A stretch of 64,000 nucleotides of DNA from a virus. The position numbers were made by a program, and so were the translations under genes. The notes below the pieces were generated by a model that ran no database searches, was not told the DNA's origin, and was given only the letters and a program-made list of their open reading frames with translations. Location: the IMG/VR virus record IMGVR_UViG_3300028883_000005, positions 18,576-82,575 of that record; one strand, given 5' to 3'. Positions 1 through 64,000 of the stretch are shown piece by piece (position 1 is the first letter of the stretch; every line of letters starts with the position of its first letter).

Positions 1-715
1 TGATGGCCTTCCTTTAGATGAACTAGATATGCCTCCAGCATATAGCGAAAAGTACAATCACACCCCCTGCTCTGCATGTAGAGATAAAAAAGATGGAAAT
101 TTCATACCTGGTATTTGGTATGTCAAAAGGACTTCTCCTAAAATAGATTATTCTAATCTGACTTCTACTTTGAAATCGTTTGAAGAAAGTTTTGGAGATA
201 ATATACGGATAATTAGTTATCCTATGAATACTGCTAATATAAGCGATGTAAAAAGAGATTTGGATCTTCTAGAGTATACAGAAGGGTTCGTTCCTGATGG
301 CATTGTTTTGGACTATGCAGATATTTTAGGACCTGAAGATTCTAGATTGGTAGGAAGAGATAGCATCAACCAAACTTGGAAGATGCTGAAAAACCTAGCT
401 CAAGAGAGAAACTCTTTAGTAATCACGGCAACACAAAGCAATAGAGGTAGCATGGATAGAAGGAGGGTTAAGCCTACGGATACTAGTGAGGACATTCGAA
501 AGCTAGCCCATGTGAACTTAATGGTATCTCTTAATCAAACTCCTAGGGAAAAGAGAAGAGGATTAATGAGACTAGGAGTATCCGTAGCTCGTGGTGTGGA
601 ATTTGACGAGCTACAAGAGGTGCTTGTAGTTCAGGAACTTTCAATTGGTCAGCCCTTTTTAGATTCTGAAGTGCCTGGCTTTTTAGAAGATGAAGGAGAA
701 AATCATGAAGATTAG
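1..715 (+). CDS. DnaB-like replicative helicase, C-terminal part (5'-truncated by window)
   Basis: Frame open from window start; SF4 helicase motifs GIVLDYADIL, VITATQSNR, DTSEDIRKLAHVN; CxxC (CSAC) near the truncated start. Confidence 0.85.
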   Translation, partial: DGLPLDELDMPPAYSEKYNHTPCSACRDKKDGNFIPGIWYVKRTSPKIDYSNLTSTLKSFEESFGDNIRIISYPMNTANISDVKRDLDLLEYTEGFVPDGIVLDYADILGPEDSRLVGRDSINQTWKMLKNLAQERNSLVITATQSNRGSMDRRRVKPTDTSEDIRKLAHVNLMVSLNQTPREKRRGLMRLGVSVARGVEFDELQEVLVVQELSIGQPFLDSEVPGFLEDEGENHED

Positions 716-1073
716 TGTATGCAAAATATTTGAGTTTCACGCCGCACATCACCTCCCTCATTACTCTGGCAAATGTAGAGAGGTTCATGGTCATTCCTAC
801 ACACTTGAGATTGAGATAAGTGGAGAGGTGGGCGCTTGGACTGGAATGATATGCGACTTCTCTGAGCTTAAAAAGAAAGTTGAGGGTGCTATTATTTTCC
901 ATTTAGATCACAAAGATCTGAATATACTGATGGAAAACCCCACCGCCGAAAAAACTGTGGAGCTTATTGTGAGTAGGAAAAATCAGTATGTTCCAGACGG
1001 TGCAGAGCTAGAAAGGGTTCGTCTTTACGAGACCCGCACAAGTTTTGCAGAGTGGAGGAGGGAACAACAATGA
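705..1073 (+). CDS. queD: 6-carboxy-5,6,7,8-tetrahydropterin synthase QueD
   Basis: FHAAHHL...CREVHGHSY (CxxxHGH), LDHKDLN, NPTAE, LYET motifs; start moved to ATG 705 after AGGAG. Confidence 0.93.
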   Translation: MKISVCKIFEFHAAHHLPHYSGKCREVHGHSYTLEIEISGEVGAWTGMICDFSELKKKVEGAIIFHLDHKDLNILMENPTAEKTVELIVSRKNQYVPDGAELERVRLYETRTSFAEWRREQQ

Positions 1074-1753
1074 ACAGAGGTAAAACAGACTTTTGCTCAG
1101 CTCCTTTATGGGAGGTTTTCACTTCTATAGACGGTGAAGTGAACAATATAGGTCAAGGGGTTTTGAGTAAATTCATAAGAGTAGCAGGATGCAATCTCCA
1201 CTGCTCTTGGTGTGACACTAAAATAACGCAAACGGTTCCTAAAGAAGCTTCTTGGGAAAACTCTGCAAGTATGATGAGATCTGGTATTATAGGCAGAGAC
1301 CACGTTCAGAAATACACCATCACAGGGGGCGAGCCGCTTCTTTACCCAGAGTGGGTTAGAGAAGTGGTGAACACTCTAGTAGCTCTGGGTAAGAGCGTGT
1401 CTGTAGAAACAAACGGTTCTAGAGTTCTAGTACCAGGATTAGACTGCTGCTGGGTGATAGACGATAAGCCGCCTTCTTCAGGTCATCTGGGTAGTTTTGT
1501 ATACAGCAATTTGTGTACGATGAGAGAAGGAAGAGACTGGATTAAAATTGTAATAGCAACACAAGAAGATTTAGAATGGGCTATCGAGGAGACTAAATAT
1601 ATAAGTAGCAGGATTGGTAAGGCAAACATCGCTTGGAGCTTATCTGAAACTTGTGAGGTTGAAGCTAAACATATCATTAGCGTTTTACTGGAAGAAAGCC
1701 TGCATTATGTTAGAATTAATGCCCAGCTTCATAAGTACTTAGGATTATTGTAA
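1070..1753 (+). CDS. queE: 7-carboxy-7-deazaguanine synthase QueE (radical SAM)
   Basis: EVFTSIDGE, FIRVAGCNLHCSWCDT, ITGGEP, VETNG, QLHK motifs; directly follows queD. Confidence 0.92.
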   Translation: MNRGKTDFCSAPLWEVFTSIDGEVNNIGQGVLSKFIRVAGCNLHCSWCDTKITQTVPKEASWENSASMMRSGIIGRDHVQKYTITGGEPLLYPEWVREVVNTLVALGKSVSVETNGSRVLVPGLDCCWVIDDKPPSSGHLGSFVYSNLCTMREGRDWIKIVIATQEDLEWAIEETKYISSRIGKANIAWSLSETCEVEAKHIISVLLEESLHYVRINAQLHKYLGLL

Positions 1754-1770
1754 ATAAAAATCTAAAGATT

Positions 1771-1803
1771 TATCTTGCAAACCGCCTAATTGCTTGTTAC
1801 ATT
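1771..1803 (+). promoter_or_regulatory. Promoter P1, TATC-TTGCAA-N17-TACATT with extended -10 TG
   Basis: Intergenic; same layout and spacing as three other sites (7429, 16298, 21665). Confidence 0.7.
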
Positions 1804-1816
1804 GTAAGTAACTTTT

Positions 1817-1880
1817 AGGAGGGCAATCTCTTCAGAGAAGAGTCGAGGCAGCAGAAATACAATCCTCATCGCCCTATCCT
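1817..1880 (+). ncRNA. Putative structured 5' leader (three-way junction)
   Basis: AGGA-GGGC pairs with GCCC-ua-UCCU, enclosing CUCUUC/GAAGAG and GAGG/CCUC stems; lies between P1 and the RBS; folded by eye. Confidence 0.4.
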
Positions 1881-1908
1881 TACTAACTTCATTACAAGGA
1901 GGAATATT

Positions 1909-2523
1909 ATGTTGAGCCCAGAATTCTGCAATGCAACATCCGTTCGGAAAGAGATTGGCGCGCTGAACAAGTGCGGCGTGCTGGCCGAAAAAGTGAAAGC
2001 TGTCGGAGTGGCCAAGAAGGAGTTGGTGGAGTCTTTCCTGAAGGCCGTGGAATCGGTTCCCGAGGGCACCGAGGAAGCCAAGAAGATCCCTGCTTCCGTC
2101 ATCAAGCTCTACAATGAAATCGTTGAAGGTGTTGATCCTTCGCCGGAAGAGCAGGAAAAGCTCAAGGCCGCCAAGACCAAGAAGAAGGACGCCAAGCCCC
2201 GCGGCCCCAGCAATGAAGCCAAAGCTCTGGAAATTTTCACCGAATCTTTCAAGGCCGGCCTGGACGACGCAGCAATCAAGGCCAAGATGACCGAGTACTT
2301 CAAACCGTACTATGAAGCTCGTGGAAAGGGGGATCAACCGGATTTCATCGAGAAGCGGGTGGGCATCTATACCAACATTGCCAAGAAGCAATACTTTGCC
2401 GCCCATCCCGACGAGGCTCCCAAAAAAGAGGAAAAGCCTCCGAAGAAGGAAACTGCCAAAAAGGATGCCGCCAAAGACGAGAAGGCCGCCACCGGCGAAG
2501 AGGAAGCGCCCACGGAGGGGTAG
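1909..2523 (+). CDS. Lys/Ala/Glu-rich hypothetical protein, probably highly expressed (possible DNA-binding/core protein)
   Basis: Strong RBS AAGGAGG, own promoter, GC3-rich codons like the capsid and SSB genes. Confidence 0.75.
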   Translation: MLSPEFCNATSVRKEIGALNKCGVLAEKVKAVGVAKKELVESFLKAVESVPEGTEEAKKIPASVIKLYNEIVEGVDPSPEEQEKLKAAKTKKKDAKPRGPSNEAKALEIFTESFKAGLDDAAIKAKMTEYFKPYYEARGKGDQPDFIEKRVGIYTNIAKKQYFAAHPDEAPKKEEKPPKKETAKKDAAKDEKAATGEEEAPTEG

Positions 2524-2524
2524 A

Positions 2525-3115
2525 ATGGACCGGAGCCTAACTGAGCAATATCTTCAGAAGGCTTTAACTGAGGGGTTGGGGCTTGATATTAAAGACCCCA
2601 ACCTCTCAGGAACTCCTGGGCGCATCGCTAAGATGTGGACCCAGGAGTTTTTCTCCTCTTTAGAGCATCCTGAAGGTTTCGACAATCTCACTTCCTTTCC
2701 TAATGATAGGGAGTATGATCAAATAATCCTATTAGATAAGATCCATTTCGTTTCCATGTGTTCCCATCACTTTCTGCCCTTCGCTGGTATAGCTTGGTTA
2801 GGTTATATACCTAAAGGGCAACTCGCTGGAGCTTCAAAGCCTTCACGCCTGATTAACTTTTACTCCAAGAAACCGCAGCTTCAAGAACACCTCTCTCATG
2901 AGATTATCGATTGTTTCAATGAAAAGATAGAACCTCAAGGATGCATTGTTGTAATGCGTGGTATCCATGGCTGCATGAGTAATCGAGGGGCCCTCCAGTA
3001 TAATGGAAGTGGTATGACAACCTCCGCAGTTAGCGGTGTTTTCAGAGATGACAGCAAGGCTAGGTCTGAGGTTATGGACCTAATAAAAATATCCTTAATG
3101 ATCCACGAATTGTAA
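2525..3115 (+). CDS. folE: GTP cyclohydrolase I FolE
   Basis: GTPGRIAKMW, SMCSHHFLPF, SK...R, QLQE, HGCMSNRG, TTS...GVF motifs; start moved to ATG 2525. Confidence 0.93.
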   Translation: MDRSLTEQYLQKALTEGLGLDIKDPNLSGTPGRIAKMWTQEFFSSLEHPEGFDNLTSFPNDREYDQIILLDKIHFVSMCSHHFLPFAGIAWLGYIPKGQLAGASKPSRLINFYSKKPQLQEHLSHEIIDCFNEKIEPQGCIVVMRGIHGCMSNRGALQYNGSGMTTSAVSGVFRDDSKARSEVMDLIKISLMIHEL

Positions 3116-3138
3116 TCCTTCCATCAGGGGGTCGAAGC

Positions 3139-3489
3139 ATGGATAATAAAATCTACGCTCGAATCATCATTAATTTTCAATTTGAAGCTTTACACTCTTG
3201 GCCGGGGTGTTCTCTTTTGGACGTAAGTTTCCTTAAGAACGCCCATCGCCATGTTTTTCATGTAGAGATGAAAAAATTGGTGATGCATGACGATCGAGAT
3301 ATAGAATTTATACACTTCAAAAGAGAGGTTTTGAGGTGGGTGAGAGAGAACTGGGAAGAAAAAGATCTAGAATCTAAATCCTGCGAAATGATCGCTACCC
3401 ATCTTCTTCTCTTATTTGAATGTGACTATGTAAAAGTAATGGAGGACGGAGAAAATGGAGCAGAAGTCTTCAAGGATCATAATAATTGA
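3139..3489 (+). CDS. Second QueD-like T-fold protein (DpdL-like, putative CDG decarboxylase)
   Basis: FEALHSW, LKNAHRHVF (LxxxHRHxF instead of CxxxHGH), HDDRDIEF, SCE, EDGENGA. Confidence 0.7.
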   Translation: MDNKIYARIIINFQFEALHSWPGCSLLDVSFLKNAHRHVFHVEMKKLVMHDDRDIEFIHFKREVLRWVRENWEEKDLESKSCEMIATHLLLLFECDYVKVMEDGENGAEVFKDHNN

Positions 3490-4825
3490 TCCCACTTCAA
3501 CAGAGTTTAATCGAGGATCATTTTGTTATTTGCCTTACATCGTTTTTAGTTATTACAAGGATTATTGTGATGCAGAGCTTTGGGAGGACTTCACCGCCGC
3601 ACAAATTGACAACATCCCTCCTGAAGATGAAGTCTTGGTTGCTCTTTGGAGTTACCCTCAAGTAGACCTCTGCAAGACAATATATCGCTTCTCTGCCTCT
3701 AGGAAAATAAAGTTCTTCGGGTATACACCTCTGGTTAAGTGGGCGGGGCTGCCCTTAAAAGTTTTTACTCCCGCTCGTATTAAACAAGGAATCGTAAGTT
3801 ATGCTAATTATGTATCCCTGGGGGCTTTCTATCATATCCTTTTGTCAGATTGTGATATGCATCTTAATAAATATGATGGCATTGTGTACCCTTTGTTCTC
3901 TTCCTACGGGTGCCCTAGGAAATGCACCTTCTGCCCCTCTTGTGTAGCGAGCGAGCATAGAAGACTTTGCATTCATCTAGATGATGTAGAAATTATGCTC
4001 AGTACGATGTACAACAGAGGTATTAGGAATATCCATTTCACCGACGAAGACTTTTTTATGATTCACAAAAGAACTCATGAAGTCTTGAAAATTGCCAAAA
4101 GAATAGGTGATTTCAATTTTATAGCCCTGGCACATCTAGACACATTAAAAAAGTTTGTGGAGGAGTATGGACCAGAGTGTCTGAAAGAATTTGGAGTTAG
4201 ATTAGTAGAGTTAGGGTTTGAAACAGCCGATCCTGCTCTAGCTAAGTCCATGAAAAAAGGAAAGTCTCTCCAAGAGTACATCGATGTATACACCGCTGTA
4301 AAAGACTACACGGACATTTTCTGGTTGTGTCTAACTTTCTTTCCTGGGGAGACAATTACAACATTGAATGAAACAGGCAAGTTTCTTAGAGAATACGGAA
4401 GTAAGCCTGAAGATTTATACGATAGAATCAAAACAAACAGTACTGAAGGAGGACTAGGGCAGTTTTTTCAGCCTTACCCTGGGACTCCTGGATTTGAAGA
4501 CCTTCCTAGTTTAGGTCATCAAATCGAAGATAGACCTGTTCGCCTCATGCCTAGTTTCCTTCCTGATTCTTTTCTAAACGATGAAATAGAATGGGCATAT
4601 AAAGACGGATTTCGCAGCACAATACCTGATAAAGTGTGGGAATGGACGGAGGTTTATAATCTACCTACAGGAAAAATAATTAAATTTTTAGCATGGGTGC
4701 CCCAAAATGTTCGCCAAGCTATTTTAGATGCGAAGAACAATTGTCATCTTTCCGCAGGCGAGGCAGCAACTTTCATCGCAATCCTAGCGAGACTAGGAAT
4801 TATCAAAAGTGGGAGGAGATCATGA
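3455..4825 (+). CDS. Radical SAM protein, B12-dependent methyltransferase-like architecture
   Basis: SYGCPRKCTFC, IHFTDEDF, ELGFET, FFPGET, PYPGT motifs with ~140-aa N-terminal domain. Confidence 0.8.
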   Translation: MEQKSSRIIIIDPTSTEFNRGSFCYLPYIVFSYYKDYCDAELWEDFTAAQIDNIPPEDEVLVALWSYPQVDLCKTIYRFSASRKIKFFGYTPLVKWAGLPLKVFTPARIKQGIVSYANYVSLGAFYHILLSDCDMHLNKYDGIVYPLFSSYGCPRKCTFCPSCVASEHRRLCIHLDDVEIMLSTMYNRGIRNIHFTDEDFFMIHKRTHEVLKIAKRIGDFNFIALAHLDTLKKFVEEYGPECLKEFGVRLVELGFETADPALAKSMKKGKSLQEYIDVYTAVKDYTDIFWLCLTFFPGETITTLNETGKFLREYGSKPEDLYDRIKTNSTEGGLGQFFQPYPGTPGFEDLPSLGHQIEDRPVRLMPSFLPDSFLNDEIEWAYKDGFRSTIPDKVWEWTEVYNLPTGKIIKFLAWVPQNVRQAILDAKNNCHLSAGEAATFIAILARLGIIKSGRRS

Positions 4826-5850
4826 AAATTATACTTGTTCCTATAGAGCCTTTTGAAGAGAGATATTCTATCCAGTGGTCTCGTTGGTTCAAAGAGAGCA
4901 TTTCAAATCTAGATATACCATACATAGAAATCTGCCCTGAGCCTCTTAAATCGTATAGAGAGACAGGTGCCTTTTTGGATGTTGTAGGAACCAACTACTT
5001 CAAGGCTACCCAACTTCAGATGATTTGTGATCTGATAGATCGTGGTGAGATTGAGAGTGGAGATGTTTTCTTGTTTCACGATCTTTGGTTCCCTGGTATC
5101 GAAATGCTCGCTTATATTAGAGACGGCATGGGTATGGATTTCAAAATCACAGGCTGTCTTCATGCAGGAACCTGGGATCCTTGGGATTTTCTAAGCCGAA
5201 GAAACATGGGGAGGTGGGGCACTTTACTTGAAGAGTCGTGGTTTAAGTTTATAGATGCTGTTTTTGTAGCCACAGAATTTCACAAAGAGATGATTCAGTC
5301 ATACTTTGATAGCCCGATACCAAGAATCTACACTACTGGGTTTCCTATTAAAAATGAAGAAGAGCTACCAAATACTGGTAAAAATCAAGTAGTGTTCCCT
5401 CACCGTCTAGATAAAGAAAAAAATCCTGATAGATTTGACAAATTAGAAAAAGCTTTCACTTCAGAATACCCTCTACCTAAGGTGACCTTCCTTAAAACCA
5501 AAGAAGCATGTACTACAAAGAAAGAATATTATGAGGTGCTGGCTAACTCTGTAGTTTCTGTTTCTTTTGCGAGTCAAGAAACTTGGGGAATCGCAATGAT
5601 AGAGAGTGTGCTATCTGGTTGTATACCATTTGTTCCTAATGAGCTAAGTTATGGAGAATTGTACCCTAAAGAGTTCAGATACGACTATGATTTTTCAGAT
5701 GATCACTCTTATTTCCTTCTAGCAAAGAGGATCCATGAGGCTCTTAGGAACACCGAGTACCAAAACATGGTTGAGGATCTGGGTAAAAAATTTATCCTCA
5801 AAGGGTCTTTAGCTATACCTAGAATGATAGAAATTATTATGGATTTGTAA
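4822..5850 (+). CDS. GT-B (GT4-like) glycosyltransferase in DNA-modification cluster
   Basis: FPHRLDKEKNP, QETWGIAMIE...GCIP...LSYGEL; ATGA overlap with radical SAM gene. Confidence 0.82.
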   Translation: MKIILVPIEPFEERYSIQWSRWFKESISNLDIPYIEICPEPLKSYRETGAFLDVVGTNYFKATQLQMICDLIDRGEIESGDVFLFHDLWFPGIEMLAYIRDGMGMDFKITGCLHAGTWDPWDFLSRRNMGRWGTLLEESWFKFIDAVFVATEFHKEMIQSYFDSPIPRIYTTGFPIKNEEELPNTGKNQVVFPHRLDKEKNPDRFDKLEKAFTSEYPLPKVTFLKTKEACTTKKEYYEVLANSVVSVSFASQETWGIAMIESVLSGCIPFVPNELSYGELYPKEFRYDYDFSDDHSYFLLAKRIHEALRNTEYQNMVEDLGKKFILKGSLAIPRMIEIIMDL

Positions 5851-5895
5851 AATTTAGCCGCATGTGCCATTACCCCGGCATGAAAGGAGTGGGTT

Positions 5896-6156
5896 GTGCA
5901 ATTCATAGAAGACACACAAGGATTAGACCAGGTCATAGAATACTGGCACGGATGGTATTGGTGTAGGTTTGCATTGGGCCAAGCGCTGCTATCAAAAGTT
6001 GACCAAATTTGCAAGGAATACCCGGAAGCTGAAACGATTGGCGATTTGCCAGGTGCCATCGGTCTTGAATGCTGTGAAATGCTTGATATAGCGTTTCGGC
6101 AACAAGAGATTCTTACGCATGAAAATATTCCAAACCCCGGCACGACCATCAGTTAA
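5896..6156 (+). CDS. Hypothetical protein
   Basis: GTG start after AAGGAG; part of small-ORF island. Confidence 0.55.
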   Translation: MQFIEDTQGLDQVIEYWHGWYWCRFALGQALLSKVDQICKEYPEAETIGDLPGAIGLECCEMLDIAFRQQEILTHENIPNPGTTIS

Positions 6157-6185
6157 CCCTACTATGCATTAATAAAGGAGAAACC

Positions 6186-6392
6186 ATGGATACCGGAAAA
6201 GGATATTTTGAACAATTTGAATCAATGGAAGCACTGCATGAGGCGAAAACCAGGTTGGAACAGTTAGGAGGCACAGTGCGCGGTGTTTTTACAGTTGGAG
6301 AGGAAATTGAGATAAAGGGTTCACACTTCAAGGTGCAGCAGATATGGCCGCGCAAGCTGGTTTTAAAACTGCTTGCGGCAGATCCGCTATAA
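6186..6392 (+). CDS. Hypothetical protein
   Basis: RBS AAGGAG; 68 aa. Confidence 0.7.
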   Translation: MDTGKGYFEQFESMEALHEAKTRLEQLGGTVRGVFTVGEEIEIKGSHFKVQQIWPRKLVLKLLAADPL

Positions 6393-6517
6393 CCGACTCC
6401 CCAGCCATCGGACCTAAACCGAAACAGGGTCACGTTATTGTTTTCGCTAACTATTGGTTTCCTGTTCCTGCGACCTGTTTTTCCGGTGAGGTAAAATTTA
6501 CTTGATAGGGGAATATA

Positions 6518-6733
6518 ATGAGAAAAATTAAAAAATGGAAATTAGCATCTGTTTTATATTTACCGTGGATGTGGCTTTTATTTTTTATCTATCATAGTAT
6601 ATGTGAACCATATAGAATTTTATACTCATGGGAAAGACCTTGGTGGACAGGAACACCATTAATTTTAACTATAGGAATTTTATTGTTTGTTCCTGTAGCG
6701 TCAATATTTTCACTCTATGTTAACGATGATTAA
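6518..6733 (+). CDS. Small membrane protein (2 predicted TM segments)
   Basis: Two hydrophobic stretches; AT-rich. Confidence 0.6.
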   Translation: MRKIKKWKLASVLYLPWMWLLFFIYHSICEPYRILYSWERPWWTGTPLILTIGILLFVPVASIFSLYVNDD

Positions 6734-6743
6734 CCGCTTGGAA

Positions 6744-7094
6744 AGGAGGACCGACCGTGTTTCACATTCATATTTTAGGAGCCATTGAGAATAAGTGGTT
6801 ATCTGCGTACAAGGGAAGTGAATACACCAAGCAAGTTTTGGGGGAGTGGTTTGGGTTGCTCAGTCGAGACACTAAGGTTTATATTTGCTACATCAACCAT
6901 CCCGTATGCCCTGTATGATAAGGAGGACCGACCATGAAATGGAAAGAATTTTACAAGCGGCTTTCAGAGTTTAAAAATGCTGTTCGTAATCACGAGAAAA
7001 ATCCTTCTTTAGAATCCCTGGATAGGTATAAGTGGGCTTATATTGGAATGAAGCAAGCATTTGAAATATTAAGTAGCGAGGAGGACCGACCGTG
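6744..7094 (+). repeat. Three identical 13-nt RBS/start cassettes AGGAGGACCGACC+RTG (6744, 6921, 7079)
   Basis: Exact matches read from the sequence, each immediately before a start codon. Confidence 0.9.
6757..6918 (+). CDS. Hypothetical 53-aa protein (MFHIHILGAIEN...; below ORF-track cutoff)
   Basis: Translated by hand; GTG start right after AGGAGGACCGACC. Confidence 0.65.
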   Translation: MFHIHILGAIENKWLSAYKGSEYTKQVLGEWFGLLSRDTKVYICYINHPVCPV

Positions 7095-7095
7095 A
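6934..7095 (+). CDS. Hypothetical 53-aa protein (MKWKEFYKRLSE...; below ORF-track cutoff)
   Basis: Translated by hand; ATG right after AGGAGGACCGACC; GTGA overlap with next gene. Confidence 0.7.
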   Translation: MKWKEFYKRLSEFKNAVRNHEKNPSLESLDRYKWAYIGMKQAFEILSSEEDRP

Positions 7096-7424
7096 CAGAT
7101 TTAATCGAAAAAATACTTTCTGTTGGAACGATATTCGAAGACGACACACCAGAAAAACCGAGTGTTATCTTTGGACACCCAAGTTCAGAGGAGTGGGTAG
7201 ATATATTTCTTACTGCAAAGATGCTCGCGAACACTCGCGCCGCCGATCCTGTGCGGGTGGAGGATAGGTTGCCGGAAACAACTGATGCTATTTTGGTATA
7301 TTCTCAGAGCAGGAAATCATGGTGTCGCGGAAGGCTGGTTGAGTTAAACGTAAATCGTTTCTTTGTTGAAGGGTATTTGGATGACAGAGTAACCCACTGG
7401 CAACCAATGCCACCAGCTCCATAA
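7092..7424 (+). CDS. DUF551-like phage protein
   Basis: VEDRLPE...VLVY-like segment and C-terminal VTHWQPMPPAP. Confidence 0.75.
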   Translation: MTDLIEKILSVGTIFEDDTPEKPSVIFGHPSSEEWVDIFLTAKMLANTRAADPVRVEDRLPETTDAILVYSQSRKSWCRGRLVELNVNRFFVEGYLDDRVTHWQPMPPAP

Positions 7425-7428
7425 AATT

Positions 7429-7461
7429 TATCGTTACATGCCTTATTTTTATTGCTATATT
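7429..7461 (+). promoter_or_regulatory. Promoter P2, TATC-GTTACA-N17-TATATT with extended -10 TG
   Basis: Same layout as P1, P3, P4; directly upstream of the TGT-like gene. Confidence 0.7.
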
Positions 7462-7493
7462 GTAGTTAAAACAAAGATTTAGAAGGATTAATA

Positions 7494-8471
7494 ATGGAAA
7501 TGACCTTGTTTGTAGATTCAGGTGCTCCCAGTCTTTATAATCAATTTATACGCCGAAACAAAGGCGGTACTTATATGGGAAGCTTTCTTGAAGATAGGAA
7601 AAACGATGACTTCAGCTGGATCCAAAGCAAGGATTTCCAAACCTACCGAAGGAACTATGCTCTTTTTATCAAGAAAAATCTTCAGTTTATTGATTATTAT
7701 GCAAATTTTGATGTGATTAATAATGCAGAAGCAACCTGGTCAAATCAGCAATACTACGAGTCTAAAGGATTGAAACCAATACCTGTTTGGCATTATGGAA
7801 CAGATATGAAGTGGCTGGAAATGTATTTGGAAAAAGGATATGACTATATCGCTATAGGGGGTCTGATACCTAACCCGCCTAGAATCTTGCTTCCTGCATT
7901 AGACTCTATATGGGGCTCTCTTCTCACAGACTCTTCAGGAATGCCTAAAGTAAAAGTTCACGGATTTGCTGTAACTTCTACGAGACTAATTGCCCGCTAC
8001 CCCTGGTTTAGTGTAGATTCCTCTTCTTGGGTAAAATTCGGACAATATGGAGTGATATGTGTCCCTCCTAAAAGAGGGGGAAAGTTTGATTATTCTACCA
8101 CAGCTCATAATATTTTTGTATCCACAAGATCGCCCTCCCAAGAAATTACAGGAAAGCACTATTACACACTGTCAGGCGCAGAGCAAGCAATGATTGATCA
8201 ATACTTGGACCTTAAAGGTCATGTGATGGGTAAATCAGAATTTAAAATGGTAGGTTCAGAATACGAACTTAAAGAAGATGAGGTTTTTGTCAGTGGAAGA
8301 AAGGGAGATGAGGAAAGAAGGGTGGAGATTATATTAGAGAGAGGCGTATGCAACGATTATAAGCTCAGGGACGAGCTTAATGTTCAATATTATATAGATT
8401 TGCAGAACAGTGTTCCGGAATGGCCTTGGGCTTTTCAAATTAATCAGAAGAAAGGATTCTTTGAAATATGA
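7494..8471 (+). CDS. tRNA-guanine-transglycosylase-fold protein (DpdA-like deazaguanine DNA insertion enzyme)
   Basis: LFVDSGA, FDVI, PIPVWH, YIAIGGL, KVHGFA, PWFSVDSSSW motifs; near queD/queE/folE. Confidence 0.75.
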   Translation: MEMTLFVDSGAPSLYNQFIRRNKGGTYMGSFLEDRKNDDFSWIQSKDFQTYRRNYALFIKKNLQFIDYYANFDVINNAEATWSNQQYYESKGLKPIPVWHYGTDMKWLEMYLEKGYDYIAIGGLIPNPPRILLPALDSIWGSLLTDSSGMPKVKVHGFAVTSTRLIARYPWFSVDSSSWVKFGQYGVICVPPKRGGKFDYSTTAHNIFVSTRSPSQEITGKHYYTLSGAEQAMIDQYLDLKGHVMGKSEFKMVGSEYELKEDEVFVSGRKGDEERRVEIILERGVCNDYKLRDELNVQYYIDLQNSVPEWPWAFQINQKKGFFEI

Positions 8472-8486
8472 AAAAGTATATCCTTT

Positions 8487-8858
8487 ATGGTGAAGAATAA
8501 TGAAAGGACACAGGTAATGACCGAGAGAAAGCCCAGAAAAATACCTGAAGAAGAAACTTGGTCGGAGGCTTATAATTGTCATACTTTTATCAAGTCTTCC
8601 ATTCCGGTAGATGTTAGTTGGGCATCCGTAGGGGGAGGCTACCAAATAAAAGTGTGTGGTCAGCTATGCTCTGAAAAACCTTCAGATGTTGAAGAGGGGA
8701 AGATTTTAGCTTTGCTCAAAGCTCGTCGTTTAGCTAAAGCTTCCCTAGATAACCTAAACAAAGAATTAGAAGGTCTGTATAGAAAAGGACCTAAAAGATA
8801 TATGGAGTTATATAATAAAATGCTCGAAGGAGAGATTAAATGGGAGAAGCAGAGATGA
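8487..8858 (+). CDS. Hypothetical protein
   Basis: ORF packed in operon. Confidence 0.65.
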   Translation: MVKNNERTQVMTERKPRKIPEEETWSEAYNCHTFIKSSIPVDVSWASVGGGYQIKVCGQLCSEKPSDVEEGKILALLKARRLAKASLDNLNKELEGLYRKGPKRYMELYNKMLEGEIKWEKQR

Positions 8859-9034
8859 AGTTATTCCTAGCGGGCAACTTCCCTCTGATGAGCAACATCG
8901 AGAAGGAAAGAGAGATGAAAGATTATGTTTTTTCCAAAGATGCTCCTTATAATCGCCTAGCCAGTTTTTTCTATACTAAAGGAGCAGCAAACTTGGTAGA
9001 GATAAGAAGTGAAGTTTTGGAAGAGACTAAATGA
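8855..9034 (+). CDS. 'FLAG...NRLxSF' mini-module A (59 aa)
   Basis: MKLFLAGN...NRLASFFY; ATGA overlap; paralogous to three other ORFs. Confidence 0.75.
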   Translation: MKLFLAGNFPLMSNIEKEREMKDYVFSKDAPYNRLASFFYTKGAANLVEIRSEVLEETK

Positions 9035-9237
9035 AAGTATTCTTCGCAGCGGTTGGCTACGAGCTAATGGACAGCTTTTTAAACGGAACAAAAGGGCAAC
9101 ATCGAAATATGCTCTTTTCATATTGGGAACTGTCAGGTAGTTCTGGATTTAAACAAAGAAAAATAAACTGGGAGAATATCACAAATGGAACTCAACAGAT
9201 ACGACCTTCAATGGTGCGTGAGGAGACTTCCAAGTAA
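9031..9237 (+). CDS. 'FLAG...' mini-module B (68 aa)
   Basis: MKVFFAAVG...RNMLFSYW; ATGA overlap with module A. Confidence 0.7.
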   Translation: MKVFFAAVGYELMDSFLNGTKGQHRNMLFSYWELSGSSGFKQRKINWENITNGTQQIRPSMVREETSK

Positions 9238-9874
9238 CCTACGAAAGTTAATGAAGAAAGAAGAAATCACAGTAGGTGGAGGGTTCATTAGGTCCTGTAT
9301 ATTTAATGAAAAGCCCAACGATATCGACTTGTTTGTCCCAGATAAAGATTGGGCTAAAGAGCTGGCTTTGTTCCTAAGTGAGTACACTCCTGGGCGTTTA
9401 GTGCATACTCCTAATGCCATCACTATCCGTGGCCCGCGCCCGCACGTTCAATTTATCACCAGATGGCTCTACGAAGAACCTCAAGATGTGATTCCTTCCT
9501 TCGACTTCACCCTTTGTCAAGCTATCTTCTGGTGGGATCACTATTGCGGAAAATGGAAGTCTCTGGTTTCAGACGAGTTTTATCCTGCTTTAGCGGCTAA
9601 GAGGCTGGAGTACACAAACCCAGACAGAAACGAGGATGCCGGAGGCAGCTTATTGAGGGTCCTTAAATACTACCAAAAAGGATTCCGCATCACTATACCT
9701 TCTTTCTCTGACGTAATGACCAGATTGATCCGAGATATCGATTTTGATGAAATTAATAGAAATGTGAACAACTTTCCTGGACAGACACGAGAAGAGCGAA
9801 TTAGTTGGATAATTAGAGGACTGCTCAGGGAGGTAGATCCTAACATTGACCCCGATCACATAGTAGGAGAATAA
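9185..9874 (+). CDS. Nucleotidyltransferase (poly(A) polymerase/CCA head-domain-like)
   Basis: GGGFIRS, NDIDLF, FDFTLCQ, RVLKYYQKGF. Confidence 0.75.
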   Translation: MELNRYDLQWCVRRLPSNLRKLMKKEEITVGGGFIRSCIFNEKPNDIDLFVPDKDWAKELALFLSEYTPGRLVHTPNAITIRGPRPHVQFITRWLYEEPQDVIPSFDFTLCQAIFWWDHYCGKWKSLVSDEFYPALAAKRLEYTNPDRNEDAGGSLLRVLKYYQKGFRITIPSFSDVMTRLIRDIDFDEINRNVNNFPGQTREERISWIIRGLLREVDPNIDPDHIVGE

Positions 9875-9875
9875 A

Positions 9876-10184
9876 ATGAGCGACGGCAGGTTCGAAGGCG
9901 ATAGTATTGAAGAGATTGTTTGTTTAGTAGGTCAACTAAACGACGAGATTTTTAATCAAACTGGCCGTGATCATGGTTGTGCTTATAGACCGTTGGTAGC
10001 TCATTTTGACGGTGACGATTGTGCGTCAACCGCCTCAGTTTACTTAATCGACATTTGTATCTGGAACTCCGATTGTAACAATAGAGGATTCGATGAGAGC
10101 TTTAATGTATACCAGCCCCTCAAGGAGTTTCTCATTCAAGAAATAAATAGAGTAGTATCTGAATTAAAAGAAATCAAACTTTAA
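9876..10184 (+). CDS. Hypothetical protein
   Basis: RBS AGGAG; operon packing. Confidence 0.7.
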   Translation: MSDGRFEGDSIEEIVCLVGQLNDEIFNQTGRDHGCAYRPLVAHFDGDDCASTASVYLIDICIWNSDCNNRGFDESFNVYQPLKEFLIQEINRVVSELKEIKL

Positions 10185-10201
10185 ATCTAGGGAGAATAAA
10201 A

Positions 10202-11221
10202 ATGATTATGCAAAAGAAAGAGTTCCTTAAAGTGATGCAACTTCTAAAGCCTGGGCTAGCTAAGAAGGACATCATCGAAGAGTTTGTCCATTACCTTTTC
10301 ACAGGAGATGATGTGATTACATTTAATGATGAAATTTGCATCTCCCACCCCTTCAAAACAGATTTCAAATGCTCCTGCCGTGCTGAAGAGCTTTTCAAAA
10401 CGGTAAACGGGATCAAAGAGGAAACTTTGGAGGTTGGAATAGCAGAAGCCGGAAACTGCATCGAAATCAAATCTGCAGGCACACGAGCTCGACTTGCTGT
10501 GTCTTCCGAAGATAAGGCTTCGCAGCTAATCTCTGTACTCAACTTGGAAGAGGTGTGTAAAAACATGACTCCTCTTCCTAAAGACTTTGTCCGCGCTCTG
10601 TACCTTTGCATGTTCTCTGCCTCTAAGGACATGACTAAAGGTATATACACTTGTGTAAAAGTAGATTCAGATTCTGTTTACAGTTCTGACGGAGTGAGGA
10701 TTAGTAAGTATAACTTAGAAGAGCATACAGACTTGTCCACTCTAATACCTGCCAGAAATATTGAGCATTTAGTTCGTTTTCCAGTGATAGAGTTTCGCCT
10801 TACAGACAGCTGGTGTCATTTTAGAACTGAAGAAGGCGTGGTGTTTAGTACTAGGGTGATGGAGGGCGAGTACCCCTCTCTTGATCAGTATTTTACTATT
10901 GAGGGAAAGAGAGTGAGGCTTCCTTCAGAGATAAAATCTCTGGTGTCCAGTGTTTCTTTCATGTCTGATGATAAGGTTATCAAAGACAAAACGGTCACTA
11001 TGGTAATAAGTAGTGGCCAGATAACCTGTAAGGCAGAAAAGAAAGACATAGGTATGGTAGAAAGAGACTTCGATTTTGAATATGCACAAGAAGGGTTTGA
11101 GATTCAGATTAATCCTATATTCCTAAACGAAGTCTTGGAAAAAGCTACTATTATGAGAGTGAACAAAAATGCAGCTATGTTCACTTCGGGGACCTTTAAC
11201 CACATTATTTCTTTGCAATAA
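10202..11221 (+). CDS. DNA sliding clamp (Pol III beta-like)
   Basis: 339 aa; SSDGVRI, RVMEGEYP, INPIFLNEVL segments resemble beta clamp; replication context. Confidence 0.75.
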   Translation: MIMQKKEFLKVMQLLKPGLAKKDIIEEFVHYLFTGDDVITFNDEICISHPFKTDFKCSCRAEELFKTVNGIKEETLEVGIAEAGNCIEIKSAGTRARLAVSSEDKASQLISVLNLEEVCKNMTPLPKDFVRALYLCMFSASKDMTKGIYTCVKVDSDSVYSSDGVRISKYNLEEHTDLSTLIPARNIEHLVRFPVIEFRLTDSWCHFRTEEGVVFSTRVMEGEYPSLDQYFTIEGKRVRLPSEIKSLVSSVSFMSDDKVIKDKTVTMVISSGQITCKAEKKDIGMVERDFDFEYAQEGFEIQINPIFLNEVLEKATIMRVNKNAAMFTSGTFNHIISLQ

Positions 11222-11259
11222 TGTGCTGAAGCTTATGCAAAAGGACAAAAATCCTTCGT

Positions 11260-11313
11260 GCTCTAAGCGCGAATTCTGCACGAACTTTATGTAGTCAATG
11301 CATTAGTATACAT
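11260..11313 (+). repeat. Dispersed motif copy 1 (GCTCTAAGC..GAATTCTGCA-N16-AATGC)
   Basis: Intergenic; matches copies at 30684, 35799 and (reverse) 26312. Confidence 0.8.
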
Positions 11314-11398
11314 TTGAAAGCTGCCAGCTATGAAATCTTTAATTAGTGGAAAAAGAGGCGGAGGGAATTAAGAAAAGGATAAAAGGGAGGTTCAAAGA

Positions 11399-11893
11399 AT
11401 GGTCGATTTTAAAAGAATACTTAGAGAAAGAGGTCTAAAAGCAGAGGCAGATTTCGCTCCTAAATCTCACAGACCAGACTCTCAAGGGGTATGTGTACAA
11501 TGCGGCTCCGTTTTGGATTTGAGTGATGCCCCTTCAGAATGCCCCGGACCTTACGAGTTTAAATGCACAGGAATCCGAACCAGCTGCATATATCCTGCCT
11601 TGGTGCATTCCCGCATAGCAGATCGTAAATTTGTAGAATTAGATTTAGAACTTAGATTCCTGATGGACGAGTGGTGGATTAATATCTTAAATGGGGTTAC
11701 GGGATTTGAGAGCTGCTCTGTAAAGGATTTTACAACAGGAATGTACCAAGGCAGGAAGGGATGGACCGCCTGTGCAGGAACTACTGGGAGATGGGATTCT
11801 CTTTTTGTTCCTTTTAGCGAGTGCAAAAAGATTTTAAAATGGGTTGAGGGGGTGCTTAAACGAATAAACGGAGATGAGGATGAGGAAAAATGA
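11399..11893 (+). CDS. Hypothetical protein (Cys-containing)
   Basis: RBS GGAGG; ATGA overlap with next gene. Confidence 0.65.
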   Translation: MVDFKRILRERGLKAEADFAPKSHRPDSQGVCVQCGSVLDLSDAPSECPGPYEFKCTGIRTSCIYPALVHSRIADRKFVELDLELRFLMDEWWINILNGVTGFESCSVKDFTTGMYQGRKGWTACAGTTGRWDSLFVPFSECKKILKWVEGVLKRINGDEDEEK

Positions 11894-12324
11894 AAGTTTT
11901 CCTGGCAGGAGTTCCCGCAGGCAATCAAGCTGTTAGGGAGCATCACTTAAAAGCGATGGGTGCCAATAATCGCCTAACTACCTTTTACTATTTGAGGCAG
12001 GCAAAAATAACTATGAAAAAATATAAAGGTCCAGGTAAGGTGGTTCATTGCAAACGGGAACAATTTGATGTTTATATAGGTAGAACAAATACCATGCATC
12101 ATTACGGAAACCCCTTTGTAGTGGGCACTCACGGAGATGCTTTTAAATGTGTATCTAATTATAGAAGATGGCTAACTACAAATGCATACCCACACTTAGA
12201 ACCAGAGAGGAAAGCCTGGATACTATCTAGGGTCAAAACCCTCAAAAACAAAAGGCTGGGCTGCTTCTGTACTAAGCCGCCCTGTCACGGATTTATTCTT
12301 TTAGAGTTGGCGGAGAAGTCATAA
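11890..12324 (+). CDS. 'FLAG...' mini-module C fused to DUF4326-like domain
   Basis: N-term MKVFLAGV...NNRLTTFYY; C-term VVHCK..DVYIGR..YGNPF..LGCFC..PCHG. Confidence 0.8.
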   Translation: MKVFLAGVPAGNQAVREHHLKAMGANNRLTTFYYLRQAKITMKKYKGPGKVVHCKREQFDVYIGRTNTMHHYGNPFVVGTHGDAFKCVSNYRRWLTTNAYPHLEPERKAWILSRVKTLKNKRLGCFCTKPPCHGFILLELAEKS

Positions 12325-15008
12325 TGGCACTTAAAGGTTTTTTCCAAATAGAATCTACTGAACCTAGAAGGAATGCTAATAAAGAGCTTTTGGATAAAAG
12401 ATATAACCATCCTGGCGATCCGGATTGCTCTAGCTGTGGATTAGATAAAAAAGGATGCAAAAGGCCCAGGATACCTGTAACAGGAAATGGTAGAAGAAAC
12501 ATTCTAGGGATAGCAGAAGCTCCTGGGGCCACCGAAGACACACTAGGGAAGAATTTAGTGGGGGAGGCTGGTCAGTTTCTGGAAAAAAGTCTTAAACCTC
12601 TTGGGATTGATCTTCATAGAGACCTTTACTTAATAAATTCTGTAAATTGCCGTCCTCCTGAGAATAGAAAGCCTACAGATCATGAGTGCCTGTGTTGTCG
12701 TCCTTTATTGCTTAAAACCATCGAAGAGATAAAACCAGATCATATATGGTTATTTGGAGGAACTTCGGTAAGTACTTACATTAGAGATAGATTCAAAAAC
12801 ACAACAATCAGCAGATGGGTAAATTTACCCTTCCCTGACCCTGAAAATGGAGCTTGGGTTACTGCTCAATATCATCCTTCTTTTGTGATGAGAGGAAAAA
12901 ACGATAATCTCAGAGCTATAAACCAGATATATCTCAAAAAAGCAGTAGGCCGTCTATCTTGGAATCCTTACGAGTTTCCTGACTTTGACAGTCAGGTTAC
13001 TATTTTATTAGAATTTAAAAAAATAATCTTCCATCTTAAAAGGATACTTAGAACTAAGCCTTCGATAACTATTGATTATGAATCCACAGGTGTGAAGCCA
13101 TATAAGATTGGTCATAAGATCTATTGTGTAAGTATAGATGATGGAGATCAAAGCTATGTGATTCCTTTGCAAAGGCCTGGGTATTGGAAAGAGGAAGAAT
13201 GGTCAGAAATTCATCGTTTATATGTAGAAATTTTGGAAGATCCTAAAATATTAAAAACAGCTCAAGGTAGAAATTTCGAGGACTCCTGGTCATCTGTTGT
13301 TTTAGGTGCAGATGTTAAAGGTTGGGATTGGTGCACTATGACAGCCTCACATCTTATAGATAGCAGAGAGAAATTCACAGGTCTGAAATTTCAAGCTTTC
13401 TTAAGATTTGGAATAACAGGTTATGAGGAAGAGATTGCACCATATCTGAAGTCGGATAAAGGAGAGGAATTTAACAATATTCATAATGCCCCTCCCGAAA
13501 AGCTACATCACTATTGTGGACTAGATACAGTAAATACCAGAGAGCTGAAAAAATGGCAAAAATCCTTTTTTGATAGGCACCCAAAACTCGAAGCTGCCAG
13601 ACAATTCACGATGGATGGTTTGGAAGCTCTAATGAGTGTGCAAAATGAAGGAATCGTAGCAGACAGGGCTTATTACGACGAGCAAAATGCTTTTCTAGGG
13701 GATGAGATAGAAAAATTAACATTACAGATTTATCAGTCTAAGGAGGCAGAAAAGTTTAAAAAGAGAACAGGAAAGTCCTTTAACTATAAATCTTCTCAAG
13801 ACTTACAAATTCTGTTTTTTGATATTTTAGGGTATACACCAAAAAAGTTCACCAATAAAGATGAAACCAATGCATCGGTAGATGCTGAAGTTGTGAGTTC
13901 TATTAATTCACCTATAGCTAAAAAAATTCTTCGTGTAAAGAAGCTCTACAAAGTAAAAAACACCTACTTGGCACAATTCTTCAGGGAAATTACTGAAGAG
14001 GGCAAGATACACCCTGTTCAGAATCTTCATATAGCTACCACACATAGAGGATCTCAAGATCATCCTAATTTTCAAAACATACCAGTTCGAGATGAGGAGT
14101 CTAAAAAGGTGTGCAGATCTGGTATCGTTGCTTCTTTAGACCCTGAAGAGCCTGTTAGGCTAGGAGAAAAAGATTATGGGTCTCAAGAAGTTAGGATAAT
14201 TGCTTGTTACTCTGAGGACCCTGTTTTAATAGATTATATTAATGATCCTACTACGAACATGCATCGAGATGAGGCGGCGGCCTTATTTATCCTACCTGAA
14301 GAAAGAGTAAGCAAAGATATCAGATTTTATGCCAAAAACTGTTGGGTGTTCCCTCAATTTTATAAAAGCTGGTATGGAAGTTGTGCTAAGGATTTACAAA
14401 AGAACGTTATCATTCCTAATTTAAAAACAGCAGACGGTGAAAAGATACAGGACCACCTTAAGTCTAAAGGAATTTATACAGAGCAGTCTTTCGAGAATCA
14501 TTGTAAAAGGATGGAGAGTGCTTTCTGGGACAAATACAAAGGTGTAAAGAAATGGCAAGATAAAACAATTAAAAAATATCTAGAGCAGGGGTACGTGGGG
14601 ACTTTCTTTGGTCATAGAAGAACAGGTTTCTTGTCCCCTAACGAGATTGTGAATAGCCCTATTCAGGGCACAGCATTCCACTGTTTGCTTTGGACGTTAA
14701 AGAAAGTTAAAGATAGAATTAAGGATTTAGGCTTCCGTAGCCGACCTAACAATCAAATACATGACTCCATTAAAAGCAAAATATATGTTGAAGAGCAAAA
14801 CGAATATATCCAAATGGTAAAAACAATTGCCGAAGATGAAATCAGAGAGCAAAATGGTTGGTTAATTGTACCACTACTATTAGAAATAGAGTTATGTCCT
14901 ATAGGAGGAAACTGGTATCAGAAAGAGGAAGTGTTTTTTGAAGGCGGCACATGGGTAAGTAAAAACAAGGACGGTAGCATTAAGAACGTATACGATGAAA
15001 ATTTCTAA
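12324..15008 (+). CDS. Family A DNA polymerase with N-terminal family-4 uracil-DNA glycosylase domain (SPO1-like)
   Basis: UDG: CxxC, AEAPG..ED, VGEAG, NCRP, YHPS; exo DYEST; pol: PNFQNIP, DYGSQEVR, RFYAK...FPQFY, NSPIQG, QIHDS. Confidence 0.93.
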   Translation: MALKGFFQIESTEPRRNANKELLDKRYNHPGDPDCSSCGLDKKGCKRPRIPVTGNGRRNILGIAEAPGATEDTLGKNLVGEAGQFLEKSLKPLGIDLHRDLYLINSVNCRPPENRKPTDHECLCCRPLLLKTIEEIKPDHIWLFGGTSVSTYIRDRFKNTTISRWVNLPFPDPENGAWVTAQYHPSFVMRGKNDNLRAINQIYLKKAVGRLSWNPYEFPDFDSQVTILLEFKKIIFHLKRILRTKPSITIDYESTGVKPYKIGHKIYCVSIDDGDQSYVIPLQRPGYWKEEEWSEIHRLYVEILEDPKILKTAQGRNFEDSWSSVVLGADVKGWDWCTMTASHLIDSREKFTGLKFQAFLRFGITGYEEEIAPYLKSDKGEEFNNIHNAPPEKLHHYCGLDTVNTRELKKWQKSFFDRHPKLEAARQFTMDGLEALMSVQNEGIVADRAYYDEQNAFLGDEIEKLTLQIYQSKEAEKFKKRTGKSFNYKSSQDLQILFFDILGYTPKKFTNKDETNASVDAEVVSSINSPIAKKILRVKKLYKVKNTYLAQFFREITEEGKIHPVQNLHIATTHRGSQDHPNFQNIPVRDEESKKVCRSGIVASLDPEEPVRLGEKDYGSQEVRIIACYSEDPVLIDYINDPTTNMHRDEAAALFILPEERVSKDIRFYAKNCWVFPQFYKSWYGSCAKDLQKNVIIPNLKTADGEKIQDHLKSKGIYTEQSFENHCKRMESAFWDKYKGVKKWQDKTIKKYLEQGYVGTFFGHRRTGFLSPNEIVNSPIQGTAFHCLLWTLKKVKDRIKDLGFRSRPNNQIHDSIKSKIYVEEQNEYIQMVKTIAEDEIREQNGWLIVPLLLEIELCPIGGNWYQKEEVFFEGGTWVSKNKDGSIKNVYDENF

Positions 15009-15288
15009 GATGATAATCATAGTAGTAACGCTTAGGGAGGAAGACTTTCTAGATAAGGAGCACACCCTCAAGGTTTGGGAAGCGATAAATAAGAGACTGC
15101 CTGAAGTTCCTTGGGAAAGATTTTGGGATCAAAGCAGGATTATAACTGAGTCTATTTTTGAAATTCCTGGCGAGAGGTATACTATACAAATTCCTATGAG
15201 ATGTTTGTTATTTAAAAAGATAAATTGGACTTGGAAACCAGAATGGAAAAAGAGGAAAGAACTCCTACTAAGGAAAATAAAATGGTAA
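14995..15288 (+). CDS. Hypothetical protein
   Basis: Overlapping operon packing. Confidence 0.55.
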   Translation: MKISKMIIIVVTLREEDFLDKEHTLKVWEAINKRLPEVPWERFWDQSRIITESIFEIPGERYTIQIPMRCLLFKKINWTWKPEWKKRKELLLRKIKW

Positions 15289-15536
15289 AGAATGTACCAA
15301 ACCACCCTCATCCTCCCAGAGTTCCTAAACCTCCTAAACCTAAATATCATTTTGGTAGAAGGGCAAAGAGCAAAGATGAGAAGATGTTAGGTTTGCTTAT
15401 TCATGATCTTTGCGTTCTTTCCTCCAGAGTAGATCAAGGTGTTCTATCTTCAGAGATTATTGAGGAAGAAGTAGAACGATATGTAGAGGCTTTTAAAAAT
15501 AGGATGATGGGAAATGAATCTGTTTCTGGCGGGTAA
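15282..15536 (+). CDS. Hypothetical protein with Pro-rich N-terminus
   Basis: Start moved to 15282 after AAGGA; operon packing. Confidence 0.55.
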   Translation: MVKNVPNHPHPPRVPKPPKPKYHFGRRAKSKDEKMLGLLIHDLCVLSSRVDQGVLSSEIIEEEVERYVEAFKNRMMGNESVSGG

Positions 15537-15714
15537 TCCTGGTCATGGCAAAGCAGGAACTTACAGAGAGGAATATTTGATAAACAATAAATGTAACAGA
15601 TTGATTAGTTACTTTTGGTTTGGTGAAGGTAAGGATTTTAATAAATATTTTGAGAGGTGGAAAGATGCCAAAGAAGATACTATTCACAGACACAGAGACT
15701 ACAGGTGTAGATGA
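15514..15714 (+). CDS. 'FLAG...' mini-module D (66 aa)
   Basis: MNLFLAGN...NRLISYFW; paralogous to modules A-C. Confidence 0.72.
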   Translation: MNLFLAGNPGHGKAGTYREEYLINNKCNRLISYFWFGEGKDFNKYFERWKDAKEDTIHRHRDYRCR

Positions 15715-16282
15715 GAAAGATCAGGATGGGTACACACTTCTAGCTCATGAAGTTCACTCTATTATAGAGCTTTCAGGCATTATAGACATAGATGGTAAAA
15801 TGGTGGACAAATTTCAACTCTATGCCAGGCCTAAAGAGGGCGATCCTGTAAGCGCAGAAGCTTTGAATAAAAATGGAAGAACCAAAGAAGAAATAGCCTC
15901 TTTCCCTCCGCAGGTCGAGATGTACAAAAGATTTATTGAGATTTTAGGGAAATGGGTAGACCCTATGGATAAAGAAGATAAATTATGGTTTGTAGCATTC
16001 GGGCCCGGAAGGGGGGCAGGGTTTGATAACGAATTCTTAAGGAGTCTATTTGCCGATCAGGGAGATGTGTATTTCGGATCTTGGTTTTGGGTTCCTTATA
16101 TTGATATTATGCAACTGGCAGGCATTGTTTTGATGGAAAGTGGAGGAAGAGAGCTCATGCCTAATATGAAATTAGCATCTTTGGCTTATCAATTAGGCAT
16201 ACAAACCAAAGAGGAAAACTTTCACGACGGCCTGTATGATAGTAGAATTATGAGGATGATTTATTATAAATTGATGAGCTAA
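15665..16282 (+). CDS. DEDDh 3'-5' exonuclease (DnaQ/epsilon-like)
   Basis: FTDTETTG, AGFDNEFL, FHDGLYD. Confidence 0.88.
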   Translation: MPKKILFTDTETTGVDEKDQDGYTLLAHEVHSIIELSGIIDIDGKMVDKFQLYARPKEGDPVSAEALNKNGRTKEEIASFPPQVEMYKRFIEILGKWVDPMDKEDKLWFVAFGPGRGAGFDNEFLRSLFADQGDVYFGSWFWVPYIDIMQLAGIVLMESGGRELMPNMKLASLAYQLGIQTKEENFHDGLYDSRIMRMIYYKLMS

Positions 16283-16297
16283 ACAAGTATTAAATTT

Positions 16298-16330
16298 TAT
16301 CGTTTATTTCCATTAATTTTGTGTTATATT
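16298..16330 (+). promoter_or_regulatory. Promoter P3, TATC-GTTTAT-N17-TATATT with extended -10 TG
   Basis: Same layout as P1, P2, P4. Confidence 0.68.
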
Positions 16331-16364
16331 CCTATTAAAATGAAACACTTACAGGAGCAGCTAA

Positions 16365-17312
16365 ATGGACCTTGCAGAGAAATATCGACCTAAGACCTTA
16401 GACGAAGTGGTAAACCAGGATCCTGTGGTTAACAGTTTAAAATCTGTATTAGCAAGGCCTTTGGATAAAATACCACATGCCTTCCTTTTTTGCGGCCATC
16501 ATGGATGTGGTAAAACTACTATAGCTTATATTGTGAAAGACATGATGGGGTGCGGTGATATGAATTTTGAGTATTACAACACCTCAAACACGAGAGGTAT
16601 AGATACTATTAGAGATTTGGACAAAACATGCAGATTCAAGCCTCTCGTAGCTGAAGGAGAGAAAGTTATAAAGTTTTACATTTTAGATGAGTGTCACGAG
16701 CTCACCAAAAATGCACAAAACGCCCTGTTGGCTCTATTAGAGAAGCCTCCGGCTCATGTTTACTTTGCTCTATGTACAACCGATCCTGGACAGTTGTTAG
16801 ATACAATACGATCCAGATGTCATACCTACACACTTCAATCTTTCAACAGAGTTCGTCTTGTGTATCTCCTCAAAACAATCTGCAATAAGGAAGGAATCGA
16901 CTACCCAAAAGACATCTACAGAAGAATAGCAGATTCCAGTGAGTACTCTGCTAGAAACGCTTTGAAAATCCTAGATGCTGTGATAGACATCGAAGATGTA
17001 GAGGCAGTTCGAGACTCTATCCAAACCGCAGCAGTGGAGCATAAAGAGGTGATTGATATTTGTAGGATAATGCTCGAAAGTCAATATACTTCCTGGTCGG
17101 ACCTTTGCTCCCTTCTTCGCAGTATAGATGCAAAACCAGAAAAGATTAGGTTAAGCATTCTAGGATATTTAGGATCCGTAGCTATGAACTCAAAATCCTA
17201 CCCAGGAAAGCTCATTTCTATGTGTTCCCTTTTCTCTGAAAGTGTAATGTACAGCGGGCTGGGCGGTTTAATATCTTTAATAGGGTTGGCATTTAATATA
17301 AAGGACGAATAA
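16365..17312 (+). CDS. Clamp loader AAA+ ATPase (DnaX gamma/tau-like)
   Basis: KYRP, GHHGCGKTT, ILDECH, AQNALL..LEKPP, TIRSRC. Confidence 0.92.
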   Translation: MDLAEKYRPKTLDEVVNQDPVVNSLKSVLARPLDKIPHAFLFCGHHGCGKTTIAYIVKDMMGCGDMNFEYYNTSNTRGIDTIRDLDKTCRFKPLVAEGEKVIKFYILDECHELTKNAQNALLALLEKPPAHVYFALCTTDPGQLLDTIRSRCHTYTLQSFNRVRLVYLLKTICNKEGIDYPKDIYRRIADSSEYSARNALKILDAVIDIEDVEAVRDSIQTAAVEHKEVIDICRIMLESQYTSWSDLCSLLRSIDAKPEKIRLSILGYLGSVAMNSKSYPGKLISMCSLFSESVMYSGLGGLISLIGLAFNIKDE

Positions 17313-17839
17313 TGAAAGTTTATGAAGATTATGATGAGAGTAAAAATCGAGATCTGGTTCGTGTAGATCTAGATAATTTGGATATAGAACTTAGAAACCA
17401 TAGTTTGGTCACTTATGATTATGGTGTGTACCTAGCATATGCCAACAAAAATTACTCTGTAGCTAAAGCAAAAGCAGAGAGGAGAAGAAAGGAGTTATCT
17501 TCTGAGGTTAGGGCCGATCCTTCAGAGTATGGGTTGTCTCCGCCAAATTTGAAGGATGCAATAGATGAATGGGTTTCTTCAAACAAAGAAGTGATAGAAT
17601 TGGAAGACGATGTTATCGAGAAAAAACTTATTGTAGATAAGCTCGTTTCGGCTTGCAATTCTCTGCAAACAAAAAGCAATGACATTGGCAGGGGGCTGAA
17701 GCTCCTGCTGAGAAATTACTACATGGACAACCCCGTTCCAGACGATGTCAAGAAGCGATTTGAAAGTATGGATTACGAGGAAGTCTATGAGAATTTAGCT
17801 AAAATTATGGAGAAAAGGAGGAAAACAAATGAAGTTTAA
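17312..17839 (+). CDS. UvsY-like recombination mediator
   Basis: Helical protein, VDLDNLDIEL N-terminus; position before SSB and RecA. Confidence 0.55.
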   Translation: MKVYEDYDESKNRDLVRVDLDNLDIELRNHSLVTYDYGVYLAYANKNYSVAKAKAERRRKELSSEVRADPSEYGLSPPNLKDAIDEWVSSNKEVIELEDDVIEKKLIVDKLVSACNSLQTKSNDIGRGLKLLLRNYYMDNPVPDDVKKRFESMDYEEVYENLAKIMEKRRKTNEV

Positions 17840-19013
17840 TCGGGAAGACCTGGTAAACCAGCTTAGAGAGAGAGCTCAGGAAAGCTACAAAAGCAAAGAT
17901 GAAGGAGGTAAATACGGAAAGTATTACCGATCCCCACCACTACCTGAATGGAAATGCTCTGAAGGTGAGCATGTGATTGACATCCTTCCTTTCTTTGCAG
18001 GTGAGAACTACCCCACCAAAAGCCATGCAAGTCAAGGAAAACCGGTGGACCCAGGTAAAATTCTTTACTGGCTGGATGTATGGATTCATTCAAAGATCGG
18101 CGTAAACGAAGATAACGTGGTTTGCCCTTCTATGAGCTACGGCAAGCGGTGTCCCATCTGTGAAGATGTGGCGGCGGAAAGCAAAAAGCCTGCGAATCTC
18201 AAGGACGAAGCTTTCATAAAAGACACCAAGGCAAAGCGCCGGTCTATGTATCTGATCGTTTGCAGGGATAGCGAATCCGAAGAGAACAAGGGCGTGCAGG
18301 TCTTCGAGGTAGCTCATTTCTATTTGGAAAAGCACATCTCTGCCCTGGCGAAGAAGCCCTTCGGTGGTGGATTTCGTTTGTTTTCGAATCCTTACAACGG
18401 CCAATCTGTTTACTTTTCCAAAAGTGGAACAGGGATGGGGCAGGAATGGTCCGGGTTTCAATTTCTTGATCGCGATTATGCCATCTCGGAAGAGCATCTG
18501 GATGTTGCGGCAGCTACTCCTCTGGCAGACTTCCTGATCCTTTTGGGTTACGAAGAGCTTTGGGAGAAATATTACGGAAAGCCCTTCGATGGAAGTTCTG
18601 CTAAGAGCCCCTCTGACTCTTCAAATCCTGACTACCAGCCCAAAACTAGGGCTCCCAAAGAGGATCCACCTGAGGAGGCTAAAGAGGCTACGACTAGACC
18701 AACTAGGGCTCCGAAAGAGGAACCTGCTAAAGAGGATCCGCCCTCTAGAACTACCAGAGCCCCGAAAGAAGATCCACCCTCTAGAGCCACCAGAGCTCCG
18801 AAAGAGGAACCCCCCGAAGAGGAACAACCTGTTCGGAGAACACGGAGACCCCTTCAAGAGGAACCTGCTGAAAAAGAACAGGAGTCTTCAGCCAAATGCC
18901 CTGGTGGTGGAGTATTTGGCAGAGACATTGACAAGCTCTCAGGATGCGGACCTTGTGAACTATGGGACGATTGCGCCATAGAAGCACAACGGCTAGAGCA
19001 AGAAGGTAAATAA
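17829..19013 (+). CDS. Single-stranded DNA-binding protein (T4 gp32-like) with repeat linker and C-terminal Cys4 motif
   Basis: IDILPF, H...CP...CPICE Zn site, acidic tail, GC3-rich codons. Confidence 0.75.
   Translation: MKFNREDLVNQLRERAQESYKSKDEGGKYGKYYRSPPLPEWKCSEGEHVIDILPFFAGENYPTKSHASQGKPVDPGKILYWLDVWIHSKIGVNEDNVVCPSMSYGKRCPICEDVAAESKKPANLKDEAFIKDTKAKRRSMYLIVCRDSESEENKGVQVFEVAHFYLEKHISALAKKPFGGGFRLFSNPYNGQSVYFSKSGTGMGQEWSGFQFLDRDYAISEEHLDVAAATPLADFLILLGYEELWEKYYGKPFDGSSAKSPSDSSNPDYQPKTRAPKEDPPEEAKEATTRPTRAPKEEPAKEDPPSRTTRAPKEDPPSRATRAPKEEPPEEEQPVRRTRRPLQEEPAEKEQESSAKCPGGGVFGRDIDKLSGCGPCELWDDCAIEAQRLEQEGK
18643..18870 (+). repeat. Imperfect peptide repeat TRAPKE(E/D)P x4 within SSB linker
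   Basis: Read from translation and DNA. Confidence 0.85.
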
Positions 19014-19017
19014 CTTT

Positions 19018-19082
19018 CTTGGGCCCCCTGCCTGAATAGGCGGCGGTAAGCGTGGGGCTGAATCGCTACAAGGGGGCCCAAG
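19018..19082 (+). ncRNA. Intergenic structured RNA: perfect 12-bp closing stem with two inner hairpins
   Basis: CTTGGGCCCCCT (19018-29) is the exact reverse complement of AGGGGGCCCAAG (19071-82); CUGAAU occurs in both inner hairpins. Confidence 0.6.
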
Positions 19083-19098
19083 TAGTTTAGGAGGAGTC

Positions 19099-20208
19099 AT
19101 GGAAGAACCTGTAAGAAGAGCAAGAAGACCTGCTACAGAGCCCTCTGAAGAAGAAATTAAAAAAGCTTCAGATGCTGTGGAGGAAGAGTACGAAGAGGAA
19201 CCACCTCAACCCTTTTGCTTTAAAGATACAGATGTTGTTTTAAGCACAGGCAGCACCCTCCTCAACTTGGCAGCTTTCGGAGATAGAACTAGGGGCGGCG
19301 GTCTCCCTGGTGGTATTATGGTTGAAATCTATAGCCAATCAGGACTAGGCAAAACTGCCTTAGCTTCTGAAATTTGTGGGTGTGCCCAAAGAGATGGAGG
19401 CGATATCCGATTTGTAGATCCTGAAGGGAGGCTGGATAGAGCTTATGCTCAAATATATGGAGTGAGTATTCCTAAAGATAAATATGCTCGCCTTCATTTA
19501 GTTTCGGATATCATCGAAGATTTTATGGCTTGGGACCCGCCCAATAAAAACGCCATAAATGTGTATGTCACTGATTCTTTGGCAGCCCTCTCCACAAATC
19601 TAGAGATGGATAAAGAAGATAAAATGGGCATGAGGAGAGCTAAGGAGCTCAGCACTCTATTCCGCAAAGGATCTATTCAAATTGCCGAGGGCCACAAGCT
19701 GATGATTTGTACTAACCAGCTTAGAGAAGGGGACAAAGGTACTTTCACTCCTGGCGGCAAAGCAGTAGGATACTGGGCCTCTATAAGGATAGAATTGACT
19801 AGGATAACCCAGTATACTAAAGGCATAGTGAACAAAGATCACGAAATTATGGAGTCTATTACTGTAGGCAGCAAAAACCGATCTGTAGAGCAGGTTATTG
19901 GTATCCGAAGTATGGCGAAGATCACTAAGAACTCTTGTGATTCCCCTTTCAGAACCGCACCTGTAGCTCTCGTGTTTAACTATGGCATAGACGATATCCG
20001 TGAAAATCTCCAATATGTAAAAGATATGACTGGAAACACATCCTTCCTCTGCCCAGATGGAAAATCCTATGTGAGCCTAAAAGATGCTATCAGATATGTG
20101 GAGCAAAATCAGTTAGAGGAAGAGCTCCAAGAAGAGGTAATAGATATTTGGGAAGGAATCAGTAAGGCTTTCAAAGAAAAGACCCCTCGGGAACCTAAAA
20201 GAAGATGA
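19099..20208 (+). CDS. RecA/UvsX-like recombinase
   Basis: STGS..L, GGLPGG..VEIYSQSGLGKT, VTDSLAAL, TNQLR, TPGGKA..Y.SIRI. Confidence 0.92.
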   Translation: MEEPVRRARRPATEPSEEEIKKASDAVEEEYEEEPPQPFCFKDTDVVLSTGSTLLNLAAFGDRTRGGGLPGGIMVEIYSQSGLGKTALASEICGCAQRDGGDIRFVDPEGRLDRAYAQIYGVSIPKDKYARLHLVSDIIEDFMAWDPPNKNAINVYVTDSLAALSTNLEMDKEDKMGMRRAKELSTLFRKGSIQIAEGHKLMICTNQLREGDKGTFTPGGKAVGYWASIRIELTRITQYTKGIVNKDHEIMESITVGSKNRSVEQVIGIRSMAKITKNSCDSPFRTAPVALVFNYGIDDIRENLQYVKDMTGNTSFLCPDGKSYVSLKDAIRYVEQNQLEEELQEEVIDIWEGISKAFKEKTPREPKRR

Positions 20209-21056
20209 TTGAAGACCCTATCATAATTATAGATAGCCATGCTGTAGGACATGCAGCCAAACACTCCTACGGGGGCCTTTCATATGGAGGGGAGCCCGTA
20301 GGAGTTATTTATGGATTTTTAACCAAGATGCTGTCCTTAGCTCAAAAATTCGATACCAGAAAATTTGTATTTACTTTTGATAGCGGAAAAAGTTACCGCA
20401 GAGACATTTATTCTGGCTATAAAATTAAGGACATAGAATATTCTGAAGAAGAAATAGAGAATAACAGAATAGCCAGATACCAATTGGGATTACTAAGAAC
20501 CCAAGTACTGCCGGAATTGGGGTTCTCTAATATATACATACAAACAGGGCTGGAAGCAGACGATATCATTGCTTCCTGTGTCATACATAATAAAGGAACA
20601 AAAATTATTCTTTCGGATGATAGAGATTTATATCAGCTTCTCGGCTACTGTGATATGTTCAAACTCAAAAAGAAAAAGTTGTACACTAAACAGAATTTAA
20701 AAGATAGATGGGGATGCACTCCTGAAGAATGGAAAGAGATGAAAATCTACGCAGGGTGTAAAGGAGATAAAGTTCCTAATATCCCTGGTGTTGCTGAAAA
20801 AACAGCCTTAAAATATTTACAAGGAAGAGCTTCTGTTAAGGTAGAAACAAAAATCAACTTGTTTCTCAGAGAAAACCCTGACTTCATAGATAGGAACAAA
20901 AGCCTAACTTGGTTACCATTTGAAGATACACAAAAAATTAAATTCAAGGAATTTAATAAACTGCAATATATGGATATTTATAGGGTGTGCAATAGATACG
21001 GATTCAACTCTTTGATAAATAAAAACTATAACAGAACTTGGGAAAGGTTTTGTTGA
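20205..21056 (+). CDS. 5'-3' exonuclease/flap endonuclease (PolI N-terminal-like)
   Basis: IIDS, FDSGKSYRR..Y..YK, EADDII, SDDRDLYQL, GDKVPNIPGV.EKTA. Confidence 0.92.
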   Translation: MIEDPIIIIDSHAVGHAAKHSYGGLSYGGEPVGVIYGFLTKMLSLAQKFDTRKFVFTFDSGKSYRRDIYSGYKIKDIEYSEEEIENNRIARYQLGLLRTQVLPELGFSNIYIQTGLEADDIIASCVIHNKGTKIILSDDRDLYQLLGYCDMFKLKKKKLYTKQNLKDRWGCTPEEWKEMKIYAGCKGDKVPNIPGVAEKTALKYLQGRASVKVETKINLFLRENPDFIDRNKSLTWLPFEDTQKIKFKEFNKLQYMDIYRVCNRYGFNSLINKNYNRTWERFC

Positions 21057-21057
21057 T

Positions 21058-21627
21058 ATGGCAAAGAAAAAAGCTAAAGGTGGTATCAAAAAAGGAGCCC
21101 CTTACGAAAACGAAATGGCTAAAGAGCTAAGCTGGTGGTTCTCCTGGGGAGAAAGATCCGACTTGATAAGAAGGACAAAAGCTTCAGGTGGGTGGGCTAC
21201 AGAAAGAGACAAAGTAGACCTGCCGGCGGCTTATCAACATGGTGATCTTTCCCCTACCCATCCTAGTATTTACCCTTTTTTCGATTTGTTTCTCGTGGAG
21301 GTTAAGAGGGGATATACGGGAATGGACATCCTAAACATAGTAGACCAGCCTCCTGGTTTTAAAGAAGTGTGTCCTCTTATGGATTGGTGGGAAAAAGCGG
21401 AAAAGGAGAAGGAAATTAGTAAAAGGTTGCAAACTATGATCCTTTTCAAGAGGGATCGAAGGAAAAAAATGGTAGCTATTTCATCCTCTCTTAAAAACGC
21501 TCTTAAGATATATGATCGCGAAGGTATTTTAATCAAAAACAAGATATTTATAATGGATATGGCAGAGTTTTTCTGCCATATAGATCCTGAAGATGTGAGT
21601 AATTTGATATCCTTTTTCAGAGGATAG
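21058..21627 (+). CDS. Holliday junction resolvase-like PD-(D/E)xK nuclease
   Basis: KG..YE, R...SGG, GDL, VEVKR. Confidence 0.78.
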   Translation: MAKKKAKGGIKKGAPYENEMAKELSWWFSWGERSDLIRRTKASGGWATERDKVDLPAAYQHGDLSPTHPSIYPFFDLFLVEVKRGYTGMDILNIVDQPPGFKEVCPLMDWWEKAEKEKEISKRLQTMILFKRDRRKKMVAISSSLKNALKIYDREGILIKNKIFIMDMAEFFCHIDPEDVSNLISFFRG

Positions 21628-21664
21628 GTTCAAATGCAGATTATACTTTATAATTCGTAAATAA

Positions 21665-21697
21665 TATCTTGCTGCCTTCATAAATAGCTGTTATATT
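21665..21697 (+). promoter_or_regulatory. Promoter P4, TATC-TTGCTG-N17-TATATT with extended -10 TG
   Basis: Same layout as P1-P3. Confidence 0.7.
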
Positions 21698-21727
21698 TAG
21701 ACATAAACAATAAATGAGGAGAACGTT

Positions 21728-22060
21728 ATGAGTTCCGATACAATACATCTGAAAGACTTTTTAGAGGGAGAAGGCAGATTCTCGTCATATAACATTGTGA
21801 TGGAGAAGCTATCCGAAGCTTTTAACCAAAGCGAAGAGGACCTAGATTATGCTCTCAAAGTTGCAGGTAACTTCGATACCTTAATCATGTTTTGCTCTGC
21901 TTCAAGAGATATGAAAATGAATGTGAGAGAGGTAGCAGATTTATCACTTAATACTACAATCCCTCAAATGTATCTGAGAGAGATACGACCAAAAGGAAGG
22001 GAAGAAGATGAGAAGCCTAGCGCCAGTGTTGTCAATTTTAGAAGAGATAGGAAGTGTTAG
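21728..22060 (+). CDS. Hypothetical protein
   Basis: RBS GAGGAG downstream of P4. Confidence 0.72.
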   Translation: MSSDTIHLKDFLEGEGRFSSYNIVMEKLSEAFNQSEEDLDYALKVAGNFDTLIMFCSASRDMKMNVREVADLSLNTTIPQMYLREIRPKGREEDEKPSASVVNFRRDRKC

Positions 22061-23339
22061 AAGCCGAAAAGAGAAAGAAAGAATTCTCCAAGAAGGTCTA
22101 GAATCCGAATGCGGAGAGTACCTAAGAAAAACAATTCTTTATGCTCTAGATGCTTACCGACAGTTCAACGTAACCAAGTTAGATAGCACAATAGTAAATA
22201 CAGGCATCTCCGGATACCCATCTGTAGATGAAATATTTTTACAATTAGATCTACTGGCTTCTAAAAAAGGAGCAAGCCAAGCTGAAAAAGACGAGTTAAA
22301 CTTCCTGTGTGGAACAGATAAAGAAACCTTGGAGGTAACAAAAAGAATCATTAACAAAGACCTCCGCTGTGGATTGGGTGTTAAAACCGCAGAGAAGTTT
22401 GTTGAAGGCGTTAAAGACTACGGTGTAATGAAGCCCAAAACAGAGAAGAAAAGCCTTCTAAAGGACTTTGATAAGTTTTTGGCGCTAGCTGGAGGATATC
22501 ATAATATTTGCTGGTCAGACAAAGTGGATGGTGTTAGAGTTTGTGACTGCACCGTTCATGAAGATGGATTAGTAGAATACACTTCTACTAATGGTAAACC
22601 CTACCGAAACTTTCATTGTTTCAACCCTGAAGTTATTGATATAGCTAAAACTATACATTTAGAACACGGTGTGCCCTATCCAATAGGATTTGATGGTGAA
22701 GTTATCGACTACACCGGAAATTTCCAAAAAGTTGTAACCCAAACACAAAGAGATTACGATGTAAATACCTCTAACCTTAGGCTTCTTATTTGGTCAGTCA
22801 CCTGTCCTGGACCCTTCCAAAAGAGGTACCAAATGGTTAGAGAGAACTTACCATCTGTTCGCCAAATACTCCGCCAGCAGGACCTTATCGGTCCTAAAGC
22901 TAAAACCAATGTTTTCTGTCTGCATCATTATTTTGAACATCATTTAAAAGAATGGAAAGATGTAGAGCTTCTCGCACGGAGAATGATAAATACAGGCGAG
23001 GAGGGTGTTGTATTAAAGGTTTCTGATCATGAACACGAGAGAAAAAGGAGCCGCCTCTGGTTTCGTTTGAAAGCTCTTTACCTTGAAGGTGAGGGTGTAG
23101 AGGTAGATCTTAAAGTATTGAGAGCAGAAAAAGGTACTGGTAAGTTCTCTGAAATGCTAGGAGCCCTAATTTGCGATTATAACGGTGAGGAAGTCAGAGT
23201 AGGCGGGGGATTTAAAGAGTCACAAAGGAAAGAATTTATAGACAATCCTCCTAAATGGATAACTGTAAATGCAGACAGTGAGACAGATGAGAAGTCTCTA
23301 CGGTTTCCTCAATTTGTTAGAGCTAGGGAGGAGAAATGA
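22008..23339 (+). CDS. ATP-dependent DNA ligase
   Basis: KVDGVR, FDGE, EEGVVLK, GTGK...LGA, VGGGF, SLRFPQF. Confidence 0.92.
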   Translation: MRSLAPVLSILEEIGSVRSRKEKERILQEGLESECGEYLRKTILYALDAYRQFNVTKLDSTIVNTGISGYPSVDEIFLQLDLLASKKGASQAEKDELNFLCGTDKETLEVTKRIINKDLRCGLGVKTAEKFVEGVKDYGVMKPKTEKKSLLKDFDKFLALAGGYHNICWSDKVDGVRVCDCTVHEDGLVEYTSTNGKPYRNFHCFNPEVIDIAKTIHLEHGVPYPIGFDGEVIDYTGNFQKVVTQTQRDYDVNTSNLRLLIWSVTCPGPFQKRYQMVRENLPSVRQILRQQDLIGPKAKTNVFCLHHYFEHHLKEWKDVELLARRMINTGEEGVVLKVSDHEHERKRSRLWFRLKALYLEGEGVEVDLKVLRAEKGTGKFSEMLGALICDYNGEEVRVGGGFKESQRKEFIDNPPKWITVNADSETDEKSLRFPQFVRAREEK

Positions 23340-23590
23340 GACCAGGACAATATAGAAAAGAGGGAAGAAAAGCTTATCGAGATGGCATTCCTATTGAAGA
23401 TTGCCCTTTTAAACACGGAATAGAAGATTGGAGAGAGGGCTGGAGGGATGCAGCGATAGAAGAAGAGAGGCTGCACCTCGCCAGAGAAAAAGAAACCTCA
23501 CCTCCTTATTACACGCTCCTGTATGAGGTAGGCACTGTAGGAGAGCTCTATGAGTTGCTGGAGCAAATAAAAAGGAATCAAGGTGATTAA
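23336..23590 (+). CDS. Ribosome-modulation-factor-like motif protein
   Basis: EGRKAYRDG..CPF...WREGW pattern. Confidence 0.55.
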   Translation: MRPGQYRKEGRKAYRDGIPIEDCPFKHGIEDWREGWRDAAIEEERLHLAREKETSPPYYTLLYEVGTVGELYELLEQIKRNQGD

Positions 23591-23786
23591 ATATAATCAA
23601 GCCATGCACTACTTGAGACAAAATGGATTTCAAGTAGGTGAGGACGCTGAGGAGGGCATACCTGGTGCTCAGGAAGTTATGGATGCCTACTCTTTTCATT
23701 ACTCCTCACCTGGTGATCCTGGAGGACAGATGCTTCTATGCGTGAAATTAGAGGAGTATCTAAAAACTAAAGAGGCTATAGCATGA
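23583..23786 (+). CDS. Hypothetical protein
   Basis: Overlapping operon packing. Confidence 0.6.
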   Translation: MIKYNQAMHYLRQNGFQVGEDAEEGIPGAQEVMDAYSFHYSSPGDPGGQMLLCVKLEEYLKTKEAIA

Positions 23787-24121
23787 ATCGTTCTCTAGCA
23801 CTTAAGAATAAAGAACCGGCTGGTGGTTGTAAAGGTATAATTGCCCGTGCCTCTGCTTCCGAGGGTTTCACAAAGTACAATGATGGTTCAAGGGCTTTCT
23901 TCCTCCGTAAGTCCTTACGAATCCTTAAAAAGAAGTCTTGCCCTGGATGCGAGAAATGCGGATGGTTCTATGACTGTGCTCCTGAAGTACATTTAGATGA
24001 TTTTCCTATCGAAGGATTTGAAGAAATTCAAAACGGGAAGCTGTATCGTATATGGGGAACTGGAGATGAGGACGATTTCTATTTATGTGTGATGCCCTAC
24101 TCTGAGGAGGACCAGAAATGA
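23783..24121 (+). CDS. Hypothetical protein with CPGCxxC motif
   Basis: KKSCPGCEKCGW; ATGA overlaps on both sides. Confidence 0.7.
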   Translation: MNRSLALKNKEPAGGCKGIIARASASEGFTKYNDGSRAFFLRKSLRILKKKSCPGCEKCGWFYDCAPEVHLDDFPIEGFEEIQNGKLYRIWGTGDEDDFYLCVMPYSEEDQK

Positions 24122-24294
24122 CTGAAGCTAAAAAAGTTGAGATAATTTATTATCACTTAAGATTGAGTGAAGAGGATGCACGGATTATGATGGGCCTAGT
24201 TCAGAACCCCATCATTCACAATGAAGACGAGAGGATTAAAAAGTTCAGAGAAAGAATTTGGACTACCTTAGAAAAGATAGGTTGCAAGCCTTAA
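24118..24294 (+). CDS. Hypothetical 58-aa protein (MTEAKKVEIIYY...; below cutoff)
   Basis: Translated by hand; ATGA overlap, RBS GAGGAGG. Confidence 0.7.
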   Translation: MTEAKKVEIIYYHLRLSEEDARIMMGLVQNPIIHNEDERIKKFRERIWTTLEKIGCKP

Positions 24295-24374
24295 TAGAGC
24301 CCGTGTTTCTCGTGAAGAGTTTCTATTAATGTGTAGCTAACTACAGAAGTATTTAAGAGAGCTAAAGGTTTGAA

Positions 24375-25142
24375 ATGGTAGATTTTTTCAAAGAAATTAA
24401 ACCAAGACATTCCCATATTTATCCTGCTAAAATGACAGAAATGGGGTTAAGTAGGCATTTCCAGATTCCTATGTTCGATTACAATATGCAGGCGCATGTG
24501 AGGATGGGTGTTTTCTTTGAAATGGTATCGGCTTGTTTATTTGGAGGAGTATTAGTGGATTCTGTTGTGAGTGAAAAGAAAGGTATTTATATAGGATGCA
24601 AACCAGATGTTAAAAACGGAAAAGACAAAAGGTTTATAGAGTCGAAAGCAGTTAGAATGGGCAATCAATTAAATCTTCTTCATGGACAAGTTAGTGCTTA
24701 CAAAGCTCTACAAATTGTTTACCCAGGATTTGATATTTATTACTGTATTTGGAGACACTCTGTTAAAGGGATAAAATCTTATTCTGGTTCTCACATGGAT
24801 CTAAATAAAGAGTTGGCTGAAAAAACCAGGGCAGGTATACTGGTTCCTTTTAGTTTAATAGAGAGGATGTGTTTTGAAGAAGGAAACGAATTGGCCAGAT
24901 ATGTAGATAACAAAGCATGGCCGGATTGTACCAGAATTAAAAGCACAATATTAAATTCTATTCTTTTTAAACCCTCGGAAACACTGGAAAAATATGGCGG
25001 AGATTACAAATACACCTACAAACGATATAGAACACCCAGGCTAAAAGTAGACGGGGTATTTGTAGAGTCCTTTCCTATTATCGTTGTGGAAAACAAAAAC
25101 GATAATTGGAAAGATAACCTTTTAAATACTGTTCCTTTTTGA
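24375..25142 (+). CDS. Putative PD-(D/E)xK endonuclease
   Basis: FE...CKPDV...FIESKA...Q...Y pattern. Confidence 0.5.
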   Translation: MVDFFKEIKPRHSHIYPAKMTEMGLSRHFQIPMFDYNMQAHVRMGVFFEMVSACLFGGVLVDSVVSEKKGIYIGCKPDVKNGKDKRFIESKAVRMGNQLNLLHGQVSAYKALQIVYPGFDIYYCIWRHSVKGIKSYSGSHMDLNKELAEKTRAGILVPFSLIERMCFEEGNELARYVDNKAWPDCTRIKSTILNSILFKPSETLEKYGGDYKYTYKRYRTPRLKVDGVFVESFPIIVVENKNDNWKDNLLNTVPF

Positions 25143-25351
25143 GGCACAAACCCGGATTGGCTTGCGATGGAAAAAGGTCTAATTTGATGATATTTCATAC
25201 TTTTGTACACACACATAAGCACTGGAAATGGAAAGTTCGTCAATGGGAGTGTTGCGGGCATATATGGCAGTTGCTACTTAGCAATAAATTTCCAGAGAGA
25301 TATGGTTGGAGACCTGTTTGCCCTACTTGCAAAAAGATAGGAAAGATATAA
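25139..25351 (+). CDS. Small Zn-ribbon hypothetical protein
   Basis: CCGH...CPTC; start codon uncertain. Confidence 0.5.
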   Translation: MRHKPGLACDGKRSNLMIFHTFVHTHKHWKWKVRQWECCGHIWQLLLSNKFPERYGWRPVCPTCKKIGKI

Positions 25352-26457
25352 TGCCTTATTTGAGCAGCTTAACTTTTATCAATATCCAATCTCATAAAGA
25401 GACAATCCTACCTCTTTCTGAAGGCTTGAATATAATCAAAGGATCCTCCCACAAAGGTAAATCAGCGCTCATAAGAGGTATCAGATTGTTGCTTTTCAAT
25501 GAGCCTCTGGCTCCACAAGATAAAATAAAATCTTGGTTTTCTAGAGATAATGAGGAGCTATCCGTAACGGCAGAGTTTTCTGATGGTTCCTACGTGATCC
25601 GTACTCATAGCAAATCCTTCAATGGTTACATAGTGGGGAATGAAGATGGGGAGGGGGAGTTCGAAGCTTTAAGAGGTGACGTTCCTGAAGAAGTTAAAAA
25701 AGCATTAAATTTAGATAGAATAAACTTCAGAGGCCAACATGATGGTTATTTCATGTTATCTTCTAAATCTGGTGAAGTTGGAAAATTGTTCAATCAGGTG
25801 GCTGGTCTGAGCGTAATAGACTTTGTTTTAGGTAACGTCAATTCTATGTCTAGAGAGACAAGCTGGAAGCTAGAATTAGCTAAAAAGGAAGTGGCTAAAG
25901 CAAAAGGTAAAATAGAGTCTCTATTATACGCTAGAGAGGTAGAACCTAGGATTAAAGCTTTGGAGAGAAGGATAAACAGATGCTCTGCACTCACAGAGAA
26001 TTTATCTGTGATGAAATCTGTTAAGAGCAGTATAAATCTCCAAGAGGAAATAATCAAAAGATCTAAAGAAAAAATATCTTTCAAATCCAAACTTCTGCTG
26101 CTAAAGTCTAAAATTGAAGAGTTTAAGACCTTAAATGGAGAGTATATATACCTTAAAAGCATAGATAGCACTATCAAAAGAGAAGAAAGAGCACACAAAG
26201 AAACCTCAGAGTGGTTGAAAGTAAAAACTAAAGCGGTCAAATTAAGAGCTAAAATCGAAGAGTACAAAACCATCGACGAAAAAAGAAAAGAACTTTCAAA
26301 CATATACAACAGCATTACTAGTGCAAACTTACTGCAGAATTCGCTGTCAGAACGCTTAGAACAGCTAAAGGAAAAGCGAAAAGCACTACATAAGCAGCTT
26401 AATTATTGTCCGCGCTGCGGAGCACACAAGAGTCATTGGGATGATAAACGAGTTTAA
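25351..26457 (+). CDS. SbcC/Rad50-like ATPase, N-terminal half (Walker A, coiled coil, Zn hook)
   Basis: IQSH, GLNIIKGSSHKGKS, GQHD, terminal CPRC; no Walker B. Confidence 0.88.
   Translation: MPYLSSLTFINIQSHKETILPLSEGLNIIKGSSHKGKSALIRGIRLLLFNEPLAPQDKIKSWFSRDNEELSVTAEFSDGSYVIRTHSKSFNGYIVGNEDGEGEFEALRGDVPEEVKKALNLDRINFRGQHDGYFMLSSKSGEVGKLFNQVAGLSVIDFVLGNVNSMSRETSWKLELAKKEVAKAKGKIESLLYAREVEPRIKALERRINRCSALTENLSVMKSVKSSINLQEEIIKRSKEKISFKSKLLLLKSKIEEFKTLNGEYIYLKSIDSTIKREERAHKETSEWLKVKTKAVKLRAKIEEYKTIDEKRKELSNIYNSITSANLLQNSLSERLEQLKEKRKALHKQLNYCPRCGAHKSHWDDKRV
26312..26360 (-). repeat. Dispersed motif copy (reverse orientation, inside the SbcC-N gene)
   Basis: Reverse complement reads TCTAAGCG-N8-GCGAATTCTGCA-N16-AATGC. 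Confidence 0.55.
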
Positions 26458-26881
26458 AGGTAAATATCGGTTTTTAAGCAACTTTAGCTCTGCTCCTATT
26501 AAAGTAGGAAATAGAGAGTACCCTACCGTGGAGCATTATTATCAAGCAATGAAGACTGATTCTTATCTAGAACAAGAATCTATAAGACTTTGCTCGTCTC
26601 CGGCTTTAGCTAAAAAACTAGGTAGAGAAGTTAAGATTAGAAAAGACTGGGAAGAGATAAAAATAATTGTAATGCTGAGGGCTTTGAGATTAAAATTTGA
26701 AAATCCTACCCTAAGAGAAAAGCTGTTAAGTACAGGAGATCAACTTTTGGTAGAGGGCAACTGGTGGCACGATACTTATTGGGGTAGATGTAGATGTAGG
26801 ATATGTGAAGGCCATGGAGAGAATAAATTAGGGTGGCTTTTAATGAAAGTAAGAAAGGAGATTAAAAATGGGAAAGAGTAA
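26441..26881 (+). CDS. NADAR-family protein
   Basis: FLSNF, YPTVEHYYQAMK, AKKLGR, KF...L..TG..LVE...DTYWG, GENKLG.LLM.VR. Confidence 0.92.
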   Translation: MINEFKGKYRFLSNFSSAPIKVGNREYPTVEHYYQAMKTDSYLEQESIRLCSSPALAKKLGREVKIRKDWEEIKIIVMLRALRLKFENPTLREKLLSTGDQLLVEGNWWHDTYWGRCRCRICEGHGENKLGWLLMKVRKEIKNGKE

Positions 26882-27194
26882 ATTCAAAACAGAAACTCTG
26901 GGTCGGAAAAACAATACTAATCCTCTCGATCATATGTTTTCAGATTTTGATAGTATTCGAATCGAAGTTAGGTTCTTTCTCAAAAACCGCCCTCGACCCT
27001 ACAGAAGGCCCTATCACCGCTCTGTATTCTATATAGGCAGAAAGGTTTCCGTGCTTAGATTTTACGGAATACTATCTGATATGTTTACAGTAAATCGCTT
27101 AATCAAGCATTTAAAAAACCTTTTTCCAGATTTTAAAATCCACAAGATAAGTACATTTAGTTTAGCTATATACACCCGAGGTGATAGAAGATGA
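26868..27194 (+). CDS. Basic hypothetical protein
   Basis: RBS AAGGAG; operon packing. Confidence 0.6.
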   Translation: MGKSKFKTETLGRKNNTNPLDHMFSDFDSIRIEVRFFLKNRPRPYRRPYHRSVFYIGRKVSVLRFYGILSDMFTVNRLIKHLKNLFPDFKIHKISTFSLAIYTRGDRR

Positions 27195-36116: not shown

Positions 36117-36782
36117 TTATTTGGTGGTGATGATAATAGTCATCGCTTTTTGAATCAATTTGTTTCTCATCATCCTCCATTCTTCAGAACTTGCTCCGGC
36201 GGCTACAGCGTCCGTGGTGTCGATGGCAAGCTTCCAGTCTTTCAAGATAACACTTGCATCATCTAGAATTTTATTTACTTCGGTTACCCACTTGATTACT
36301 GTAGGATCGTTATAGGTAGCTTCCGGTAAAATCTCTAGCTGCTCTGCTACCCTGTTGTTAGCTTCCTTAAGAAAAGCAGTAGCTTCCAGATAAACCCCTT
36401 TGTTCACATCTAAAGCAGTACCACCCTGCTCCGCAATCTGCTGTGGAATGGTTTTATTAACACCACTACAACTTATAAAAAGCAGAGGTGCTGCAATAAA
36501 TACAACAATACACAAGGCATGTACAAGATAAATAAGAGATATCGAAGAGGATCCTTCTTGAGATTTTTTATATAGCTCTTTTCCTTTAGACCACGCAGCC
36601 GCCACCCCTGCTATCAAAATACCAAAATTTGATAGGAACTGGGTTGCTGAATCTATCAGCGTTTTTTGGTCCTCTTCACTAACCTCGATGTTGAGAGCTT
36701 TTAAGAGCAGAGACACTACTGCCAATAGAACAATCCCCACCCTTCCCTGAGCCAAGCTTTTAAGTAAACTATCGGTTTTCAT
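36117..36782 (-). CDS. Membrane protein: holin-like 2-TM N-terminus plus internal TM/lipobox and helical domain
   Basis: Two TM segments, KKSQEG, hydrophobic helix ending LFISC; RBS AAGGAGG. Confidence 0.6.
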   Translation of the reverse strand: MKTDSLLKSLAQGRVGIVLLAVVSLLLKALNIEVSEEDQKTLIDSATQFLSNFGILIAGVAAAWSKGKELYKKSQEGSSSISLIYLVHALCIVVFIAAPLLFISCSGVNKTIPQQIAEQGGTALDVNKGVYLEATAFLKEANNRVAEQLEILPEATYNDPTVIKWVTEVNKILDDASVILKDWKLAIDTTDAVAAGASSEEWRMMRNKLIQKAMTIIITTK

Positions 36783-36792
36783 AGCTCCTCCT

Positions 36793-37281
36793 TTACGCCG
36801 GGGATAACCCGGGAATTTTGATTTTATGCGGAGCGGTCAACAGCTTCCGCGCATTCTTTGGATCAGCCCATGATTTGGTTCGGTCGAGAACAAAGCGATA
36901 GGTGTGTGCTCTGCATTCCCACGCCCCGTCGTCTATCATAAGCCGTTCAATGACTTTGTTCGATGCGAACCGGCACCCCATGGGGATATAGCCACCGCGC
37001 ATTAACGCTGCCAGCGCATCATGGGCATGCCCCCCCCGCCCATTGGTGTTCGTATCAATCGTCGGGCCGCTGCAGCCGTCCCATGCAAAGTATTTTCCGA
37101 CCCACATCCAGCTGTCTGTGCGCAAAATGATCAGTTCTGTAACAATGGTTTTAGGCGGGAAAATGCCTGTGAAGTACACCATGTCGTTGCGTGATTGGTA
37201 CTTGAAGCCATCGACGTAGAACAGCTGCGGGGTTTCAACCATGTCGGTGCTGGCCGCCGAAATAAAGTCGTTCCGTTTCAT
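36793..37281 (-). CDS. DUF1353-like phage protein
   Basis: FAWDGCSGP..DT, AHDAL motifs. Confidence 0.65.
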   Translation of the reverse strand: MKRNDFISAASTDMVETPQLFYVDGFKYQSRNDMVYFTGIFPPKTIVTELIILRTDSWMWVGKYFAWDGCSGPTIDTNTNGRGGHAHDALAALMRGGYIPMGCRFASNKVIERLMIDDGAWECRAHTYRFVLDRTKSWADPKNARKLLTAPHKIKIPGLSPA

Positions 37282-37296
37282 GACTCGAATTCCTTT

Positions 37297-37695
37297 TTAT
37301 CTTACTATCTCGAAATGACCGTAATCACGCAGTTTGCCGACCTCGTTTTTGAAATTCCAATCGCCATCCCAATCACCCCCCCAGCGCAAGCGGAAGTTGT
37401 AGCATTTGGCTATTCCACGCAACACGCCGCCCAGTGCTATGAAGCGATCGATATCTTTCCAGTCAACGGGGTAGGGCGCCACGTCGATGGCATCCGACGG
37501 CCATTTATTGTGCTTCGATTGTCCGGCCTTGGCCCTGCTTTTACCTTCTGAATAGAGCTGGTCCTGGATGATGTTGTTGCGATACCCGCAAATCACGGTG
37601 AAATCGATCAGATCGATGGCCAAATGGGTGAGGGTAATAATTTCTCCGCAGCAAGTCGAAATTTTGTCTTTTGATGCACGGCTCAGAATAGGCAT
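37297..37695 (-). CDS. Endolysin, M15-family L-Ala-D-Glu peptidase
   Basis: CGYR...Q..LY, SKH...AIDVAPY, RWGGDW, DYGHFE; start moved to 37695. Confidence 0.9.
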   Translation of the reverse strand: MPILSRASKDKISTCCGEIITLTHLAIDLIDFTVICGYRNNIIQDQLYSEGKSRAKAGQSKHNKWPSDAIDVAPYPVDWKDIDRFIALGGVLRGIAKCYNFRLRWGGDWDGDWNFKNEVGKLRDYGHFEIVR

Positions 37696-37717
37696 ATCTG
37701 CACCTCCATGGCGGCCT

Positions 37718-38035
37718 TCATTTTCCGAATATGTGTTCGATTCCTTTCCTAAACACGAACACAACACCACCCGCTAACGACAGACAAATAAAAGTAACGA
37801 TCACGAGGCCTATCTTTTCGCCGCGCTTTTTGTACCTCGAAAGAAACTTAAGGTCCTCTCGTATAACCTCCACTCCGGCTGAATGTGACCCGTTGCCAAC
37901 ATCGCGGACCATCCCCATGAAATGCCCCATTTCAAGCTGTGCATCATGTGTGAGCCCGCACATGCAACTTTCTCTCATCTCTTCTTTAATAGCAGCTTTA
38001 ACAACTCTTTTGAGATCTTCCTCAGTGATATTCAT
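37718..38035 (-). CDS. Single-TM lysis-associated protein (holin/antiholin-like)
   Basis: C-terminal TM; directly upstream of endolysin. Confidence 0.55.
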   Translation of the reverse strand: MNITEEDLKRVVKAAIKEEMRESCMCGLTHDAQLEMGHFMGMVRDVGNGSHSAGVEVIREDLKFLSRYKKRGEKIGLVIVTFICLSLAGGVVFVFRKGIEHIFGK

Positions 38036-38072
38036 TATCGCTCCCGCCTGCACTCCATGACCAGCCTAGTTA

Positions 38073-39260
38073 TTAATCTCCACCTGTGCGGATACCTAAC
38101 CCACTAACGCCGGTAATGACCGTTGATTCTGTATATGTGACCGTGATTTGGTCCGTTCCTGTGTTGGAGGATGAGTCCGTGGCTGTTACTGTTATTGCGT
38201 TTTCGCCGTCAGATAAAACTATATCCGATATAGTCCAAGAAGTCGTTCCAGAGGCAGACCCAGAGGTCGGTTCGCACGTTGGACAAGCCCATGTTACCGA
38301 TGAAACCGATACGTTATCAGAAGATGTTCCACCTAAACTAACAGTGCTATCATACCCATTGTCGTAGGTTGCGCTTGAGGTTGGAGACGTTATTGTTACT
38401 ATCGGGTCTGTTGTGTCTTCACCTTCTGACCGAGCACCTATAGGGCTTGTGCTAACAACAACATCATCAAAATAAAATGATGTAACTGTGCTGGAAGACG
38501 GATTCATGTACCGCCAACCGGATATTCTAATGTCGCTGAGTTCGGCCGTAAACCCAGGTATGTTCTGGTCGATCATTACTGCATTTTCGTTGATCCATAT
38601 AGAAAAGAGGTTATTTTGGTTATCCAGCATAAACTCAACCAACACCCACTCCTCGGTATGCTCAGTCCAGTCAAATGCAGTCCTGCCGCCATTTACGGAA
38701 TATCGGTAATCCCCTCCGTTGGTGGCCACAGCAAGGTACTTTCCTCCGTCGCACCCTGAGTAGTTGTATTGGCAATTGATGAAATCTATAATTCCACCAG
38801 CCGCGAAATATGAATTTAAAAATATAAGATGGGTAGATGTCCACTCTGTCCCCGGTACAACATAAAGATAAAACCTTAGATATATTTTATTGTGTGCAGA
38901 TCCAAGGCTGTAAAGTATGTCGCATCCCGGCCCCTCCGTTCCAACACCATAGCTTGTACATTTAAGCGAGCTTGTCCCAGAATTTTTTATACTTGTCTGT
39001 ATTTCATTAAGCGATGACATAGCGGTATCATTTGGTGTAAATCCATGCCAAGGCGAACACCGCGAATCGGAAGAACAGGCACCGTCGTCTGGGCGGGCAC
39101 AACTTGAACACCTCGGGTAAGGCCAATCTTCTGCCGGTGGTGAATCCTGATCCCAATCCTCACAAAGCAGCCACCCCGTACCTCCCTCGGAGCAATTGTC
39201 ATACGCCCAAAGATTGGAGCATAAAAGAAGTACTGCTAAAATAATGATAAACTTTTTCAT
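38073..39260 (-). CDS. Exported Cys-rich protein: lectin/lyase-like beta-sandwich plus Ig-like domain
   Basis: Signal peptide MKKFIIILAVLLLCSNLWA; IYLRFY...W..VEF...YFDDVVVSTSPIG; DTTDP.VTITSP...G.N.ITVTATD. Confidence 0.75.
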   Translation of the reverse strand: MKKFIIILAVLLLCSNLWAYDNCSEGGTGWLLCEDWDQDSPPAEDWPYPRCSSCARPDDGACSSDSRCSPWHGFTPNDTAMSSLNEIQTSIKNSGTSSLKCTSYGVGTEGPGCDILYSLGSAHNKIYLRFYLYVVPGTEWTSTHLIFLNSYFAAGGIIDFINCQYNYSGCDGGKYLAVATNGGDYRYSVNGGRTAFDWTEHTEEWVLVEFMLDNQNNLFSIWINENAVMIDQNIPGFTAELSDIRISGWRYMNPSSSTVTSFYFDDVVVSTSPIGARSEGEDTTDPIVTITSPTSSATYDNGYDSTVSLGGTSSDNVSVSSVTWACPTCEPTSGSASGTTSWTISDIVLSDGENAITVTATDSSSNTGTDQITVTYTESTVITGVSGLGIRTGGD

Positions 39261-39922
39261 CAGTTCATCTCCGCTATTACAGATATATTGTACCCAGAGG
39301 AAACTTCTGTTGCCGAAGATGGATCAAAATTGGACAGAGTGGCACCGCCACTCATTGCTATGTACCAGTAATTACCTCCGCTTGTCCATCCACTCGAATG
39401 AATATCAAAGTCTGTGTCAGAGCCGTCAACAACACAGCCGATGGCATAATTCTTAGCTGATTCCAGGCACACCGTATCGTCTAAGGTAACAACAATAGCT
39501 TGACCCTGTGTATTGTTTCCCTCTCCTGTATTTGGGCCGTCTGCTAGCAGGGTGGCAGTTGAGGCGTTTTCGATTTCCCAAATACCGCAATTGATATAAT
39601 TCCCAGAATCAAGCATGCGCATGTTTACGGTTATTTGGTTAACAGTACCATCAGAAGATGTGTCCGTTGTGTAAACGTCAAAAATCAATACATCTTCTGA
39701 GTCAACCTGCCTATTGCCATCTGTTGTATTTAATCCAAGACCGGCAGATACACCACCAGCGCAGGATGGCGCACCACTCGCCACCGATTGGCCTTCCCGC
39801 GTGTCAGTAGCATTTTGGCCTTCCCATGTATCTGTCCCAGATTGGCCTTCAAACGTATCTACATCGGCAAAAACGAATGCGGCAAAAAGGAGTATTAATA
39901 ATATAGTTAGTAATTTTTTCAT
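39260..39922 (-). CDS. Exported acidic beta-rich protein
   Basis: Signal peptide MKKLLTILLILLFAAFVFA; DTxEGQ x3 repeat. Confidence 0.72.
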   Translation of the reverse strand: MKKLLTILLILLFAAFVFADVDTFEGQSGTDTWEGQNATDTREGQSVASGAPSCAGGVSAGLGLNTTDGNRQVDSEDVLIFDVYTTDTSSDGTVNQITVNMRMLDSGNYINCGIWEIENASTATLLADGPNTGEGNNTQGQAIVVTLDDTVCLESAKNYAIGCVVDGSDTDFDIHSSGWTSGGNYWYIAMSGGATLSNFDPSSATEVSSGYNISVIAEMN

Positions 39923-42777
39923 TACTCAACCTCTTGATATGGCCGTGAGAAGTCAAAGTATATTTCGGAATCAGACAAGGCCCATCCAATTATTTGAACA
40001 GCAGAGTTGGATGTAGACGGGGCTGTCTGGGTTAGGCCTCCTGCTGTTTCTGAAAGATAAACAAAACCACCTGGAGTAAGCCCTGTCCATCCTTCATTTC
40101 TCACAACACCTTTAACGAGAATCTTTGCTTCATTCCCGTCTGTACAGGCAGCCACAGATAGTCCAAATGCAGGAAATTCTCCTGCTGCATCAGCATCTGC
40201 CTGATGCCAAGGATCTGCATCATTTTGTATCGAAACTAAATCCCACTGTGTGAGGTTCTCACCGCAGTTTCTGCCGGTGATAGTAATGCCATTGAATTCA
40301 TCATCATCCATTCCATCGGCATCCGCCATTATTTCCACATCTGAATCATCATCTAGTGTAACCCCTTTCACCGCTAAAGTGATAGCTGCTGATTCTGATC
40401 CAGAGTTAGCTACGGTAACATCACTATTACCAGAATCTGCTATAGTAGCTACATAGTTACCAGTAGTATCTGTTCCCATTGCTACGGCATTTGCCGAAAT
40501 GCTACCATCCGACTCTAAATCGGCAGCATCCTCCCACTCAATACTCGCATCTGTATCGTCTAGATTAGCTGAGGCAAGACCAACGGCCGCAGCAGTTGGT
40601 GCTCCATTATCTCCTAGATAGGTTATATTATCCCAGTTAATATGTTCGTTATCTATAGAATCAGTATTATAATTATCTGAATCTATAACATCGGCACCAT
40701 TGAAATCTGTAAATGCCGTTGTTCCGTCGAGTATATTTGAAAACTGAGTTTGAATGTTACCAGTAAGATTATCTAAATAACCTATCTCTGTTGCTGTTAT
40801 AGCGGAAGCGGAAGGTTCTCCATCGGCATCTGAAACAATAGCTCTGCTTCCTGTTACAGTTACACCCTCAATTGTACCATCACCTGTCCAAACTCCCCAC
40901 TGATGGTTAGAAGGGGTTCCTACTTTGGATACATCGCCTCCTCCCATTCCTCCTACATAATCTATAACTGCGGCACAAGTTGGGATGGTAGTATCATTAT
41001 CGTTGCTTCCTATTCCTTCAGATTCGATAACCAGCGCGGCGGCTGCGATGTCTCCTATTACAATGTCGCCTACTTGAACAGCGGAGCCACCAACGTAAAT
41101 AGATTTAGTTGTTTCCCACCTATCATCAGATTCATCAAAACGTAGTATTTCTGTTCTGGTTCCTCCTTGAATAGTGGTTATCCAAAAATCCGCATCTTCT
41201 GAGTCTTCTGTTGTGGTTTCAAAATTACCATAGATCCTGAAAGTTTCTTTATCAGCATCCTCAGACCCCTCCCCATCGCTATCTAATAAAGAAATAAAAG
41301 GGTCAGATGCTGCGTTAAATCCCTCTACTAGGGATTGAGCTATTAAATTATCATCCGTATCGTCTCCGTTTAAGCGGTCAGGGTCTATATCATTAGAATC
41401 TGAATCCTCTTTATTACCAAGAGCTGTAGCTACAGCACCGGAACTAGGCACAGTGCTCGCTGTGCCTCCATCTGAAAGATCAGTATCTACAGGAAGTCTA
41501 GCATACTCCAAAGTACCTGAAGAGAAAAAAGCTGTGGCAGAATCTCCAGCATTAGCTGTGGTGGCGGTGGTTGCTAAATCTACCGTGATGTCGTTTGGAA
41601 CTTGACTATCGGTTACAGCACCCTGGAGATTAGATAAAGTTAAAACACCTTCTAAAGCAGTTTGGAATCCTGCTATTGCTGCCATTGCAGCATAGTCCGC
41701 AGCGGTCACCAGAGACAGTCCATTTGCACTAACCACATTTTCTGCAGATAGACCAGCCTCGATCTCGCTTGTCAAATAGGAAGCATCTGTAGGAGCTCCT
41801 GAAGTACTCGGCCATGAGTCGTCTATGGCTTTAAAAAGCTCGTCTATGGTGTCATCGTCTGCATCTCCGTAGTTATTATAGGTATTTCCTGCGGACAGGT
41901 CCGTAAAGGCAGTGTCTCCTATAGCTGCTCCTACTCCTATAGAAGTTACACCTGTTTGTAAAATGCTAATAGCACCTGAGATTTGAACTGCTTCTATTCT
42001 GCTATCACCAACGCCGTCGTAAATGAGCATTTGGGCATTGTTCATTCCTGTGATTTCAGCAGTTACACCATCTAAAGTAGTATCGCTACCACCAGCCCCC
42101 TCCACTGCTGTCTCTAAAGCTTGCAGAGCTGCTTTGATGGTTACATTGTCATTGATTGTGGTTCCGGTGAACTCTCCGAGGTGTTGCGCTCCATCAGCAA
42201 CACCAGAAAGTGTAATAAGATCATCAACAGACATGGCTGCCTGGACGGCTGAAGCATCTGCCATACCTAATAAATTTGAAGCATAGGCTCCTAGAGAAAG
42301 GGAACTCTCAAGGCTTGCGGCAGAGTTAATACCTAATGTAGCTAGCATTGTAGCAGCATTGGCATCGTCCAATAAAGTTTCTGCAAAGGCAGATATACTG
42401 GTATTGTCAAGCATTGCGAGCGTGATAGATCCGGCCTCAACACCGTCAGGAAGGCCGTCGAAATCAGGATCATGCTGAGCCAAGTAATCTCGTATATCGT
42501 CCTTAGAATAGGAATGAGTCTCGTCACCATTTCCACCGTCAGCTATTGTAGCGTCCACAACCTCGGTAGTTCCCGTTCCGCAAAGACCAGGTTCTATCGT
42601 TTTTGTGGCCCAGTTAATAACCCAACAATAACCATCCTCACCTGCTATTGGAGTCTGGAAGGTGAATCCCTTTACTGGGTTTGGAGAGGTGCCTTGCATT
42701 GCACCACAAAATGCAGTGGTGGGTATTAGAATAAATAATAGAATAAATAATAGAAAAACTATCCAGAGTCTTTTCAT
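39922..42777 (-). CDS. Large acidic fibre-like protein with signal peptide and C-terminal capsid-cement/DUF2190-like domain
   Basis: MKRLWIVFLLFILLFILIPTTAFC; fibre-type segments; DPDFDG motif; C-term GENL...ADAD...GL...GLTPG..VYLS..G.LT.TAP...IGWA. Confidence 0.72.
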   Translation of the reverse strand: MKRLWIVFLLFILLFILIPTTAFCGAMQGTSPNPVKGFTFQTPIAGEDGYCWVINWATKTIEPGLCGTGTTEVVDATIADGGNGDETHSYSKDDIRDYLAQHDPDFDGLPDGVEAGSITLAMLDNTSISAFAETLLDDANAATMLATLGINSAASLESSLSLGAYASNLLGMADASAVQAAMSVDDLITLSGVADGAQHLGEFTGTTINDNVTIKAALQALETAVEGAGGSDTTLDGVTAEITGMNNAQMLIYDGVGDSRIEAVQISGAISILQTGVTSIGVGAAIGDTAFTDLSAGNTYNNYGDADDDTIDELFKAIDDSWPSTSGAPTDASYLTSEIEAGLSAENVVSANGLSLVTAADYAAMAAIAGFQTALEGVLTLSNLQGAVTDSQVPNDITVDLATTATTANAGDSATAFFSSGTLEYARLPVDTDLSDGGTASTVPSSGAVATALGNKEDSDSNDIDPDRLNGDDTDDNLIAQSLVEGFNAASDPFISLLDSDGEGSEDADKETFRIYGNFETTTEDSEDADFWITTIQGGTRTEILRFDESDDRWETTKSIYVGGSAVQVGDIVIGDIAAAALVIESEGIGSNDNDTTIPTCAAVIDYVGGMGGGDVSKVGTPSNHQWGVWTGDGTIEGVTVTGSRAIVSDADGEPSASAITATEIGYLDNLTGNIQTQFSNILDGTTAFTDFNGADVIDSDNYNTDSIDNEHINWDNITYLGDNGAPTAAAVGLASANLDDTDASIEWEDAADLESDGSISANAVAMGTDTTGNYVATIADSGNSDVTVANSGSESAAITLAVKGVTLDDDSDVEIMADADGMDDDEFNGITITGRNCGENLTQWDLVSIQNDADPWHQADADAAGEFPAFGLSVAACTDGNEAKILVKGVVRNEGWTGLTPGGFVYLSETAGGLTQTAPSTSNSAVQIIGWALSDSEIYFDFSRPYQEVE

Positions 42778-42786
42778 TTTTTCCAC

Positions 42787-43185
42787 CTAGTCCATATATA
42801 TAATTTCTAAGGTGTCGCTGGCGGAATCCGCGATAGCATAAAATATTGTTTTTCCTGGATATGCTACTATCGCTAAACTCATATTGAAATCCACCAACAT
42901 ATACGCGCTGGGATTGGATTGTGTAGCCAAGCGCCAAGAATTCCCTGACCTAGTTTTTATGTAGATAGACTTACAATAGACTTCAGGAGGTAATGTGATT
43001 GCTACATATGAAGCTGAGGTTATAGAAACATTTTGAACTCTGATTACAGAGCTAACTGCTTGGATCGCACTACCTTGAACATCTCTAGGTAGTGGTTTAG
43101 ATGTTGCACCATAAATAACTAATGGTGCCGCAAAAGTAACAAACAACAACAATACCAAAATCAAAAGTTTTTTAAGGGTAATCAT
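42787..43185 (-). CDS. Small exported beta-rich protein
   Basis: RBS AGGAGGTG; MITLKKLLILVLLLFVTFAAPLVIYG signal-like N-terminus. Confidence 0.7.
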   Translation of the reverse strand: MITLKKLLILVLLLFVTFAAPLVIYGATSKPLPRDVQGSAIQAVSSVIRVQNVSITSASYVAITLPPEVYCKSIYIKTRSGNSWRLATQSNPSAYMLVDFNMSLAIVAYPGKTIFYAIADSASDTLEIIYMD

Positions 43186-43250
43186 TTTACACCTCCTTAT
43201 ACCATACATAGTATATCCGCCTTGCTTTTTCAACAATAAAGTTTTAAAAT

Positions 43251-43427
43251 CTACTTCTCAGATAAAGCTTTTTGGAGTTTTTTAATTTCCTCTCTGAGAA
43301 CTCGATTTTCAGACTCCAGAGTAGACACCGCCTCGGTTGCCATCGCGAGCTCCCTGGCGTATCTCCCTAGCCATTGATCGTATTTAGAAATATCCACATA
43401 CTGAACAGGTGATTTATTTTCGGGCAT
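43251..43427 (-). CDS. 58-aa coiled-coil protein (MPENKSPVQY...; below cutoff)
   Basis: Translated by hand; RBS GAGGAG; follows tail-tip gene. Confidence 0.65.
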   Translation of the reverse strand: MPENKSPVQYVDISKYDQWLGRYARELAMATEAVSTLESENRVLREEIKKLQKALSEK

Positions 43428-46400
43428 TCCTAATCTCCTCTTCTAAACTTATAATTTTGATGTTTAAAAATTCTATTGCAGAGGCTAAATCTTGACAGAA
43501 CACATCTGTAGCTCTGTGGGCACCAAAGGACAAGCCTATAGCAGATTTCAATGCAAAATAAGGTTTACCATCAGGATCTAACAAAGTTTCCTTAGTTTTC
43601 TTATTTTTAGTTGTAAACCAATCAGGAAGAGAATTATCATCTATAATACGAAACCCTGTTCTTTCATCATATTCTGAAGAAGGTCTTATAGAACTTATCA
43701 CAGATAAGTCATCTATATGTTCTATCAACCCATTAGTCTTTCTCCTCTCGTCCAAATAAGGGATATCTGCAACATTTTGAAAATCATCTGCATAAATATC
43801 ATCTGCAGCTTTGGCGGCGGTGAACACATCTAAAACTTTATGAGATGAAGGCCAAATTTCCTCACTCCCGTCTGCCAACTTATAAAAATCTATTTGTAGG
43901 CCACCATCCCCGGCGACATGGTTTCTTAAATCTATTCTAAATCTAGAATACGAATCGTTTTGTAAAATCTCTAGAGAAGCAGATTGCGTACCGTAATCTT
44001 CATCTAAAAGATCTAATGTTATATTGCTCCTTGCTGCCATAAAAGCAGTAGAGAATCTGTTTCCTAAATAAAAACCATTACCCATCATTAGTTGAGTTAC
44101 ATTATCTGCCTCCGGCTCTAAAATAAAACGATTGCCGTCTGTATCTGCCCCCATAATTGTAGAGTAAGAGGTTCCATTGAAAAGAATTTTTCCGGGGTCA
44201 CTATCATTTCCTTCCAATGTTATATCCGCCCCATCTGCGATTACTAAGCCTTCAGGTTGATTAACCGTTAAAACTGCATTATCTAAATCAAAAGACAAAT
44301 TTCCGTTTGTGGACTCCAAAACTCCTGAAATCAGCTTATCTGCAGACAGATATTTTACATGTTGATCTAAAACAGATAAATTCTTTATATAAGCTGAACC
44401 TATTACCTGATTAGCAGTGGCCGTCCAGGCCATAGTGTGTGTTCCACTATTATTGGTAGCAATTATAAAGTCCCCTTCATCTAGTGAAGGTTCTGTGGCG
44501 GCCGCAGAATAACTACTGTCTCCGTTATTCCACCAAACATAAGCTAAGTTAGTATTTCCTGCGGCAATTGTATATTCTGTACCATTATAATAAAGTTTGT
44601 GCTCTGTCCAAGAAATATAACCTGCAGACGGGTCATCGTCTGCCCAAGCATCGTCTACTAATACAGGTATTTCGGTGAAAGCACCACTCAGCTGAGCTAT
44701 GTCTGAAATTGCGGTGGAGGGTAGGTAAATAGAACCTGTGGTGTCGTTATCATCTGCAGCACTACTCTCATTTCCAAAAGTATCTACCGCTTTAACTTCA
44801 AAATAAAGGTCGGCTCCAGAAGGATAACTCTCAGCCTGTGAGTCCGTTAAAAAAACAAATGCCCTTCTATCGTATTTATCATTTTCTATCCAACTTCCCC
44901 ACCCTTCAGATTCTACTTGGAATCTGTACTCATAATGATCAAGGTCTCTTTCTGATCCTAAATTCCATTGGTATGCTAAACCATTCATATAAGGTGTAGA
45001 AGATAAACCATCAGGAGTGGCGGGTGCGGCATTTGTGAAAGTTACCACAGAAGATACAGATTCATCTAAGCTTCCCATCTCCACCGCTGCTATTCTAACT
45101 TTAACAGAGTTGGAAGGGGCACCGCTGTTATCTGAAACATTTTGCTCGTATGTATAAACATAATTATTTACAAAGGAGTCTACCTTTTTAGGAACTTCTA
45201 TACTACGCAGAACTGCTGTTTCCCCAGAATTTAAAAACTCTAATCTCACATGAGATAATGTTATGATCTCAGGTTCAGTCCAAGAAATATCTAGATCTCT
45301 ACTAGCCCAGGTTTGATTGCCTGTATCTGTGCATTCTATGTCTGTTACGGCTTCAATTCCATCGCCTTCGATCGTTACTGTTTCAGAACTTGTCCAATCA
45401 GAAAGCATTCCATAAACGCTTTCTGATCTGGCTTGAACTTCATAAGTAGATCCAACCTGCACCTCATTTATAGATGCTATAGGATCCTCAGAAGAGGCAT
45501 AAACAATCTTCCATTCTGTATAGGTATTTTCTTCTCTGAATCGTACATGATACCTTTTTATTTGGACACCTGGAGGAGACGGAGGTATCAAAGTTACTAC
45601 TATTCCATAACTCACCGTATTACCTGAAAACTCTACCACTCTAATTCCACTCTCTGCACTACTTATAGCAGGAGCAGAAGGTCGAACCCTAGTCGGATCA
45701 TAAGGAACCGTAACATGACTATCAAATTCTGGAGTTTCACCTTGGTCAGCATCATGAACTTCCGGAGCATAGTCCAAACAAATTAATTTAGCAGTGAGTT
45801 GGTGCCCTGGTTCTATACCATTTACAATTAGATCTATAGCCTCCTCATCTGCTTCGCCGAACAAGCATAAAGCTCCTATATCTGGTGCATTAGCTATTGT
45901 TAGAGAAGAGGACACGAATACAGTGGAGGAGGACCCTTCTATAGTTGTAAGCTCTATAGATACAGAGGTCCCGTCCATCTGACGAACTCTTAGACCGTAG
46001 GAAGTCCCTGAAGCCATAGTCCATACTTCATCTACGGTTATACTGGTTACATAAGTTCCATCATCTGTATAAGATTTTACCCTACCTGAACCTAAACCCA
46101 CGCTTATAATTTTATGATTGAATTTAATCCTATCTCCTCTGGTGCAGTCTAACTGCTCTGCATCACAAAAGAAGGTGTGAGTTTCAGGTCTTAACCTTAC
46201 AACAGCTAAAAAATATCTGGCTTGTGCCCAGGCTAATTCTACATTTGTTATACCAGGTAATTCTAGCTCTTCAAATAAAGTAGCATTAGCGGAGGTATAT
46301 CCATCGTCATATACTATTACTTCATCTTCGATATATCCTTTTTCTTCATTTTGTAATCTAACTCTATAAGCATGTGCTTTATTTACAAAAATCTTATTAT

Positions 46401-48360
46401 AGCTATAATCCCAAGTATTCCTCTCTGTAAAATGCTGAGCAATATTGGATTGAGTTTTATCCATTATCACGGAGTGCTTGCCATCTATATAACCTGGTGA
46501 AGCCCTCCCTGCAGAAGCTATCATTTTTAATAGCTCTTCTACACTGGATTTAAAATCTACATAAAGATTAAATTCCCAACCGTTAATTCTACATCTATCA
46601 TGCCATGCTTCTAAAGTATCTATATCTATTTCGTTGTCTGCTTTCGCTTTCTTATTAGCAGGCCCTTGTAAAACATGGCGATAAAGAGAAGCAGGGTTAT
46701 TCGTTGGTGCTAGAGCCCATGTTTCTTCTTCATAATCATAATCTAAACAGATGGTAGTGGCGATACAATTAAATTGGTCGATTACACCATTTAATTTCTC
46801 GGTGGCAGTTATTTTCAAATCTACATGAGCGATGTATGTTTCGAGTATACTTTCGCCAGCTTGGTATGATTTTAAAGTTGTCCAGGTTACTTCATCGAAC
46901 ACCCTATCGTTTGTTGTATCAGATGTAAGCCTTCTAATTCTAACATCATATTGTCCTTCTACTACAGGGAATGAAAACGTTCTAAACACAGCCTCGGAGG
47001 TATGACCTGTAACACTTAAATCCGAATCTATAGCTAAGGTTCCAGAGGCTACATATACTGTATATGTGGTAGGAGAAAAGGTTAATAAACCACCTGTAAC
47101 TTGAAATCCCATAGATTGCACAGCGGAGGATCTTATATCTTCATTATAATCTAGGGCACCTCCATTATTAAGATCCCAGCCAATTACTGCTAAACCGTAA
47201 GCCCAAGAAGGAACTATAGGTTCTTGATCAAAACCACTAGGAACAAAATTTATATCTCCAGATAGTTTGTTCATTACAACAGTGTAATAAACTTGCCAAT
47301 ACTGAGGAGCTCCTATTACATTACCACCAGACTGCCATTCTGGTGTTATTTCTACATTTCTAGATTCAAAGTAGGTTCCACCACCTGACACACCTACCCA
47401 ATCATCTTCCCCTGTGGGCGAGTATTGGAGTTCTAAATTAACTGTTCTAGTAGATTTAGACCCGTCATCTTCAATTTCACACAAACCACGCAAAAAGGTT
47501 AGATCCACACATATTGCCACAGTATTTAACTGAGTTGTATGCAATACCCAACCATCAGCATTAGAAATTAAATCTGATAAGCTATCTGGATAAACATCGC
47601 CAGGTATAATATCGGAATAAGTGGTTTCCTCGTTTCCATAATAAAAAGAATATAAAAGCTCTTCTTCGGAGGCAATATTAGTAAGCTCTGTCTCTCCTAT
47701 TTTGAAATCACTTAACTCACAAGGACCTTTTTGGATTAGAAAAGAACTGAACAAAACTTGTTTTGTTCCTTCAGATTCAGTATAAGGAAGAGCAGCATAA
47801 GGTGGAACAATTCTTACTGTACCTAGTACAGAAGGGATCACTCCATATAGATTTAAACTATTTCTAGCGGCAGATATTCCATAGGAGTTGGAAGATTTGT
47901 AAGTATTGGTGGGACTCATATCCGATGGTGGGGGAACCAACGAATTTAAAGCTAAAAGTCCTAAAGTAGATAAAGCTCCGAAAGCTAGAGCGAAAGCTAA
48001 AGAACCACCTATATAAGGTGTGAGAGGAGCTGCCACATATGGTGCGACAACATAAGCAATCACTAAAACAATCACTGTAAGCACCGTGATCATTGTAGAG
48101 TCACTATCGCCCCCTGAAGGAACAGCTCTCAACATCACTATATCTGTTCTATGAGGAAAGGTTGTAGCCCAATCCTCTTTTTTGATCACCTCGTTATTTA
48201 ATGTTACTATAATATCAACATAAGAGGGAAAGTTCGAAGCTCGCACTATATCTAAGATTGTGCAACCTTCTGAAACTCTAACCTCAGACTTTCGGAAAGA
48301 AAAAGGGTTGCTCCTGACTAGAGCTTTAACTTCTTTTTCGATATCTATAATATCCGACAA
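43414..48360 (-). CDS. Tail tip/central fibre protein (lambda gpI+gpJ-like) with FN3 domains
   Basis: Ubiquitin-like N-term ending VPSGG, YGVIPSVLG, GQYDVRIRRLT, NNPA, FN3 YEVQARS, chaperone-like coiled-coil C-terminus. Confidence 0.88.
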   Translation of the reverse strand: MSDIIDIEKEVKALVRSNPFSFRKSEVRVSEGCTILDIVRASNFPSYVDIIVTLNNEVIKKEDWATTFPHRTDIVMLRAVPSGGDSDSTMITVLTVIVLVIAYVVAPYVAAPLTPYIGGSLAFALAFGALSTLGLLALNSLVPPPSDMSPTNTYKSSNSYGISAARNSLNLYGVIPSVLGTVRIVPPYAALPYTESEGTKQVLFSSFLIQKGPCELSDFKIGETELTNIASEEELLYSFYYGNEETTYSDIIPGDVYPDSLSDLISNADGWVLHTTQLNTVAICVDLTFLRGLCEIEDDGSKSTRTVNLELQYSPTGEDDWVGVSGGGTYFESRNVEITPEWQSGGNVIGAPQYWQVYYTVVMNKLSGDINFVPSGFDQEPIVPSWAYGLAVIGWDLNNGGALDYNEDIRSSAVQSMGFQVTGGLLTFSPTTYTVYVASGTLAIDSDLSVTGHTSEAVFRTFSFPVVEGQYDVRIRRLTSDTTNDRVFDEVTWTTLKSYQAGESILETYIAHVDLKITATEKLNGVIDQFNCIATTICLDYDYEEETWALAPTNNPASLYRHVLQGPANKKAKADNEIDIDTLEAWHDRCRINGWEFNLYVDFKSSVEELLKMIASAGRASPGYIDGKHSVIMDKTQSNIAQHFTERNTWDYSYNKIFVNKAHAYRVRLQNEEKGYIEDEVIVYDDGYTSANATLFEELELPGITNVELAWAQARYFLAVVRLRPETHTFFCDAEQLDCTRGDRIKFNHKIISVGLGSGRVKSYTDDGTYVTSITVDEVWTMASGTSYGLRVRQMDGTSVSIELTTIEGSSSTVFVSSSLTIANAPDIGALCLFGEADEEAIDLIVNGIEPGHQLTAKLICLDYAPEVHDADQGETPEFDSHVTVPYDPTRVRPSAPAISSAESGIRVVEFSGNTVSYGIVVTLIPPSPPGVQIKRYHVRFREENTYTEWKIVYASSEDPIASINEVQVGSTYEVQARSESVYGMLSDWTSSETVTIEGDGIEAVTDIECTDTGNQTWASRDLDISWTEPEIITLSHVRLEFLNSGETAVLRSIEVPKKVDSFVNNYVYTYEQNVSDNSGAPSNSVKVRIAAVEMGSLDESVSSVVTFTNAAPATPDGLSSTPYMNGLAYQWNLGSERDLDHYEYRFQVESEGWGSWIENDKYDRRAFVFLTDSQAESYPSGADLYFEVKAVDTFGNESSAADDNDTTGSIYLPSTAISDIAQLSGAFTEIPVLVDDAWADDDPSAGYISWTEHKLYYNGTEYTIAAGNTNLAYVWWNNGDSSYSAAATEPSLDEGDFIIATNNSGTHTMAWTATANQVIGSAYIKNLSVLDQHVKYLSADKLISGVLESTNGNLSFDLDNAVLTVNQPEGLVIADGADITLEGNDSDPGKILFNGTSYSTIMGADTDGNRFILEPEADNVTQLMMGNGFYLGNRFSTAFMAARSNITLDLLDEDYGTQSASLEILQNDSYSRFRIDLRNHVAGDGGLQIDFYKLADGSEEIWPSSHKVLDVFTAAKAADDIYADDFQNVADIPYLDERRKTNGLIEHIDDLSVISSIRPSSEYDERTGFRIIDDNSLPDWFTTKNKKTKETLLDPDGKPYFALKSAIGLSFGAHRATDVFCQDLASAIEFLNIKIISLEEEIRNARK

Positions 48361-48727
48361 TCCTATTTCTCCATTTAATATCGTTTACTCTTCCTATAAC
48401 AGAACTTACACCTTTCCTACAATGAAAGAACTTTTTGTTTCCTAAAAACAAACCACAATGCATTTCATGATTATCTATTCTCAATAAAACCACATCAAAA
48501 GGTTTAGGTTTTTCTATTTTATCCCAAAGAGGTTTGTTAGACTTTATTAAAGATTCTATTTCTTCAAGATCGGAGGTGTTTTGATAGTCTTCTATATACA
48601 AAGGTAGCTCTGTATTTAATAAATCTTTATAAATGAAATAAACGAGACCCCAACAATCCCATCCTTCTAGAGACCTCCCTTTAGCTTTAAAAGGAACTTC
48701 AGAGTATTTAGATACATCTATTTCCAT
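48326..48727 (-). CDS. NlpC/P60 tail-associated peptidase
   Basis: GRS..GWDCWGLV, HCGL, FFH. Confidence 0.9.
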   Translation of the reverse strand: MEIDVSKYSEVPFKAKGRSLEGWDCWGLVYFIYKDLLNTELPLYIEDYQNTSDLEEIESLIKSNKPLWDKIEKPKPFDVVLLRIDNHEMHCGLFLGNKKFFHCRKGVSSVIGRVNDIKWRNRIVGYYRYRKRS

Positions 48728-49233
48728 TAGAAACATCCTGGAAAGTTGCTAGGCAGAATTATTCCACCAGGGTAAGGCTCGCTTAAAAAATTACCTAAAC
48801 TCAAAGTACCAGTAATAGTAAAAGCATCAGCCGAAATATCTACAAATTCAAATCCAGAAAATAAAGCCTCCACAGTGTTTGGTGAAGAAGCTAGAACAAC
48901 CTGCATCGTTACTGTTGGTGATTCTTCCATACCCCTTATTTCTGCGAGCAGATCAGCAAGAACATTGCACACTGTAATGGAAGCTCTAGATACTGTTCCT
49001 TCTTTATCTTCAGGTAGTTGAACTTCCATAGGAAAATAAAGATAGTTCTCTCCATTACTTATTGTGCCTCTAACTGTCTCTCCTAAAAACTCGAAAGAAT
49101 CTGCATTATCAGTAGAGAACCTTATAGGATCCTCTAGATTTTCATGCTCTAAAGTAAGAAGCAATACTAGAACTTGACCAGTCTCCTGGCTATTTGTAGC
49201 TATTCTAAATGTTTCAGATGTCGATCTACTCAT
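48727..49233 (-). CDS. Minor tail protein (DUF1833/gpL-like)
   Basis: LLTLEH, P...LP, VLASSP..VE, EPYP...P..FPG.F; synteny. Confidence 0.8.
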   Translation of the reverse strand: MSRSTSETFRIATNSQETGQVLVLLLTLEHENLEDPIRFSTDNADSFEFLGETVRGTISNGENYLYFPMEVQLPEDKEGTVSRASITVCNVLADLLAEIRGMEESPTVTMQVVLASSPNTVEALFSGFEFVDISADAFTITGTLSLGNFLSEPYPGGIILPSNFPGCF

Positions 49234-49592
49234 GGTTTCACATACACCTTAAAAGAACATTCCCAGTAACTTGTATACTCTCCTCCTATAAATTTATAAG
49301 AGGGCTCCGTCATAAAAACAAAATCTTTGGTAGACTTTGTATCTGGATGAGTCCACTCGTAAGGAAGACTTCCCCAACTCAAAGTAGTTCTATACAAAGT
49401 CCTAAATGTAGCTTTTTGAGTTCCTGTAAATATAAAAACTAAATCTAATTCCTCTCCTTTAGCACTAGAAAGAGGCCTACTCTTAGGAGGACCAACCTGC
49501 ATATTTTGCCTAATCGTGTTAGAAGGCTCCGTCTCTCCATATTTGAAAGCTACCGGCTTTTGAGGCAAAGTTGAAGGCCATGGAGTACTCAT
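49230..49592 (-). CDS. Distal tail protein (gpM-like)
   Basis: WPSTLPQ, R..M..GP.K.R, WTHP; follows tape measure. Confidence 0.78.
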   Translation of the reverse strand: MSTPWPSTLPQKPVAFKYGETEPSNTIRQNMQVGPPKSRPLSSAKGEELDLVFIFTGTQKATFRTLYRTTLSWGSLPYEWTHPDTKSTKDFVFMTEPSYKFIGGEYTSYWECSFKVYVKP

Positions 49593-52500
49593 CGTCTCGT
49601 AGTCACCCTTTTAAGTCCATAAAGTTTAGAGAACAATTTATCTAAAGTACCGCCTCCTGCAAAATCTTGAGCGGCTACATCTATTATTATCTTTTTAACA
49701 TCTGCTCCAGAATTATCTTCCCTTGCTGTAGTTCCTGGAGGAGCCTCGTTAATGATTACTTGAACCTCCTTATTCTTCCCTACTTCACTCTTAGGTGTAA
49801 CCTCTTCACCTTTTTGCAATATAGCAGGGTATTCATCCTTCCTTAGCCCTCCATGAAGTCTTGGAGCATAGTTAAAAAGGGAAGGATCTACTTGTTTTCT
49901 AGCGAATAATTTGCTACCAACTACACCACCAGAGTGAGGCTTATTAACTGAAATCCAGGAAGTGTCATATGTAGAACCTCCTCCGCCTCCTCCTAATCCA
50001 AAAGACTTATTTAAAGCATTTAAAAGAGTTTGCTTAATTATCATTTTAGCTAGCCAATCTATTACAGACTTGGCGAAATCCCTGAAAGCTTGCTCGGCAG
50101 TCTTGGTACCGTCTGCAAACTCTAAAATACTAGAGGTTAGATCATCTGCTATTTTGTCGGCTATGGTTTCTCCAATATTATACAGCATCTCGCTCCAGCT
50201 GAGAACTCTACGACTAGCATCTTCAAAGCCATTAACCAGAGCATCCCAAATATTTTCCTGAATTTTCCTCTTCTGTTCTGCCCTCCTAGTATCTGAGATC
50301 AGATTTAATTCCGCGAGTCTATCCAACTCTTCATAGTACTCTTTAACAGTAATTATACCTGCTCTATACTCCTCTTCCAAATTACGGAGCTTTTCTTTAC
50401 GGGACCCCACGTCCTTATCAGCAAATTCTTGTCGTATTCTTTCTATTTCTTTCTGTAGTGCTGCTTCTATGTCAAGCAAAAGCGAAGCCTTCAATTCTGC
50501 TTGGGAGATTTCGTCCTCCACTTGTCTTTTGAGGGCTTCAGCTTTCTTTTTTGCTTCAGCAATAGCAGCTTCGACGGATTCACTTTCAGATTTTAATCTA
50601 AACTTAGATATATCATCTATCAGATCTTCTTCTTTTCTCTTGTACTTCTCCTTAATTTTAAAGATTTCTTTATTTAGAGTTTCCTCCACTGTTATTAATA
50701 AACTCTTTCTCTTATTTGCATCATTAACACTTTCTTTTATTCTTTGAGAGCGGTCTGCTGCTCTAGCTCTTGCGGAGGCTATCTCGGAAGCCTCTAATTC
50801 ATTATTAGCTTGTAAATATGCTTCCTTTATCTCTGCCGCCGTTTTTCTGGCTTTTCTAGCTTTGGCGGTTTCTTTCTCGATAAATGTTCTATATGTCTCT
50901 TCATTGAGTTCTCTAATTCTTGCTTGTAATTGCTCTTCTGTCCACCCTTGCTTATCTGCTAACTGCTCTAGTTTAGTAACCTTCTCCTGCATATCATATA
51001 CAGTTTCTAAAAGATCGGCCCTACGAAGAGCATCTAACTTACGGTACAGAGCTAACCATTTGTCTCCATAAATACTTACCAAGTCCTCTTGTGAGGCGGC
51101 TAGGTTTTTATCGTCTTGCATCGACTTCAGCTTAAGAAGACGAATCCTATCATAATATCCTTGAATATATGTAGCTAATTTATCTGCCTCTTTTTGGCTG
51201 AGACCGAAAACCTCAATTACTTTATCTTTTATCTGCTCAAAAGAGGATGTAGTAGTTAATCCTAAATCTAAAAGAACGTCACCTATCCTGCTAAAAGCAG
51301 CTCTTTGATCAGACACTAAATCGTTGAGTTCTTTTTTGAGCTTATTAATTCTATCTGTGTATCTCTCTACGAAAGGTCTATCTTTCTCCCCTCTTTGTAA
51401 AAGATCCTCATAAGCTTTGATTTTCTTTTCGATGTCTGCTATTCTATCTACATAAGCAGAGAACATATCCGCAAGGTTCTCTAATCTGAGAACCCTAAAT
51501 TTGTTTATTAGCTTTTCTAGAGACTCCCCTTGATCTAAAAATTTACCATTCACAAGATCTATTTGGGTAGCTAACTCTGGAAATTCTTGAATCAGTCTCT
51601 CTAGAGTGGCCCTATATTCCATGCTACCTTCATTAGATCTAGAAAGTCTGATTTGAAAATCATTTAACTTGCTGATATTTTGATCTAAATGAACACCTTG
51701 TTTTTGAAGGGTAGGTATAATCTCCCTCTGCCTCTTGTTCCAGGAGTAAGTGGCAACGGCTACGGCTGAAATTGCCGTTGCTGCTAAAAACCAAGGATTT
51801 GTTTTTAGTAAGAGAAACAAAGACTTAGCAGCTCTGGTTACTCCCTGGAAGGCTACAGCTAGAAGTCCATGGGCAGCGGCATATCTTTGGATGGTAGCTA
51901 CACTCATGCCTGCTGCTAAGGCAGTGAGTTGAATTATAAGATATCTAATGCCTATTCTTAAGGTCGCAATAACCAAAGTCAAAGTAGTGAAAGCAACAAC
52001 TGCCTGACCAAATATAGTATTAGCCAGATCTGTTATAACACTAACAGAGGTTCTTAGAATTGGAAGTATAATCCTGAGAGCGTCTGCTATTCCTCCTTCA
52101 CCTATAGCGATGGCTAAATTAACAAACCTGTCTTTTAGGTTTTTAGCCATTGTAGCAAGGCCTTCCATTTGTTTCTCTGCCATTTCAGAGGCTCTCCCTA
52201 CTGCGTAAACCTCTGATAGCATGGCTTCAAAACCTTCCCTTCCGGCTTGACCTAAAGCCGCTGCTACTGAAGCACCTCTCAAACCAAAAAGCTCAAATGC
52301 TCTCCTAGCCCTCTCTGCAGGATCTACTGTTTTTCCTAGGAGCTTTTGTAGTTCCCCTATAACACTTGTCATAGAAGACACAGCAGGGTTGAGCTTGTCT
52401 AAATCGGCACCTGCGGAGGCAAAAAGAACTCTAAGTTTTTTAGTAGGACTTACTAAAAGCTGCAGAACCCTTCTAAAGCCTGTGCCTATTGTACTGCCTC

Positions 52501-53281
52501 GGAGTCCTGCATTCGCAAGAACCATTGCACCTGCGGCAGTGTTTTCTAAGTCAAGCCCCACTTGTGAAGCGATTGGTCCTAAGTAGTTAAAAGCTGTTCT
52601 GAGTTTATCTACATTAAGTTTAGACCTGTTGATAGCACTAGCAAATATATCGGAGTAACGACCTGCTTGCTGGGCACTCTCTCCGAAAGACCTTAATGCT
52701 GTGGTTATGAGATCAGACACATCCGCCATATTAGAGAGAGTACCAGTAGATAAGTTAGCCACAGCATTTAAAACATCTAAACTCTCGGAAGCAGAGAAGC
52801 CAGCTTGGCCTAAAGTTACAGCCGCCTCTGAAATCTCTCCCGCAGAGTACCTAGTTCTTTCTGCTACATCTAATATCACATCACGCAAAGCCATTATTTC
52901 AGGGCTTGTTGCTCCTGTGATGGCTTGAAGGTTTTTCAAGGATTGGTCAAAATTTGCAATCTCCACCACACCTTGCTTGAGGCTGTTTATTACTCCAAAC
53001 AAAAAAGTTCCTGCTAAACCATAGGAAGCAGTTACTTTCAAGGCGGCAGTGAGTCTTTGGAACCCACCTGATACCTTGCTTATCTTCTTACCTACATTGC
53101 TAAATTCGTCTCCCATAGCTCGGGCTTTTTTAGTAGCCCCGCCCATGGAGGAGGTGCTAGAGGACATTTGACGGGAAAGCCCCATCAAAATGTCCCTTAG
53201 TTTATCTGTCTCCCTTCGGAAAGAAGCATCTACTTTTCCTAAAAAGAGAACTCCTAAAGTGAGATCTGCACCATCTGTCAT
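49589..53281 (-). CDS. Tape measure protein (1230 aa)
   Basis: TP901-type core (YSA.E...A...LGQAG, LANAGLRGS..GT), long helical body, C-term HSGGVVG...PRLH.G...DE.PAILQKGE. Confidence 0.93.
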   Translation of the reverse strand: MTDGADLTLGVLFLGKVDASFRRETDKLRDILMGLSRQMSSSTSSMGGATKKARAMGDEFSNVGKKISKVSGGFQRLTAALKVTASYGLAGTFLFGVINSLKQGVVEIANFDQSLKNLQAITGATSPEIMALRDVILDVAERTRYSAGEISEAAVTLGQAGFSASESLDVLNAVANLSTGTLSNMADVSDLITTALRSFGESAQQAGRYSDIFASAINRSKLNVDKLRTAFNYLGPIASQVGLDLENTAAGAMVLANAGLRGSTIGTGFRRVLQLLVSPTKKLRVLFASAGADLDKLNPAVSSMTSVIGELQKLLGKTVDPAERARRAFELFGLRGASVAAALGQAGREGFEAMLSEVYAVGRASEMAEKQMEGLATMAKNLKDRFVNLAIAIGEGGIADALRIILPILRTSVSVITDLANTIFGQAVVAFTTLTLVIATLRIGIRYLIIQLTALAAGMSVATIQRYAAAHGLLAVAFQGVTRAAKSLFLLLKTNPWFLAATAISAVAVATYSWNKRQREIIPTLQKQGVHLDQNISKLNDFQIRLSRSNEGSMEYRATLERLIQEFPELATQIDLVNGKFLDQGESLEKLINKFRVLRLENLADMFSAYVDRIADIEKKIKAYEDLLQRGEKDRPFVERYTDRINKLKKELNDLVSDQRAAFSRIGDVLLDLGLTTTSSFEQIKDKVIEVFGLSQKEADKLATYIQGYYDRIRLLKLKSMQDDKNLAASQEDLVSIYGDKWLALYRKLDALRRADLLETVYDMQEKVTKLEQLADKQGWTEEQLQARIRELNEETYRTFIEKETAKARKARKTAAEIKEAYLQANNELEASEIASARARAADRSQRIKESVNDANKRKSLLITVEETLNKEIFKIKEKYKRKEEDLIDDISKFRLKSESESVEAAIAEAKKKAEALKRQVEDEISQAELKASLLLDIEAALQKEIERIRQEFADKDVGSRKEKLRNLEEEYRAGIITVKEYYEELDRLAELNLISDTRRAEQKRKIQENIWDALVNGFEDASRRVLSWSEMLYNIGETIADKIADDLTSSILEFADGTKTAEQAFRDFAKSVIDWLAKMIIKQTLLNALNKSFGLGGGGGGSTYDTSWISVNKPHSGGVVGSKLFARKQVDPSLFNYAPRLHGGLRKDEYPAILQKGEEVTPKSEVGKNKEVQVIINEAPPGTTAREDNSGADVKKIIIDVAAQDFAGGGTLDKLFSKLYGLKRVTTRR

Positions 53282-53703
53282 TTTTTAATTGACCCCATTC
53301 GGAATTTGCTGGACATTTCTGATAGTCCTTTCAATTTTTCTTTCATCTTCTCAGTAACTTTAGCCTTTTCTTCATCTGATAAATGATTGTATTCCTCTGG
53401 GTCTTTGAAAACAAACGTCTCTTCGGGTTTAGATTTAGCCTTTTCATCATCCAAATTTACACCTCTAAAAAGAAGCGCATCTGCTTTGAACTTTTCCTCT
53501 TCCACCTCGCTCATGTTTTGCATGAGTGAAACGAGCTGAGAGTGAGTTACCCCTCCTTCCCTAAAACTACGATTATAAAAATGCTCTAATCTGTAGCCTG
53601 GGTAGAAGTGGCAGACTCTTGAGATGGCCCCTTCAAGGCTGATATTTCGTCCTCGCTCGGGAGGAGGGTCAGCATTCTCTTCAAGGGGCCCTTCAGGTTT
53701 TTT
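53278..53703 (-). CDS. Tail assembly chaperone GT extension (-1 frame)
   Basis: -1 frame open from the slippery site through the 53523 ATG to the stop at 53278. Confidence 0.8.
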   Translation of the reverse strand, partial: KKPEGPLEENADPPPERGRNISLEGAISRVCHFYPGYRLEHFYNRSFREGGVTHSQLVSLMQNMSEVEEEKFKADALLFRGVNLDDEKAKSKPEETFVFKDPEEYNHLSDEEKAKVTEKMKEKLKGLSEMSSKFRMGSIKK

Positions 53704-54074
53704 AAGAGCTCATCATAATTCATTTCTTTGATTAGAGAAATAAAATCTGAAAACTGATTGTTACTGACATCATCTAGAAGATTGTCTACATTGGAGTAAC
53801 CATTGAAAGACAAATCTTCAGGATCCGTAACGAACGCTATGACCTGCTTCACGTTCTTAATCACAGTATCCAGAACAAAGCTCACAACCTCTTTGTTGAT
53901 ATTTGTTATTTGCTGCCCAAAAAACTTGGCCAAGGCCTCCTCAATCATATCGGAGGCCTTTATTTGCTGGCCAATACTGAGGGGGTATACTTTGAGGGAT
54001 TTAACCTCTCGTATCCCCACCTCCCATTCCTCAATCTGAGGATTCTGATTGGATCCCGGCTTTTTAGTAGTCAT
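53586..54074 (-). CDS. Tail assembly chaperone G
   Basis: Between tail tube and tape measure; contains slippery site. Confidence 0.8.
   Translation of the reverse strand: MTTKKPGSNQNPQIEEWEVGIREVKSLKVYPLSIGQQIKASDMIEEALAKFFGQQITNINKEVVSFVLDTVIKNVKQVIAFVTDPEDLSFNGYSNVDNLLDDVSNNQFSDFISLIKEMNYDELLKNLKGPLKRMLTLLPSEDEISALKGPSQESATSTQATD
53697..53703 (-). other. -1 ribosomal frameshift heptamer A AAA AAC
   Basis: TTA AAA AAC in the chaperone frame; X XXY YYZ pattern in expected position before tape measure. Confidence 0.82.
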
Positions 54075-54106
54075 TTACATTCTCCCAATAAATAGGTTTA
54101 CCACTA

Positions 54107-54751
54107 TTATGGAGCTGTGGTAGTGGTTGTTGTGCTGGTCGTAGTTGTAGAGGTCAGAGTGGAACCGTCGTCCCAAATAAAGCAACCGAGGGGCATACCA
54201 TCCCAAATCACATGACCTCCGGATACCTCGCTGTCTGCCCTCTTGGCTTCAATGCTGATAGGCACGGCTGCCGGCTCCTCCGCCTGGAAGTCCAGCTCCT
54301 GCTGGGCAACAATCTGACATCTCGGGAAAATGATGTACAGTTTGTTGGTTCCATCAGGAAAGGTGTATACAGCCTCCATCCTTAGATAAACCGGTGCCGC
54401 CATTGTACCGATAGCCAGACGAGCATAGTGGTTTTCAGAGTAACTCGTAGGATCTAGACCACGAGCAATCGCCATGTTGTAGGGTGTGATTTCCTTGAAA
54501 GCACATTCCAACATAGCAGTTTCACGAAGCGGGAACACCGCATCTTCCATCATCGGAAACCCAGACTCTAGCTTGTAAAAGTCAACAGAGCCTGTGTATT
54601 TGGTATTGGCCAGGGCACCGAGGTTGTTGGTGGTCGGTAAAATGGGGTTTATCTGACCAATGTAGGTTGAAGCGAGACCCACCCTGATCTGTGCGAGACC
54701 CAATGCAACAGCCGTGGTATCTCTGGTTACTGGACCTGTCCTTTGTGTCAT
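54107..54751 (-). CDS. Major tail tube protein with C-terminal STLTSTTTTSTTTTTTAP tail
   Basis: Strong RBS, GC3-rich codons, synteny, IIFPRCQ...LDF..EE tube-like motifs. Confidence 0.82.
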   Translation of the reverse strand: MTQRTGPVTRDTTAVALGLAQIRVGLASTYIGQINPILPTTNNLGALANTKYTGSVDFYKLESGFPMMEDAVFPLRETAMLECAFKEITPYNMAIARGLDPTSYSENHYARLAIGTMAAPVYLRMEAVYTFPDGTNKLYIIFPRCQIVAQQELDFQAEEPAAVPISIEAKRADSEVSGGHVIWDGMPLGCFIWDDGSTLTSTTTTSTTTTTTAP

Positions 54752-54762
54752 AAGATCACCTC

Positions 54763-55038
54763 CTATTCAGATTTGTGTGTTTTGCCGGAATTCTGTTCGA
54801 CTTGGTCGATTGACTGGGGCAACAAAGTAAACACATTCCAATGATCAGGGTGTTCTTTTCTACAGGAGTCCCTGATACATCTCATTCTAGCATTACCTAT
54901 AATTTCGATTTCTACTGGTGGCTCCTTTCTGGCGTAGGACTTGCCAAACTTAAATATTAAAGTTCCATTGCTCTTTCGCTCTATGAGCTTTTTTCCGCAT
55001 TTAGAACATCGAAGCATCATTTTTTTGGGCCTACTCAT
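54763..55038 (-). CDS. Com-like zinc-ribbon protein
   Basis: RCSKCGKKL...MRC...C..N pattern. Confidence 0.6.
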   Translation of the reverse strand: MSRPKKMMLRCSKCGKKLIERKSNGTLIFKFGKSYARKEPPVEIEIIGNARMRCIRDSCRKEHPDHWNVFTLLPQSIDQVEQNSGKTHKSE

Positions 55039-55508
55039 ATTTTACTCACAAACCGTAGTCTCACCAAGACCACTTTAAATTTAGTTCCTTCTGGAGCAAC
55101 AGACTCCCCTAATTCATCTATGCTAAACACTATGAGAGACCCAATCTTCACCCAAGCAGAGGTTGGGCTGCTCTGATAGAAAGGTATTCTTTTGGTTCCG
55201 TCTCCATTACTGGAAGTGTCAGTAAGATAACCTAAGAGCTTATCTCCTAACTGAGCGAGTTTAAAACCTTCATTATCTTCCTTAGTGCAACAAATTATCC
55301 TTATTAGGGCTTCAGAGGGCACTCCTCTAGTGATTGGTCCAAATTCTACCCTATACCATTTATCTAAGGTTCTACCTGATATGTTAGGAGTAGTAAGACG
55401 AGAATCAAAAAGAATAGGAACCCCTTCAGCAGTCTCTAAGTTGTCCACAAGGAACTTCTTAACACTGTCCCTAAAATTAGATTCTCTCGCCGTTGCATCT
55501 AAAGCCAT
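55035..55508 (-). CDS. Tail terminator/completion protein (putative)
   Basis: Size and synteny. Confidence 0.55.
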   Translation of the reverse strand: MALDATARESNFRDSVKKFLVDNLETAEGVPILFDSRLTTPNISGRTLDKWYRVEFGPITRGVPSEALIRIICCTKEDNEGFKLAQLGDKLLGYLTDTSSNGDGTKRIPFYQSSPTSAWVKIGSLIVFSIDELGESVAPEGTKFKVVLVRLRFVSKI

Positions 55509-55714
55509 TAGGAAATAGACCTCATTTCTTCGCTGAGTCTCTGTAGATTAGGAAAAAATTTGGTGGTTACATACTCTCCAGCTTTTTTAAGTCTATCAGA
55601 ACCTAAAAAATCTAAAGAGCAGCTATCCAAAAAATCTAGAAGCATCTCTACTTCCTCTTGAGACATCTCGATTTCTGTATGTAATTGCCTAGGGTAGATC
55701 CTCTTTACTCTCAT
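55508..55714 (-). CDS. Hypothetical protein
   Basis: Overlapping start/stop on both sides. Confidence 0.6.
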   Translation of the reverse strand: MRVKRIYPRQLHTEIEMSQEEVEMLLDFLDSCSLDFLGSDRLKKAGEYVTTKFFPNLQRLSEEMRSIS

Positions 55715-56244
55715 CTCCAGTTCCTCTTTATTATTGTCCTAGATTCTTTCAGCCTCTTTAAGGCTCCGGATTTTTTATATTCTTCCAAAGTAGGACCAAA
55801 AACAGGTCTAGCGGGGTGAACTTGTCCTTCGAATGACCCTCCGTATTCCATTATCCTGCCGTATGCTCCTATGTAAGTGGGCTTGCCTAAACCTGAATAG
55901 TTCTTACCTCCACTATCCAAAATTCCTGCAGGAATGCCTGATACCCACCCAAATTTTCCTTTTTTCCACATAGAAAGTGCCTGAAGTAAATCACCACTTA
56001 AAATCCAAAACCTAGATTCAGGACCTCTCTTAGATTTCCATTTTCCGTACTTTTCACTATATGGTTCATAACCAGCAGAGTATCTCTGGTTAACTATATT
56101 CAAGTAAACGAGCTTTAAATAATCTACACCTAACTGATACCCTATATTTTTAGCTCTGACATAGACGGCAGATCTAACTTTAGCTATTGCGGACAATACC
56201 TTTTTTAGATCTTTAGCAACAAAAATGATTTTTATAGTAACCAT
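55711..56244 (-). CDS. Neck/tail-completion protein (HK97 gp10-like)
   Basis: Basic; SGDL..., YG.IMEYG...PARPVF.P. Confidence 0.7.
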   Translation of the reverse strand: MVTIKIIFVAKDLKKVLSAIAKVRSAVYVRAKNIGYQLGVDYLKLVYLNIVNQRYSAGYEPYSEKYGKWKSKRGPESRFWILSGDLLQALSMWKKGKFGWVSGIPAGILDSGGKNYSGLGKPTYIGAYGRIMEYGGSFEGQVHPARPVFGPTLEEYKKSGALKRLKESRTIIKRNWR

Positions 56245-56934
56245 CTAAGGAGCTGTTGTTGTCGTAGTGGTGCTGGTTGTTGTCGTAGTGGTGCTGGTTG
56301 TTGTCGTAGTGGTAGTTAAAGTACTGTTATCTAAACTTAATTCTAAAACATCCAGCCCTTCATATCTTTTCTTTTTGACAGATTCAACCAGATAAAAAGC
56401 CCCATCTAGGCGAACAGTGTCTTTGGGTAGGACACCATAGGAGGAGGGAATGTACATCTCTAAAATTTCGGAAGGGATCGGTCCTGTTTCGCTGTCCTCA
56501 TTAAGCTCGTTACCAAATAAAGGTGAAGTTACACAAACATAAATATCTTCGGCCACGATAGTGTAATGAGTTTCAGCTAAATAAGTGTCCTCATTCCTAT
56601 CTTGGTAGGATCGAACTACAGAAACAGGCTCGTTGGCTTTGTATAAAACTAAAGAATGCCTATAAATTTCATTTTCAAAAGAGTCTGGTGTACTATGAGC
56701 TACTAGGTACTGAACACCAGTACCTGTAATAGTTACAACATCTCCAGATTTAATATCTAAATCATAAGCAACTTGACCTTCTAAAAAGAACTCCCGGATA
56801 AAAGGCTTGGTTACTTGGGCATTACTTTTAAGCCAAACATAGTTGGTAGCACTTTGTAAAACTCCATCCCTATGCAAACTGAAAAGCAAACCTGTCTCTT
56901 CTATTGCGGATTTTAGATCTAATCCCAGAGACAT
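56245..56934 (-). CDS. Head-closure-like protein with C-terminal poly-Thr...TAP tail
   Basis: Synteny; two beta-barrel-like halves; ends STLTTTTTTTSTTTTTTSTTTTTTTAP. Confidence 0.65.
   Translation of the reverse strand: MSLGLDLKSAIEETGLLFSLHRDGVLQSATNYVWLKSNAQVTKPFIREFFLEGQVAYDLDIKSGDVVTITGTGVQYLVAHSTPDSFENEIYRHSLVLYKANEPVSVVRSYQDRNEDTYLAETHYTIVAEDIYVCVTSPLFGNELNEDSETGPIPSEILEMYIPSSYGVLPKDTVRLDGAFYLVESVKKKRYEGLDVLELSLDNSTLTTTTTTTSTTTTTTSTTTTTTAP
56248..56325 (-). repeat. 21-bp tandem repeat (about 3 copies) encoding Thr/Ser tail
   Basis: GTTGTTGTCGTAGTGGTGCTG unit on + strand. Confidence 0.9.
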
Positions 56935-56936
56935 GA

Positions 56937-57386
56937 CTACTCGCTTTCTTTAGGATGGTGCAAAACCAACTGATCCTCGCTGTATGTTCTATCTCTACCT
57001 AATCCATCCGAAGCAAAACCTGCATCCACCTTAGTTCCAAAGAACTTATAAGTACTCACATCAGCAAAAAGCACAGGATTCTCTTCCTTTGCCTCCTCGA
57101 ACTTTTTATCTAGATCTTTTATCAGAGACCTATAATGATCAAAACGCTGATTGAGGTTAACTTGTTCGAACTTAAACTTATGAGCACTCTCGCTCATAAG
57201 TGCAAAAAACAAATGTCTGAGGGCCCTCTGCTTCAACCAGAAAAGCTTATCTCCGGTTTGCGGCAAAGTCCATCCCAGTTCCTCCTCGGCGGAATCTACT
57301 GCTTCTGTGTAGTCCGCCGGGTCGAGATAACTGGAGAGAGACTTAACTTTTACTGGAAGCCAAGCTACCATTTCAGATTGATTCAT
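56937..57386 (-). CDS. Head-tail adaptor (putative)
   Basis: Helical 149 aa; synteny after capsid. Confidence 0.6.
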   Translation of the reverse strand: MNQSEMVAWLPVKVKSLSSYLDPADYTEAVDSAEEELGWTLPQTGDKLFWLKQRALRHLFFALMSESAHKFKFEQVNLNQRFDHYRSLIKDLDKKFEEAKEENPVLFADVSTYKFFGTKVDAGFASDGLGRDRTYSEDQLVLHHPKESE

Positions 57387-57671
57387 TTAGCCCTCAACCC
57401 TTCGAGCTCTTCTCAAAGGCTCCTCTTGCTTAGGTGGTTTCTCTTCGGCAGGCAGGGTGGTTTCCACCGCTGCATCCCAAACAGACAGATCCTCGTCTGA
57501 AACTGGAGGCGGGGGTGATTGATGTTTAGAATACTCTAAAACATCAACCACATCCCCGCGGTAAACTTCAGTTAAGATATCTTCAGGTATGGGGGCAGTA
57601 TACACACCAACAGTATACTCTTTGGACCCTGCCTTTAGATGCTTTTTAAGCAATAGTTTTTCGATATGCAT
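57387..57671 (-). CDS. Hypothetical head-region protein ending EEPLRRARRVEG
   Basis: RBS GGAGG 8 nt upstream of ATG 57671. Confidence 0.68.
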   Translation of the reverse strand: MHIEKLLLKKHLKAGSKEYTVGVYTAPIPEDILTEVYRGDVVDVLEYSKHQSPPPPVSDEDLSVWDAAVETTLPAEEKPPKQEEPLRRARRVEG

Positions 57672-57709
57672 ATCGATTGCCTCCAGTCGATTATTACGAC
57701 ACCGCCCCA

Positions 57710-59065
57710 TTATGGAGCTGTGGTCGTAGAGGTGGTGCTGGTTGTCGTGGTGCTGGTTGTTGTAGTGGTACTGGTGGCGGACTCACCGGTGGTCGCCGTG
57801 ACATCGATGGTATAAATAGCATCCGTATGATAAAGGACAGGAAGCCCCTTATCTTGGACTCTAACGTAGATGCCTTCAGGGTCCCACACCTCTTTCTTGT
57901 CCACATACATGCCGTAATGACGGCCGAGGCCAAAAGGAGCCTGCATATATCTGGCAATTGGCTTTCCGTCTACTTTGTCCGTAAACATCACGAACTTGTC
58001 GTCCGGCATAAAGTACCTGGTCATGGACACATAATCTTCACCTGCCTGATAGCTGCTGGTGAATGGGTACTCGATCTGAATACGATCGTTTGCCTTGTCC
58101 ACAGAGAGGACTATACGCTCTTCAAAAGAGCCGTCCGTCTGATCCACGATTTTGATCGTAGAGTAAGCCTCAAAATCGCTGGCATCATTCACTGTGAGCC
58201 AGGTGGTGCTTCCGGCGGTGACCGCCGCGGTCAGCCAAGCTTTGACCTCATACATCTCATCGTATACGATGATTTCGTCGATGTCAAAAAGCTGGCCCAG
58301 GGTTCTGGCATTAACCAACGCCAAAGGATCTACCCCAGAACTACCAAATAGACTGCCATCACCGAAACGATCGCGGTACAGAAGTGCCTGCAGGGTGGTG
58401 TCTTTGCCAATCATATCCAAAACCTTGCTGTTACACATGGCCTTGGTAACATGGCTACCCACCGCCTCCGAGATTTTGCGCTTTCCGGTTTTGATATCTC
58501 CGAGGATGTCTTTGCTTCCGCCCGTATCCCAGTAATAGGCAGAGGCAAGACTCACCTTATGGGTGGACGGAATACCGTAATCCAGAGTGAACTTGACGCC
58601 GCCTTTCAGCTGGTAAGTCAAGGACCCCGTAAACAGCATTTGACAGAACATCCACTCTTTCCGGCGATTGGCACGATTGGAAATGTCGGACATGGCATCC
58701 GAAAGGATATCCATCGCTGTGTGGTGCGAGGCGTCTGTTCCGGGCTTACGGAGATTATTCAGGAACTCCTCATCGAAGTACCTTTTCTCCTTCCAGTAAG
58801 CCGCCTCGGCTGTGTGCTCAGCGATGCCATACCCTGCGGACAGTGGTGCTGGATGGCCAGGAGGAACGAACGGTGTCATTCCACGGCCGCCGCGTTGGCT
58901 TTCCCACTTGATAGATGAAGAATCCGCGTTCCTTTTAGGAAAGAGATTAGACATCACCAAATTCGGCGGTGCTTTGAAGGTTTCCACAAACTCCTGAAGA
59001 ACCTCCAACCTTAGGGCAGGAATGTCCGATTGTCCTCGAGACATTTTGTATTTTGATCGATTCAT
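57710..59065 (-). CDS. Major capsid protein (HK97 fold, gpE-like) with inserted beta domain and C-terminal Thr/Ser tail
   Basis: MTPFV, RRKEWM..Q.L..G, DYGIP..H, DILGDI, WDPEG....V...GLP; ends ATSTTTTTSTTTTSTTSTTTAP. Confidence 0.92.
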   Translation of the reverse strand: MNRSKYKMSRGQSDIPALRLEVLQEFVETFKAPPNLVMSNLFPKRNADSSSIKWESQRGGRGMTPFVPPGHPAPLSAGYGIAEHTAEAAYWKEKRYFDEEFLNNLRKPGTDASHHTAMDILSDAMSDISNRANRRKEWMFCQMLFTGSLTYQLKGGVKFTLDYGIPSTHKVSLASAYYWDTGGSKDILGDIKTGKRKISEAVGSHVTKAMCNSKVLDMIGKDTTLQALLYRDRFGDGSLFGSSGVDPLALVNARTLGQLFDIDEIIVYDEMYEVKAWLTAAVTAGSTTWLTVNDASDFEAYSTIKIVDQTDGSFEERIVLSVDKANDRIQIEYPFTSSYQAGEDYVSMTRYFMPDDKFVMFTDKVDGKPIARYMQAPFGLGRHYGMYVDKKEVWDPEGIYVRVQDKGLPVLYHTDAIYTIDVTATTGESATSTTTTTSTTTTSTTSTTTAP

Positions 59066-59093
59066 AGAGTATTCACCTCCCTTCTAATGGATT

Positions 59094-59774
59094 TTAACGG
59101 ATATACAGGAACTGACCGAAGGAGGCAGCCGACAGATCTGTCTTGGCGGCGCTGTCCATGTTCCGAAGAACCCCTTCGTGGACGACACAATTGCCCAGGA
59201 CCAATGTAGCGATGGCCCCCTTAGCATTTGCCCCAACCCCTGTATTCACAGATTTTTCAAGGATGCCCACTGCATCCGAGTAGTTGTTGGTGTTGTCACC
59301 AGCCTCCACACAAACATAGGCGAACCTAGCGGTTGTGAAAGCAGTTCCACCGATACTGGCGGTGAAAGTGATCTTGGCCATGTGAGGATAAGTACTCCTA
59401 TCGATGGCGGTGATTGCCCCCAGATTTTCGGCGGAGGTTGTATCATCGTTGATGATCAGGTCGTCACCGACCACAAACTTGTAACTATCGTTCATTGTAA
59501 CATACACATACTTGTCTGTGGTTCCGGAGTTGGCGACCAGATAGGCCCTGCCAGGATGATCCTCAGCGCCGGTAAACGATGTAGGGTTATAAGGAACCAA
59601 AGTTCCTACCCCGCCGCCGGCGGATTCATTCAAAGCCAAGACCTGCCCCATCTTAAGAAGTCCATAACCTGCTTGGATTGTCACAGGTACCTTGAGAGCT
59701 GCCATAGGGTCACTATGGTACATAGCTCTAAGATCTTCCTGAACCCCTCGGATAATGTTAGGAATATCTTGCAT
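59094..59774 (-). CDS. Head decoration protein (gpD-like) with inserted domain
   Basis: VTI.AG.G.LK.GQVL...LVPY...AVGIL; directly upstream of capsid. Confidence 0.8.
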   Translation of the reverse strand: MQDIPNIIRGVQEDLRAMYHSDPMAALKVPVTIQAGYGLLKMGQVLALNESAGGGVGTLVPYNPTSFTGAEDHPGRAYLVANSGTTDKYVYVTMNDSYKFVVGDDLIINDDTTSAENLGAITAIDRSTYPHMAKITFTASIGGTAFTTARFAYVCVEAGDNTNNYSDAVGILEKSVNTGVGANAKGAIATLVLGNCVVHEGVLRNMDSAAKTDLSAASFGQFLYIR

Positions 59775-59839
59775 TAAAAATCACCTCCTTATTATAGATT
59801 TGTCTCTTTAACTAAAACTACTTGTCTCGTTTCCGGCGG

Positions 59840-61006
59840 CTATTTAGCTGTCTGGCCGGCGCGGCTCAGCATGTCGGATACTACCGACTTATTCTCTTCA
59901 GAGAGCTGGTCAGATCCTTCACCTGCTTCATCTCCTGAAGAAGAAAACCCTCGAACATCGGTGGGGGCCATTCTGCTTTCCCAGTCTGCAATCTCATCTT
60001 GGACAGCCTTGGAGAAAGCCTCTTCATCCAGTCTATCCTCTTTCACAAACTTGCTGTGGTTGATTTGATTGCGAACCTTAGACTCCAGCCTAGGCTCCAC
60101 ATCGCTGTCCGCAAAGATTTCGGCGAACAACTTGTCTGCCCGACTTTTCATTGCTTCCTCACGAGACAGGGTAAGCTCCTTCTCCATTTTCGCTGTTCTC
60201 TCTTCCGTTTCGGAGAACTTGGAATTCATGGAGTCGATCTGCTCTTGGAAGCTTTTCCTCTCGTCTGAAAACTGAGATTCGGCCTCCTGCCGTCCTAGTG
60301 ATTTGCCCTCCTCAATTACTTGAGAGAACAAGTCGGGGTGCTTGGTTTTGAATTCCTTAAGATCCATGATGTTTTCACCTCCTTCCGAGTTTTTGTTAGT
60401 ATCTCCCTCTTCATCTAAAGTAAGAGTCTCCTCACCTCCTTCCTCAAGATAGTCTACCTCTTCCTCTTCATCCCTGGAAAAAGCAGACGATTTGGTTTTG
60501 CTGTCCCACCCAAAAACACATACAGAGGATTCTTTGTACTCCCACTCCCTCCATACCGTTCCTGGGCCTTTGACTTTGTGGCCGTTGACCACAACCTCTT
60601 CATCTTCCCCAAACCTCTGTATCTTGGAAGGTTTTCCATACAAACTTGCCTGATAAGGAAACCCCTCTTTGCTCAATTTACGGAATTCCTGACTATGAGG
60701 TGTGTCTACAAAACCAGACTTTTCAGGGTCCAGTTGAATTCCACCATCCGCAGTAACGATTGGTTTCTGATGGAACCCTACCTTTCGATCAGTTTCATGA
60801 TTTTCCAGAATGGGATAAACCTTTTGGCGGAACTTAACACCTTCGAGGTCCATTATGAGGTTGTCCCACCACCAGTGATTCTCAATCACTCCGCCTGTGT
60901 ATACTGTCATCTGGATCCTCTCTTTGCCGTCATCTGCGGCAAAGGCACAGGCTGTCTGGCCGGCTCCTACAAAACGAAGTGCTCCTTTCGGTATCTTATT
61001 CGCCAT
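59840..61006 (-). CDS. Prohead protease/scaffold
   Basis: YTGG, PILENH, GFPYQAS, ESSVCVFGWD; acidic coiled-coil C-half; start moved to 61006. Confidence 0.85.
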   Translation of the reverse strand: MANKIPKGALRFVGAGQTACAFAADDGKERIQMTVYTGGVIENHWWWDNLIMDLEGVKFRQKVYPILENHETDRKVGFHQKPIVTADGGIQLDPEKSGFVDTPHSQEFRKLSKEGFPYQASLYGKPSKIQRFGEDEEVVVNGHKVKGPGTVWREWEYKESSVCVFGWDSKTKSSAFSRDEEEEVDYLEEGGEETLTLDEEGDTNKNSEGGENIMDLKEFKTKHPDLFSQVIEEGKSLGRQEAESQFSDERKSFQEQIDSMNSKFSETEERTAKMEKELTLSREEAMKSRADKLFAEIFADSDVEPRLESKVRNQINHSKFVKEDRLDEEAFSKAVQDEIADWESRMAPTDVRGFSSSGDEAGEGSDQLSEENKSVVSDMLSRAGQTAK

Positions 61007-62621
61007 CTTTCTCTTCCTTTTTGTTTGATTTAGCAGGCTCTGCTTCTGCCTTCTCCTGCTTAGACTCTGCATCCATAGTATATACTAACTTAGGATACTT
61101 TTTCCTCTCTGTTTCCCTCTGGAGTCTTCCTCTACCATAGTTACTAAATCCCATTCTATTAGCAACTTCACTATTAGGAACACCCAAAGTCTCTGTGAGA
61201 GGCCCATGCTTTACACCGATCATTCCCTTAGCTCTAGATTCGTAATCTATATTTTCAGAGGTTGGGAAGGATATATCTATTAAAAACTCCGGCTTCCTAG
61301 GTATTTTCTTAAATACAGGTGTGTGATTATACTCTATTTCTCCATTCTCACCTTTTTTCTCTACAGATGTGAAATCCACACACTCTTCCACAGGGATTGT
61401 AGCTGGGAAAGATCCCACTTTATTTTTAAGGAGGAAAACAGATCCCCAAAAATCAAACTGGAGGAAGTTTTTGAACCAGGCAATTTCATCAGAGGTTCTA
61501 TCACTCATAGGACCTCTCGAAGCTTTTATGGAGGCATAAGGAGAGGTGCTCTTTCCTGTCATTACACCTTCCTCTTCATTTAGCCCGCTACCCACCATCT
61601 TTAAAATGTCTGTGTCTTGCTCGTTTAGCGTAGGTAGAGAAGGACTTTTAGCCTCCATAGTAATGCCATTTGGAAGAACCATAGAACCACCAGGTGTCTT
61701 CTTGGCCATAATACCTGTTTTTCTACGATCCTCATCTGAAAGAGAAAGCCAAAGCTTAAATGCCGCAGGATCTTCTATTGTAAATACCCAGAGATAGGAC
61801 CCTGCACTTCTCTTATGGTCTATCTCGTAGTTTTTCAGTTGCTCATATAGATTAGCCCATCTTAAAACGGTTCTTAGATAGGAGATCACCCTCCTCTCAA
61901 TAAGGCCACGGTCCCATCCTACCACAAAACGGTAGTAACCGTTTAATTTTTGGTATACCTTCTTTCTGGATTTACAAACGGCTTGAGCCTTAACTAAAAA
62001 ATCGTCGTGTTTCCTAGCATCTGCTACTAGAGAAGGGTTATGAGCAATATAAATGGAAGGTATTTGATAAGAAAATCCTCTACCTATAGGATTTTCTCCT
62101 TTAATATTATAAAATAGGGGCATGGTCTTTTTTGTAGAATGATAAATAATACCTACATCATCCTTACCCCCTCCCACATCATCTGGGTCTAAAAAATCTA
62201 TTTCTACGAAACCTTTCTCATGAATCGTGAATATTAAAAAGAGTTCACCTTCAATCTTTTCCCTGGCAACATATTTAGGCATGAAATTATAAAGGCGATT
62301 GCGATAATCAAACCAAGTTTCGTCCAACACCTCTTGGACTGTAAACACAGGGCTGCTGCATCCAAATCCTAAACCAGTGAGCCTTCCTTGAAGTCCGCGA
62401 ATAGCTGTGTTGATTTGAGGGTTATTATCGAACTTATTCCAGCACTCGTCTCTAATCTCAGATGCAGACATGGACTTGTAGGGCCGTTTCTGCTCAAAAC
62501 CGTCAGGATCCGAGTAGTCATTATCAGAACCAGGATCGTGCTGCCAGGGAATAGAAAAGGTTAGCCCTTTAAGGACTTCCGGTGGGACATTCTCTAAAGC
62601 TTTTAGAATTTCATTGTCCAT
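60996..62621 (-). CDS. Portal protein
   Basis: Size and position between terminase and protease; NPQI...G, GELF, PGG..VLP. Confidence 0.8.
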   Translation of the reverse strand: MDNEILKALENVPPEVLKGLTFSIPWQHDPGSDNDYSDPDGFEQKRPYKSMSASEIRDECWNKFDNNPQINTAIRGLQGRLTGLGFGCSSPVFTVQEVLDETWFDYRNRLYNFMPKYVAREKIEGELFLIFTIHEKGFVEIDFLDPDDVGGGKDDVGIIYHSTKKTMPLFYNIKGENPIGRGFSYQIPSIYIAHNPSLVADARKHDDFLVKAQAVCKSRKKVYQKLNGYYRFVVGWDRGLIERRVISYLRTVLRWANLYEQLKNYEIDHKRSAGSYLWVFTIEDPAAFKLWLSLSDEDRRKTGIMAKKTPGGSMVLPNGITMEAKSPSLPTLNEQDTDILKMVGSGLNEEEGVMTGKSTSPYASIKASRGPMSDRTSDEIAWFKNFLQFDFWGSVFLLKNKVGSFPATIPVEECVDFTSVEKKGENGEIEYNHTPVFKKIPRKPEFLIDISFPTSENIDYESRAKGMIGVKHGPLTETLGVPNSEVANRMGFSNYGRGRLQRETERKKYPKLVYTMDAESKQEKAEAEPAKSNKKEEKDGE

Positions 62622-62635
62622 CAATACGCTCTTTA

Positions 62636-62688
62636 GTAGGATATAATGTATATCCTACCAAATAGCACGGGCGGTGGTGGTATGTCAA
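62636..62688 (-). promoter_or_regulatory. Sigma70-like promoter (TTGACA-N18-TATTTG) followed by 10-bp perfect inverted repeat
   Basis: TGTCAA at 62683-88 on +; GTAGGATATA-atg-TATATCCTAC at 62636-58. Confidence 0.55.
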
Positions 62689-62709
62689 TAATTAAATTTG
62701 AAAACCGTT

Positions 62710-64000
62710 TTAAATATGTTGGCGGGCGGATGAAGGGTAAAAAATACCGAATTTATCTAAGGATTTTTTTCTTTCTCTGAAATGCTCTGGAGCAAGCTCT
62801 CTTCCTCCATACATACACCATCCTAAACTGAAAATGCTATCATCCTGAATTCCATGCTTTTCGTCTTTATGCGGACTACCAAACCATCGTTTAGTAGTAT
62901 CATGATAAAATACGCCCATTTCTTCTCTGATAATATCTGGGCCTGAAGTACCTGGTATAGTAGCTCTAGGCTTTTTTAGCCTACCTTCTCTAGATACTAA
63001 AAATAATTCCTTAAAACAGTCCCTCTGCCTGTCATAGCCTGGAGATACAAACTCATACTTTATTTTATTATCGTCTAAAAATTTATTCAAATTACCACTT
63101 CCGTATCTCTCCCCACAAAAACTATCTAAACCTTCGTACTCTGCATGGGCTCTAGATAAAACTCCTTTAACAGTGTCGATACTTGCATCTTCAATATGGA
63201 CCACACCTATTAAAAAATAAACATATTTGAGCGTAGCTCTATCTATACCTAAATATCCCAGGTCATATTTGCTATTAGGAAGCCCCTTAGCTACAAAAGT
63301 TAGAATAGTTTTAGCTTTTTTATAGATGGCCATCGGATCTGATTGATCTAATCCAGCTAAAATAGCGAAATCTGACCTGATTAGGTCACTTAACCTAGAG
63401 ATGACGTCCAAAGATGCAAATTCCACCGCACCAAAAGCATTTTTAAGTGTATAAACCGAGTCAACAGGGGCTAATTTTGCCTCGATTGCCGTAACTTGAT
63501 GCAAAAAATCTGCGGAATCTTGCTTAAATCCTATACCAGTATCTGCCTCAGCTAAGTCTAATAATCTATACTTTTCAGCCAGATTAAAAGATATTGACCC
63601 GTGATCCAATAATTTTTCTTCACAAGAGATTATTTCGGTTTCATCTAAAATTTCTCTGGTGAATGGCTTAACAGAGCCTGAATCCCATGAATTTTTAAAA
63701 TATCTCTCAAAATCCTCCTGCAAAAACTTCCTTTTGTATCCATCTAATTGGATCTGAGTCATATGAGGATTCCAATAATCTTCTTGCCTGGCCTCCCTGC
63801 TTTGTCTATGACTAAAAAATACCTGAGGTAGCTCCCCTTCTTTCCACCCCTCATATTGCTGGAATAGAATATGACTTCTATCAGATACGGTAGAGTCTAT
63901 TAGACCGAAAGCATTAGGTATATTTCTAATGGAACCGTCGAGCTGAGTGAAAAACTTAGGGTTTTTCATATCAAAAATTTCAGAGAAGGAATAATTCGAA
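62710..64000 (-). CDS. Terminase large subunit (5'-truncated by window)
   Basis: Frame open to window end; LIDST coupling motif, WNP, F.RYFKNSW, AGLD, QDDSIFSL nuclease motif; upstream of portal. Confidence 0.85.
   Translation of the reverse strand, partial: SNYSFSEIFDMKNPKFFTQLDGSIRNIPNAFGLIDSTVSDRSHILFQQYEGWKEGELPQVFFSHRQSREARQEDYWNPHMTQIQLDGYKRKFLQEDFERYFKNSWDSGSVKPFTREILDETEIISCEEKLLDHGSISFNLAEKYRLLDLAEADTGIGFKQDSADFLHQVTAIEAKLAPVDSVYTLKNAFGAVEFASLDVISRLSDLIRSDFAILAGLDQSDPMAIYKKAKTILTFVAKGLPNSKYDLGYLGIDRATLKYVYFLIGVVHIEDASIDTVKGVLSRAHAEYEGLDSFCGERYGSGNLNKFLDDNKIKYEFVSPGYDRQRDCFKELFLVSREGRLKKPRATIPGTSGPDIIREEMGVFYHDTTKRWFGSPHKDEKHGIQDDSIFSLGWCMYGGRELAPEHFRERKKSLDKFGIFYPSSARQHI

Follow-up and report, generated by a model that had tools for sequence, protein, structure and literature searches.

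This study revealed that the DpdA-like 7-deazaguanine DNA transglycosylase of an uncultured phage is probably a naturally split TIM-barrel enzyme that is completed in trans by a small module, and that several forms of the holoenzyme are likely. The analysis was conducted on a 64,000-nucleotide stretch of the phage genome, hereafter the window, the relevant features of which are listed in Table 1. Barrel strands 3-8, a C-terminal subdomain and all of the three catalytic-type aspartates would come from a 325-aa core. The β1-α1-β2-α2 piece would come from a separate protein of ~60 aa, which would close the barrel by slotting between the S-V-D residues 173-175 and residues 3-7 of the core. With four paralogous quarters (types A-D), each conserved in related phages, a single catalytic core could yield several forms of the holoenzyme. 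These forms may differ in DNA context; alternatively, the modules may tether the core to a fusion partner, which is DUF4326 here and UDG-PolA or QueD in relatives. The docking of module 1 is predicted by a structural model, and we infer that all four modules dock to the core and that the holoenzymes differ as a result.

Table 1. Features of the window considered in this study, in window coordinates
Feature	Position	Strand	Basis
7-deazaguanine base synthesis genes (context)	690..3115	+	QueD, QueE, FolE
QueD	690-1073	+	PF01242, E 9.5e-31
QueE	1052-1753	+	radical SAM match
FolE	2312-3115	+	PF01227, E 1.3e-48
Weak match to a sigma-70-like consensus, ahead of the DpdA core	7433..7461	+	9 of 12, with TG
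DpdA-like 7-deazaguanine DNA transglycosylase core, 325 aa	7494..8471	+	PHROG 887, AF2 model, VIA-align
Module 1 (type A), 59 aa, free-standing, predicted β1-α1-β2-α2 quarter-barrel	8855..9034	+	family profile, E 2.5e-10
Module 2 (type B), 68 aa, most diverged copy	9031..9237	+	motif match; profile scores weak
Module 3 (type C) fused to DUF4326, 144 aa	11890..12324	+	family profile, E 9.7e-10
Module 3 part, residues ~1-39	11890-12006	+	family profile
DUF4326 part, residues 51-139	~12040-12306	+	PF14216, E 9.8e-20
Module 4 (type D), 66 aa	15514..15714	+	family profile, E 5.6e-11

The DpdA core and its missing N-terminal quarter

The core matched PHROG 887, 'queuine tRNA-ribosyltransferase', at E 6.6e-36 over residues 47-211, and tblastn with the core retrieved 186 phage records annotated as queuine tRNA-ribosyltransferase. 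None of these 186 records spans at least 80% of the core, and we therefore know of no isolate with this form. In Pfam-A at E ≤ 1, GUN4_N (E 0.089) was the sole family matched, with no superfamily match, and the fused relatives P0082, P0044, P0251, P0342 and P0360 had no Pfam match at E ≤ 0.01. The DpdA subfamily of the window lies outside the Pfam models. In practice, both parts escape gene callers and Pfam: the core lacks a Pfam match, and the modules, of 45-90 aa, are unannotated. The three active-site aspartates expected of TGT/DpdA enzymes (acid/base, base recognition, nucleophile) are present in the core. D8 (in D-S-G-A), D73 and D175 are invariant across 94 aligned sequences and presumably correspond to Asp95, Asp130 and Asp256 of the bacterial DpdA structure 7UI4, judging from motif order and the start of the alignment (1 = 88). 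The zinc motif CxCx2Cx22H is absent from the core, which has two cysteines in its 325 residues and no CxCxxC.

The preliminary description had placed the start of this TGT-like gene almost directly at LFVDSGA, behind an in-frame stop at 7467. Both points were confirmed: the product begins M-E-M-T-L-F-V-D-S-G-A, and a TAA at 7467-7469 lies in frame with the DpdA ORF. No module was found upstream of the core in any frame, all four module matches of the whole genome lying downstream. The N-terminus that the preliminary description gave for phage homologues is real in three cultured-phage DpdAs, which begin M-x-(V/I)-Y-(I/M/L)-A-(G/A) ... (R/I)LES(Y/W)HY, about 15-20 residues before (V/I)FLDSGAFSA. 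The gene had also been credited with its own promoter. This claim is weak because the region contains fewer sigma-70-like matches than its shuffles (14 versus a shuffle mean of 23.2), and the consensus match upstream of the core is no evidence of promoter function.

The AF2 model of the core alone (pLDDT 94.3, pTM 0.89) contains only six barrel strands, at residues 6-7, 68-70, 98-101, 118-122, 154-157 and 173-174. With VIA-align, core residues 1..309 were superposed on residues 88..409 of 7UI4 (Z 13.2, rmsd 3.1, 215 aligned) and the core on residues 95..363 of the Z. mobilis TGT (Z about 12.7); human QTRT1 gave Z 13.1, and TGTs gave Z about 12.5-13.1. Strand 3 is the point from which the core aligns with each of the solved relatives. 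The alignment of the N-fused P0082, another relative, begins at strand 1, covering residues 4..410 of 7UI4 (Z 19.0, rmsd 3.2, 267 aligned) and 40..365 of the TGT, and its first 49 residues are modelled as strand-helix-strand-helix. According to these models, the core comprises barrel strands 3-8 and the C-terminal subdomain without β1-α1-β2-α2, and not a complete (βα)8 barrel in one chain. Foldseek searches with the core model gave no match at E ≤ 0.001 (best 4.7e-3). In the PDB, P0082 had no match by sequence, and a profile search gave only 7ui4_A, at E 0.063. The core is folded confidently by AF2 on its own, so the model as such does not call for a partner.

Among 123 DpdA-like proteins, 15 were matched over residues 1 to ~50 by a profile of 91 free-standing modules (E<1e-3; best E 1.5e-16). 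This evidence is not circular because the profile was built from free-standing modules alone, and it supports homology of the mini-ORFs to the missing DpdA quarter. Aligning the modules to full-length homologues, as the preliminary description had proposed, thus placed them at the N-termini of DpdA-like proteins; neither a core modelled as a full barrel nor modules unrelated to such N-termini was seen.

The four modules and their relatives

The six frames of the window were scanned with the motif M(K/N)(V/L)F(L/F)A(G/A)-x18-25-N(R/M)Lx(S/T)(F/Y)(F/Y/W), which had been proposed as common to four ORFs. Exactly four matches were found, at 8855, 9031, 11890 and 15514, all of them on the + strand, versus none in 200 mononucleotide shuffles. 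Their spacers are 25, 18, 19 and 20 residues long, and either half-motif by itself likewise occurs only four times in the window. All four ORFs are intact, start with ATG and follow a purine-rich stretch. The starts of 8855, 9031 and 11890 overlap the stops of ORFs 8487-8858, 8855-9034 and 11399-11893, respectively, and the four module ORFs are translationally coupled. At their other ends, module 2 overlaps a nucleotidyltransferase-like gene (9185-9874), the stop of the module 3 ORF and the UDG-PolA start overlap, and module 4 overlaps a DnaQ-like exonuclease ORF (15620-16282). A nucleotide alignment of the four modules showed no conserved flanks, and the conservation of the modules is therefore at the protein level.

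The E-values of modules 1, 3 and 4 in Table 1 are those of the iteration-3 family-wide profile. The reported fusion of one module to a DUF4326-like domain was borne out by PF14216 (71.5 bits, cut-off 25); PMC9503650 proposes that DUF4326 is a phosphatase acting on ribose phosphates. For module 2, the E-value was 1.1e-6 with a seed that included this copy and rose to 6.6e-4 and 0.71 at iterations 2 and 3, and module 2 lacks a near-invariant arginine found in 86 of 91 modules. The motif, together with the scores of type B orthologues in loci L004, L008 and L009 (1.3e-5 to 8.7e-5), suggests that it is a weak member of the family. The modules differ in the β1/α1 loop and in the segment after β2, whereas the two strands at the predicted interface are common to all.

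The search with the module family yielded 181 ORF matches at iE<1e-3 in 83 loci and the window, and none in reversed-sequence decoys. All 181 share the strand of DpdA, although 18,237 of the 29,722 ORFs lie on the opposite strand. Among 1.84 billion proteins, 732 representative module clusters were found at E ≤ 1e-3, mostly of 45-90 aa; 139 of the best 150 representatives are of at most 100 aa. A scan of viral contigs with a single protein found no relatives, whereas an alignment-based scan found them. The closest related proteins are P0005 (78%) and P0006 (79-80%). Among the loci examined, the closest relatives retain four syntenic orthologous types A-D. Beyond the type B loci named above, orthologues were found for type A in L004, L005, L008, L009, L011 and L013, and for types C (free-standing, ~63 aa) and D in L004, L005, L008 and L011; type B and D orthologues terminate as free ORFs (51-74 aa). 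Identity between orthologues is only about 35-47%, and each module has orthologues in the corresponding position in phages with a DpdA of only 52-62% identity. Given that relatives keep the syntenic types and that the family spans 732 clusters, the modules do not appear to be debris. A FastTree tree, in which 33 of 75 forks are open, was relied on only for the clade of the window, which has a support of 98, and for the point that changes were numerous.

In relatives, the module is free, fused to the N-terminus or C-terminus of DpdA, or fused to QueD, DUF4326 or UDG-PolA. N-fused DpdAs occur in 22-23 of 84 loci, the fused and short classes having been assigned by a noisy script (L003 and L014 were reassigned by eye, and the class of L027, L032 and L033 varied). 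The module is C-fused in L012 and L014/P0044, where a tryptophan replaces the initiator methionine; in the sister locus L015, the equivalent module is a separate ORF beginning right after the DpdA frame. P0374 consists of a module and QueD (PF01242, E 3.6e-31), module-DUF4326 fusions recur in P0125 (79% identity) and P0126 (58%), and in L081 a type-B-like module is fused to a 912-aa UDG-PolA.

Some arrangements argue against simple completion. Free modules are also kept in 17 of the 22 loci whose DpdA carries its own module. P0251, P0275, P0336 and P0360 have 2-4 tandem modules ahead of a single core, whose gap has room for just one of them. An N-terminal extension of 74-88 aa is present on DpdA in the closest relatives, L004-L007, which still retain types A-D. 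The 68-88-aa N-terminal extension of P0008, P0014, P0016, P0020 and P0021 might be a decayed module, but it could be aligned with the module over its first 9 residues only (hhalign probability 11%). Of the 61 short-class loci, 14 had no free module in the fetched DNA, two of which are really fused. When 10 whole records were searched again, 7 had a module match and 3 had none, these three being 53, 35 and 76% complete.

Predicted complex and alternative explanations

Complex modelling of the core with a module, another proposal of the preliminary description, was run for module 1 and placed it in the barrel gap, between the last and the first barrel strands of the core. The complex scored ipSAE 0.86, 0.87 and 0.86, the best of three controls reaching 0.00, although a fold already solved as a single chain may reach such a score when divided in two simply because the predictor has learned it. 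Of 80 solved complexes, 58 reach the mark applied, as do 2 of 110 mismatched pairs; these counts are rough because our own alignments were used. The runs share at least 95% of their contacts, with a partner pLDDT of at least 86, and module residues 32-38 pair with core residues 3-7 and module residues 3-4 with core residues 173-175. Close cousins of a genuine partner pass this test as well, and the four modules are therefore indistinguishable by it. Mean information was 1.57 at the 37 interface positions of the module versus 0.74 at the 22 others (one-sided Mann-Whitney p 0.003). R17 and E18 are conserved (64 and 77 of 91, respectively) but lie outside the predicted interface. The earlier proposal that the start of the barrel is supplied in trans is thus upheld in part: the missing quarter, the homology and the modelled docking of module 1 speak for it, and the free modules kept beside complete enzymes speak against it.

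We consider it unlikely, but still worth weighing, that the short DpdA is active alone or with its own insertion over the gap, and that the mini-proteins, stemming from DpdA N-termini, form a family of their own with another job. They could regulate DpdA or inhibit it competitively, act as decoys for a host TGT/Dpd enzyme or be small DNA-binding replication factors. The confident fold of the core alone, the free modules beside N-fused enzymes, the tandem enzymes and the position of R17-E18 are all in line with this, as is the location of the window modules among replication genes and not next to DpdA. However, the core model has six strands and begins at strand 3 of solved relatives, the module is fused in some relatives to the N-terminus and in others to the C-terminus of the core, its conserved residues are the predicted core contacts, and the complex scored far above the best control. 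It is less probable again that the modules are chiefly docking tags that tether DUF4326, UDG-PolA or QueD to the core and would couple DNA modification to replication or base synthesis, the free modules being competitors or placeholders. The fusions in the window, P0125, P0126, L081 and P0374 and the overlap of module 3 with PolA would fit such a role, but fusions to other proteins are rare, 139 of the best 150 representatives being no longer than 100 aa, and type C is free-standing in four loci.

Two further explanations have very little probability. The retention of exactly four types in the window clade, each predicted to be β-α-β-α, could mean that four quarter-barrels, 4x (βα)2, assemble into a (βα)8 hetero-tetramer apart from DpdA. 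Yet the copy number per locus varies from 0 to 6 in relatives, the fusions in the window clade join the DpdA core and not other modules, and the modules lack the strands that bear the catalytic aspartates. To the same slight degree, the mini-ORFs might be decaying duplicated starts of DpdA, or 9031 and 15514 the 5' parts of downstream genes reached by a +1 frameshift, since both overlap the next gene in the +1 frame and frame changes break some modules in relatives. Against this stand the intact and coupled state of all four ORFs, the orthologues kept in place in phages with distant DpdAs, the conservation at the protein level without conserved nucleotide flanks, and the free type B and D orthologues. 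A split enzyme completed by a module is the reading that we retain.

Comparison with known systems and genome context

Single-chain phage DpdAs of the DpdA1 type were compared from vB_Ade_ART (Achromobacter), MMDA13 (Sphingomonas), vB_VpaS_AL-2 (Vibrio), Pseudomonas phage JG054 and Burkholderia phage BcepGomr. They share PHROG 887 with the core, are 33-41% identical to it by tblastn over residues ~50-245, and have the D-S-G-A, H-G-F and Y-P-W-x-S-x-D-S-S-S-W motifs; as in the window, they adjoin FolE/QueD and sliding-clamp and polymerase genes. These proteins, of 306-325 aa, carry β1-α1-β2-α2 in cis, whereas the window core lacks this piece, which is encoded four times elsewhere. The core also has ~29 extra residues after D-S-G-A and a longer, different C-terminal part.

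The best structural match of both the core and the N-fused relative is the bacterial DpdA of Salmonella Montevideo (7UI4). PMC10164549 describes this enzyme of the Dpd restriction-modification system as a monomeric complete barrel with a CxCx2Cx22H zinc site that needs DpdB and ATP. In this enzyme, the β1/α1 insertion helps to build the DNA-binding surface (PMC10164549). The regions of the solved structure that match the variable segments of the modules belong to this surface and flank the active site. Residues 1-87 of 7UI4 have no equivalent in the window core, which also lacks the zinc motif.

TGTs, including the eukaryotic QTRT1-QTRT2 heterodimer, have the fold and base-exchange chemistry of the window core. 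The eukaryotic TGT needs a second subunit, QTRT2, which is itself a full-length paralogue and joins a catalytic barrel that is already complete; the second subunit in the window would be a quarter of the barrel itself. TIM barrels have been complemented from fragments in the laboratory, as with HisF halves and PRAI fragments, a (βα)n fragment completing the barrel non-covalently, and the quarter-barrel hypothesis proposes (βα)2 as the ancestral barrel unit. Whereas those cases are engineered or inferred, the window would represent a natural and widespread 2+6 split with alternative quarters. If so, a single family would combine free, N-fused and C-fused forms, the last being circularly permuted, and would offer a living example of a (βα)2 unit that folds and assembles independently.

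DpdA replaces guanine by 7-deazaguanines, which shields phage DNA from restriction and CRISPR. In Type I restriction-modification, HsdS is a swappable specificity subunit on one catalytic core. The window resembles this by analogy, having one core and several alternative small subunits; HsdS, however, is a separate DNA-recognition protein, whereas the modules would be a piece of the catalytic fold. A tentative extension is that swappable quarter-barrels compete for the DpdA gap and retarget the enzyme to another DNA context or couple it to polymerase or base synthesis. Retargeting might proceed through the differing β1/α1 and β2/α2 loops or through the fusion partners. DpdA would then be a combinatorial enzyme of natural origin, its TIM barrel being completed non-covalently. 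With an exchangeable first quarter, a phage could broaden or alter its pattern of modification with no need for a second copy of the enzyme, and sequence-targeted DNA base exchange could be engineered along the same lines. Slippery (AG)n tracts are present in modules of relatives, some of which are broken by frame changes, and in some relatives they could switch single subunits on and off. The repeat tracts of the window modules are 7, 4, 0 and 6 nt long, and the slippery-repeat idea does not hold here.

In the literature, we found no description of a split DpdA with free quarter modules. Short or split DpdAs are not described in the available parts of PMC10516641, PMC10164549 and the 2026 preprint 10.64898/2026.04.15.718813, although the supplementary DpdA alignments of the first two might show short forms.

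The whole genome, of 82,575 bp, has direct terminal repeats and is rated 100% complete; it contains one DpdA, the four modules and no further copies of either. QueC (PF06508), which the preQ0-type pathway of phage DpdA1 requires for preQ0, had no match in the 82.6-kb genome, although FolE and QueD were detected. The window modules are scattered among clamp, polymerase, exonuclease and clamp-loader genes, away from DpdA.

A DpdA core without the first quarter of its barrel

Sequence, fold and catalytic residues place the 325-aa core in the DpdA/tRNA-guanine transglycosylase (TGT) superfamily. The core matches PHROG 887 (E 6.6e-36) and resembles 186 phage records that carry a queuine/DpdA transglycosylase annotation; identity stays below 60% throughout, and no record reaches 80% coverage of the core. 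D8, D73 and D175 do not vary across 94 relatives. It is unlike other superfamily members in having no complete one-chain barrel, no zinc site and no match to any Pfam model. As the preliminary description stated, the gene is barred from upstream extension, starting five residues before D-S-G-A with a TAA at 7467. The promoter also assigned to it was not borne out, being just a 9-of-12 consensus match, and shuffles of that region yield more matches of this kind than the region itself. Short forms are the rule in this subfamily, 95 of the 120 best homologues starting less than 30 residues before D-S-G-A.

The AF2 model of the core (pLDDT 94.3) contains only six barrel strands. Its alignment to the bacterial DpdA structure 7UI4 begins at residue 88 (Z 13.2, rmsd 3.1, 215 aligned) and that to Z. 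mobilis TGT at residue 95, so that both start at the strand bearing the acid/base Asp, which is Asp95 in 7UI4 (PMC10164549). For the N-terminally fused relative P0082, whose residues 1-49 form strand-helix-strand-helix, alignment begins at residue 4 of 7UI4 (Z 19.0) and residue 40 of TGT. This comparison shows that the window enzyme lacks beta1-alpha1-beta2-alpha2.

Four paralogous genes encoding the missing quarter

Four conserved paralogous genes encode the quarter that the core is without, and in relatives quarter and core occur joined in either order. The motif M(K/N)(V/L)F(L/F)A(G/A)-x18-25-N(R/M)Lx(S/T)(F/Y)(F/Y/W), earlier reported for four dispersed ORFs, recovered exactly those four in six frames, all on the + strand, and nothing in 200 shuffles. 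All four begin with ATG, three of them on the preceding ORF's stop codon, and each has a purine-rich stretch 5' of it. Nucleotide comparison revealed no likeness in their flanks or coding DNA, so the likeness resides in the protein. The window corresponds to positions 18,576-82,575 of a virus record 82,575 bp long, which has terminal repeats and is rated complete; over its full length the record contains four modules and a single DpdA.

Features of the window
Feature	Position	Description
DpdA core	7494-8471	325 aa
Type A (module 1)	8855	A-G-N-F-P ... N-R-L-A-S-F-F-Y
Type B (module 2)	9031	F-A-A-V-G ... N-x-L-F-S-Y, tail F-x-F-R-K
Type C (module 3)	11890	F-A-G-V-P-A-G ... I-T-L-K-x-Y-K
Type D (module 4)	15514	L-A-G-N-P-G-H-G-K-A-G ... 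S-Y-F-W
ORF between DpdA and module 1	8487-8858	123 aa; stop overlaps module 1 start
UDG-PolA	12324-15008	894 aa; fusion of family-4-type uracil-DNA glycosylase, weak exonuclease match and family A polymerase
Second QueD-like ORF	3139-3489	after QueD, QueE, FolE
Radical SAM protein	3455-4825	456 aa; downstream of QueD, QueE, FolE
385-aa ORF	4693-5850	downstream of QueD, QueE, FolE

An iterated profile search of the window and 83 related loci yielded 181 module-bearing ORFs (iE<1e-3) and no match among reversed decoys; the DpdA strand carries every one of the 181, though the other strand holds most ORFs of the pool. A second profile, built from 91 free-standing modules and containing no DpdA, found 732 representative proteins (E<=1e-3) in a set of 1.84 billion; of the top 150, 139 are no longer than 100 aa. 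It also matched residues 1 to about 50 in 15 of 123 DpdA-like proteins (E<1e-3). The N-terminal strand motif described for phage homologues is present in three cultured-phage DpdAs, 62-68 residues before D-S-G-A; these match the 91-module profile weakly (0.007 and 0.03, one missed). By profile, module 2 belongs only marginally to the family.

The described fusion of one mini-ORF to a DUF4326-like domain was confirmed for type C (E 9.8e-20) and recurs in the relatives P0125 (79% identity) and P0126 (58%), while type C stands free in the loci L004, L005, L008 and L011. A type-B-like module lies in frame at the N-terminus of a 912-aa UDG-PolA (L081:10450-13206). In P0374, residues 1-54 form a module followed by a QueD/PTPS domain (PF01242, E 3.6e-31), a domain pairing that ties the module to synthesis of the 7-deazaguanine base. 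The module lies at the DpdA C-terminus in L012 and L014/P0044, with Trp where the start Met would be; in their sister L015 it is a separate ORF directly after DpdA. Two, three or four tandem modules precede a single core in P0251, P0275, P0336 and P0360, where just one can fill the barrel gap. The distribution of fused and short states on the tree requires at least 17 changes, five of them being forced by well-supported branches.

The window's clade (support 98) comprises 24 loci: 22 short, two C-fused and none N-fused. About 29 extra residues directly follow D-S-G-A in this clade (window 7530-7620, core residues about 12-42), reading P-S-L-Y-N ... Y-M-G-S-F-L-x-D-R-K and absent from N-fused forms; as the C-fused P0044 has the insert too, it does not replace the module. 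The nearest relatives (L004, L005-7, L008, L009 and L011; DpdA identity 52-62%) carry four orthologous module types in unchanged order. An N-terminal extension of 68-88 aa is found on their DpdAs (L004:~9755-10000, L005:~9797-10000; P0008, P0014, P0016, P0020, P0021), and these phages still retain types A-D. The extension has only M-K-(L/I)-Y in common with the module (hhalign probability 11%) and may be a decayed cis module.

Completion in trans and its alternatives

The proposed modelling of the core with a module was carried out for module 1, which the model places in the gap with ipSAE 0.86, 0.87 and 0.86 (best of three controls, 0.00). Of 80 solved complexes 58 attain the ipSAE mark, as do 2 of 110 mismatched pairs; these counts apply only roughly because self-made alignments were used. 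The runs have at least 95% of contacts in common, with partner pLDDT >=86. In the model, strand 2 of the module (residues 32-38) pairs with the first strand of the core (residues 3-7), and strand 1 of the module (residues 3-4) with the last barrel strand of the core (residues 173-175), so that the strands run 8-1-2-3 as in a closed barrel. As single-chain TGT and DpdA structures are already solved, the docking may reflect fold likeness rather than affinity of this pair, and the model cannot tell the four paralogues apart. Module positions conserved family-wide are those of the interface (mean information 1.57 vs 0.74, p 0.003); the conserved R17-E18 lies outside it.

Module 1 closes the barrel in the model, and modules 2-4 would do likewise. 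Since the beta1/alpha1 loop and the beta2/alpha2 segment vary between modules, the holoenzymes may differ in DNA preference or tethered partner. In 7UI4, the beta1/alpha1 region belongs to the DNA-binding surface and the beta2/alpha2 region flanks the active site (PMC10164549).

The observation of the preliminary description was confirmed and its split-barrel interpretation found partial support: the missing quarter and the genes encoding it stood. In the AF2 model the core folds confidently alone. We regard completion in trans by a module as somewhat favoured, and the full reading of swappable quarter-barrel subunits as tentative. Counting against trans-completion, besides the fold of the core, are the tandem modules, the extension on the nearest relatives' DpdAs and the marginal standing of module 2. 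No module was found in three of ten records searched again, these three being rated just 35-76% complete. Of 22 loci whose enzyme is complete, 17 also keep free modules. Mini-proteins with an independent small-protein role, to be weighed against the conserved interface, are an unlikely alternative. That the modules are docking tags, a reading to be set beside their various fusions, is improbable. Less credible still are a separate barrel built from the four modules, whose number matches its four quarters, and an origin of the mini-ORFs as remnants or frameshift fusions, the latter to be judged alongside frame-broken modules in relatives and the intact, conserved types.

The arrangement is a variant of a known enzyme kind, its closest described systems being single-chain phage DpdA1 and bacterial DpdA 7UI4; a split DpdA was not described in the article texts on DpdA that were searched. 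By analogy, the arrangement comes nearest to engineered TIM-barrel fragment complementation and to the swappable HsdS subunits.

Genomic setting and repeat tracts

QueD, QueE and FolE lie 4-7 kb upstream of the core, at the head of a stretch (690-5850) that also includes the three ORFs following them. QueC (PF06508) was not found anywhere in the genome, and the inserted base is therefore probably not preQ0. The modules interleave with a nucleotidyltransferase-like gene, a clamp-like gene, UDG-PolA, a DnaQ-like exonuclease and a clamp-loader subunit. UDG-PolA matches PF03167 (E 7.3e-20), PF00476 (E 5.2e-51) and, weakly, the 3'-5' exonuclease model PF01612 (E 4.4e-4); the module-DUF4326 gene ends on its start codon (12324). 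The 123-aa ORF matched nothing in Pfam or PHROG at E<0.01.

A slippery-repeat switch does not apply in the window, whose own module tracts are <=7 nt. In relatives, (AG)5-type tracts sit on the module's conserved R-E-R-E codons (L034:9875, L053:374, L025:2688, L064:9714 and 9822, L048:9813). Tracts >=9 nt were found in 16 of 112 free modules, compared with 20 of 5000 random 150-nt windows, and the reading frame shifts exactly at the tract in five of six frame-broken modules examined. The pattern suggests on/off switching by slipped strands, or else heterogeneity in the assembly.

What the first reader, a model, noticed from the sequence alone, without database searches (positions are those of the whole stretch)
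54107..57790. Three unrelated virion proteins share a C-terminal (T/S)n-TAP tag resembling the MUC5AC repeat
Seen: capsid ends ATSTTTTTSTTTTSTTSTTTAP (57713-57790), head-closure ends STLTTTTTTTSTTTTTTSTTTTTTTAP (56248-56325), and tail tube ends STLTSTTTTSTTTTTTAP (54110-54165). Codons are mixed rather than a simple microsatellite. The capsid and tube genes end in the same 15 nt including the stop, and two tails begin STLT. Known: the MUC5AC repeat is TTSTTSAP, and Pro at +3 favours ppGalNAc-T acceptors. Inference: a portable acceptor module copied between genes, with terminal AP as a possible recognition element.
Basis: partly seen in the sequence, partly recalled or inferred. Interest (0 to 1): 0.82.

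Follow-up and report, generated by a model that had tools for sequence, protein, structure and literature searches.

The report
Poly-threonine glycosylation tags on phage virions
An uncultured 82.6-kb phage ends its capsid, neck and tail-tube proteins in threonine/serine-rich tails and carries a cluster of sugar-adding enzymes, so it probably coats its particle in sugars, as a few mycobacteriophages are reported to do.

Summary
Three minus-strand virion genes (major capsid 57710-59065, a neck stopper-like protein 56245-56934, major tail protein 54107-54751) end in 13-21-residue Ser/Thr runs followed by AP-stop. These are the only long S/T runs in the window's six frames.

The tails are conserved. 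111 of the 120 best capsid homologues carry one. In 86 IMG/VR loci the three orthologues are tagged together or not at all. Tagged capsids form one clade.

The window also holds a seven-gene enzyme island (29686-35820): a GT27-like GT-A, two further GT-A, two GT-B, a methyltransferase and a sulfotransferase-like protein. Homologues of two island enzymes occur in 10 of 10 near-complete tagged genomes and in 0 of 3 untagged ones, but this reflects a single evolutionary gain.

My best reading (about 0.6) is that the tails are acceptors for phage-encoded O-glycosylation. This resembles the mycobacteriophage Che8 system but has a mucin-like tag and unrelated enzymes.

The terminal AP is not conserved (13 of 111; a single Ala is commonest). 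There is no MUC5AC-type repeat. Nucleotide data do not support recent copying between genes.

No glycan has been shown.

The parts
57710..59065 (-). Major capsid protein (451 aa, lambda gpE-type HK97 fold). Residues about 431-449 are an S/T run, followed by AP-stop.
   Evidence: PF03864 3.3e-29 and phrog_29 7.2e-50. Tail seen. 111 of 120 best homologues are tailed.
57713..57790 (-). Capsid C-terminal tail (…TGESATSTTTTTSTTTTSTTSTTTAP), appended beyond the point where untagged relatives end (…YILDVA/N*).
   Evidence: A perfect 15-nt x1.9 repeat lies at 57732-57760.
56245..56934 (-). Neck protein (229 aa) built of two tandem stopper/head-closure-like beta-barrels (residues 1-101 and 96-205), with an S/T tail at 207-227 followed by AP.
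   Evidence: AF2 pLDDT 79.7, tail below 60. VIA-align Z 10.8 to 9jlf_C, 10.5 to 8vhx_F, 9.8 to 8gtf_M and 3f3b. Foldseek prob 1.0 to 9l0e_A, 3f3b, 9jlf_C, 9mu3_C.
56248..56325 (-). Neck-protein tail (STLTTTTTTTSTTTTTTSTTTTTTAP), containing a perfect 21-nt x2.8 tandem repeat.
54107..54751 (-). Major tail (tube) protein (214 aa) with an S/T tail at residues 200-212 followed by AP.
   Evidence: phrog_476 0.0087 for the window protein. 5 of 25 orthologues hit phrog_476 (best 6.1e-6) and 4 hit phrog_117. Synteny upstream of the 1230-aa tape-measure-sized gene. Tail seen.
54110..54163 (-). Tube tail (STLTSTTTTSTTTTTTAP). Its last 15 nt are identical to the capsid gene's.
34489..35820 (-). GT-B fold, GT4-like glycosyltransferase (443 aa). 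First gene of the island.
   Evidence: Pfam GT4/GT1 hits below cut-off. AF2 model pLDDT 69.1. Foldseek: BshA 3mbo 4.4e-10, MshA, GlgM, prob 1.0. Orthologues in tagged relatives only.
33371..34501 (-). Probable second GT-B glycosyltransferase (376 aa).
   Evidence: A profile of 7 orthologues hits the WbaZ-1 mannosyltransferase C-domain 2f9f at 9.5e-4, and more weakly CapJ and BshA. Overlaps its neighbours by 13 and 26 nt.
32809..33396 (-). Class I SAM-dependent methyltransferase (195 aa).
   Evidence: Pfam Methyltransf_23 5e-4, below cut-off. A profile of 7 orthologues hits O-methyltransferases 4qdj at 2e-5 and 5dpm at 2e-4.
32081..32812 (-). GT-A (GT2-like) glycosyltransferase (243 aa). Core island gene, present in all 9 islands examined.
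   Evidence: ESM Atlas features 0.98-0.99 and structure TM 0.73-0.84 to GT2 clusters. Orthologue table. No Pfam or PDB sequence hit.
31425..32081 (-). GT2 glycosyltransferase (218 aa).
   Evidence: PF00535 1.3e-7, above cut-off.
30760..31428 (-). Sulfotransferase-like protein (222 aa). Not part of the conserved core.
   Evidence: ESM Atlas features 0.97 to sulfotransferase clusters and structure TM 0.72-0.74 to four named sulfotransferase-family clusters (0.62-0.65 to two more; the two top rows, 0.74-0.76, are unnamed). No BLAST orthologue in the 8 other islands. No Pfam hit.
29686..30636 (-). GT27-like GT-A glycosyltransferase (316 aa) with invariant DxH and GGE motifs, no lectin domain and no membrane anchor. 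Candidate initiating polypeptide O-glycosyltransferase.
   Evidence: PF00535 2.5e-12. Profiles of 8 and of 57 homologues both hit human GALNT10 2d7i best (2.9e-6 and 1.3e-6), with FxDSHC aligned. 9 of 17 PDB hits are ppGalNAc-Ts. D99, H101, G199, G200 and E201 are invariant in 57 sequences. No hydrophobic segment.

Best explanation
The poly-Ser/Thr C-terminal tails are acceptor tags for O-glycosylation by the phage's own late-expressed enzyme island (window 29686-35820).

The proposed mechanism is inferred, not shown. During late infection the soluble, anchor-less GT27-like GT-A enzyme (316 aa) puts a first sugar on Ser/Thr of the disordered tails. This would happen in the host cytoplasm, on capsid, neck and tail-tube subunits. 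The other GT-A and GT-B enzymes extend the glycan, and the methyltransferase (and here a sulfotransferase-like protein) cap it. Because the tagged proteins are the repeated building blocks of head, neck and tail, the result would be a mucin-like sugar coat over the whole particle.

The tails are pure appendages. Untagged relatives end exactly where the tails begin. The tails grow and shrink by short tandem duplications. What is conserved is composition (a run of T/S plus one to three small terminal residues), not a motif such as AP.

Shown here: the tags, their conservation, their all-or-none pattern across three proteins, their single origin, their co-occurrence with the island, and the enzyme folds.

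Inferred: that the enzymes act on the tails, which enzyme initiates, the glycan itself, and what the coat is for.
For: 1. The tags are real and specific. The only three S/T runs of 13 or more residues in six frames of the window are at these C-termini. They are the only S/T runs of 7 or more in real genes of the whole 82.6-kb genome.

2. The tags are conserved. 111 of 120 best capsid homologues are tailed. Of 86 IMG/VR loci, 74 are tailed.

3. The three proteins are tagged together or not at all. Capsid versus neck protein: 58 tail/tail, 12 none/none, and 1 exception that is a broken ORF. Capsid versus tube: 36 tail/tail and 3 none/none.

4. Tagged capsids form one clade (64 of 76 rows, SH-like support 99, 1 change), with untagged ones basal.

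5. The island consists of seven co-oriented, mostly overlapping genes at the end of the structural strand. Folds are GT4 GT-B, GT-B, O-methyltransferase-like, GT-A, GT2, sulfotransferase-like and GT27-like.

6. Co-occurrence in records at least 74% complete. All 10 tagged records (G000, G002, G003, G006-G012; G009 and G010 are near-identical) have the 443-aa and/or 316-aa enzyme, and 8 have both. None of 3 untagged records (G004, G005, G013) has either.

7. In relatives the island lies next to fibre genes that are 45-51% Ser/Thr. Untagged G004 and G005 have no S/T run of 7 or more anywhere.

8. There is a precedent. Glycans at the C-termini of capsid and tail-tube subunits of mycobacteriophages, made by phage glycosyltransferases next to an O-methyltransferase, are described in passages of PMC11600133 and PMC12619734. 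Che8 encodes three tandem glycosyltransferases.

9. The neck-protein tail is modelled with low confidence (pLDDT below 60), which is consistent with a disordered tail.
Against: - No glycan has been observed; everything is sequence-based.
- The tag/island association rests on one evolutionary gain, so statistically it is a single event, not 10 versus 3 independent cases.
- The island could serve the S/T-rich fibres, DNA or the host envelope instead.
- Untagged G004 has an unrelated GT2.
- Outside the clade, 0 of 12 records with an ORF ending T8-A-stop have homologues of the 316-aa or 443-aa enzymes. Three of those records are at least 90% complete.
- G008 (93% complete, tagged) shows only the 316-aa and 243-aa enzymes.
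- Che8's tails are short (…NKTGS, …YSDGS) and its enzymes show no sequence similarity to the window's. The precedent is an analogy, not homology.
- Whether the capsid and neck C-termini face outward was not tested.
- The GALNT similarity is modest (31 bits, about 5 bits above the best bacterial GT2).
Confidence: 0.6

Rival explanations
1. The tails work unmodified, as disordered hydrophilic bristles that keep particles soluble or non-sticky, or that act as spacers. The enzyme island acts on something else: only the S/T-rich fibres of relatives, the DNA, or the host surface.
For: Low-confidence tail in the model. The genome has other modification systems according to earlier notes. The association of island and tags is a single phylogenetic event. 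T8-A-stop ORFs occur in 12 other viral records that lack homologues of the two enzymes.
Against: In the window genome the three tails are the only S/T runs of 7 or more residues in real genes, yet the seven-enzyme island (about 6 kb) is kept. The best structural relatives of the 316-aa enzyme are polypeptide O-GalNAc transferases. Tags and island are kept together down to about 52% capsid identity.
Confidence: 0.2
2. The tails act in assembly and are removed or buried in the mature particle, for example as a scaffold-like or chaperone-binding signal cleaved by the prohead protease.
For: A head maturation protease homologue lies upstream at 59840-61072 (phrog_3244 1.6e-15). No data here show the tails in mature virions.
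Against: Three proteins that assemble by different routes (head shell, neck, tail tube) share the tag, and some relatives tag distal tail proteins too. Untagged sister lineages assemble the same orthologues without tails. From recalled knowledge, HK97-type proteases trim N-terminal, not C-terminal, parts of capsid proteins.
Confidence: 0.07
3. The tails are neutral low-complexity sequence made by replication slippage at the 3' ends of genes and have no function.
For: Perfect 21-nt and 15-nt tandem repeats lie inside the tails. Tail length varies widely among homologues, from about 10 to more than 60 residues.
Against: The tails are kept on the same three orthologues in 74 of 86 loci and across a clade with about 50% capsid divergence. 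Synonymous codons differ while the residues are kept. The pattern across proteins is all-or-none. There are no such runs elsewhere in the genome.
Confidence: 0.05
4. One reading: a MUC5AC-like module whose terminal AP is recognised by (animal-type) ppGalNAc-T, copied as DNA between genes.
For: All three window tails end TTAP and two begin STLT. The capsid and tube genes share their last 15 nt (chance about 0.003 per pair). A GT27-like enzyme is encoded.
Against: AP occurs in 13 of 111 capsid homologues, while a single A occurs in 63. The tails have no 8-residue repeat and no internal Pro. 0 of 48 same-ending pairs in relatives share the 15 nt. STLT uses different Ser and Leu codons in the two genes. 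The one public run that holds the sequence is labelled marine sediment metagenome, and no animal host context was found.
Confidence: 0.03

Closest known systems
Virion O-glycosylation of mycobacteriophages (Che8, cluster O and others; Freeman et al. 2023, Cell Host Microbe 31:1216). That paper is not held in the library. It is known here only from citing passages and from my recall.
   Same: Phage-encoded glycosyltransferases, in some clusters with an O-methyltransferase. Both capsid and tail-tube subunits are modified at their C-termini. Che8 has three tandem glycosyltransferase genes. In both cases unrelated virion proteins of one phage share a similar C-terminal ending (Che8: …GS and …GS).
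   Different: Che8's endings are short (…NKTGS, …YSDGS) and have no poly-S/T run. There is no BLASTP or phmmer similarity between Che8 gp107-111 and any protein of this genome. Here a third protein (neck) is tagged, relatives also have fibre proteins that are 45-51% S/T, and the enzyme set includes a GT27-like and a sulfotransferase-like protein. The capsid family also differs: the window's is PF03864, and Che8's 273-aa capsid gave no BLAST match (one search lists no Che8 hit). The host is unknown and uncultured.
Mucin-type O-glycosylation initiated by GT27 polypeptide GalNAc-transferases (animals)
   Same: Dense Ser/Thr acceptor tracts. The 316-aa enzyme's best solved relatives are GALNT10, 7, 9, 4, 12 and 1, with the DxH and GGE regions aligned.
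   Different: No ricin-type lectin domain, no type II membrane anchor or stem (316 aa against about 550-630). The action would be cytoplasmic. The tails have no tandem PTS repeat unit and no internal proline. The donor sugar is unknown. The similarity is weak (31 bits).
Serine-rich repeat adhesin glycosylation by GtfA/GtfB (Gram-positive bacteria; recalled knowledge)
   Same: Cytoplasmic O-glycosylation of long Ser/Thr-rich tracts. The machinery starts with a pair of adjacent GT-B proteins. Here the 443-aa and 376-aa genes are adjacent and overlap.
   Different: No NCBIfam hit at all for the 443-aa or 376-aa proteins at E<=0.01, so no detectable membership. There is no accessory Sec export, and the substrates are virion proteins.
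Glycosylated capsids and fibrils of giant viruses with virus-encoded glycosyltransferases (chloroviruses, mimiviruses; recalled knowledge)
   Same: The virus carries its own glycan-building genes and decorates its own particle independently of a host secretory pathway. One Foldseek hit of the 443-aa model is a chlorovirus NY2A putative glycosyltransferase, 3oy2.
   Different: Those are eukaryotic viruses with a different capsid fold and different linkage types. They have no C-terminal poly-S/T tags.
Ig-like or other decoration domains on phage capsids and tail tubes (T4 Hoc; the lambda gpV C-terminal domain is recalled knowledge)
   Same: Surface appendages on the repeated head and tail subunits that are dispensable for the fold. 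The C-terminus of tube proteins is a known place for outward-facing additions (recalled).
   Different: Here the appendage is a 13-21-residue low-complexity tail rather than a folded domain, and it comes with modifying enzymes.

Membership tests
Phage virion O-glycosylation system (Che8 type) | Phage-encoded glycosyltransferase genes | tested here: met
   PF00535 hits above cut-off for two genes. GT-B fold for the 443-aa protein. GT-A for the 243-aa protein.
Phage virion O-glycosylation system (Che8 type) | Capsid and tail-tube subunits share a C-terminal acceptor extension | tested here: met
   S/T tails on both, plus the neck protein. Untagged relatives end where the tails start. The sequence type differs from Che8's …GS ends.
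Phage virion O-glycosylation system (Che8 type) | Homology of the enzymes to Che8 gp108-110 | tested here: not met
   No significant BLASTP hit (best E 0.56) and no phmmer hit between Che8 gp108-110 and any ORF of the genome.
Phage virion O-glycosylation system (Che8 type) | Glycan demonstrated on virion proteins | not testable with these tools
   Needs mass spectrometry or glycostaining. The phage is uncultured.
GT27 polypeptide GalNAc-transferase | GT-A catalytic domain with a DxH metal-binding motif | tested here: met
   D99-x-H101 is invariant in 57 homologues. It aligns to FLDSHC of GALNT10.
GT27 polypeptide GalNAc-transferase | Gal/GalNAc-T motif (WGGE…) and a downstream metal-binding His | tested here: inconclusive
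   IYGGGEN aligns to IWGGEQ. H225 is invariant and H226 nearly so, but the printed alignments stop before that position.
GT27 polypeptide GalNAc-transferase | C-terminal ricin-type lectin domain and N-terminal membrane anchor | tested here: not met
   The protein is 316 aa and aligns to the catalytic domain only (residues 4-218 against 114-327 of the 570-aa GALNT10). The maximum hydropathy over 19 residues is 1.07.
GT27 polypeptide GalNAc-transferase | Transfers GalNAc from UDP-GalNAc to Ser/Thr of peptides | not testable with these tools
   Needs an enzyme assay.
MUC5AC-type mucin tandem repeat | Tandem copies of an 8-residue TTSTTSAP-like unit with regular proline | tested here: not met
There is one terminal AP only and no internal Pro. 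The repeats found are 15-21 nt (5-7 residues) of T/S only.
Lambda gpE-type major capsid protein (PF03864) | Profile match above the curated cut-off | tested here: met
   102.4 bits against a cut-off of 22.9. phrog_29 7.2e-50.
Head-to-tail stopper / head-closure neck proteins | Small beta-barrel fold of solved neck stoppers | tested here: met
   Both halves of the model match: Z 10.8 (97 aa, rmsd 3.6) to 9jlf_C and Z 9.8 to 3f3b and 8gtf_M. This is a fold match only. The protein's position in the particle was not tested.
SRRP glycosylation GtfA/GtfB | Match to the curated GtfA/GtfB models | tested here: not met
   No NCBIfam family at E<=0.01 for the 443-aa or 376-aa proteins.

The most novel reading that the evidence does not exclude
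A large, so far undescribed clade of environmental tailed phages wraps the whole particle (head, neck, tail tube and, in many members, fibres that are half Ser/Thr) in a mucin-like, possibly methylated or sulfated O-glycan coat. The clade has 347 capsid relatives in IMG/VR, and 565 homologues of the enzyme were found in the protein collection. The coat would be started in the bacterial cytoplasm by a minimal, lectin-less, anchor-less relative of animal polypeptide GalNAc-transferases acting on a short, genetically portable poly-Thr tag. If so, virion glycosylation is common outside actinobacteriophages. The tag-plus-enzyme pair would also be a ready-made cytoplasmic O-glycosylation system.
Probability: 0.35. 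Interest if true: 0.8.

Novelty: new variant of a known kind. Interest (0 to 1): 0.6.

Why it matters
Glycosylated phage particles are so far documented only for a few actinobacteriophages. My recollection of that paper's abstract, which I could not check, is that it found little evidence elsewhere. Here a simple sequence signature marks a whole environmental clade: C-terminal poly-Ser/Thr tags on the repeated virion subunits, plus a glycosyltransferase island.

If the prediction holds, three things follow:
- Sugar coats on phage particles are widespread, and they can be recognised from sequence.
- A soluble bacterial-virus relative of the mucin-initiating enzymes exists.
- A short tag with a cognate enzyme becomes available for making O-glycoproteins in bacteria.

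It also bears on how phage particles behave in sediments and on surfaces, for example stickiness, protease resistance and recognition by predators or defences.

Tried and rejected
- Che8 homology. BLASTP and phmmer of Che8 gp107-111 against all ORFs of the genome gave nothing significant. I rejected homology and kept the analogy.
- GtfA/GtfB membership. No NCBIfam hit.
- Sequence-only PDB searches. The single 443-aa and 376-aa proteins gave only noise. Profiles did better. The 243-aa profile and the tube profile hit nothing.
- Cultured phages. The 443-aa enzyme has no tblastn hit in 50,697 records. The 316-aa enzyme has two weak hits. The named one, Tunturiibacter phage Tunturi_4 gp2, has a DxH motif, but that phage's virion proteins have no S/T tails.
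- Host. GTDB genomes gave 4 MAG contigs from four unrelated lineages, probably binning artefacts. The host is unresolved.
- Promoter/terminator scan of 28800-37000. There were fewer promoter-like sites than in shuffles (16 against 22.7) and terminator-like sites at chance level. No operon boundary can be claimed.
- Sequencing runs. One DNA holder only, kept as contigs and possibly the source. No RNA holder was listed. Read laying was not used, since contigs cannot show tail-length variants.
- Generality beyond the clade. The pattern T8-A-TAA found 42 viral stretches. About half are outside the clade, but profiles of the 316-aa and 443-aa enzymes hit 0 of the 12 non-clade records searched. I could not extend the tag/enzyme link to other lineages.
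- Outward orientation of the capsid and neck C-termini.
- Literature. 'phage'+'polythreonine' returned 5 papers, none relevant by title or abstract. 'phage, capsid, glycosylated, threonine-rich, C-terminus' (4 of 5 terms) listed nothing relevant among the 15 shown. Of the 24 library papers that cite Freeman 2023, none describes poly-S/T-tagged uncultured phages by title or abstract. I read passages only from PMC11600133, PMC12619734, PMC13445384, PMC12582341 and PMC13477221. PMC13419713 held only an abstract-length text with no match. One search was a badly framed search (min_terms 1) and gave nothing useful. Freeman 2023 and its supplements could not be seen, and they may bear on which residues are modified in Che8.
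- A bug. The tail-length and composition lines and the 'tube' codon line are wrong (off-frame slice; zero-length tails). I do not use them. Only the counts of endings from that call are used.

Full report
WHAT IS THERE

The window is the larger part of an 82,575-bp single-contig virus record. Its last 30 nt recur at position 97, so the ends overlap. One long minus-strand block runs from 63969 down to 29686 and holds the structural genes.

- The 451-aa ORF at 57710-59065 ends …GESATSTTTTTSTTTTSTTSTTTAP.
- The 229-aa ORF at 56245-56934 ends …DNSTLTTTTTTTSTTTTTTSTTTTTTAP.
- The 214-aa ORF at 54107-54751 ends …DDGSTLTSTTTTSTTTTTTAP.

In a six-frame translation these are the only S/T runs of 13 or more residues. 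In the whole genome they are the only runs of 7 or more in real genes.

The codons are mixed, but the tails are not repeat-free. TRF finds a perfect 21-nt x2.8 repeat in the 229-aa protein's tail and a perfect 15-nt x1.9 repeat in the capsid tail.

WHAT THE THREE PROTEINS ARE

The 451-aa protein is a lambda gpE-type major capsid protein (PF03864 3.3e-29; phrog_29 7e-50).

The 229-aa protein has no family hit. Its AlphaFold model, built on 54 aligned orthologues, has mean pLDDT 79.7. It consists of two tandem beta-barrels (residues 1-101 and 96-205). Each matches solved phage neck 'stopper/head-closure' proteins: Z 10.8 to 9jlf_C, 10.5 to 8vhx_F, and 9.8 to 8gtf_M and 3f3b. Foldseek gives local matches at probability 1.0. 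The tail is modelled with pLDDT below 60.

The 214-aa protein is the major tail protein by position, directly upstream of two chaperone-sized genes and a 1230-aa tape-measure-sized gene. Weak family matches agree: the window protein hits phrog_476 at 0.0087, 5 of 25 orthologues hit phrog_476 (best 6.1e-6), and 4 hit phrog_117.

CONSERVATION

Of the 120 best capsid homologues in the 5.8-billion-protein collection, 111 carry an S/T tail. The nine that do not are all 415 aa.

IMG/VR holds 347 capsid relatives. I examined the 87 loci fetched in two scans, of which 86 have a capsid ORF. Of these, 74 are tailed and 12 are not.

The three orthologues are tagged together or not at all:
- Capsid versus neck protein: 58 tail/tail, 12 none/none, and one exception (L098), where the neck ORF is broken and a 62-aa fragment carries the tail.
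- Capsid versus tube: 36 tail/tail and 3 none/none.

Untagged proteins end exactly where the tails begin: …YILDVA*, …EDTR*, …PLGRMIWA*. The tails are therefore appendages to complete domains.

A FastTree of 76 distinct capsids, with the tails cut off and rooted on the most distant group, puts all 64 tagged rows in one clade (SH-like support 99). That implies one change of state, with the untagged rows basal. This is a quick tree, and the untagged long branches are flagged as unsure by the tool.

Some relatives tag further proteins. Eight of 170 tagged ORFs are not orthologues of the three. Many relatives have distal fibre proteins that are 45-51% Ser/Thr.

THE ENZYME ISLAND

At the far end of the same strand lie seven tightly packed genes, 35820 down to 29686. 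Six of them overlap or abut.

| Coordinates | Size | Assignment | Evidence |
|---|---|---|---|
| 34489-35820 | 443 aa | GT4-like GT-B glycosyltransferase | Pfam below cut-off; model pLDDT 69; Foldseek BshA 3mbo 4.4e-10, MshA, GlgM |
| 33371-34501 | 376 aa | Probable GT-B | Profile hits the GT-B C-domain of WbaZ-1 at 9.5e-4 |
| 32809-33396 | 195 aa | Class I SAM methyltransferase | Profile hits O-methyltransferases at 2e-5 |
| 32081-32812 | 243 aa | GT-A, GT2-like | Language-model features 0.98-0.99; predicted structure TM 0.73-0.84 |
| 31425-32081 | 218 aa | GT2 | PF00535 1.3e-7 |
| 30760-31428 | 222 aa | Sulfotransferase-like | Features 0.97; TM 0.72-0.74 to named sulfotransferase clusters |
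| 29686-30636 | 316 aa | GT27-like GT-A | PF00535 2.5e-12; see below |

None has a signal peptide or a membrane segment. The one hydrophobic stretch, at residue 253 of the 443-aa protein, lies in a region the model folds as a helix followed by a strand (H249-261, E266-272).

An earlier first-stage note (e1-6132580) pointed to GT27-like motifs in the 316-aa protein, and I tested that. A profile of 8 orthologues and a second profile of 57 homologues both rank human polypeptide GalNAc-transferase 10 (2d7i) first among all PDB sequences (2.9e-6 and 1.3e-6). The alignment spans about 215 residues and puts the invariant F-x-D-S/A-H-C on FLDSHC and IYGGGEN on IWGGEQ. Nine of the 17 hits at E<=0.1 are ppGalNAc-Ts; the rest are TarP, TarS, a GT2 and heparosan synthase.

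The margin over bacterial GT2s is small, about 5 bits. The protein has no lectin domain and no anchor. I therefore call it GT27-like, not a member of GT27.

DO THE ISLAND AND THE TAGS GO TOGETHER?

I fetched five whole relatives and ran tblastn with all window-genome ORFs. Six island genes have orthologues in the two informative tagged genomes (G002, G003). None has an orthologue in the two untagged ones (G004, complete; G005, 85% complete).

I then searched 20 records with two of the enzymes. Among records at least 74% complete:
- All 10 tagged ones (window, G002, G003, G006-G012; G009 and G010 are near-identical) have the 443-aa and/or the 316-aa enzyme.
- Eight of those have both. In G006 the single enzyme found lies near the end of a linear contig.
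- G008's first 12 kb hold only the 316-aa and 243-aa enzymes, followed by DNA-metabolism genes.
- None of the 3 untagged ones (G004, G005, G013) has either. G004 does have an unrelated 245-aa GT2.
- Fragments below 55% completeness are uninformative.

Across nine islands the core is the 443-, 376-, 195-, 243- and 316-aa genes, plus 0-9 variable genes. The island lies next to the S/T-rich fibre genes.

The caveat matters. Since the tags arose once, this is one evolutionary event followed by joint retention, not many independent associations.

The joint retention is still telling in the window genome. Here the three tails are the only long S/T tracts, yet the island is kept.

1. AP. After the last S/T, tailed capsid homologues end in A (63), nothing (14), AP (9, plus VAP 2, PAP 1 and AAP 1, so 13 end in AP), P (4), and assorted small residues. 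The neck protein often ends in V, A, AP, P or PP, and the tube in A, S, AP or GP. AP is not conserved.

What does recur is one to three small non-hydroxyl residues at the very end. Endings are more alike within a genome than in shuffles: neck versus tube are identical in 15 of 30 genomes against 7.0 expected, with 0 of 5000 shuffles reaching 15. Related genomes inflate this figure. It may reflect a shared constraint or shared ancestry.

2. Copying. In relatives, 48 of 107 within-genome pairs have the same last four residues, and none shares the last 15 nt. Nucleotide identity of tail ends within genomes (0.62-0.76) is hardly above that between genomes (0.61-0.70).

In the window the capsid/tube 15-nt identity has a chance probability of about 0.003 per pair, or about 0.01 for any of three pairs. 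It may be a small local conversion or luck. The shared STLT start uses AGT/TTA in one gene and TCC/CTG in the other. That speaks for selection on the peptide or for old divergence, not for recent copying.

3. MUC5AC. The tails have no 8-residue unit and no internal proline. The likeness is one of composition only.

4. The link to mucin-type chemistry survives in another form, through the phage's own GT27-like enzyme.

COMPARISON WITH WHAT IS KNOWN

The closest system is virion glycosylation of mycobacteriophages. I could not read the primary paper, which is not held. Citing papers say that glycans sit at the C-termini of capsid and tail-tube subunits. They also say that cluster O phages have three tandem glycosyltransferases downstream of an O-methyltransferase, which modify capsid and tail tube.

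In the Che8 record the capsid ends …NKTGS and the tube ends …YSDGS, and gp108-110 are annotated as glycosyltransferases. The logic is the same: shared C-terminal endings on head and tail subunits, plus phage glycosyltransferases and a methyltransferase. The tag is different (short, against 13-21 or more S/T). The enzymes show no detectable similarity.

I found no paper in the searchable library that describes poly-S/T-tagged virion proteins in uncultured phages. The library lacks most subscription journals.

REACH BEYOND THE CLADE

A scan of IMG/VR for eight Thr codons plus Ala plus TAA found 42 stretches. Roughly half belong to this clade.

The others include a second lineage in which a ~190-215-aa protein ending …SPYFD…(T)n-A/V sits just upstream of a tape-measure gene, with other tagged ORFs nearby.

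Profiles of the 316-aa and 443-aa enzymes hit none of the 12 non-clade records searched. Most of those are fragments, but three are at least 90% complete. The tag alone is therefore not proof of this enzyme set.

VERDICT

The best explanation, at about 0.6, is phage-encoded O-glycosylation of poly-S/T tags on head, neck and tail subunits. This is a new variant of a known kind. It is entirely predicted from sequence.

The same system had already been flagged on this window by the first-stage reader (e1-6132578). My analysis tests and largely agrees with that note.

Noticed in passing
IMG/VR records G002 (32872-37063), G003 (42270-46736 and 55634-57823), and L116-L120: Relatives carry very large distal-tail or fibre proteins (385-1654 aa) with up to 28 S/T runs and 45-51% Ser/Thr overall. 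They lie directly next to the enzyme island. The window genome has no such protein.
   Followed up: partly
L128, L131, L132, L134, L139, L140, L147, L151, L156, L162: A second viral lineage has a ~190-215-aa protein ending …SPYFD…(T)n-A/V just upstream of a tape-measure homologue (26-31% identity to the window's where matched), with further S/T-tailed small ORFs. No capsid or tube homology to the window was found in these fragments.
   Followed up: partly
L122 (Tunturiibacter phage Tunturi_4, PP885687.1) 1567-2565: A cultured Acidobacteria phage has a glycosyltransferase with an FLDNHC (DxH) motif between its terminase and portal genes. It is the only named cultured-phage hit of the 316-aa enzyme (20% identity, 9e-6). 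Its virion proteins have no S/T tails.
   Followed up: partly
window 59094-59774 (-): A 226-aa protein between the protease/scaffold gene and the capsid gene has no family hit. It is more conserved than the capsid itself (69-73% identity in G001-G003, against 56-70% for the capsid). It may be a decoration or scaffold protein.
   Followed up: no
window 38073-39260 (-): A 395-aa protein (24% Ser/Thr) has weak PKD-like / glucodextranase-B-like hits at residues 286-376, below cut-off. I did not check that.
   Followed up: no
genome ends (G000 C1): The last 30 nt of the 82,575-bp contig recur at position 97, so the assembly ends overlap, indicating a circular or terminally redundant genome.
   Followed up: no
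L163-L166: The only GTDB genomes with a capsid relative are four MAG contigs labelled Thermotogota, Melioribacter, Alphaproteobacteria and Bacteriovoracaceae. Source names add Planctomycetota and Bathyarchaeota. The scatter suggests binning artefacts, and the host remains unknown.
   Followed up: no
L121 (G008) 1792-4164: In one 93%-complete tagged relative, the 316-aa and 243-aa enzymes sit next to DNA-metabolism genes (Metallophos, PDDEXK, 5'-3' exonuclease, RecA-like) rather than next to fibre genes. The GT-B pair was not found. This may be a minimal two-enzyme version.
   Followed up: partly
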